Source: Propionibacterium ruminifibrarum
GTDB taxonomy: Bacteria; Actinomycetota; Actinomycetes; Propionibacteriales; Propionibacteriaceae
Assembly (NCBI RefSeq): GCF_900289195.1
Contig: NZ_OMOH01000001.1
Coordinates: 148,706 to 180,705 of the forward strand
Length of the DNA stretch: 32,000 bases
Direction of reading: 5' to 3'
Shown here: positions 1 to 32,000 of the stretch, piece after piece
Layout: each line of letters opens with the position of its first letter
How positions within the stretch are numbered: position 1 is the stretch's first letter
The notes under the pieces: model-generated
Database searches by the model: none
What the model was told of the DNA's origin: nothing
The model's input: the letters and a program-made list of their open reading frames with translations, nothing else
Program-made: the position numbers and the translations under genes

Positions 1-171
1 GGGGGGGGGAAGCTGTCGCGTGACGCAATCATGGTGGCGGTGAAGTCTGTGGAATTGAGTCCCTCATAGTGGTGTAACGCGGTGGTCTCGTGGTCGTCTT
101 GGACGAGGACGCGGCCACCGTGTGATCCTTCGAGTGAACCTCTCACAGCACTCTCGAACGGAGTCATCACG

Positions 172-1422
172 ATGACCGCTTACCACATGTCGGCCCTCGC
201 GGCTTGCTCGGTGAAGCCCTTACCGAAGCGTCCCCGGATTTGATGCGCAGCCTTCTCCAGGACGTGATCAATGCCCTGCTGTCCGCGGACGCGGACGCTG
301 TTGCCGGCGCGGAGTACGGCCGGCCCAGCCCGGACCGGTCCGCCCAGCGTAATGGCTACCGCCATCGTGATCTCGATACCCGTGTGGGCACGATTGACGT
401 TGCGATCCCCAAGCTACGCTCCAGCACCTATTTCCCCGAGTGGCTGCTGGAGCGCCGCAAGCGCGCCGAGTCCGCGCTGATCACGGTCGTGGCGGACTGC
501 TACCTCGCCGGCGTCTCCACTGGTCGCATGGACAAGTTGGTCAAGACCTTGGGCATCAACAACCTCTCGAAGTCGCAGATCTCTCGCATGGCCTCGGATC
601 TGGACGAGCACGTCGAGCAGTTCCGCCACCGCCCGCTGTCGGAGTCTGGCCCGTTCACGTTCGTGGCCGCCGACGCCTTGACGATGAAGGTCCGCGAGGG
701 CGGCCGGGTCATCAACGCCGTCGTGCTCCTGGCCACCGGCGTCAACGGCGACGGGCACCGCGAAGTCCTCGGCATGCAGGTCGCGACCTCCGAGACCGGC
801 GCGGCCTGGAACAGTTTCTTCGCCGATCTGGTCGCCCGCGGCCCGGGCAGGGGTCCGCCTGGTCACATCCGACGCTCATGCCGGGCTGGTCGAAGCGATC
901 GCAGCCCACCTACCTGGCGCAGCCTGGCAGCGCTGCCGCACCCATTACGCGGCGAACCTGATGAGTGTCTGTCCCAAGGACACGTGGCCGGCAGTGAAAG
1001 CGATGCTGCACAGTGTCTACGACCAGCCCGACGCCACCGCCGTGAACGCCCAGTTCGAGCGGCTGCTGGACTACGTTGGCGAGAAACTCCCGGCCGTGGC
1101 CGAGCATCTCGACGACGCCCGCGCCGACTTGCTGGCGTTCACCGCGTTCCCCAAGAATGTATGGGCCCAGATCTGGTCGAACAACCCCACCGAACGCCTC
1201 AACCGGGAAATCCGCCGCCGCACCGACTCCGTCGGCATCTTCCCCACCCGCGACGCGATCATCCGCCTCGTCGGCGCAGTACTGGCCGAACAGACCGATG
1301 AATGGGCCGAAGGCCGCCGCTATCTCGGCCTGGACGTCCTGACCCGCTGCCGTCTCAACGCCATCACCGACGCCACAACACAGGAGATAACTACCAACCC
1401 CCCGCCCTCCCTCACCGCCTAA
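172..1422 (+). pseudogene. IS256-family (mutator-type) transposase, frameshifted
   Basis: The 204..1301 frame gives LLGEALTEASPDLMRSLLQDVINALLSADADAV...YRHRDLDTRVGTIDVAIPKLR...YFPEWLLERRKRAE. The homologous continuation VRLVTSDAHAGLVEAIAAHLPGAAWQRCRTHYAANLMSVCPK... is in the 961..1422 frame, implying a 1-nt indel near 850. The N-terminus MTAYHMSALAA (172) is in yet another frame, so a second indel near 200 is likely. Confidence 0.85.
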
Positions 1423-1506
1423 TCCCCAACGAAGGACCACTACACACTTGGAGTGCTTGGTGTTTTTCGAACAGTGGGTGAAATGATCGTGAGGTAGAAT
1501 TAGATC

Positions 1507-1794
1507 ATGTCGGCACCGAAATACAGTGCGGAGTTCAAGGAACAAGTCGTTCCAGAGGTCGTCCAGAAGTCCAGGCCGATAGCCGAGGTCGCCAGGTCGT
1601 ATGGTCTTGTGGCGCAGACGGTTGGGAACTGGGTCGCGAAATGGCGGAAAGAACACCCCGACCCCGGTACTGATGGCACCACCGCGGAAGAACACGCCGA
1701 GATCAGGCGCCTGAAAGCTGAACTCCGGGAAGCCCGCATGGAGGCCGAGTTCCTGAAAAAAGCGGCGGCCTTCTTCGCCCAGGAGTCCGGGTGA
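1507..1794 (+). CDS. IS3-family transposase OrfA (HTH subunit)
   Basis: The 95-aa ORF reads MSAPKYSAEFKEQVV...VARSYGLVAQTVGNWVAKWRKE...LKAELREARMEAEFLKKAAAFFAQE, a typical IS3 OrfA with an HTH and a leucine-zipper-like C-terminus. Confidence 0.85.
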   Translation: MSAPKYSAEFKEQVVPEVVQKSRPIAEVARSYGLVAQTVGNWVAKWRKEHPDPGTDGTTAEEHAEIRRLKAELREARMEAEFLKKAAAFFAQESG

Positions 1795-2391
1795 GCGTGA
1801 AATACCGTTGCATCAACCGCGAGGAAGGCAACTACCCGGTCCGCTCCATGTGCCGGTGGGCGAAAGTATCCAAGTCAGGCTACTACGCGTGGCGAAACCG
1901 ACCCAAGTCCTCAACGGCCCGGCGGAGGGAAGACCTGACGGCCATCATCAAAGTAATCTTCGCCGAGTCCGAGCAGACCTACGGCTACCGCCGAATCCAC
2001 GCCGAGCTGGCCCGAAACCGAACCCGGGTCTCGCGCGACACGGTCCGCAAGATCATGGCAGCAGAAGGTCTCGTTGCTTGTCAGCCCACGAAACGAGCCA
2101 AGACGACCACCCCTGCCCCCGACCTTCCAGGCCGGCCCGACCGACTGGGAAGGGACTTCACCGCCACCGCCCCGGGAATGAAATGGGTGGGCGACATCAC
2201 GTACATCCCGACCTGGCAGGGATTCGCCTACCTCGCGGTGGTTATGGACTGCTTCAGCCGGAAGATCGTCGGGCACACGAATCGCCGGTCACATGCGCAC
2301 CGGACTCGTCACCCAAGCCCTGGCTATGGCCCTGCGAAACTGCCCACCAACCCGCGGTGTCACTGTCTTTCACTCGGACCGGGGAGCCCAA
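1755..2391 (+). pseudogene. IS3-family transposase OrfB, 5' part (DDE integrase core), frameshifted and then cut by IS30
   Basis: The sequence reads ...YGYRRIHAELA...KWVGDITYIPTWQGFAYLAVVMDCFSRKIVG, then a 1-nt indel near 2275, then GHMRTGLVTQALAMAL...VTVFHSDRGAQ, ending exactly at the IS30 junction. Confidence 0.8.
1756..1762 (+). promoter_or_regulatory. Putative programmed -1 ribosomal frameshift heptamer AAAAAAG (orfA to orfB)
   Basis: An A6G run sits near the end of orfA. The -1 frame is open from here (EKSGGLLRPGVRVSVKYRCI...) into orfB. The motif is lost in copy 2 (GAGGAAAG). Confidence 0.5.
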
Positions 2392-3886
2392 GGTGGGTTC
2401 AACTGGTCGTCGCAACACCTTGAGGTGAGAGGTGTGGTTGATGGTGGTCGAGGACTGGGGTTTGAGGGTCGGGGGCGTGCCGGGGGTGGTGCGTCGGCAG
2501 TGGCGGGCTGATCGCGCGTTGCGGCCTGCGATGCGGTCCCCGGGTAGGCCAGAACCGTCTCGGGCGGTGCAGCGGCAGTTCTGGCGGATCATCGCGACTG
2601 GTGTCACGACTGCGGAAGCGGCGACGATGGTGGGCGTGTCTGTTCCGGTTGGTTCACGCTGGTTTCGTCACGCTGGGGGCATGCCGCCCATCCGTTTATC
2701 TGAGCCCAATGGTCGTTATTTGTCCTTTGAGGAGCGGGAGGAGATCGCGATCTTGCGGGCCAAGGGGGCCGGGTCCGTGCCATCGCGCGTGCTATCGGTC
2801 GTGATCCCGGTACCGTGTCACGGGAGTTACGGCGTAATGCCGCCACGAGGAGCGGGAAACTGCAGTACCGGGCCACGGTGGCCCAGTGGAAGGCCCAGCA
2901 AGCGGCCAAACGACCCAAGACCGCGAAACTGGTTACCAATCCCCGATTACGGGAGTACGTCCAAGACCGTCTCGCGGGCAGGGTCACCGGCCCTGACGGC
3001 ACGCCTGTCACCGGGCCCGCCACACCGGCTTGGAAGGGTCTGAACAAGCCTCGTAGACAAGACAGGCGATGGGCAACGGCTTGGAGCCCTGAGCAGATCA
3101 GTAACCGCTTGAAGCTGGACTTCCCCGATGATGAATCCATGCGGATCAGTCACGAGGCGATCTACCAGTCACTGTTCATCGAGGGGCGCGGCGCGCTCAA
3201 ACGCGAGCTCGTGGCCTGCCTGCGGACCGGGCGAGCCTTGCGGCGGCCAAGGGAACGTTCCCGCAACAAGCCCCACGGTCACGTCACTGCTGATGTCGTG
3301 ATCAGCAGACGCCCCGCACAGGCCGCCGATCGAGCAGTTCCAGGCCACTGGGAAGGCGACCTGATCATCGGAACAGGCCGGTCTGCGATCGGTACCCTGG
3401 TCGAACGCAGTAGCCGCGCCACGATCCTTGTTCATCTGCCCCGACTGGAAGGCTACGGCGAGCAGCCACGCGGCAAGAACGGCCCCGCCCTGGCCGGATA
3501 CGGCGCTGAAGCGATGAACACCGCGCTGGCCGCCTCGATCACGGCCCTGCCCCAGCAACTACGCAAGACCATCACCTGGGACCGCGGCAAAGAACTATCC
3601 GGCCACGCAGCCTTCACCATGGCAACAGGAACACGAGTTTACTTCGCCGACCCCCACTCACCCTGGCAGCGCCCCACTAACGAGAACACCAACGGGCTCC
3701 TGCGCCAGTACTTCCCCAAAGGCACCGACCTGTCCCGCTGGAACGCCACAGACCTCGAAGCAGTCGCCCACACCCTCAACAACCGACCCCGCAAAATCCT
3801 AGGATGGAAAACCCCAGCAGAAGTCTTCAACGAACAACTACAATCACTCAAACAAGCCAGTGTTGCAACGACCGATTGAACCCAGT
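2392..3886 (+). mobile_element. IS30-family element (1495 bp) inserted in IS3 orfB
   Basis: Terminal IRs are GGTGGGTTCAACTGGTCGTCGCAACAC (2392..) and the reverse complement of GTGTTGCAACGACCGATTGAACCCAGT (..3886). A 3-bp TSD CAA lies at 2389..2391 and 3887..3889. Removing the element restores HSDRGAQ|YTS in IS3 orfB. Confidence 0.85.
2531..3879 (+). pseudogene. IS30-family transposase with a single frameshift
   Basis: The N-terminal part MRSPGRPEPSRAVQRQFWRIIATGVTTAEAATMVGVS...EEREEIAILRAKGAG is in one frame. VRAIARAIGRDPGTVSRELRRN...GHWEGDLIIG...TWDRGKE...NENTNGLLRQYFPKGTDL is in the next frame. The shift lies in a G-run near 2778 (GGG where GGGG would keep the frame). Confidence 0.8.
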
Positions 3887-4177
3887 CAATACACGTCGGC
3901 CGAATACACGCAATTCATGACCGACCGTGGGATTCTCTCGTCCGTGGGCCGGACCGGTAGCTGCTTCGACAACGCCGCCGCCGAGTCCTTCAACGCGATC
4001 CTGAAAAAAGAACTCACCAACCGTAAGGTCTACCCGACCCGCCTGCACGCGGCCCGGGACGTGACAGCCTGGATCGAGTTACGATACAATCACAAACGCC
4101 TCCACTCAGCCATCGACTACCAGACCCCCAACGAAGTCGACACCGAATGGAGACAACACCACAAGACAGCAGCCTAA
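3887..4177 (+). pseudogene. IS3-family transposase OrfB, 3' part
   Basis: QYTSAEYTQFMTDRGILSSVGRTGSCFDNAAAESFNAILKKEL...RYNHKRLHSAIDYQTPNE is the canonical IS3 OrfB C-terminus, in frame with the 5' part across the IS30 insertion. Confidence 0.8.
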
Positions 4178-4237
4178 AACCAACCACCAACCACTGTCCG
4201 AAAAACCTATATCACTTCAACTCCCAGGGACTTGACC

Positions 4238-5128
4238 GTCTGTGGTGGTCGATCGGATGTCGATTGCCCGGGCCTCGGCCAACCTCGGTGTTGCCTGGAA
4301 CACCGCCTCGGATGCGATCTTGGCCGCCGGCACCGAGTTGCTGAGCGACAACGCTGACCGGCTGGAGGGCGTCACCACGGTCGGGGCCGATGAGTATGTC
4401 TGGCGGCGCACCCAAGCTGGCGACAAGTACGTCACCGGCATCATCGACTTGACCCTGACAAGGACCAAGATCGGAGCGCCGAGGTTGTTGGCGGTGGTGG
4501 AGGGCCGATCGAAGCAGGCATTCAAGTCCTGACTCGACGCCCAACTGAGGCGTTCCGTGACCGGGTGGAGAGCGTCGCGATGGACGGCTTCACCGGTTAC
4601 AAGACCGCAGCACTCGAAGCGATCGACACTGTGGTCACAGTCATGGATTCCTTCCATGTGGTGGCCCTGGTCGCAGAGAAGCTGGACCACTGCCGGCAAC
4701 GCGTCCAACACGAGGCTCTGGGGCATCGGGGACGCCCCGGTGACCCGCTCTACGGCATCCGCCGCGCCGCCCGCACCCGGGCAGGGCTGTTGACCACCAA
4801 GCAGCAGCACCGGCTCGCGAAGGTGTTCGTTGACGAGCGACATATCGCGTTCGAGGTCACCTGGAGCTTCTACCAAGAACGTGATAGACGCCTACCAAGC
4901 CCACGACCCAGCCGAGGGGAAGAAGATCATGACCCGTTTGATCACCAGCATCCACAGCGGAGTTCCGAGTGGCTTCGACTAGCTACGGCCACTAGGACAC
5001 ACTGACACGGCGCCGCGATAACACCCTGGCGTTCTTCTATCACCCCGGCACATCGGACGGCCCCACCAAGACCGTAACGGACTGCCCGAACACCTCCGCT
5101 TCAGACCACTGATCCACTCACTTCTGTG
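4238..5128 (+). pseudogene. ISL3-family transposase, decayed (TGG to TGA nonsense near 4530 and several frameshifts)
   Basis: Successive frames read ...TTVGADEYVWRR...VTGIIDLT...LLAVVEGRSKQAFKS*LDAQ, then EAFRDRVESVAMDGFTGYKTAALEAIDTVVTVMDSFHVVALVAEKLDHCRQRVQHEALGHRGRPGDPLYGIRR..., then NVIDAYQAHDPAEGKKIM...LAFFYHPGTSDGPT... The stop falls inside the right IR. Confidence 0.75.
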
Positions 5129-5135
5129 AAGAGCC
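5106..5135. repeat. ISL3 right terminal inverted repeat
   Basis: CCACTGATCCACTCACTTCTGTGAAGAGCC is the reverse complement of GGCTCTTCACAGAAGTGAGTGGATCAGTGG, which is GGCTCTTC-type. Confidence 0.6.
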
Positions 5136-5309
5136 GTTTCGCCGGAACACGGGGTACTGGGGAGCCGCGGATTCGGCCCGCGCTCAAGAACGGCGTGGTG
5201 CGCGGACCATGGTGTGGAAGCAACGGTGCTGAGGGCTTCAAGCGGCAGACATAAGACACCAGCCTCCCGCGATCGACACAGTGCCAGCTTCTCCTCAAGG
5301 TTGGCACCA

Positions 5310-5326
5310 TTCTCTTCACAGGAGTG
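5310..5326 (+). repeat. Orphan ISL3 IR-like sequence facing rightward
   Basis: ttCTCTTCACAGgAGTG matches the reverse complement of the 5135 terminus (GGCTCTTCACAGAAGTG) at 14 of 15 core positions. No transposase gene follows it. Confidence 0.35.
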
Positions 5327-5410
5327 TACGATTGAGAGTACAGCTTGACACCTGAGCGGTTGGAGCGCCAGCCACGTAGCCAGCCAGATCCTCGCCCCGA
5401 GAAGCTCTCG

Positions 5411-6952
5411 ATGCTATCCTCGGAGGGACAGACAAGCATCAAACAAGGGGCAAAAGTGGTCATCAATGAGGCTGTATCTGGGTTACTTCTTGACGAACGC
5501 AACCCACGGTTCCGAGAGCAAGTTAACGGACAGGATGAAGCCGTCACAGTGCTCCTACTAGACGCTGCAGACAAGCTCGTCAACCTTGCACATGACATCG
5601 CAACGCAGAATTCGCTCAATCCAACAGACCTCCCAGTCGTAGTTGAAGAAGATGGCGAACTGGTCGTTATCGAGGGGAATAGGCGGCTTGCCGCGCTAAA
5701 GCTGCTTCGTAATCCGGCTCTCGCGACGGCGGCAGCAGCGGAGTTGGACGAACCTCTTGTTGGGAAGTTCAAGACGCTTCAGCAGATTGGCGTCGGCCCG
5801 GACTCGATTGACGCCTTTCAGGCAGATAGTCGCGAGGCTGCACGGCACTGGATCAAACTGCGACACACAGGTGAGAACGACGGGGTCGGCGTTGTTGGGT
5901 GGAAATCATGGCAAACCAATAATTATCGACGCAGGAGAGGGAGTCAAGCTGACCGAGCCACGATGTTTTGTGAGGCAGTGGAAGTCGATTTCCCGGACGA
6001 CACAGAGCTGCTATCCAACGTGGTGGCCGTACGTCAAAATCGTTTGACAACCCTGGGGCGTTTGGTTGCAGATCCTGACGTTCGTCGCGATTTTGGCTTC
6101 CAGTTTGATGAGGACGCTGTGCTGTTTGATTACGAGACCGATGATCTTCGCGCTGGAGTGAGTCGTATCTTCAGCGATCTTGCCCTGACGGCCAATGGCG
6201 TGAGCGTTACTGATATCAAGTCGAAAGACCAACGCCGACAGTACGTGGCTGATCGTTCCGAAGTTTTACCCAACAGGGCGAATCGACTTTCCACCCCCAG
6301 ACGCCCTGGTGAGAAGTCCTCACTTGATCTCTTAGATGAGAATGATGGTGGTACCAGTACTGATGTTAGAGGCGGCGTTTCTAGTGTCGGATCAGGTGTG
6401 GGCAATGGTGCAGGGTCAGCAGGAAACAGAACTTCCACCAGCGGAGAGTTGAACAACAGAGGTGGGATTTCTGTTAAAGGCAGGAACGGGAAGACCCCGC
6501 CACCAGAAAACGTGATTTTCAAATCGTTGAAGATGCCTCACTTAAATCCGCGCATTCGAGAACTTCTCGACATGTCTCATAAGATCAACATCGTCGATGC
6601 TGCGCCTGTTAGCGGGATACTGGTACGCGTCCTCTTGGAGCTCACCGTCACTGAGGCTATCGCCTGCGGAGCCGTCACAGGCGCGACGGAGGGTGACTCG
6701 CTGAAGAAGAAGGTTCGGCAGGCGTTGTTGACGCTTGACCGCAATTGCGAGAACCCGTCTAAGCGAGACAAGTCGCTGGAAATGGCTTGGACGAGAACCC
6801 AAGATGGAGATGCGTTAGCTGTCCAATCCTTAAACGCCTTCGTTCATAACATCCATGGCAACGCTGCCCCGTCAGAAGTGCGGGCCCTGAGTCAGACGTT
6901 CCGACCCGTGTTGGAGCGTTTGGATCAACTCATTGGCAGCCACGTAAAGTGA
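5411..6952 (+). CDS. ParB/Srx N-terminal-domain protein with a Gly/Ser/Asn-rich linker and a helical C-terminal domain of unknown function
   Basis: The ORF is open from 5345. Candidate starts are ATG 5411 and GTG 5456, the latter preceded by AAGGGG. Motifs are LLLDERNPRF, then LPVVVEEDGELVVIEGNRRLAALKLL, whose GxxRxxA box lies at 5675..5695. The stop overlaps the start of the downstream methyltransferase (GTGA). Confidence 0.7.
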   Translation: MLSSEGQTSIKQGAKVVINEAVSGLLLDERNPRFREQVNGQDEAVTVLLLDAADKLVNLAHDIATQNSLNPTDLPVVVEEDGELVVIEGNRRLAALKLLRNPALATAAAAELDEPLVGKFKTLQQIGVGPDSIDAFQADSREAARHWIKLRHTGENDGVGVVGWKSWQTNNYRRRRGSQADRATMFCEAVEVDFPDDTELLSNVVAVRQNRLTTLGRLVADPDVRRDFGFQFDEDAVLFDYETDDLRAGVSRIFSDLALTANGVSVTDIKSKDQRRQYVADRSEVLPNRANRLSTPRRPGEKSSLDLLDENDGGTSTDVRGGVSSVGSGVGNGAGSAGNRTSTSGELNNRGGISVKGRNGKTPPPENVIFKSLKMPHLNPRIRELLDMSHKINIVDAAPVSGILVRVLLELTVTEAIACGAVTGATEGDSLKKKVRQALLTLDRNCENPSKRDKSLEMAWTRTQDGDALAVQSLNAFVHNIHGNAAPSEVRALSQTFRPVLERLDQLIGSHVK

Positions 6953-7827
6953 GTCATCCGTTTCTCAGCCCGCTCCGATATCCGGGGGGCAAAGCTCGCG
7001 TCGCACCTTACCTCGCATCATTGATGCGCACCCAGTCGCCTCGACCAACGATTTATGCAGAGCCCTTCGCTGGCGGCGCTGGTGCCGCCCTCCGTCTACT
7101 TGTCGATGAACAAGTGCGCGCGGTCCGTATCAACGATCTCGCGCCAGGGATCGCCGCTTTCTGGCGGTGTGTCTTCTATGACACCGAGCGGTTCGCTAGA
7201 AAGATAGAGAGTGCCGTTGTTGATCTTGAGCAATGGAAACAGGCGAGACAGATATTTGAGAGCCCTTTTGGGCAAGAGGATCTCGAACTTGGATTCGCAA
7301 CGTTTTTCCTGAATAGGTGTAATCGATCTGGCATTCTTACCGCACGCCCGATTGGAGGAATGAACCAGACGGGCAAGTGGAAAATTGATGCACGATTTAA
7401 CCGGGTAGACCTTGCGGAACGGGTGCGTCGCTTGGGGCAGTACCGCCGACGAGTACAAGTCTCGCAGCTAGATGGCCGGGAATTCATGAGAACGCTCCAA
7501 CCACTAGGTAGCGATGCTTTCGCTTACGTCGACCCGCCCTACATTGTTCAAGGTGAGAACCTGTACCTCGATTCGCTTTCATATGATGATCACAGACTTC
7601 TCGCAGCAGAACTACGCGCCTCCTCAACTCCTTGGATGCTGACATACGATGTCAGCGAGCGCGTGACCGAAGAGCTCTATGCTGGACTGCGAATGGCTCG
7701 GTTTGACATCGCTCACACGGCGCAACGCCAACACATCGGCTCAGAAATTGTCGTGTTCAGTGAGAACATTGACATCGAAAGCATTCAACTGCTCAGAGGT
7801 GCAAATGCCTCTTGGGTGTCGGCTTAG
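6949..7827 (+). CDS. D12-class (Dam-like) DNA N6-adenine methyltransferase
   Basis: Motifs are PLRYPGGK at the N-terminus, EPFAGGAG (the AdoMet site) and YVDPPY (DPPY at 7531..7542). The 292-aa length is typical of Dam-family enzymes. Confidence 0.85.
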   Translation: MSHPFLSPLRYPGGKARVAPYLASLMRTQSPRPTIYAEPFAGGAGAALRLLVDEQVRAVRINDLAPGIAAFWRCVFYDTERFARKIESAVVDLEQWKQARQIFESPFGQEDLELGFATFFLNRCNRSGILTARPIGGMNQTGKWKIDARFNRVDLAERVRRLGQYRRRVQVSQLDGREFMRTLQPLGSDAFAYVDPPYIVQGENLYLDSLSYDDHRLLAAELRASSTPWMLTYDVSERVTEELYAGLRMARFDIAHTAQRQHIGSEIVVFSENIDIESIQLLRGANASWVSA

Positions 7828-7867
7828 TGAATTGCCTCGGTGGGTCTGGGGGTGTCCCTGTGTTCCT

Positions 7868-8816
7868 TGGAATGCTCGGTTTTTCGGACAGTGGGCGAAA
7901 TGATCGTGAGGTAGAATTAGATCATGTCGGCACCGAAGTACGGCGCGGATTTCAAGGAACAAGTCGTTCTCGAGGTCGTCCAACAGTCCAAGCCGATAGC
8001 GGGGGTCGCCAGATCATACGGTCTTGTGGCGCAGACGGTCAGGGTGTTGGGTTGCGAAGTGGCGGAAAACACACCGGCCCCGGTACAGATGGCACCACCG
8101 GAAGAACACGCCGAGGTCAAACGCCTGAAAGCAGAACTCCGGGAAGCCCGCATGGAGGCCGAGCACCTCGAGGAAAGCGGCGGCCCTCGTTCACCCCAGG
8201 AGCCCCGGGTGAGCTCGGAATACTGCCCCAGATCTTCCAGGCCGGCCCGACCGGCTGGGAAGGGACCTGCTCGGCCACCGCTCCCGGTACGGGATGGGGA
8301 TGGGTGGGCGGAATCACGTACGTTCCGACCTGGCAGGGATTCGCCTACCTGGCGGTGGTCATGGAGCGCTTCACCCGTAAGATCATCGGCGCGCGATTGC
8401 CGGTCACATGCGCACCGAGCTCGTCACCGAAGCCCTGGCCATGGCCGCGTCGGGCCTGCCCACCGACCCGTGGGGTCACGATCTCCCCGCTCGGACCGGG
8501 GAGTCAAATACGCGTCGGCTTGTTACACGGAATTCATGACCAATCACGGGATTCTCCCGTCCGTGGGGCGGGACCGGTAGCTGCTATGGCAATGCCGCCG
8601 CTGAGTCCTTCAATGCGTTTGAAAAAGAACTCGTGGGTCAGCATGCAGCTCGAGACGTGACAGCCTGGATCGAGTTACGATACAATCACAAACGCCAACC
8701 GCTCGGCCATCGATTACCAGACCCTCAACCAAGTCGATACCGAATGGAGACAACAACACAAGACAGCAGCCTAAAGCCAACCATTAACCACTGTCTGACA
8801 AACCTATATCACTCCA
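7868..8816 (+). mobile_element. IS3-family element copy 2, an internally deleted and decayed remnant in the same orientation as copy 1
   Basis: Its left end TGGAATGCTCGGTTTTTCGGACAGTGGGCGAAATGATCGTGAGGTAGAATTAGATCATG aligns with copy 1 at 1449... Its right end is ...AACCACTGTCTGACAAACCTATATCACTCCA. orfA is recognisable (MSAPKYGADFKEQVV...). About 300 bp of the orfA/orfB junction is missing, there are many substitutions, and there is no obvious TSD. Confidence 0.8.
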
Positions 8817-8877
8817 GCCGGTAGCTCGTGTGACTCCGCGCTGATGGGCAGCTGGTACGTCCGCTCGTGTTGTGCGG

Positions 8878-9074
8878 TCAGTTCAGGAGCCGAGCGAGTA
8901 GCTCGGCTTTGTCGAGACGTGCAACTAGGTGGTAATCTTTGCCAGACTCTCAACAAGTACCTCTTGCACTGTGTTCTGCCACGCGGGGAATTCCTAACCG
9001 GCCTGCTGCACGCCAAGGCTAAAAGCTTGCTCTTTAAGCTCCTCAAGGACTTCGATGGCGCGCTCTGCCCTCAT
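8878..9074 (-). pseudogene. Decayed small ORF (about 65 codons) translationally coupled to the upstream HEPN-motif gene
   Basis: Its ATG at 9074 overlaps the TGA of the 281-aa ORF (ATGA). The translation is MRAERAIEVLEELKEQAFSLGVQQAG*EFPAWQNTVQEVLVESLAKITT, then a +1 shift to LVARLDKAELLARLLN*. It looks like a helical protein but carries an in-frame TAG and a frameshift. Confidence 0.3.
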
Positions 9075-9916
9075 CCTTCGTCCCCTTGGGCCAGTCTGAG
9101 AATGAGCGCACCCACGATGTGCACCATAAGCCACCCGTCTGCTGTGCTCGCATTCCCTGTGCCGGGGTGGGCGTCGCTCTTCTGGTTACGCACGCTTGCC
9201 ACCCAGCTCATGCTTTTCTCAATAGACTCGAGAAGGGGCGAATCCTCTCCTCCAAGGACATCTTTGGTCTTGGCATCCTTGAACTGTCGGTTGAGGGTCT
9301 CTCCCTCGCAGCCCACTGCCTTGAGCATCTCCTGGAGGGCTGTTCCCGCGTCGGTGAGGGCGTCTGCGGGGTTTCCCTGTGCGAGTTCCTCTAGCGCGGC
9401 TGTGTAGGCCTTCTCCACGCTTTCAAGGTAGGGTCGCCCGGACAAGAGCGTGAGAGTGGGCTCCATAATTGAAGCATGAAGTTCCTGCGATTTTTTCTGA
9501 CACATATTTCCGTCAATGAAATCGTAAGCAATGCGATGTTCATTCAGATTTCTTTTGATAAAAGCATCATACTCCGAGAGGTCGAAACGTTGCCACCCAT
9601 GAGACATGACCTGCTCGAGGCCAAAGCGCAAGGCCTCAATGATGTCAGGAACCGTCTCGTTCGGACCGAAGATCAGAGCATTCATTACGTCGGCATACTC
9701 TTCTAATTGGATGTGGTGGAGGTATGGCTTTCCCAACTCGAGCAGCATCTGATTTCGTGCTGTGTTGCAAATGCTCCATGCATACTCGAACAGATCTATG
9801 TAGTTTTTCACCTTGTAGCGGAAAGACTCATCGAATTCATCGGTCCAGAAGGAGACACCTTGAGCTTCCTGCTCGGCCATCTCCTGGAGTCGCTTCCGTC
9901 GTGAGTGGAGCGCCAT
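9071..9916 (-). CDS. Hypothetical protein with a C-terminal HEPN-like Rx6H motif (AbiJ/Ymh-like, possible abortive-infection RNase)
   Basis: The 281-aa ORF lies in low-GC DNA with an AGGAG RBS before the ATG. A C-terminal helical region (ALTDAGTALQEMLKAV...) ends in VRNQKSDAHPG (RNxxxxxH at 9167..9190). The family assignment is from memory of HEPN signatures and is not verified. Confidence 0.55.
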   Translation of the reverse strand: MALHSRRKRLQEMAEQEAQGVSFWTDEFDESFRYKVKNYIDLFEYAWSICNTARNQMLLELGKPYLHHIQLEEYADVMNALIFGPNETVPDIIEALRFGLEQVMSHGWQRFDLSEYDAFIKRNLNEHRIAYDFIDGNMCQKKSQELHASIMEPTLTLLSGRPYLESVEKAYTAALEELAQGNPADALTDAGTALQEMLKAVGCEGETLNRQFKDAKTKDVLGGEDSPLLESIEKSMSWVASVRNQKSDAHPGTGNASTADGWLMVHIVGALILRLAQGDEG

Positions 9917-10084
9917 GTTGTCTCCTGCTGTGTCTGTGTATTGAGCAAGCTACTTGCGAGTTCTGCATGACCTGACAGCTCTTATGCTGCTGCCGTCCAC
10001 TGGCAGTTTCCCGATGAGACCGTCAGCGCTACTGATGACGGGGCATAGGGTAGCGCTAACAGTTCTCACTCTGACTTGAGCTAG

Positions 10085-11050
10085 TTAATCAGTCGCGTCC
10101 AGAATGTCTTCTTCACTGCTTTCTTTCGCGTCTTTGGGGCCTGCAACGGGAGACTCAATGAACTTCGGTAGCGCATCGACAAAGAAATGATCGATGGAGC
10201 GGATGTGCTGTCTCAGGAGTGGGTCACTCTCCATCATGGGGAGCAGATCACAGTAGAAGACGCCGTCGAGAGGGTTTAGCTTCACCGTGTAGCCCTTGAA
10301 ATGGCCTCGAAGGAAGGTTTGACTGATACCGTAATTGGGTTCTTTCCCCTTTCTCTGTACATCGTGGAGGAAGATGGCGAAGTGGGGTAGCTCCACACTT
10401 GTCAGACGGTTGTAGAGAAACTTGTCGATGAAGACCTTGTCTAGGCGGTCTTTGCTGGATGTCTTAACTGACCCGATGGCCTTCAGGTCACCCTTCACCT
10501 CTACCATGAGGTCGTGCTGGTAGTTCATCTTGAAGAGCTCAGTATTGTTCTCGTCCTTCACCGGTACAGCCAGCACGCCGGAGTGACACTCAGCCCCGCA
10601 CTCCTCAACTAGGAGGCCAATGAAGCGCTCGAAGAGATCGCCGTTCACCTTTCGGGCTTGGTTGCTTGCTCCTACTGGAAGAGCGTCGAGGGCAGCACCG
10701 ATGGTCTGCTGTGAGGTGTAGATGACTCGCTGAAGAGCGCGGCGCCCCTCTGCGCCGACCTCTTCTCCATCCGCGCATGCTTGGAGCGTCTCAATGAAGG
10801 TTGCCCGTGCCGCCTCGAAGTTTTCTAAGTCGTAGAAGATATCGCTGTTGATTGGGCGCGAGATTTGAAATCCGGCCTCCTCTTTGAACTGGATAAAGCG
10901 GTAACGGTGGTCGTTTTTCGCTACTAATTCAGCCTGCATTCCTCCATTGGACCGCCACTCCATGAAAGCGGTGGCGAAGGTCAAGTAGTCCTGTGGCATA
11001 GTGAAGCGGGACTTGTCAATGGCCCACTCGCGGAGTTGGATAATGTTCAT
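10085..11050 (-). CDS. Putative type II restriction endonuclease, partner of the upstream methyltransferase
   Basis: The 321-aa ORF starts with an ATGA overlap on the methyltransferase stop. A candidate PD-(D/E)XK-like hairpin is QHDLMVEVKGDLKAIGSVKTSSKDR (D-x13-SVK, or KD...EVK), preceded by the helix DLFERFIG. I recognise no other domain. Confidence 0.55.
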   Translation of the reverse strand: MNIIQLREWAIDKSRFTMPQDYLTFATAFMEWRSNGGMQAELVAKNDHRYRFIQFKEEAGFQISRPINSDIFYDLENFEAARATFIETLQACADGEEVGAEGRRALQRVIYTSQQTIGAALDALPVGASNQARKVNGDLFERFIGLLVEECGAECHSGVLAVPVKDENNTELFKMNYQHDLMVEVKGDLKAIGSVKTSSKDRLDKVFIDKFLYNRLTSVELPHFAIFLHDVQRKGKEPNYGISQTFLRGHFKGYTVKLNPLDGVFYCDLLPMMESDPLLRQHIRSIDHFFVDALPKFIESPVAGPKDAKESSEEDILDATD

Positions 11051-12012
11051 CGGATCGAGCCTCTTCTTTCGGCGTTGCGGCGATCGTGCTCGAACCAGTC
11101 ATCTTCGGTCTGGAAAGGGACACGAGCGAGGCGCTCGGCTGCCCAGCTGTTGTAGGTGGGGTCAAGCTCGCAGGCAAGCCACCGCCGCTCGAGCTGGGTG
11201 GCAACCACAGCGGTTGTTCCCGATCCAGAGAATGGGTCTACGACAAGATCGCCTGGTCGAGACCCCGCGAAAACGAACTTTCTTACGAGCTCTTCGGGCT
11301 TCTGAGTCGGGTGTGGAGTTTTCTCGTTCATTCCGTTGCAGGTGGTGGGAACTTCGATGACATCCTTGGGCTTGGCGCCCAGCGGGTGCGGCATCCAATT
11401 ATCTCGCTTACTAGGTCCTTTGCCGTAGGCGGATGTCTCCGCTTGTGGGTGGGAGGGGTATTTGAGTGTGTGATTCCCGTAGGGAATGCGCACATGGTCG
11501 ATGTCGTGGAGCTTCTGAGCCTTGCTCTTTCGTAGATGCAGGATGCTTTCGTGAGAGCGTCCCCAGTCGTTACCCAGATTCGCCTTATTCTTGTAGTGCC
11601 AGACCAGCCAGCGTGACGCCTTGAAGTATCTACTAGCGGGGTGCTTGAGGTCAGCAAGAATCTCGGAGAAGCCACAAATGTAGAGGCTTCCTGTAGGGCT
11701 GAGGATGCGGCTGGCCTCACTGATCCATTGCAGAGACCACTCTATGTAAGCCTCCTGTGACTCGAAGTTGTCCCAGTCTGCCTTCTTGATGTTGTAGGGT
11801 GGGTCGGCAAAGACGAGCTCCACGCTCCCGCTTGGAAGTGTCGTTAACCATTGAAGCGAGTCTCCTTGAAACAGCGTCCCCTGTTCCGTGAGTACTTGCT
11901 CTTGACAGCGACCTACGCCCACCGGCTCAAAGTTCGCCTCTTGGGCTAGGTCGTGGACGGAGCGAATGTCGTGGTTGAATAGGGGTACTGCGGACTGTCT
12001 TGTTGTGACCAT
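11047..12012 (-). CDS. Beta-class DNA methyltransferase (N6-adenine or N4-cytosine), N6_N4_Mtase type
   Basis: The motif order is that of the beta class: FADPPYNI (motif IV, 11794..11805) comes before VVDPFSGSGTT (motif I) near the C-terminus. An AGGGAG RBS precedes the ATG at 12012. Confidence 0.85.
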   Translation of the reverse strand: MVTTRQSAVPLFNHDIRSVHDLAQEANFEPVGVGRCQEQVLTEQGTLFQGDSLQWLTTLPSGSVELVFADPPYNIKKADWDNFESQEAYIEWSLQWISEASRILSPTGSLYICGFSEILADLKHPASRYFKASRWLVWHYKNKANLGNDWGRSHESILHLRKSKAQKLHDIDHVRIPYGNHTLKYPSHPQAETSAYGKGPSKRDNWMPHPLGAKPKDVIEVPTTCNGMNEKTPHPTQKPEELVRKFVFAGSRPGDLVVDPFSGSGTTAVVATQLERRWLACELDPTYNSWAAERLARVPFQTEDDWFEHDRRNAERRGSIR

Positions 12013-12263
12013 GAGCTCCCTGTCTGTCTCGTAGGGGGATAGCCTATCGAGGGGCTATGACACTTTAGGGGTCACAGCCCTGTGACTAAAATGTTGTGGG
12101 TCGTGACGTTGTTGGCGCCGAACGACCCCCGGGGAGCCGGGTGAGGTGGGGTGCCGGTCTTTGCTGGGTCGGTTCATCGCCTCGTGAGGCTGAGGTAGCA
12201 GGTCTCGACAACTGTCGTTGACGGGGATCGGGTCCATGGCTTCCGCCATCCTTACCGGGCCTT

Positions 12264-13220
12264 TCAGCGGAACGACGTCGAGGCATCGTCCAGGGCCGAC
12301 ACCTCATCGGCGGTCAACTCGAGGGTGGCCGAGGCGAGCAGAGCCGGGAGCTGTTCCGGGGTGCGGGCCGAGGCGATCGGCGCGGTGACCCCCTTGGCGC
12401 GCAGCCAGGCCAACGCGACCGTGCTCACCTCGACCTCGTGAGCATTCGCGACACCCCGCACCACGTCGAGCAGCGAGAACGCGGCCAGCGTGACCGCTTC
12501 GTCGGGCAGATAGGCGTCGATCATGTCCGCCCGGGCCGTGCCCTGGACGTCCTGAGGTGAGCGGTACTTGCCGGTCAGCAGCCCTGAGGCGAGCGAGAAG
12601 TAGGGGAAGACGGCCAGGTCGAACTCGCGGGCGAGCGGCCCGTAACCGTTCTCCACGTCGCCGCGGTGCAGCAGGTTGTACTGCGGCTGCAGGGCCACCG
12701 GACGGGCCAGGCCCTGCCGATCGGCGTACTCGATCCAGGCGCGTTCGCGTTCGACGGAGAAGTTCGACAAGCCGATGTGGCGCACCGTTCCGTTCCTGAC
12801 GAGGGCGTCGAAGGCCGTGGCCATGTCCTCGACGCTCTGGCTCTGGTCGTCGAAGTGGGCGTAGTACAGGTCGATGCGGTCCGTGCCGAGGCGTTCCAGG
12901 GATGCCTGCGCGGCGGCCGCGATGTTGGTGGGGGAGAGGCCCTTGAACTGCGGGTGCGTGGCCACCTTGGTGGCGATCACCACCTGGTCGCGGTTGCCGC
13001 GGGCTGCGAGCCATCGCCCGATGATCGTCTCGGACTCGCCGCCGCTGTTGCCCGGGGCCCAGGCCGAGTAGCCGTCCGCGGTGTCGATGAGTGACCCGCC
13101 GGCCTCGACGAAGGCATCGAGTACGGCGAACGAGGTCTTCTCGTCGCTGGTCCAGCCGAAGGTGTTGGCGCCCAGGACGAGCGGGAGGATGTCGATGTCG
13201 GTACGCGGAATCTGCACCAC
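12264..13220 (-). CDS. Aldo/keto reductase family oxidoreductase
   Basis: Motifs are LGANTFGW...LDAFVEAGGSLIDTADGYS...LERLGTDRIDLYYAHFDD...GTVRHIGLSNF. The ORF is open to 13277, but GTG 13220 preceded by AAGGGG is the more likely start. Confidence 0.85.
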   Translation of the reverse strand: MVQIPRTDIDILPLVLGANTFGWTSDEKTSFAVLDAFVEAGGSLIDTADGYSAWAPGNSGGESETIIGRWLAARGNRDQVVIATKVATHPQFKGLSPTNIAAAAQASLERLGTDRIDLYYAHFDDQSQSVEDMATAFDALVRNGTVRHIGLSNFSVERERAWIEYADRQGLARPVALQPQYNLLHRGDVENGYGPLAREFDLAVFPYFSLASGLLTGKYRSPQDVQGTARADMIDAYLPDEAVTLAAFSLLDVVRGVANAHEVEVSTVALAWLRAKGVTAPIASARTPEQLPALLASATLELTADEVSALDDASTSFR

Positions 13221-13394
13221 GGGAACCCCTTTCAGCGTCTGGCCCCATCGTAGGGGCACAGGCCACAGGCGGGTCACCGGATGAGATCAAGCCCACGCCA
13301 CTTGCGGGCTGCCATGGCGCGGGCCGGTGCGGGCGCGGCATGCAAGGACCCGGTGTGCGAGAAAAGCGGCCCCATGGCACGGGACCGTCATCTG

Positions 13395-13468
<74 letters not shown>

Positions 13469-13864
13469 CCGGGCCATCACGGCCCGCCGCTGAACTCTAG
13501 CCCATGTCACTCGTGGTTTTCCAGTCGAGTCCTCGGGGCATGTCCGGGCCCGGGGCCGTGGCGCCACCACTGCACCTGATGCCACCGCGGTCCTCGAGTC
13601 AGTCCGGGGTCGTATCAGCGCGGATCATCGGTAACGACTATGGTTGCACCCGAGACACGAGCTCAGCGCCGAGCCTGGTGTCTGGCGTGAACGGCTCACA
13701 CCCCCGTGACAAGCCGGGAAACGTCAGCTCTGCGCAGAGGACACCAGTCCCTGTTCCGCTCTGAGAGGAATGGACGGGCACTGATTCCCCTAAGGGTTCT
13801 GAGAAGATGTGTCACGGCGGGCCCACCCCTGGTGCCCGCGATCCGTTGCGATGAAGGAGTCGGT

Positions 13865-14350
13865 ATGGAGGAAGTGGACACAATCCTCGAAGTCGAGAGA
13901 GAGTTCGCCTGTCCCCGCGACGTACTGTTCAGGGCATTCACCGAGCCCGCCGCGTTCAGTCAGTGGTTCGCACCGACCGGCTGGCACGTGCTCCCCGAGT
14001 CGGTGGAGCTGAACCCCCAGCTGGGCGGTCGCATCCGCCACACGAAGGTGCGCGACGACGACCCCGAGAAGATCTGGGTCGTCGACGGTGTCTACACGGA
14101 GGTCTTCTACCCCGACGTCCTCGTCACGCGCCAGCGCATCAGCGGCATCGCCGGGATCGACCCGAGCCGTCCGGTCGAGCTGCGCGTGGAGTTCACCCGA
14201 CTGGGCCAGGGCAAGACGCTGCTGAGGATCGTCCAGGGGCCCTACACCGAGTCCGCAGCCCTGGACTACTCCGACGGCTGGGAGTCCATCCTCGACCACC
14301 TCCAGACCTACCTCGACACCCTCAACACACCCAAGGACACCACGCGATGA
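13865..14350 (+). CDS. SRPBCC/AHSA1-like domain protein
   Basis: MEEVDTILEVEREFACPRDVLFRAFTEPAAFSQWFAPTGW...GWESILDHLQTYL follows the Aha1/START-like pattern. The upstream part of the 13706 ORF does not look coding. Confidence 0.65.
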   Translation: MEEVDTILEVEREFACPRDVLFRAFTEPAAFSQWFAPTGWHVLPESVELNPQLGGRIRHTKVRDDDPEKIWVVDGVYTEVFYPDVLVTRQRISGIAGIDPSRPVELRVEFTRLGQGKTLLRIVQGPYTESAALDYSDGWESILDHLQTYLDTLNTPKDTTR

Positions 14351-15720
14351 GCCAGACCACCACGGCCACCACCGTCATCCGGCGCAAGCCGATGATGTCG
14401 ATGAAGCAGATTCTCCTCATGAACCTGGGCTTCTTCGGCATCCAGTACTCGTTCGGCATGCAGCAGACGGCCATCAACCCGATCTACAACTTCCTCGGCG
14501 CCTCGCCGGAGCAGCTGCCCCTGCTCAACATGGCCGGTCCGATCACCGGCCTGTTCATTCAGCCCCTCATCGGCTCCCTGTCCGACCGGACGTGGAGCGA
14601 GCGCTGGGGCCGACGCAAGCCCTTCTTCCTCATCGGCGCCACCGGGTGCGCGGTCTGCCTGTTCTGCTTCCCGTTCGTCTCGGCCGTCTGGATGGCGGCG
14701 TTGCTGCTGTGGCTGCTCGACGCCTCGAACAACACGGCCATGGAGCCCTACCGCGCCTTCATCGCCGACAAGCTGCCCCCGAGCCAGACGGCCAAGGGCT
14801 TCCTGGCGCAGAGCTTCTTCACGGGCCTGGGCATCACGCTCGCCAACATCTCCCTGTTCCTGTTCCAGCACGTCCTGTCGGGCATGACTGCCGCCGGGCT
14901 GCCGTACTGGGTCTTCGGCTCGTTCATGCTCGGCTCGGTCTGCTCGATCGGCACCGTGCTCGTCTCCGTGCTCAGCACCCCGGAGATCCCGCCCTCGCCG
15001 GAGGAGCTGGCCAGGCTTCGGTCGAAGCAGAACGACAACGCCCTCAAGGGCATCTGGACGGCCATCGTCGAGATGCCCACCCAGCTGCGCAAGCTCGCCC
15101 TGGTCTACCTGTTCCAGTGGTACGCGATGAACGTCTACTGGCAGTACGTGTCGCTGTCGGTCGCCAAGAGCGCCTTCGACACCACGGACACCCACTCGTC
15201 CGCCTACGAGTCCGCCGTCACCTGGACCGGGTTGATCAACGGCGGCTACAACGTCGTCACCTTCTGCGTGGCCTTCTCGCTGGTCGCCTTCGCCAAGAAG
15301 CACGGCGCCAAGTACGTGCACTCGGCCTGCCTCATGCTCGCCGTGATAGGTCTGCTGTTCTTCCCCCACATCGGCAACAGGTTCCTGCTGTTCCTGCCGA
15401 TCATCGGCCTGGGCGTCGCCTGGGCCTCCATCATGGGTGTGCCCTACATCATGGCCGTGCGCATGGTGCCGTCCAGCCGCTACGGCGTCTACATGGGCAT
15501 CATCAACATGATGATCGTCATCCCGCAGCTGCTGCAGACCCTCACCTTCGGCGCGGTGTACAAGCACCTGCTCGGTTCCAACCCGACCAACGCCATCACC
15601 TTCGCAGCCATCCTGCTCGGGTGCGCCGCGGTGGCAATGCTCTGGATCAAGGAGCCGCCGATCGTGCGCGACGTGGACGACGTCTCTGCCCCGGCCAAGG
15701 TCCAGATGGGGGAGGAGTGA
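14347..15720 (+). CDS. MFS/GPH-type sugar:cation symporter, sucrose-transporter-like
   Basis: It has 12 predicted hydrophobic segments, and LSDRTWSERWGRRKPFFLIG resembles the RxGRR(K/R)PF loop of SUC/SLC45-type carriers. Its start overlaps the previous stop (ATGA). An amylosucrase gene lies in the same operon. Confidence 0.8.
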   Translation: MSQTTTATTVIRRKPMMSMKQILLMNLGFFGIQYSFGMQQTAINPIYNFLGASPEQLPLLNMAGPITGLFIQPLIGSLSDRTWSERWGRRKPFFLIGATGCAVCLFCFPFVSAVWMAALLLWLLDASNNTAMEPYRAFIADKLPPSQTAKGFLAQSFFTGLGITLANISLFLFQHVLSGMTAAGLPYWVFGSFMLGSVCSIGTVLVSVLSTPEIPPSPEELARLRSKQNDNALKGIWTAIVEMPTQLRKLALVYLFQWYAMNVYWQYVSLSVAKSAFDTTDTHSSAYESAVTWTGLINGGYNVVTFCVAFSLVAFAKKHGAKYVHSACLMLAVIGLLFFPHIGNRFLLFLPIIGLGVAWASIMGVPYIMAVRMVPSSRYGVYMGIINMMIVIPQLLQTLTFGAVYKHLLGSNPTNAITFAAILLGCAAVAMLWIKEPPIVRDVDDVSAPAKVQMGEE

Positions 15721-15723
15721 GCC

Positions 15724-16245
15724 ATGGACCTCGATCGCTACCAGAAGATCCTCGTCGGCACGGACGGATCGTCCCTCGCCGGCCCCACCGTCACCCGGGC
15801 GGCCCGGCTGGCCGTGGCCGACGACGCAGACCTCATCGTCGTGTGCGCCTACACGAAGCTGCCTCCCCGCGAGGCCGCCAAGGACCCCAACATCGAGGGC
15901 TCGGTGGCCACACTCGGCCAGGTGCCCGGCACTGAGGCGGCGACTCAGGCGATCCAGGAGGCCATGCGGGTCGCCCACGACGAGGGGGCCCGCGTGACGG
16001 CGGCCCTGCTCGTGGACTCAGACCCGGCCGCGGCGATCCTCGAGACCGCCCGAGACCACCGGGTCGACGCCATCGTCATCGGCGCCATCCGCGACACCTC
16101 GATCGTCGGCCGCCTGCTGGGGACGGTGGCCTCCGACGTCGTGCGTCGAGCCCACCGCGACGTACTCATCGTGCGCCCCACCGAGGACGCCCCGGAGCCG
16201 AACGTGGCCGAGGACGTCCAAGTCGACGATGTCACGGAGGACTGA
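15724..16245 (+). CDS. Universal stress protein (UspA family)
   Basis: The pattern is ILVGTDGS...AVADDADLIVVCAY...RVDAIVIGA...GRLLGTVASDVVRRAHRDVLIV. A GGAGGAG RBS is present. Confidence 0.85.
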   Translation: MDLDRYQKILVGTDGSSLAGPTVTRAARLAVADDADLIVVCAYTKLPPREAAKDPNIEGSVATLGQVPGTEAATQAIQEAMRVAHDEGARVTAALLVDSDPAAAILETARDHRVDAIVIGAIRDTSIVGRLLGTVASDVVRRAHRDVLIVRPTEDAPEPNVAEDVQVDDVTED

Positions 16246-16248
16246 GGC

Positions 16249-18129
<1,881 letters not shown>

Positions 18130-18219
18130 CGCCCTACCCCCACTCGGCCCGTGCTTGCCGGCCGGCGCTGTTCTGCGACAATGGCGGCAGCGAGGAGAAC
18201 CGACGATGGGGGATGAGCC

Positions 18220-18684
18220 GTGCCTGAGCGCATGAACGTGGAGAGCTTCAACCTGGACCACCGGAAGGTGTCCGCGCCCTTCATCAGGATCGCCGACGTG
18301 AAGGAACTGCCGGCCGGCGACGTGCTCACCAAGTACGACGTGCGCTTCTGCCAGCCCAACCGCGAGCACCTCGACATGGCGACAGTGCACTCCATCGAGC
18401 ACTCCTTCGCCGAGTGCGTGCGCAACCACAGCGACGCCGTCATCGACTTCGGACCGATGGGCTGCCAGACCGGTTTCTACCTGATCATGGCCGGTTCACC
18501 CGACGTATCCGCCACCTGCGAGCTGGTCGAACGCACCCTGCGTGACATCCTCGAACTGGCGGCCGTTCCCGCCGCCAACGAGATCCAGTGCGGGTGGGGC
18601 GCCCACCACAGTCTCGAAGGGGCACAGGGGGCCGCCGCCGCGATGCTCGCCCGCCGCGGCGAGTGGGAACAGGTCATGGCCTGA
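18220..18684 (+). CDS. luxS: S-ribosylhomocysteine lyase
   Basis: Motifs are FNLDHRKV, the metal site HSIEHSFAE (HxxEH) and [11 protein letters not shown]. The start is GTG 18220, or alternatively ATG 18232. Confidence 0.9.
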
Positions 18685-18779
18685 CCGTCCTCGGCGGCGA
18701 GTACCGGCCCGGCACGAGGGCCAGGCTGACAGCACTTCCCGCGGCGCGCATGGCGTCCCGGGGCGAAAGGAGTCGTTCA

Positions 18780-19553
18780 ATGGCCGGCGTCACCAACGGG
18801 CCAGCACACATCGAGGCCATCGACCGTGCCCTGGTGCTGCTCGAGGACCTGTCGGAGGCCGGCGCCGGAGGGGCCTCCCTGGCCGACATCTGCGCTCGCG
18901 TCGGCATGAACAAGTCGACCGCCTATCGCGCCCTCACGACCATGCGTGGCCGCGACTACGTCCAGCAGGACCCGAGGACGGGCAACTACGGGCTCGGCCC
19001 CGCGGCACTGATGCTGTCGTCCCGGTACTTCGACGACGACGCCCTCGCCTCGGGGATGCACCCGGCGATCGTCGCCCTGTCCCGCGAGGTCGACGAACTC
19101 GTTCACCTCGGCGTCATGAAGGGCGACAAGATCGTCTACCTCGACAAGGTCGAGCCCTCCCGCACGATCAGGGTGTGGTCCGACATCGGCCGCACCGTCC
19201 CGGTCTGCAACACCGCGCTGGGTCGGGCCATCCTCGCCTTCACCGACGTCGAACGCCAACAGCTCTCCGCCTACATCCCGGCCGGCGCTGACGTGGGGCC
19301 CGAGCATCTGTGGCAGATGGTCGAATTCGCGAGGGAACGCGGGTACTCCTACGAGAACGAGGAGAACGAGCCGGGCATCGCCTGCCTCGGCGTGCCCCTG
19401 CTGCGCGGCGACCATCCGGTCGCCGCCCTGAGCGTGACGACCTTCGCGTCGACATTCACACCAGGGCGCCGGGCAGAACTGGTCCGGGCCATCGCGGACG
19501 TCGTCCCGCCGCTGCTGCCCGGCGGTCTCAGGCTGCCCGAACTGCGCGCCTGA
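18780..19553 (+). CDS. IclR-family transcriptional regulator (KdgR-like by context)
   Basis: The N-terminal wHTH is IDRALVLLEDL...SLADICARVGMNKSTAYRALTTM. The C-terminal effector domain is ...GRAILAF...YENEENEPGIACLGVPL. An AAGGAG RBS precedes ATG 18780, and the upstream part of the 18588 ORF is not coding-like. Confidence 0.85.
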   Translation: MAGVTNGPAHIEAIDRALVLLEDLSEAGAGGASLADICARVGMNKSTAYRALTTMRGRDYVQQDPRTGNYGLGPAALMLSSRYFDDDALASGMHPAIVALSREVDELVHLGVMKGDKIVYLDKVEPSRTIRVWSDIGRTVPVCNTALGRAILAFTDVERQQLSAYIPAGADVGPEHLWQMVEFARERGYSYENEENEPGIACLGVPLLRGDHPVAALSVTTFASTFTPGRRAELVRAIADVVPPLLPGGLRLPELRA

Positions 19554-19650
19554 ACCGGCGGGCGAGGCTCCCTTCGTCCGCGAGCACGCAGGGCCCACCG
19601 GGTGGGGTGCTCCTCGGCTGACATTCCGCCGCTTTCGGCGTACACTTCAA

Positions 19651-19684
19651 GTGTTTCATGCAGAAAACTGCATGTTTCATACAG
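19651..19684. promoter_or_regulatory. Candidate IclR/KdgR operator in the AT-rich eda-kdgK promoter region
   Basis: Two direct copies of (G/A)TGTTTCAT(G/A)CAG lie at 19651..19663 and 19672..19684, 21 bp apart. They overlap a perfect inverted repeat CATGCAG-AAAA-CTGCATG (19657..19674). A TAAAAT -10-like hexamer follows at 19685..19690. Confidence 0.5.
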
Positions 19685-19753
19685 TAAAATACTTACGAGT
19701 GTCTGGTTGTCACCCGCAGCACCAGGCCTCATGCACCGGAGGGATCATCAGAC

Positions 19754-20383
19754 ATGCGCGCGGACCTATCGACCATCACAGCCCACAGGATCATTCCCGT
19801 CGTCGTACTCAACAGCGCGGACCGAGCCGATGGCCTCGCCCAGGCCCTCGTCGAGGGCGGCCTGCCCGTCGCCGAGGTGACCTTCCGCACCGATGCGGCC
19901 GCCGAGTCCATCGCGATCATGGTCCGGCGCGGCGATGTCCTCGTCGGCGCCGGCACCGTTCTCGACGTCGAGCAGGTGCACCGCGCCCTTGACGCGGGCG
20001 CCGGCTTCATCGTCAGCCCCGGGTACAACCAGGCCGTCGTCGACGAGTGCCTCGGCCTCGGCGTTCCGGTCCTGCCCGGTACTGCGACTCCCTCCGACGT
20101 GACGGCCGCGGTCAATTCCGGTCTCGACACCGTCAAGTTCTTCCCCGCCGGAGCCTTCGGCGGAGCCCGGACCATCAAGGCCCTGTCCGGCCCCTTCCCG
20201 CAGGTGAGGTTCATCCCCACCGGCGGCGTCAGCGCCGAAACCGCGGGCGAATACCTCGCGCTCGACTGCGTCCCGGCCGTCGGCGGCTCCTGGATGGTTC
20301 CGGCCGGGCTCGTCGACGCCGGCGAATTCGACCAGGTAACCCGCCTCGTCTCCGAGTCCGTCGACGCGGTCAAGGCCTGTTGA
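19754..20383 (+). CDS. eda: 2-dehydro-3-deoxyphosphogluconate (KDPG) / 4-hydroxy-2-oxoglutarate aldolase
   Basis: The pattern is IIPVVVL...GGLPVAEVTFRT...VGAGTVL...GAGFIVSPG...PGTATPSDV...VKFFPA...FIPTGGV. Confidence 0.85.
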   Translation: MRADLSTITAHRIIPVVVLNSADRADGLAQALVEGGLPVAEVTFRTDAAAESIAIMVRRGDVLVGAGTVLDVEQVHRALDAGAGFIVSPGYNQAVVDECLGLGVPVLPGTATPSDVTAAVNSGLDTVKFFPAGAFGGARTIKALSGPFPQVRFIPTGGVSAETAGEYLALDCVPAVGGSWMVPAGLVDAGEFDQVTRLVSESVDAVKAC

Positions 20384-20397
20384 CGAGGAGCACCGAA

Positions 20398-21504
20398 ATG
20401 ACAGCAGATATCACCCTTCGTCCCGCCGCTCAGTGCGCCTTCGATGCCGCAGGCCTGGGCGAGGTCATGCTGCGGCTCGATCCCGGCGAGGGTCGCATCC
20501 GCACATCCCGCGTCTTCCACGCCTGGGAGGGCGGCGGCGAATACAACGTGGTCCGCGGCCTGCACAAGGTCTTCGGCCTGCGCTCCACCATCCTGACCAG
20601 CCTTGTCGACAACGAGATCGGACACCTGGTCGAGGACCTCATCGAACAGGGCGGTGTCGACACCTCACACATCACCTGGGTGGCCGGCGACGGTGTGGGA
20701 CGAACGGTGCGCAACGGCCTGAACTTCACCGAGCGCGGCTTCGGCGTCCGCGGCTCGGTCGGCGTCTCCGACCGTGGCGCCACCGCCATCGCCCAGGCCA
20801 GGGCCGGCGACTTCGACCTGGACGGGTTGTTCACCGGCGCAGGGGTGCGCTGGTTGCACACCGGCGGCATCTACGCCGCCCTGTCCGAACAGACCGCCCA
20901 GACCTGCATCGACGTCGTACGGGCGGCCCACGAGGCCGGCACCGTCGTCTCCTACGACCTGAACTACCGCCCGAGCCTGTGGCGAGCCATCGGAGGGCAG
21001 GCCCGCGCCCAGGAGGTCAACCGCGAACTCGCCAAGTACGTCGACGTCATGATCGGCAACGAGGAGGACTTCACGGCCGCACTCGGTTTCGAGGTCGAGG
21101 GCGTGGACGAGGACCTCACCGACCTGCCCGTCGACAAGTTCGGAGCCATGATCGAATCCGTCGCCGACGCCTACCCGAACTTCAAGGTCATCGCGACCAC
21201 CCTGCGCGGTGTACGGTCGGCCTCCAGCAACGACTGGGGGGCCCTGGCCTGGAGCAGGCAGGACGGTCTGGTCCAGGCGACCCAGCGCGACGCCATGGAG
21301 ATCTTCGACAGGGTCGGCGGCGGCGACTCCTTCGCGTCCGGCCTCGTGTACGGGCTGCTGAGCGAGGAGCCCCTGCAGACCTGCGTCGAGTACGGTGCGG
21401 CCCACGGCGCGCTGGCCATGACCACCCCGGGCGACACCTCCATGGCCTCCAAGGCCGAGGTGTTCAAGCTGGCCGGCGGGGGCAACGCCCGGGTCGACCG
21501 CTGA
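20398..21504 (+). CDS. kdgK: PfkB-family sugar kinase, probable 2-dehydro-3-deoxygluconokinase
   Basis: GEVMLRL...GGGEYNVVRGL... together with the C-terminal DRVGGGDSFASGLVYGLL and GAAHGALAMTTPGDT are PfkB signatures. It is adjacent to eda. Confidence 0.75.
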   Translation: MTADITLRPAAQCAFDAAGLGEVMLRLDPGEGRIRTSRVFHAWEGGGEYNVVRGLHKVFGLRSTILTSLVDNEIGHLVEDLIEQGGVDTSHITWVAGDGVGRTVRNGLNFTERGFGVRGSVGVSDRGATAIAQARAGDFDLDGLFTGAGVRWLHTGGIYAALSEQTAQTCIDVVRAAHEAGTVVSYDLNYRPSLWRAIGGQARAQEVNRELAKYVDVMIGNEEDFTAALGFEVEGVDEDLTDLPVDKFGAMIESVADAYPNFKVIATTLRGVRSASSNDWGALAWSRQDGLVQATQRDAMEIFDRVGGGDSFASGLVYGLLSEEPLQTCVEYGAAHGALAMTTPGDTSMASKAEVFKLAGGGNARVDR

Positions 21505-21533
21505 GCCCGGCCCGGTGGGGCCGGGTCGTGTTC
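21505..21533 (+). terminator. Putative intrinsic terminator after kdgK
   Basis: The stem GCCCGGCCC-GGTG-GGGCCGGGT is followed by CGTGTTC, which is a weak U tract. Confidence 0.4.
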
Positions 21534-21666
21534 AGCGGCCTCGTGCTCCGTGCCCCTGGCCGGGCCCCTTCGGGGAAGAGCCCGCCGTCGAGTCCGGTCC
21601 GATCGGCCTGCGGTGAACGGCGCGTCCGGTGCGGGCGAGCGTCGGAGCCGATGAGAAGATCCTTCG

Positions 21667-23253
21667 GTGAACTCCCCGCAGAGCGCCAGAACCCGCGTGG
21701 AACGCGTTCACGTCGACAGGCGCAGGTGGTGGGGGCTCGTCGTCCTCAGCGTCGCGCTGCTCATGGCGTCGATGGACAACACGATCCTCAACATCGCCCT
21801 GCCGACACTGGCCCGTGAACTGCACGCCACGAACGACGCCCTGCAGTGGACGGTGGACGCCTACCAGCTCACCTATGCCGGTTTCCTGCTGGTCGCGGGC
21901 GGCCTCGTCGACCGCTGGGGACGCAAACGCACCTTCATGACGGGCGTGGTGCTGTTCGGAGTGTGCTCGATCGCCGCCGGGCTGGCCCGTGGCGCGGCCA
22001 TGCTCATCGCGGCACGGGCCCTCACCGGCGTCGGCGCGGCCCTGCTCACACCGTCGACCCTGGCCGAGGTCTCTGTGCTCTTCCGCCGCCCGGCCGAGCG
22101 GACGACGGCCTTCGCCATCTGGTCGGCGGCGAACGGCGCCGGCGCCGCAGCCGGCCCGCTGCTGTCCGGCGCTCTCCTCGAACACTCCACCTGGTCGGCC
22201 ATCTTCCTCATCAACGTGCCACTGGCCGCGTTCTGCGTCGCGGCCGGCGCCGTTCTGCTGCCGCACGCCGCACCCGACCGCGCCGACGAGCACATCGACT
22301 GGTCGGGCGCCATCGCCTCCACCATCGGCCTGTCCGTGCTGTGCTGGGCCGTCATCTCGGCGCCCGGCCTGGGGGCCAGATCACCGCTCGTGATCGGCGC
22401 ATTCCTCGTCGGTCTGGCCGTGCTCGGCCTCTTCCTCCAAGGACAGAGGCGGGTCAGGGCGCCGCTGGTCGACCTGACATTGTTCAGACGGCGTCGCTTC
22501 ACCGTCGCGGTCGCCGTCTCCGGCCTGGTCACCGGTGGGGGAGCGGGCGCCCTGTTCGTGCTGGCCCAGTACATGCAGTACGTGCTGACGTTCACGCCGT
22601 GGCAAGCCGGTATGGCAATCATGCCGGTCGCCGCCTGCATGCTCATCGGCGCCGTCTGCGCGCCGAGACTGCTCGGCGCGATCGGGATCAAACGCATCGT
22701 CGTCACAGGCCTCGTCCTGGTCACCTGCGGTTTCGCCGGCCTGGCCATGACGGCGTCGTCCATGGCCTACTCGCACCTCGTCGTCGGTGCCTGTGCCTTC
22801 GGGCTGGGCGCCGGCATGCTCATGCCCGCCGCCACCCAGGCCGTCATGGACTCCCTGCCCGCCGGCTCCGAGGGAGAGGGCTCGGCCGTCAACAGTGCGC
22901 TCATGCAGGTGGGCAGTGCTCTCGGTGTGGCCGTCATCGGCAGCCTGCTGGCCTCCGCCTACCGGGCCGGTCTCGAGGGCAGAGCAGTGGTCGGCGGCTT
23001 GGACGAGGCGACTCGTGAGACGGTCCTGAGCTCTGCCGGTGAGGCCTTCGCCATGGCCATGGACGGCATGGACGAGCTGCTCGCCGCCATGCGTGAGGCC
23101 TTCTGCGCCGGCACGACCCTCGGGCTGGGGGTGTGCGCCGGTGTCGTCGCCACGGCAGCCGTCGCGGTCGTCGTCCTGTATCCCGCCCACCAGGGGACGG
23201 GGGACACCTCGACGGGGCCCGCGCAGCCCCACAGCAGCGCGGAACACGCCTGA
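21667..23253 (+). CDS. MFS transporter, DHA2 (EmrB/QacA-like, about 14 TMS) efflux family
   Basis: MDNTILNIALPTLAREL...LQWTVDAYQLTYAGFLLVAGGLVDRWGRKRTF is the DHA2 signature region. The protein is 528 aa and hydrophobic throughout. Confidence 0.8.
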   Translation: MNSPQSARTRVERVHVDRRRWWGLVVLSVALLMASMDNTILNIALPTLARELHATNDALQWTVDAYQLTYAGFLLVAGGLVDRWGRKRTFMTGVVLFGVCSIAAGLARGAAMLIAARALTGVGAALLTPSTLAEVSVLFRRPAERTTAFAIWSAANGAGAAAGPLLSGALLEHSTWSAIFLINVPLAAFCVAAGAVLLPHAAPDRADEHIDWSGAIASTIGLSVLCWAVISAPGLGARSPLVIGAFLVGLAVLGLFLQGQRRVRAPLVDLTLFRRRRFTVAVAVSGLVTGGGAGALFVLAQYMQYVLTFTPWQAGMAIMPVAACMLIGAVCAPRLLGAIGIKRIVVTGLVLVTCGFAGLAMTASSMAYSHLVVGACAFGLGAGMLMPAATQAVMDSLPAGSEGEGSAVNSALMQVGSALGVAVIGSLLASAYRAGLEGRAVVGGLDEATRETVLSSAGEAFAMAMDGMDELLAAMREAFCAGTTLGLGVCAGVVATAAVAVVVLYPAHQGTGDTSTGPAQPHSSAEHA

Positions 23254-23309
23254 GCGCCCCCTTCCCCGCCCCCGCGCACTCGCCGGGTGTGGTGGATCGC
23301 CGGTGGGGA

Positions 23310-23535
23310 TATATAGTTTTCTCGGCAACCAAACGTGCCCGGGGTCGGTGGAAATCCGAACCGGCGGTAAAGCCCGCGAACCAGCCCAGCTGGCCGAACC
23401 GGTGAGATTCCGGTGCCGACGGTCACAGTCCGGATGGGAGAGCACGTGCAGGCCCACGGGGTCGGCGTCGGCATGCGCCGAGCCACTGATCCTGCGCTTC
23501 GCCCGCACCCCGGTCACGACAGCGTGACGGGGAGA
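23310..23535 (+). promoter_or_regulatory. Cobalamin-riboswitch-like leader (aptamer plus expression platform)
   Basis: ACCGGTGAGATTCCGGTGCCGACGGTCACAGTCCGGATG resembles the GGTGxxAxTCC hairpin plus the ACGGTnAnAnTCCGnATG core of cobalamin aptamers. A B12-box-like GAGCCACTGATCCTGC lies at 23480..23496. Several local stems are visible: CGGT/ACCG, GCGG/CCGC and CCAGC/GCTGG. A downstream hairpin at 23508..23532 overlaps the GGGGAG upstream of ATG 23546. A TATAGT -10-like hexamer lies at 23312..23317. The call is made from memory of consensus sequences, with no covariance-model search. Confidence 0.5.
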
Positions 23536-23545
23536 TGCACGACGG

Positions 23546-24451
23546 ATGAGGACGATCAAGGCCAACAGGGCGCCGGCGCCGCTTGTCGTGCGTATCGGTG
23601 CACCGGTCCTCGTGTTCTGCGTCCTGCTCGTCGCCTGGCAGCTCGTCGTCTCCTCGGGCGCCGTCCCGTCGGCCCTGCTGCCCGCCCCGGGTCAGGTGCT
23701 TGCCCGCCTGGTCAGTGACCTGAGGGCCGGCTTCCTGGTGCAGCGCACCCTCGTGACGATCTGGGAGGCGATCCTCGGTTGCGCGCTCGCCATGGTCGTG
23801 GCCCTGCCGATCGGCTATCTGATCGCCCATGCCCGCCCGGCCGAGGCTGCGTTCTCGCCGTACCTGGCGGCCTCGCAGGCGATCCCAGCAGTGGCGATCG
23901 CCCCCCTGCTGGTCATCTGGGTGGGCTACGGCCTGCTGCCGATCGTGCTGCTGTGCGCCCTGCTCGTCTTCTTCCCGCTCGTGCTGTCGACCACGCTGGG
24001 GATCCGCACCGTCGATGACGAGATCACCGAGGCCGCCGAACTCGACGGCGCCTCGGGCTGGTCGATGATCGCTCACATCGAAATGCCGATGGCCCGGTCG
24101 GCGATCCTCACCGGCATCCGCAACGGCTTCACGCTGTCTATCACCGGTGCCGTGGTCGGTGAGTTCGTCATGGGCGGCAAGGGCCTCGGCATGATCGTCT
24201 CGGTGGAGTCGGCCACCGCCGACACCACCGGCCTGTTCGCCACGCTCATCGTCCTGTGCGCGCTCGCCGTCGTCATCTACATGGCGCTGGTCCTGGCCGA
24301 GCACCTCACCGACCCCTGCCGCACGCGTGCCGGTGAACGCGCCGAACCCGGGGCCGACGACGCCGAGTCGCTGCCGGCGACCACCGCCCTGATCCCACCT
24401 GCCGTCCCCGAACTCGATGCCCGAACCGCCGACAAGGAGCTGATCGCATGA
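23546..24451 (+). CDS. ABC transporter permease (NitT/TauT/ThiX-like, BPD_transp_1)
   Basis: There are six hydrophobic segments and an EAA-like loop (ITEAAELDGASGWSMIAHIEMPMARSAILTGI). Confidence 0.8.
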   Translation: MRTIKANRAPAPLVVRIGAPVLVFCVLLVAWQLVVSSGAVPSALLPAPGQVLARLVSDLRAGFLVQRTLVTIWEAILGCALAMVVALPIGYLIAHARPAEAAFSPYLAASQAIPAVAIAPLLVIWVGYGLLPIVLLCALLVFFPLVLSTTLGIRTVDDEITEAAELDGASGWSMIAHIEMPMARSAILTGIRNGFTLSITGAVVGEFVMGGKGLGMIVSVESATADTTGLFATLIVLCALAVVIYMALVLAEHLTDPCRTRAGERAEPGADDAESLPATTALIPPAVPELDARTADKELIA

Positions 24452-25446
24452 CCCATTCCCGCTTCCGCCGCCTGTGGCAGGCCCTGCTCCTGGCCCTGGG
24501 ACTGACACTCGTCGTCTCGGCCTGCTCCGGCGCCGACTCGTCCACCGCAGACACCGGTGGCGACGAGATCGTGGTCGGCCTGACCTACACCGCCGACATC
24601 CAGTTCTCACCGTTCTACGTGGCGGCCGAGAAGGGCTACTTCGCCGATGAGGGGCTCACCGTGACACTGCGCCATCACGGCACGTCGGAGTCCCTGCTCG
24701 GCGCCCTGCAGTCCGGTGACGAGGACGTCGTCTACGCCGGCGGCGACGAGATGATGGTCAACCGCGCCCAGGGCATCGACGTCGTCGACTTCGCCACGAT
24801 CTACCAGAGCTACCCCGGCGAACTCATCGTCCCCGCCGACTCGGCCATCGGCTCCCTCTCCGACCTGAAGGGCCACTCGATCGGCGTCCCCGGCGAGTAC
24901 GGGGAGACCTGGTACACCCTCCTGGCCCTGCTCGACGAGGCCGGCTTGAGCCGTGAGGACGTCGACATCCAGACCATCGGGTTCACCCAGCAGTCAGCCC
25001 TCATGACCGGCAAGGTCGATGCCGTCGTCGGTTTCGCGAACAATGACGCCGTCCAGTTCCGCCAGGCCGGCTTCGACATCCGAGAGATCCCCCCGAGCCC
25101 GGACACCCCTCTGGTCGGTCTCGGCCTGGGCGCCATGGCCGCGACCGTCTCCGAGCGAAGCGCCGACCTGACCGGGCTGCTCAATGCCCTGGAACGTGCC
25201 GCTGATGACTGCATCGCCGACCCGGACGAGGCCGTCGAGCTGTCCGCCAGGTACATCACGACGCTCACCGACGACGAGCAGCGGGCGAAGGCCAAGGCCA
25301 CCCTCGAGGCGACCAACGCCCTGTACGGCGATGACTTCGGCAGGCAGGACTGCGACACCTGGGCCGCCATGAGCACCTTCCTGGCCGAGAAACAGATCAC
25401 GGCCGAGGCCGTCGATCCCGGACGGGCCCACACCATGCTGGGGTGA
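24448..25446 (+). CDS. ABC transporter substrate-binding lipoprotein, NMT1/THI5-like
   Basis: A signal peptide with the lipobox LVVSAC|S is followed by LTYTADIQFSPFYVAAEKGYFADEGL...LKGHSIGVPG...GKVDAVVGFANND. The start overlaps the permease stop (ATGA). Confidence 0.75.
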   Translation: MTHSRFRRLWQALLLALGLTLVVSACSGADSSTADTGGDEIVVGLTYTADIQFSPFYVAAEKGYFADEGLTVTLRHHGTSESLLGALQSGDEDVVYAGGDEMMVNRAQGIDVVDFATIYQSYPGELIVPADSAIGSLSDLKGHSIGVPGEYGETWYTLLALLDEAGLSREDVDIQTIGFTQQSALMTGKVDAVVGFANNDAVQFRQAGFDIREIPPSPDTPLVGLGLGAMAATVSERSADLTGLLNALERAADDCIADPDEAVELSARYITTLTDDEQRAKAKATLEATNALYGDDFGRQDCDTWAAMSTFLAEKQITAEAVDPGRAHTMLG

Positions 25447-25566
25447 GGCCCCGCAACACGACCGGCTTCTGCCCGTGCTGGCCGTGGACGGTCCCGGCTA
25501 GAGTTGAGCCGCGAACCAGTGCCGCAGCCCGTGGTTCGTGAACCGGAGCACATCAGGAGTGAGTCC

Positions 25567-26736
25567 ATGACATCGGCCGAGCCCAGGACGCTCGTCGAGA
25601 CGAAGAGGATCCGTCTGTTCGACGAGGACAGGCCACTCGACTTCGTGCGGGGCGGCCGGCTGACCGACGTCACAGTCGCCTACGAGACCTACGGTGCCCT
25701 GAACAAGGCCCGTGACAACGCCGTCTACATCTGCCACGCCCTCACCGGCGACGCCCATGCGGCCTTCTGGCACGAGGGCGACACCCATCCGGGCTGGTGG
25801 GATGTCATGATCGGGCCGGGCAAGGCCATCGACACCGACCGGTGGTTCGTCATCGCATCGAACATCCTCGGCGGCTGCCAGGGCACCACCGGCCCCTCGG
25901 ACCTCGACCCCGCCACGGGCGAACCATATGGCCTGAACTTCCCGCTGATCGACATGCACGACTTCGTCACGGTGCACCGCGCTCTCCTGGCCGCTCTCGG
26001 CGTGGACCACCTGCATGCCGTCGTCGGCGGCTCCCTCGGCGGCATGCAGGTGCTCGACTGGTCCCTGACCCACCCCGAGGACATGGACCAGGCCGTCATC
26101 GTGGCCGCATCCAGCCGCCTGACCGCGCAGAACATCGCCTTCAGCGCCGTCGGACGTGAGGCGATCATGCGGGACGAGAACTTCTACGACGGCCGCTTCG
26201 CCGCGCACGACGTCAACCCCACGGTCGGGCTGGCCGTGGCGCGCATGATGGCGCACATCACGTACACGAGCGAGGAGGGCTTCGAGGAGAAGTTCGCCCG
26301 GCGTCCCCAGTTCGACGCCCGGCATCCCGGTTTCGGCGTCGACTTCGCCGTCGAGAGCTATCTGGACCACCAGGGCAGCGTCTTCGTGAACCGTTTCGAC
26401 GCCCTCACCTACCTGTACCTGACGCGCGTCATGGACTACTTCGATCCCTTCGCCGACCCGACCGCCATGGACAAGGTCGCCCGGACCGCCCTGAAGTACC
26501 TCGTCATGAGCTTCGACTCCGACTGGCGTTTCGGCACCGCCCACTCCCGACGCATCGTCCGCCGGCTGCAGTCACGCGGGCTGCCGGTCAGTTTCCGCGA
26601 GATCAGTGCGCCGTGGGGCCACGATTCCTTCCTGATGAAGATCGACCCCTATCTCGACACCGTCCGAGCCTTCCTCGAGCAACCGGCGAAACCGAAACCG
26701 AGCATCTACCGTCGACGTCTGGGGAGGCACCACTGA
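25567..26736 (+). CDS. metX: Homoserine O-acetyltransferase
   Basis: The pattern is NAVYICHALTGDAH...WWDVMIGPGKAIDTDRWFVIASNILGGCQGTTGPS...VVGGSLGGMQ...SFDSDWRF...SAPWGHDSFL. An AGGAG RBS precedes ATG 25567. Confidence 0.9.
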   Translation: MTSAEPRTLVETKRIRLFDEDRPLDFVRGGRLTDVTVAYETYGALNKARDNAVYICHALTGDAHAAFWHEGDTHPGWWDVMIGPGKAIDTDRWFVIASNILGGCQGTTGPSDLDPATGEPYGLNFPLIDMHDFVTVHRALLAALGVDHLHAVVGGSLGGMQVLDWSLTHPEDMDQAVIVAASSRLTAQNIAFSAVGREAIMRDENFYDGRFAAHDVNPTVGLAVARMMAHITYTSEEGFEEKFARRPQFDARHPGFGVDFAVESYLDHQGSVFVNRFDALTYLYLTRVMDYFDPFADPTAMDKVARTALKYLVMSFDSDWRFGTAHSRRIVRRLQSRGLPVSFREISAPWGHDSFLMKIDPYLDTVRAFLEQPAKPKPSIYRRRLGRHH

Positions 26737-27371
26737 TGCCACCCGATCGCCTGACCCAGGGCCTGCTGCGCCACGACCTGCAGTCGGTGGCCGCGCTCAT
26801 CAACCGCGGTGAACGAGTCCTCGACCTCGGCTGCGGCGACGGCGACCTGCTCGCCTACCTGATCGGCGCCATGGGCTGCACCGGCACCGGCGTCGAACGC
26901 GATCCCGGAGCCGTCATGGCGGCCATCGGCAGGGGAGTGCCGCTGATCGAGCTCGATCTCGACACCCAGCTGGAGGAGTTCGGCGATGACTCCTTCGACG
27001 TCGTCGTGCTGTCCCGCACACTGCAGGCTGTGCTCCACCCCAAGGACGTCATCGTGCAGATGCGCCGCATCGGCCGGCGTCTCATCGTGACCATGCCAAA
27101 CTTCGGTTACTGGCAGCACCGGTTGCGCCTACTGAGCGGCCGCATGCCGCAGAGCCGCGATCTGCCCTACACCTGGTACGACACCCCGAACCTGCACCAC
27201 ACGACACTGGTCACGCTCGAGGAGTTCTTCGACGAGTGCGGTCTCGTCATCGAGAAGCGGATCCCCCTCGATGGCAGGGGACGCCAGCCGCGCATCGGCG
27301 AACACTTCCTGCAGCACGGCGCGAATCTGCTGGCCGGCTCGGCGATCTATGTCCTCGCCCGCAGCAACTGA
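26736..27371 (+). CDS. metW: Methionine biosynthesis protein MetW (SAM-MTase fold)
   Basis: The pattern is RVLDLGCGDGDLLAYL...VVLSRTLQAV...MPNFGYWQHRLRLLSGRMP...WYDTPNLHHTTL. The start overlaps the metX stop (TGATG). Confidence 0.85.
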   Translation: MPPDRLTQGLLRHDLQSVAALINRGERVLDLGCGDGDLLAYLIGAMGCTGTGVERDPGAVMAAIGRGVPLIELDLDTQLEEFGDDSFDVVVLSRTLQAVLHPKDVIVQMRRIGRRLIVTMPNFGYWQHRLRLLSGRMPQSRDLPYTWYDTPNLHHTTLVTLEEFFDECGLVIEKRIPLDGRGRQPRIGEHFLQHGANLLAGSAIYVLARSN

Positions 27372-27440
27372 CCCGCCGGGACGCGGGGCACAATGCGGGC
27401 AGCCGGCCTCTGCCCCGCGTGTTCTGACAAAATAACGGTC

Positions 27441-27908
27441 ATGGAGTCGACCGACCAGAAGATTCTCGCGCTGCTGGCCCGCGACGGGCGGATGTCTTTC
27501 ACGGACATCGGCCGCGAAACCGGCCTGTCAACGTCCGCCGCCCAGCAGCGCGTGCGGCGTCTCGAACAACGCGGCTTCATCCTCGGATACCGCGCCCAGA
27601 TCAACAGCAAGGCGCTCGGTCGTTCGCTGGTCGCCTTCATCAAGATCATTCCGGTCAGTCAGGTGAGGGACGACTCCAGCGTGGTCGAAATGCTTGAGCA
27701 GATGTCGGAGATCACCGCGTGTTACTCGGTGGCCGGTGACGCCAGCTACCTCTGCCAGGCCGAGGTCGACACCCCCGAGGAGCTGGACGATCTGCTCACC
27801 CGCATCCGCATCGCGCAGCCGGTGGCCACCTCGACGACGATCGTGCTGCGCACCATGTTCGCCGGCAAACCCCTCGTCGACGATCCCGACACCGCGAGCG
27901 GCCCGTGA
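27441..27908 (+). CDS. Lrp/AsnC-family transcriptional regulator
   Basis: DQKILALLARDGRMSFTDIGRETGLSTSAAQQRVRRLEQRGFILGY is the HTH_AsnC region, followed by an ACT-like RAM domain. Confidence 0.85.
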   Translation: MESTDQKILALLARDGRMSFTDIGRETGLSTSAAQQRVRRLEQRGFILGYRAQINSKALGRSLVAFIKIIPVSQVRDDSSVVEMLEQMSEITACYSVAGDASYLCQAEVDTPEELDDLLTRIRIAQPVATSTTIVLRTMFAGKPLVDDPDTASGP

Positions 27909-29533
27909 ACGCCGCACCGCACACAGCCGCTCCGGCGGCCGGCGACCGTCGGCACCATCGCTCAGGGGCCCGGCGTGGCGGGCCACCGCCACTGGTCCTG
28001 ACCTGGTGGATGTCGCTCGTGGCATCCCTGGTGGCCGGCGGGCTGCTCGCCCTGGCCTTCCAGCCCTTCGGCCTCTGGTTCACCGCGCCGCTCGGTGTCG
28101 GCCTGCTGTGCTGGCTGTCCCGCCAGGCCCGCGTACGCCGGGTGCTGTGGTCCGGGTTCGCCGCGGGACTGGTCATGTACGGGGTGACGGTCAGTTTCGA
28201 GTACGTCGTGGACTGGTGGCTGCCGCTGCTGCTCGTGCCGGTCCTGGCCCTGTGGGTCGGGCTCATCGCGACCGTCCAGCGTCTCGTCCAGCGACTGCCG
28301 CTGTGGCCGTTGTGGGCCGCTGCGGCGTGGACTGCGGTCGAGGCCTGCGCGCAGCGCTTCCCGCTGGGCGGCTTCGCCTGGGACCGGCTGGGATTCAGCA
28401 CCGCCGATGCGCCGTTCGGCGGTTATCTGTGGGTTCTCGGCACGGCGGGCACGGGATTCGTCGTCGCTGTGACCGGCACGCTCCTGCTCGCCGCCCTCGA
28501 CGGCCTGGCAGGAACGCGCCGTCGTGTCGGACGAGTCGTGACGCCCCTCGTCGTGGCGGCCCTCGTCCTCGCCGGCGGGGTGGTGCTGCGGGCCGTCCCC
28601 GTGACCGCAACGGACGAGGGCGAGGTGACGATCGCCGTCGTCCAGGGCGACGTCGACGGCTCGGCGGGTCCGCACACCATGGGCTACGCGCGTTCGGTGA
28701 CGGACAACCACGTCTCCGAGACCATCATGGCGATGGCCCGCGCCCGGACGGGCCTGGACCCGATGCCCGATCTGGTGCTGTGGCCGGAGAACTCAACGGA
28801 CATGGACCCGAACACCGACGAGCAGACCCGCGAACTCATCGGCCGGGCCCAGTCCATCGCAGGCGTCCCGATCCTCGTCGGCGCCGTCACCGACGGACCC
28901 GGTGCCGACGAGCGCCAGACGACGGCGCTGTGGTGGACCGCCGCGGGCGAGACCGACCGCTACGCCAAGCGCAACGCCGTTCCCTTCGGCGAGTACACCC
29001 CCATGAAGGACCTCGTGTTCGCGCTCGTGCCGATGGCCAGGCAGGTGGGACGGCAGACGGTGCCGGGCACCGAGCCCGGCGTCATCGACGGGGAGCTCAA
29101 CGGCGGGCGCGTGCTGAGCGTCGGCGCCATCATCTGCTACGAGCTGGCCTTCGACGCCACCGTCTACGACACCGAGCGCCACGGCGGCCAGGTGATGACG
29201 GTCCAGTCCAATAACGCGACCTACGACGGCACCATGCAGCCGCTGCAGCAGTTCTCCATCACCCGCATCAGGGCCATGGAGATGCGGCGTGAGATCGTCG
29301 TGTCGACGACGAGTTCCTATTCCGGCCTGATCGGAGCCCGCGGCGAGGTCATCGCCCGCAGCACCCCGGGTACCGCCTATGCCCAGTCCTTCACCGTGCC
29401 GGTTCGCTCCGGGACCACGCCGGCCATGACGGTCGGTCCGCTCTGCGAGCTGGTGGGCGTTGCCCTGGTCGCGGCCGGCGCGGTGGCCGGGGTGATCGTG
29501 GGTCGTGCACGGCGCAGGGAGACGGATCGCTAG
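27905..29533 (+). CDS. lnt: Apolipoprotein N-acyltransferase
   Basis: N-terminal transmembrane segments (LLALAFQPFGLW...) are followed by a C-terminal nitrilase-type CN-hydrolase domain (VVQGDV...LVLWPENS...ICYELAF). The start is uncertain: GTG 27905 overlapping the Lrp stop, or ATG near 28009. Confidence 0.8.
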   Translation: MNAAPHTAAPAAGDRRHHRSGARRGGPPPLVLTWWMSLVASLVAGGLLALAFQPFGLWFTAPLGVGLLCWLSRQARVRRVLWSGFAAGLVMYGVTVSFEYVVDWWLPLLLVPVLALWVGLIATVQRLVQRLPLWPLWAAAAWTAVEACAQRFPLGGFAWDRLGFSTADAPFGGYLWVLGTAGTGFVVAVTGTLLLAALDGLAGTRRRVGRVVTPLVVAALVLAGGVVLRAVPVTATDEGEVTIAVVQGDVDGSAGPHTMGYARSVTDNHVSETIMAMARARTGLDPMPDLVLWPENSTDMDPNTDEQTRELIGRAQSIAGVPILVGAVTDGPGADERQTTALWWTAAGETDRYAKRNAVPFGEYTPMKDLVFALVPMARQVGRQTVPGTEPGVIDGELNGGRVLSVGAIICYELAFDATVYDTERHGGQVMTVQSNNATYDGTMQPLQQFSITRIRAMEMRREIVVSTTSSYSGLIGARGEVIARSTPGTAYAQSFTVPVRSGTTPAMTVGPLCELVGVALVAAGAVAGVIVGRARRRETDR

Positions 29534-29612
29534 ACTGAGCCCGTTGCCGCGCCGCCGCTGCAGTGATGTCTGATGGGCCCGTGCGGGCCCTCTCCAGTAC
29601 GAGGAGTGTGTC

Positions 29613-30422
29613 ATGGTTGACCGCAAGCACGAGTCCCTCGACAAGGTGCTCGTCATCATCCCCACCTACAACGAGGCCGAGAACCTGGAACCCATCGTCC
29701 AGCGGCTGCGCGAGGCGGTGCCCACCGCGGACGCCCTGATCGCCGATGACAACTCCCCGGACGGCACGGGTGCCATCGCTGATCGCCTGGCCGACCAGGA
29801 CGACCACATCCATGTGCTGCACCGTGCCGGCAAGGAGGGCCTGGCGGCCGCCTACGTCGCAGGCTTCCGGTGGGGGCTGGAGAACGGCTACGACGTGCTC
29901 GTCGAGATGGACGCCGACGGGTCCCACCAGCCGCAGTTCCTGCCCGCCATGCTCGCCGCGTTGCGCGATGCCGATATGGTGAAGGGATCACGCTGGGTGC
30001 GCGGCGGTGAGGTCGTCGACTACGACCCCAAGCGCGAATGGCTGTCACGGCTGGCGAACATCTGGATTCAGGCCGTGATGGATCTTCCGGTCCGTGACAG
30101 CACCGGCGGTTTCAACGCGTTCCGGGCCGGTGCACTGGAGAGCATGGACCTCGACACGATCGCCTCGAAGGGGTACACCTTCCAGGTGGATCTCACCCGG
30201 CGCGTCATCGCGGCGGGTGGCACGGTGGCCGAGGTACCCATCAGTTTCCCGGACCGCCAGCTCGGCGAGTCGAAGATGAGCGGTTCGATCATCGTCGAGG
30301 CGCTGCGCCGCACGGCCGGGTGGGGTTACGAGAAGCGTTCGGCCCAGGTCAGGGAACTCGCCGGCGCGGCAGCGGCCAGGATCAAGCCGCTGCTCGGCAG
30401 CCTCACCGACCAGACCCGCTGA
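29613..30422 (+). CDS. ppm1: Polyprenol-monophosphomannose synthase (GT2 family)
   Basis: The pattern is VLVIIPTYNEAENL...IADDNSPDGTG...GKEGLAAAYVAGF...VEMDADGSHQP...GGFNAFR...YTFQVD. It lies immediately downstream of lnt, as in other actinobacteria. Confidence 0.8.
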   Translation: MVDRKHESLDKVLVIIPTYNEAENLEPIVQRLREAVPTADALIADDNSPDGTGAIADRLADQDDHIHVLHRAGKEGLAAAYVAGFRWGLENGYDVLVEMDADGSHQPQFLPAMLAALRDADMVKGSRWVRGGEVVDYDPKREWLSRLANIWIQAVMDLPVRDSTGGFNAFRAGALESMDLDTIASKGYTFQVDLTRRVIAAGGTVAEVPISFPDRQLGESKMSGSIIVEALRRTAGWGYEKRSAQVRELAGAAAARIKPLLGSLTDQTR

Positions 30423-30535
30423 CCGGCGAGGACCGGACCGTCGGCACCTTCTCTGCCGCCGCGGTGAGCCGGCGGCCGGCCTTGCGCGAGCAGCTTCCTG
30501 CGGCCCTTGAGCGCATTCGGGGAGCCGCAGAGCGG

Positions 30536-30874
30536 TCAGTAGTGCGGGGTGTTGCGCACGACCTCGAGGCGTTCGGCGAGTAACTCCTCCAGCTCGGAGA
30601 TCGAACGGCGTTCCAGCAGCATGTCCCAGTGGGTGCGAGGCGGTTTGACCTGCTTGTCCTCGGGCTGGGTGCCGTCGGAACGAGCCGCCACGGCCCCGCA
30701 GCGCGGGCACTCCCACTCGGCCGGCAGCTCGGCCTCGGTCGAGAACGTGATGTCGAAGTGGTGGCCCTTGGGACAGTCGAAGCCCAACACCTTGCGGGCG
30801 GCGAACTCGACACCTTCCTCGTCCTCGAAGCTCTTGGCCCCGAGGCCCATACCGCGTAGTGCTCGATCTGCCAT
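30536..30874 (-). CDS. rbpA: RNA polymerase-binding protein RbpA
   Basis: The pattern is FDCPKGHHFDITFS...WECPRCG...PRTHWDMLLERRSISELEELLAERL. Confidence 0.9.
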   Translation of the reverse strand: MADRALRGMGLGAKSFEDEEGVEFAARKVLGFDCPKGHHFDITFSTEAELPAEWECPRCGAVAARSDGTQPEDKQVKPPRTHWDMLLERRSISELEELLAERLEVVRNTPHY

Positions 30875-31083
30875 CTCAATTCCTTCGTGTCCTGGCCCTC
30901 ACGGGCGATCCTGCATGACTCGGACGTATCGGCAGGGATGTCTTACCGTCTTCAACGAGGTGTGCACCGTCATTGTTCCACGGGCCGACACGACCCCACT
31001 GCCCCCACCACCCATTATCATCGGGCCCGGAATCGCGCACATCCCGTCGCCTGCCTCCGGGCCGCCCGTCCCGGGCGGGTGCC

Positions 31084-31878
31084 TCACCACAGCCCACGGT
31101 CCATGCACAGGGCCTTCAGCTCGGCGATCCGGTTCGAGACGATGCCGTCGACGCCGGCATCCATGAGCGAACGCATCTGGTCGGGGTCGTCGATCGTCCA
31201 CACGTGGACGCGCATGTCACGGCCGCGAGCAGTGCGCAGCAGCCCTCGGGTCAGGACGGTGATGTCGGCAGGCCCGATCCGCTGCCGCACGGGGATCTGG
31301 AAGGCCTGGACGCCCGCATTCACGAAGCGGGGGAGCACCGGCACGAAGGACGACCAGGCGACCGCGCACAGCGACGCCGACGTGGCCACCCGGGGCCCCA
31401 TGGCCCGACGGAAGGCGGCCAGCCGCAGGGGGCTGAAACTCGCCACGCAGACCCTGTCATGGGCGTTGTGACGACGAATCGCCCGCACCAGCGGCGTGAT
31501 GGCGTTGGACTCCTTGATGTCGATGTTGATGCGCGCCTCGGGCAACGCCTCGAAGACCTCGTCCATCGTGGGAATCGGTTCGCGGCCGCCGATGCGGGCG
31601 GCCCGCACCTGGGCCCACTCGAGTTTGGCGATGGCGCCCCGCTGATCGGTGACCCGGTCGAGCCTCATGTCGTGGAAGGCGAGCAACTCCCCATCCGACG
31701 TTGCATGCACATCGGTCTCGACGTAGCGGTAGCCCAGGTCGTCGACTGCGTGCCGGAAGGCCAGCAGGGAGTTCTCGAACTCCTCACCGACACTGTCGTC
31801 ACAGCCGCCGCGGTGGGCGAACGCGGAGAAGGGCACGTCGAAGAACGCGTAGTCGCTGGCGTTACGGCTTCCACTCAT
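31084..31878 (-). CDS. Glycerophosphodiester phosphodiesterase family protein
   Basis: The pattern is FAHRGG...ENSLLAFRHAVDDLGYRYVETDVHATSDGELLAFHD...IDIK...VHVWTIDD. The start is either ATG 31878 or GTG 31905. Confidence 0.8.
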   Translation of the reverse strand: MSGSRNASDYAFFDVPFSAFAHRGGCDDSVGEEFENSLLAFRHAVDDLGYRYVETDVHATSDGELLAFHDMRLDRVTDQRGAIAKLEWAQVRAARIGGREPIPTMDEVFEALPEARINIDIKESNAITPLVRAIRRHNAHDRVCVASFSPLRLAAFRRAMGPRVATSASLCAVAWSSFVPVLPRFVNAGVQAFQIPVRQRIGPADITVLTRGLLRTARGRDMRVHVWTIDDPDQMRSLMDAGVDGIVSNRIAELKALCMDRGLW

Positions 31879-31894
31879 GATCCGGGGACGCCTC

Positions 31895-32000
31895 TCAGCC
31901 GACACCGGGAAGACGGGACAGCAGCCGGACGGCCCAGCCAGGAACCCAGGAGGGGATGCCGACGACCAGCAGAGCGATGTAGAAGCAGACCACGACGACG
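31895..32000 (-). CDS. 3' end of a membrane-protein gene (partial, continues beyond the window)
   Basis: The open frame reads ...VVVVCFYIALLVVGIPSWVPGWAVRLLSRLPGVG*, a hydrophobic C-terminus. Only about 35 codons are visible. Confidence 0.4.
   Translation of the reverse strand, partial: VVVVCFYIALLVVGIPSWVPGWAVRLLSRLPGVG

Follow-up and report, generated by a model that had tools for sequence, protein, structure and literature searches.

The window, that is, the whole 32,000-nucleotide stretch of Propionibacterium ruminifibrarum DNA that was analysed, carries two overlapping open reading frames on the + strand, 5345–6952 (535 aa when read from a TTG) and 6949–7827 (292 aa when read from a GTG). 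The original prediction had described them as a ParB/Srx-domain gene paired with a D12 methylase gene, and both frames, with all the motifs cited, were found where they had been placed. One gene of the pair is labelled 'hypothetical protein' in the database. The two products are called here components A and B. The frame of A extends upstream to TTG 5345 and contains a further in-frame ATG at 5411; the start is most likely neither of these but GTG 5456, which gives a protein of 498 aa (component A, 5456–6952, + strand). An identical (100%) NCBI protein from P. ruminifibrarum has 498 aa and supports this start, the N-termini of most A homologues align there, and a purine-rich AAGGGG lies 5 nt 5′ of the GTG. 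The frame of ~510–535 aa that had been announced thus exists at 535 aa, but the supported start reduces the protein to 498 aa. At the A/B junction the sequence reads ...AAAGTGAGTC..., in which the GTG of B (6949–6951) overlaps the TGA of A (6950–6952). This 4-nt GTGA start/stop overlap (6949–6952, + strand), also part of the earlier description, was read directly from the sequence, implying translational coupling of A and B. A scan for sigma-70 promoters upstream of A on the + strand returned nothing, such a scan being uninformative for an actinobacterium.

From its N- to its C-terminus, A is predicted to comprise a ParB/Srx N-domain, a ParB-like DNA-binding region, a disordered linker and a HEPN-like C-domain. 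The first two occupy residues 1–290 (5456–6325, + strand). The best Foldseek match of this half was Myxococcus xanthus ParB with CDP (7bnk, E 8e-4, 275 columns), and other top matches were Noc (7ol9), KorB (8qa8), Bacillus subtilis ParB (6sdk) and sulfiredoxin (6ky4); the A family profile matched Helicobacter pylori Spo0J (4umk, E 0.002), with EGNRR aligned with AGERR. At the level of the structural model, these comparisons show a ParB/Noc/KorB-like fold (N-terminal domain plus DNA-binding domain) for the N-terminal 290 aa. The motifs are LLLDERNPRF (NPR at 5501–5509) and EGNRRLAA (5672–5695), the latter including the GxxRxxA box (5675–5695). N16 and R18 (5501–5509), E73-G74-N75-R76-R77 (5672–5686), H137 (5864–5866), W149 (5900–5902) and R202 (6059–6061) were invariant among 123 homologues. 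The ParB/Srx-type domain with an intact GxxRxxA box that had been proposed is therefore borne out by Foldseek, by the Spo0J alignment and by the invariance of G74, R76 and R77. No match of A to Pfam or NCBIfam was obtained at E <= 0.1, and PADLOC alone resolved it; in shorter relatives, which have just the ParB N-domain in common with it, Pfam gave no assignable C-terminal domains.

The glutamate of the GERR motif is required for CTP hydrolysis in partition ParBs, such as those of Caulobacter and Myxococcus. In A, EGNRR replaces GERR and an Asn (N75) occupies the position of this catalytic Glu in 123/123 homologues; because of this invariant Asn, CTPase-type switching in A is not assured.

The Gly/Ser/Asn-rich linker (residues 296–347; 6341–6496, + strand) was modelled as disordered, with pLDDT below 50, and its sequence and length differ between homologues. 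It is followed by a helical domain (residues 350–498; 6503–6949, + strand), which formed six helices when modelled alone (pLDDT 92.8, pTM 0.88); the models thus agree with the linker and the ~150 aa helical C-terminal domain described earlier. This domain, previously left unassigned, appears to be a divergent HEPN-like domain, as judged by Foldseek on the model and by DUF4145 matches. Every PDB match with TM >= 0.4 was a HEPN protein, none of them at E < 0.6: 4nqf (TM 0.49–0.52), 7ae6 (0.42), 5fsh (0.43) and 8jbb; the lowest Foldseek E, 0.63, belonged to a non-HEPN protein. DUF4145, of the HEPN clan, was the sole Pfam family recurrent among A members (6/36, best E 0.022, sub-threshold), and when the PDB was searched with a sequence profile of the C-domain, the only match, to a designed zinc peptide, was spurious. 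These results weakly suggest a HEPN-like helical bundle, the HEPN fold being defined by four up-down helices and an insert that separates the second from the third. Within it, R391-x3-E395 lies in helix 1 (6626–6640) and H464 (6845–6847) in LNAFVHN. R391 was present in 122/123 homologues, E395 was E or D in 122/123, and H464 was present in 118/118 aligned sequences. The Rx4-6H motif was sought in A and no conserved Arg was found at 457–460 (D/N/E/S and N/H/Q), though H464 is invariant; the acidic residue upstream of the HEPN motif region is conserved in the A family as E395. A His-plus-acid-plus-base arrangement like that of R391, E395 and H464 is typical of active HEPN variants, and the invariant residues of the ParB/Srx part, with the near-invariant ones of the HEPN-like part, argue that both domains of A are functional. 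The claim that the pair contains no canonical nuclease consequently needs rewording: neither PD-(D/E)XK nor HNH was detectable, but this is true just in the DNase sense, given the putative HEPN-like domain.

Component B (6949–7827, + strand, 292 aa) is predicted to be a D12-class (Dam-like) N6-adenine DNA methyltransferase. PLRYPGGK lies at 6970–6993, EPFAGGAG, the SAM-binding motif of FxGxG type, at 7060–7083 and the catalytic motif DPPY at 7531–7542, and Pfam PF02086 scored 54 bits (cut-off 22), in keeping with the D12 class first proposed. The Dam model TIGR00571 scored 46.4 bits, below its NCBIfam cut-off of 114.85, and by this model B would not be an orthodox Dam (GATC) enzyme. B is also matched by PADLOC MTase_II (PDLC03358, E 4e-69), and its closest PDB entry is 7m6b (E 2e-13). 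Among homologues, the conservation of B exceeds that of A; in R-M systems, too, conservation is higher in the methylase than in the restriction enzyme. A member of the B subfamily, which scores as a type II MTase, lies downstream of an OLD/AriA-like ATPase-nuclease in an Escherichia coli ICE. The subfamily thus serves other effector types, and the effector is therefore the part that can be exchanged.

The pair is bracketed by mobile elements. On its left is a copy of an IS3-family element (1462–4219, + strand; HTH_21/rve/rve_3 by Pfam), interrupted by another IS-like insertion at ~2432–3880, and directly upstream of A lies a fragment of an ISL3-family transposase (4242–5005, + strand; PF01610 DDE_Tnp_ISL3, E 1e-16, partial profile). 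On its right is a degenerate second IS3-family copy with an HTH_Tnp_1 match in frameshifted ORFs (7879–8816, + strand), to which the 1462–4219 element is related by direct repeats D1–D8 with 82–93% identity. The GC content is 0.54 in both A and B, against 0.68 for 12264–32000, and 1.2–4 kb downstream of the pair there is an AbiJ-like HEPN gene, together with a type II R-M pair. The setting in low-GC DNA between IS elements and beside defence genes was thus as predicted, and this 7-kb, low-GC, IS-ridden island of P. ruminifibrarum holds three defence modules: PD-λ-5, AbiJ-like HEPN and type II R-M.

The identification as PD-λ-5 came from running PADLOC on the pair, a check that had been suggested. 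PD-Lambda-5_A (PDLC04007) matched A with E 5e-172 over ORF residues 41–533 of 535 and profile positions 5–452 of 454, 25 more PD-Lambda-5_A models matched it as well, and PD-Lambda-5_B (PDLC04018) matched B with E 3.5e-105 over profile positions 4–280 of 291; as sequence-profile matches these are far beyond chance. PD-λ-5 is a two-gene E. coli system, ParB/HEPN plus methyltransferase, found and validated by Vassallo et al. (2022, Nat Microbiol; PMC9519451) and listed as PD-Lambda-5 in both PADLOC and DefenseFinder, whose prototype comes from a P2-like prophage of E. coli ECOR7 (RCQ13837.1 and RCQ13838.1). The published HHpred domains of the prototype are ParBc (6–89), DUF4145 (388–418), a HEPN-type match (469–498) and a D12 MTase, the HEPN-clan match having a probability of 35.6% (PMC9519451); the domain order of A and B is collinear with this table. 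On the family models and the collinear domains, the P. ruminifibrarum pair is very probably a PD-λ-5 anti-phage system. The original prediction knew of no described defence system with this architecture, and there it was mistaken: A and B are full-length PD-Lambda-5 members, and ParB-HEPN fusions, as well as operons that encode a HEPN protein along with a ParB nuclease and a DNA methylase, had been catalogued in 2013 (PMC3710099). The architecture is thus already known, the pair being PD-λ-5 as it occurs in an actinobacterium; when the literature was searched for work on the mechanism of PD-λ-5, or of other ParB-HEPN-methylase systems, surveys and the original paper were all that was found.

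Pairing was surveyed in 123 full-length homologues of A, which came from viral contigs and from many phyla; 121 of these homologues had room downstream. A B-type methylase was adjacent to A in 118/121, so that the co-occurrence of ParB-like homologues with D12 methylases, another check set at the outset, was confirmed. B lay directly downstream of A in 107/123 loci and adjacent in the other orientation (convergent) in 11/123; at the remaining loci, B was within the flank (n = 2), there was no B (n = 1), or the contig ended (n = 2). The 4-nt overlap was found in 21 of the 107 co-directional pairs, and an overlap of any length in 29. No third conserved gene was found around A and B, the top flanking family, prophage-repressor-like, being present in 11/118 loci. 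The survey shows that A and B form a closed two-gene unit across phyla and that the pairing of A with B is obligate.

On prophages and viral contigs the pair occurs often, with 196 relatives in IMG/VR. By tblastn, A gave only four partial matches in phage records and three in plasmid records; in Actinobacteria the pair is reported to be mostly prophage-borne. With a Kosakonia homologue as the seed of a protein search, 542 relatives were obtained, and no identifiable ECOR7 protein was among the best 120 of them. When a homologous enterobacterial locus was compared by blastn with 5,426 E. coli genomes, the methylase alone was matched, beside a different partner. Taken together, we consider the locus to be a horizontally acquired, intact, self-contained two-gene PD-λ-5, R-M-like module of P. 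ruminifibrarum, with a probability of about 0.8.

In E. coli the prototype gives protection from 9 of the 10 phages tested, and most of all from T-even phages (PMC9519451). It required a host from which the mrr-containing region had been deleted (PMC9519451), and because of this requirement its methylase is inferred to be active in vivo. Most likely, the module is a methylation-gated, R-M-like system with the ParB-HEPN protein as effector, and the steps by which it would act, all of which we infer, can be put as follows. B would mark the host genome as self by m6A methylation. A would substitute for a restriction enzyme; its ParB/Srx N-domain and ParB-like DNA-binding region would engage DNA, probably in a nucleotide-dependent manner, and what A would read is the absence of the mark made by B. 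It would then act by its ParB/Srx catalytic centre, through nicking or NTP hydrolysis, or alternatively, or in addition, by its HEPN-like domain, through RNA cleavage and abortive infection. Owing to the stop/start overlap, any translation of A would be accompanied by that of B. We put the gating of A by methylation, taken as a separate step, at even odds. A more specific form is unlikely: A would be a nucleotide-gated ParB-type DNA clamp whose N-terminal half, modelled like CTP-bound ParB, Noc and KorB, loads onto DNA and scans it, and missing m6A would license a non-canonical HEPN RNase with its catalytic Arg moved to helix 1. As a separate observation, T-even phage DNA is heavily modified, and the fact that the prototype protects best against these phages fits poorly with the plain recognition of an adenine site that lacks methylation.

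Activation by methylation state has one possible, if rather doubtful, competitor in an arrangement of the PrrC type ('RM + Abi'), in which A does not read DNA methylation status: its HEPN domain would be a latent RNase, restrained by B itself or in a complex of A with B, and freed once the methylase or restriction function is blocked or circumvented by a phage. The discoverers call PD-λ-5 a compacted RM+Abi system (PMC9519451), and the HEPN survey predicts such an arrangement for HEPN domains in R-M contexts, by analogy with PrrC-EcoprrI (PMC3710099). The broad protection given by the prototype, T-even phages included, suits an RNA-directed Abi effector, and translational coupling favours the stoichiometric co-production of A and B. 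However, B is convergent, hence not co-transcribed with A, in 11 full-length loci; the presence of the B subfamily with other partners argues against a dedicated protein-protein lock, and the invariant ParB/Srx active-site-like residues would be left without a role.

Addiction is a known behaviour of type II R-M systems. The pair might accordingly be a selfish element acting mainly by post-segregational killing, in which the toxin A is stable and the methylation 'antidote' B becomes diluted on loss; the carrier mobile element would be stabilised and phage defence would be a by-product. The abundance of the pair on prophages and viral contigs, including its mostly prophage-borne state in Actinobacteria, and its position between IS copies here speak for addiction, to which we nevertheless give little weight: the defence phenotype is experimentally shown for the prototype (PMC9519451), and the same molecular mechanism would serve both, so that addiction is compatible with the main explanation.

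It is improbable that A is only a DndB- or KorB-like ParB-fold DNA-binding controller of the methylase, for example an epigenetic switch, with the C-terminal bundle as a non-catalytic dimerisation or sensor domain and with defence due to nothing but methylation, or to other host factors. The nearest folds are indeed those of the DNA-binding proteins ParB, Noc and KorB, KorB being a transcriptional repressor; DndB, of the ParB superfamily, is a reported negative regulator of a DNA-modification operon, and the canonical HEPN arginine is absent from A. But the two-gene prototype suffices for strong, broad protection in E. coli K-12 (PMC9519451), which methylation plus a regulator cannot explain, R391, E395 and H464 are conserved as in active HEPN variants, and neither a conserved operator-like repeat nor a third effector gene was found.

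Finally, a partition, plasmid-maintenance or KorB-type ParB beside an orphan Dam methylase, to which the ParB-like fold with its intact GxxRxxA box and the surrounding mobile-element remnants might point, was rejected as effectively refuted and scarcely credible: no parS-like site was present in the window within three mismatches and no ParA among the scanned neighbours, as the original prediction had noted, the strict partner of the family is a methylase rather than an ATPase and there is no conserved third gene, the C-terminus of A is HEPN-like and not a ParB dimerisation domain, PADLOC places A in a defence family, and just three plasmid records hold a relative. The PADLOC family, the methylase pairing and the missing parS and ParA together uphold the view that this is a module for defence or modification.

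In the P. ruminifibrarum genome, a function is now assigned to both genes. For the field the locus adds little, PD-λ-5 being known and the pair being detected by existing HMMs. For a mechanistic study, the comparative results provide targets in the essentially invariant ParB/Srx centre (E73-G-N-R-R, N16, R18, H137, W149) and HEPN-like centre (R391, E395, H464), together with a closed A-B unit across phyla and a methylase subfamily common to other effector types. If A were a nucleotide-switched methylation sensor that fires an RNase, the ParB-CTPase field would be linked with immunity; if it were moreover a clamp, a ParB-CTPase-like sliding switch would for the first time be seen as the non-self sensor of a defence system, coupled to an RNA-directed effector.

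Compared with the PD-λ-5 prototype, the pair has the same gene order (A upstream of B), the same succession of ParB N-domain, linker and HEPN-like C-domain, the same D12 methylase, and a location in mobile or accessory DNA. It differs in residing in an IS-bracketed chromosomal island of a high-GC actinobacterium, whereas the prototype occupies a P2 prophage hotspot of E. coli, and it belongs to a different sequence cluster of the family (best model PDLC04007; an enterobacterial relative fits PDLC04013 best). Anti-phage protection is shown for the E. coli prototype only.

The ParB, Noc and KorB clamps give the best structural match to A, over ~275 columns that cover a nucleotide-binding N-domain and a DNA-binding domain, and share with it the arginine patch GxRRxxA. 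Unlike these, A is without a ParA partner, a parS site and the ParB C-terminal dimerisation domain; it has an invariant Asn in place of the GERR Glu and an invariant Glu before the Gly, and it ends in a HEPN-like domain and has a coupled methylase. SspE, GmrSD/BrxU and NsnA consist of a ParB-like (DUF262) NTPase, a DNA-binding domain and a nuclease effector, an order similar to that of A; they also share the logic of judging the modification state of DNA, and an acidic-Gly-x-x-Arg motif (DGQQR, against EGNRR in A). Their effector is HNH/DUF1524, whereas that of A is HEPN-like (a predicted RNase), and the N-domain of A is nearer to ParBc than to their DUF262, according to published HHpred results for the prototype and to Foldseek for A. 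In addition, these systems attack DNA that is modified, or sense phosphorothioate; A has an m6A methylase of its own as partner.

HEPN families with the His but without the motif Arg (Parep1/8, c2405, DUF4145-like; PMC3710099) resemble A, in which H464 ends the penultimate helix; as in these families, A has no Arg 4–6 residues before the His, and basic and acidic residues in other places (R391, E395) are strongly conserved. The similarity of A to them is sub-threshold, with TM ~0.5 at a non-significant E, and its motif is R-x3-E instead of the usual E-x3-[KR]. With type II R-M systems the pair shares the combination of a methylase and a partner that may be toxic, the overlap of the genes and the better conservation of the methylase, B itself matching a type II MTase, and the link of a HEPN RNase to an R-M function recalls the PrrC-EcoprrI paradigm (PMC3710099). 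It differs from these in that A and B are without a PD-(D/E)XK, HNH, GIY-YIG or PLD endonuclease, as judged by Pfam, NCBIfam and folds, and in that restriction-like and Abi-like functions would share one polypeptide in PD-λ-5.

Two overlapping open reading frames are present on the forward strand, as the original prediction had claimed: the first (5345-6952, 535 aa counted from a TTG) encodes the ParB/Srx-type protein, hereafter A, and the second (6949-7827, 292 aa counted from a GTG) encodes the D12 adenine methyltransferase, hereafter B. At the junction, AAAGTGAGTC, the GTG start of B (6949-6951) overlaps the TGA stop of A (6950-6952). Every motif quoted earlier was found in its place on the same strand: NPR (5501-5509) and EGNRRLAA (5672-5695, which includes the GxxRxxA box at 5675-5695) in A, and PLRYPGGK (6970-6993), EPFAGGAG (7060-7083) and DPPY (7531-7542) in B. 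The start of A is corrected here; it is most likely GTG 5456, because a public P. ruminifibrarum 'hypothetical protein' that is 100% identical to A has 498 aa, the equivalent residue is the N-terminus of most A homologues, and an AAGGGG lies 5 nt upstream. Residues are numbered on this 498-aa form. In the untranslated stretch 3' of an ISL3 fragment, about 150 nt before GTG 5456, lies a terminator-like hairpin (5281-5307, forward strand) of 10 pairs with a T-rich tail, which may keep read-through from the IS remnants out of the A/B pair. Between this hairpin and GTG 5456 no promoter was recognisable.

No match was obtained with A in Pfam or NCBIfam. With the PADLOC models, A matched PD-Lambda-5_A (PDLC04007) over nearly the whole profile (E 5e-172), together with 25 other PD-Lambda-5_A models, and B matched PD-Lambda-5_B (PDLC04018, E 3.5e-105). 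B also scored 54 bits with the Pfam D12 methylase model (cut-off 22), and 46 bits with the orthodox Dam model, far under its cut-off of 114.85. On these profile matches, the pair adds a new member from the Actinobacteria to PD-λ-5, a system discovered through functional selection in E. coli ECOR7 and listed as two genes, 'ParB/HEPN, methyltransferase' (Vassallo et al., 2022; PMC9519451). In this prototype, HHpred gave ParBc at 96.4% (residues 6-89) and MethyltransfD12 at 99.9%, DUF4145 at 35.6% (388-418) and a weak match to HEPN_RiboL-PSP (469-498); PD-λ-5 conferred the broadest protection among the 21 new systems, and its cloning required a host deleted for the mrr-containing region (PMC9519451). 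Later papers merely counted PD-λ-5 or repeated the original reading, and one survey of Actinobacteria found it mostly prophage-borne. Since ParB-HEPN fusions had in addition been reported in a HEPN survey (Anantharaman et al., 2013; PMC3710099), the architecture is not new, and the locus would receive this label from a standard tool for defence annotation. The statement that no described system has such an architecture thus fails on the PADLOC matches of both proteins; the proposal of a non-canonical, methylation-linked defence module was right in substance. What remains of interest are the residue-level and modularity results, the useful output here.

Loci with A relatives were collected from species-representative genomes (80 loci) and from IMG/VR viral contigs (80 loci), and A, as a profile, and B served as queries against their ORFs. 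Among the hosts are Actinomycetota, Bacteroidota, Pseudomonadota, Bacillota, Chloroflexota and Acidobacteriota, together with some archaeal MAGs. A B-type methylase lies directly downstream of A on the same strand for 107 of the 123 full-length A homologues, is adjacent in another, mostly convergent, orientation for 11, and lies within the flank for two; it is absent in one case, and two loci reach a contig end. The expected co-occurrence with D12 methylases is therefore observed. B is consistently more conserved than A (for example 1e-60 versus 1e-13 within one locus). The genes overlap in 29 of the 107 co-directional pairs, 21 times by the same 4 nt as here. In 11 full-length loci (L041, L051, L058, L104, L105, L113, L115, L117, L122, L126 and L133) A and the methylase are convergent, tail to tail and 3-15 nt apart, so that translational coupling is not universal in the family. 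Around A and B no conserved third gene was found, the commonest flanking family, which looks like a prophage repressor, being present in 11/118 loci. A and B form a closed two-gene unit.

B-type methylases are also found with other partners. In an E. coli ICE (NZ_CP054282.1, L082:2930-5579), a methylase 35% identical to B over 272 residues (E 1e-72; 2.6e-122 with PD-Lambda-5_B) lies among conjugative-transfer genes; immediately upstream, in place of a ParB-HEPN protein, is a 573-aa OLD/AriA/PtuA/GajA-like 'ATP-dependent nuclease'. The effector seems to have been exchanged here while the methylase subfamily stayed the same. Conversely, what about 37 relatives share with A is limited to the ParB N-domain; their C-termini differ and gave no match in Pfam, and several of these relatives still have a B-type methylase close by. 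The short relatives in L141, L149, L153, L162, L069, L075, L147, L156, L157 and L159 (at ~4800-6100 or 5900-7060 of each locus) are of ~340-440 aa, and their profile coverage stops near position 110-250. In L141, L149, L153 and L162 a B-type methylase is encoded on the other strand, ~1 kb downstream, and such loci may represent a variant system. In PADLOC, B-type enzymes additionally match type II methylases. From the partner swap and the short relatives that still neighbour B-type methylases, we conclude that the effector is exchanged while the methylase stays constant, as expected if A fills the role of a restriction component.

The A/B pair has a GC content of 54%, compared with 68% for 12264-32000. 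To its left, an IS3-family element (1462-4219), split by another IS-like insertion (~2432-3880), is followed by the ISL3 fragment (4242-5005); to its right lies a degenerate ~0.9-kb second IS3-family copy (7879-8816). The two copies, in direct orientation and 82-93% identical, bracket the ISL3 fragment and the PD-λ-5 pair, a layout that resembles a decayed composite transposon. The leftmost part of the window adds to the IS debris: there, a Mutator-family (IS256-like) transposase gene (204-1298, forward strand; PF00872, E 6e-67) appears truncated or frameshifted, since the match spans only profile positions 19-222 of 379. Between the PD-λ-5 pair and a type II restriction-modification pair, a reverse-strand gene (9071-9916) encodes a 281-aa protein with the classical HEPN motif RNxxxxAH (…VRNQKSDAHPG…), weak matches to AbiJ_NTD4 and Abi_C and, below threshold, one to the STM4504/CBY_0614 family; this is likely an AbiJ-like abortive-infection gene. 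The restriction-modification genes (10085-11050 and 11047-12012, reverse strand) form a canonical type II pair and overlap by 4 nt; the restriction enzyme matched PADLOC REase_II (5e-85) and had no match in a Pfam search, and its partner is a beta-class (N6_N4) methylase (Pfam, 2.8e-45), so that the island carries two different DNA methylases. Housekeeping genes (aldo-keto reductase, MFS transporters, amylosucrase, IclR) occupy the window from ~12.2 kb on, and the defence genes to their left thus make up a ~7-kb defence island embedded in mobile-element debris. Low GC, IS remnants and neighbouring defence genes bear out the setting originally proposed.

The AlphaFold2 model of A (36-sequence alignment, mean pLDDT 83.7) is confident within domains, with values >90 across most of 1-290 and 350-498 and disordered segments at 138-149 and in the linker 296-347. 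In a Foldseek search of the PDB, the first ~275 columns matched M. xanthus ParB with CDP (7bnk, E 8e-4); Noc (7ol9), KorB (8qa8) and B. subtilis ParB (6sdk) were also found, and sulfiredoxin matched the core only. Because the similarity to nucleotide-bound ParB proteins extends over ~275 columns, the modelled N-terminal half looks like a complete ParB N-domain together with the DNA-binding domain, beyond the 'ParB nuclease' core.

The C-terminal domain modelled alone is a six-helix bundle (pLDDT 92.8, pTM 0.88). The structure search of the PDB gave no significant match (best E 0.63); all matches with TM >= 0.4 were HEPN proteins, namely 4nqf (0.49-0.52), the HEPN toxin 7ae6 (0.42) and Csm6 5fsh and 8jbb (0.40-0.43), compared with ~0.2 for unrelated helical bundles. 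DUF4145, of the HEPN clan, was the sole Pfam family matched by several members (6/36, best E 0.022). H464, invariant in all 118 aligned sequences, ends the penultimate helix, and a loop and then the last helix come after it; this is the position of the HEPN histidine. The homologue alignment has no conserved Arg 4-6 residues upstream of H464; in helix 1, R391 is kept in 122/123 and E395 as E/D in 122/123. Some HEPN families likewise retain the His without the motif Arg and have other conserved basic residues, and a second acidic residue is described as usual (PMC3710099); the domain is for this reason regarded as HEPN-like and probably active.

Family membership, obligate pairing, a ParB-like fold and two conserved sets of candidate catalytic residues are thus shown, defence being demonstrated for the E. 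coli prototype only. In the most likely mechanism, B would place m6A on self DNA, and the ParB-like half of A, perhaps under nucleotide control, would bind DNA and be licensed where the mark is missing. For the action of A that follows there are two candidates, which might also combine: nicking or NTP hydrolysis of the ParB/Srx type, and cleavage of RNA of the HEPN type that ends in abortive infection. Synthesis of B would be tied to that of A through the GTGA overlap. The chief competitor is a guard of the PrrC kind, where the B protein would hold the RNase of A in check until a phage triggers its release: it agrees with the discoverers' phrase 'RM+Abi' and with the strong protection of the prototype against T-even phages, but convergent gene arrangements and partner swapping of the B-type methylase suit it less. 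That A is a pure regulator, DndB- or KorB-like, is unlikely, since defence in the prototype needs no more than the two genes. A partition role, already doubted in the original prediction, is excluded for practical purposes, with no parS-like site in the window, no ParA among the scanned neighbours and no third gene conserved around the pair.

The N-terminal half of A can be compared with known ParB-superfamily proteins at the level of residues. In the family profile of A, EGNRR aligns with AGERR of H. pylori Spo0J. N16, R18, G74, N75, R76, R77, H137 and W149 are invariant in the 123 full-length homologues, and E73 and R202 are each kept in 121/123. CTP hydrolysis in partition ParBs needs the glutamate of GERR, whereas the A family has an invariant Asn at this position. 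Enzymatic branches of the superfamily typically have an acidic residue immediately preceding the Gly, as in the DGQQR of DUF262/GmrSD/SspE and the DGQHR of DndB, and A has E73-G74. Because of these two features, the N-domain of A could bind nucleotide without necessarily acting as a ParB-type CTPase.
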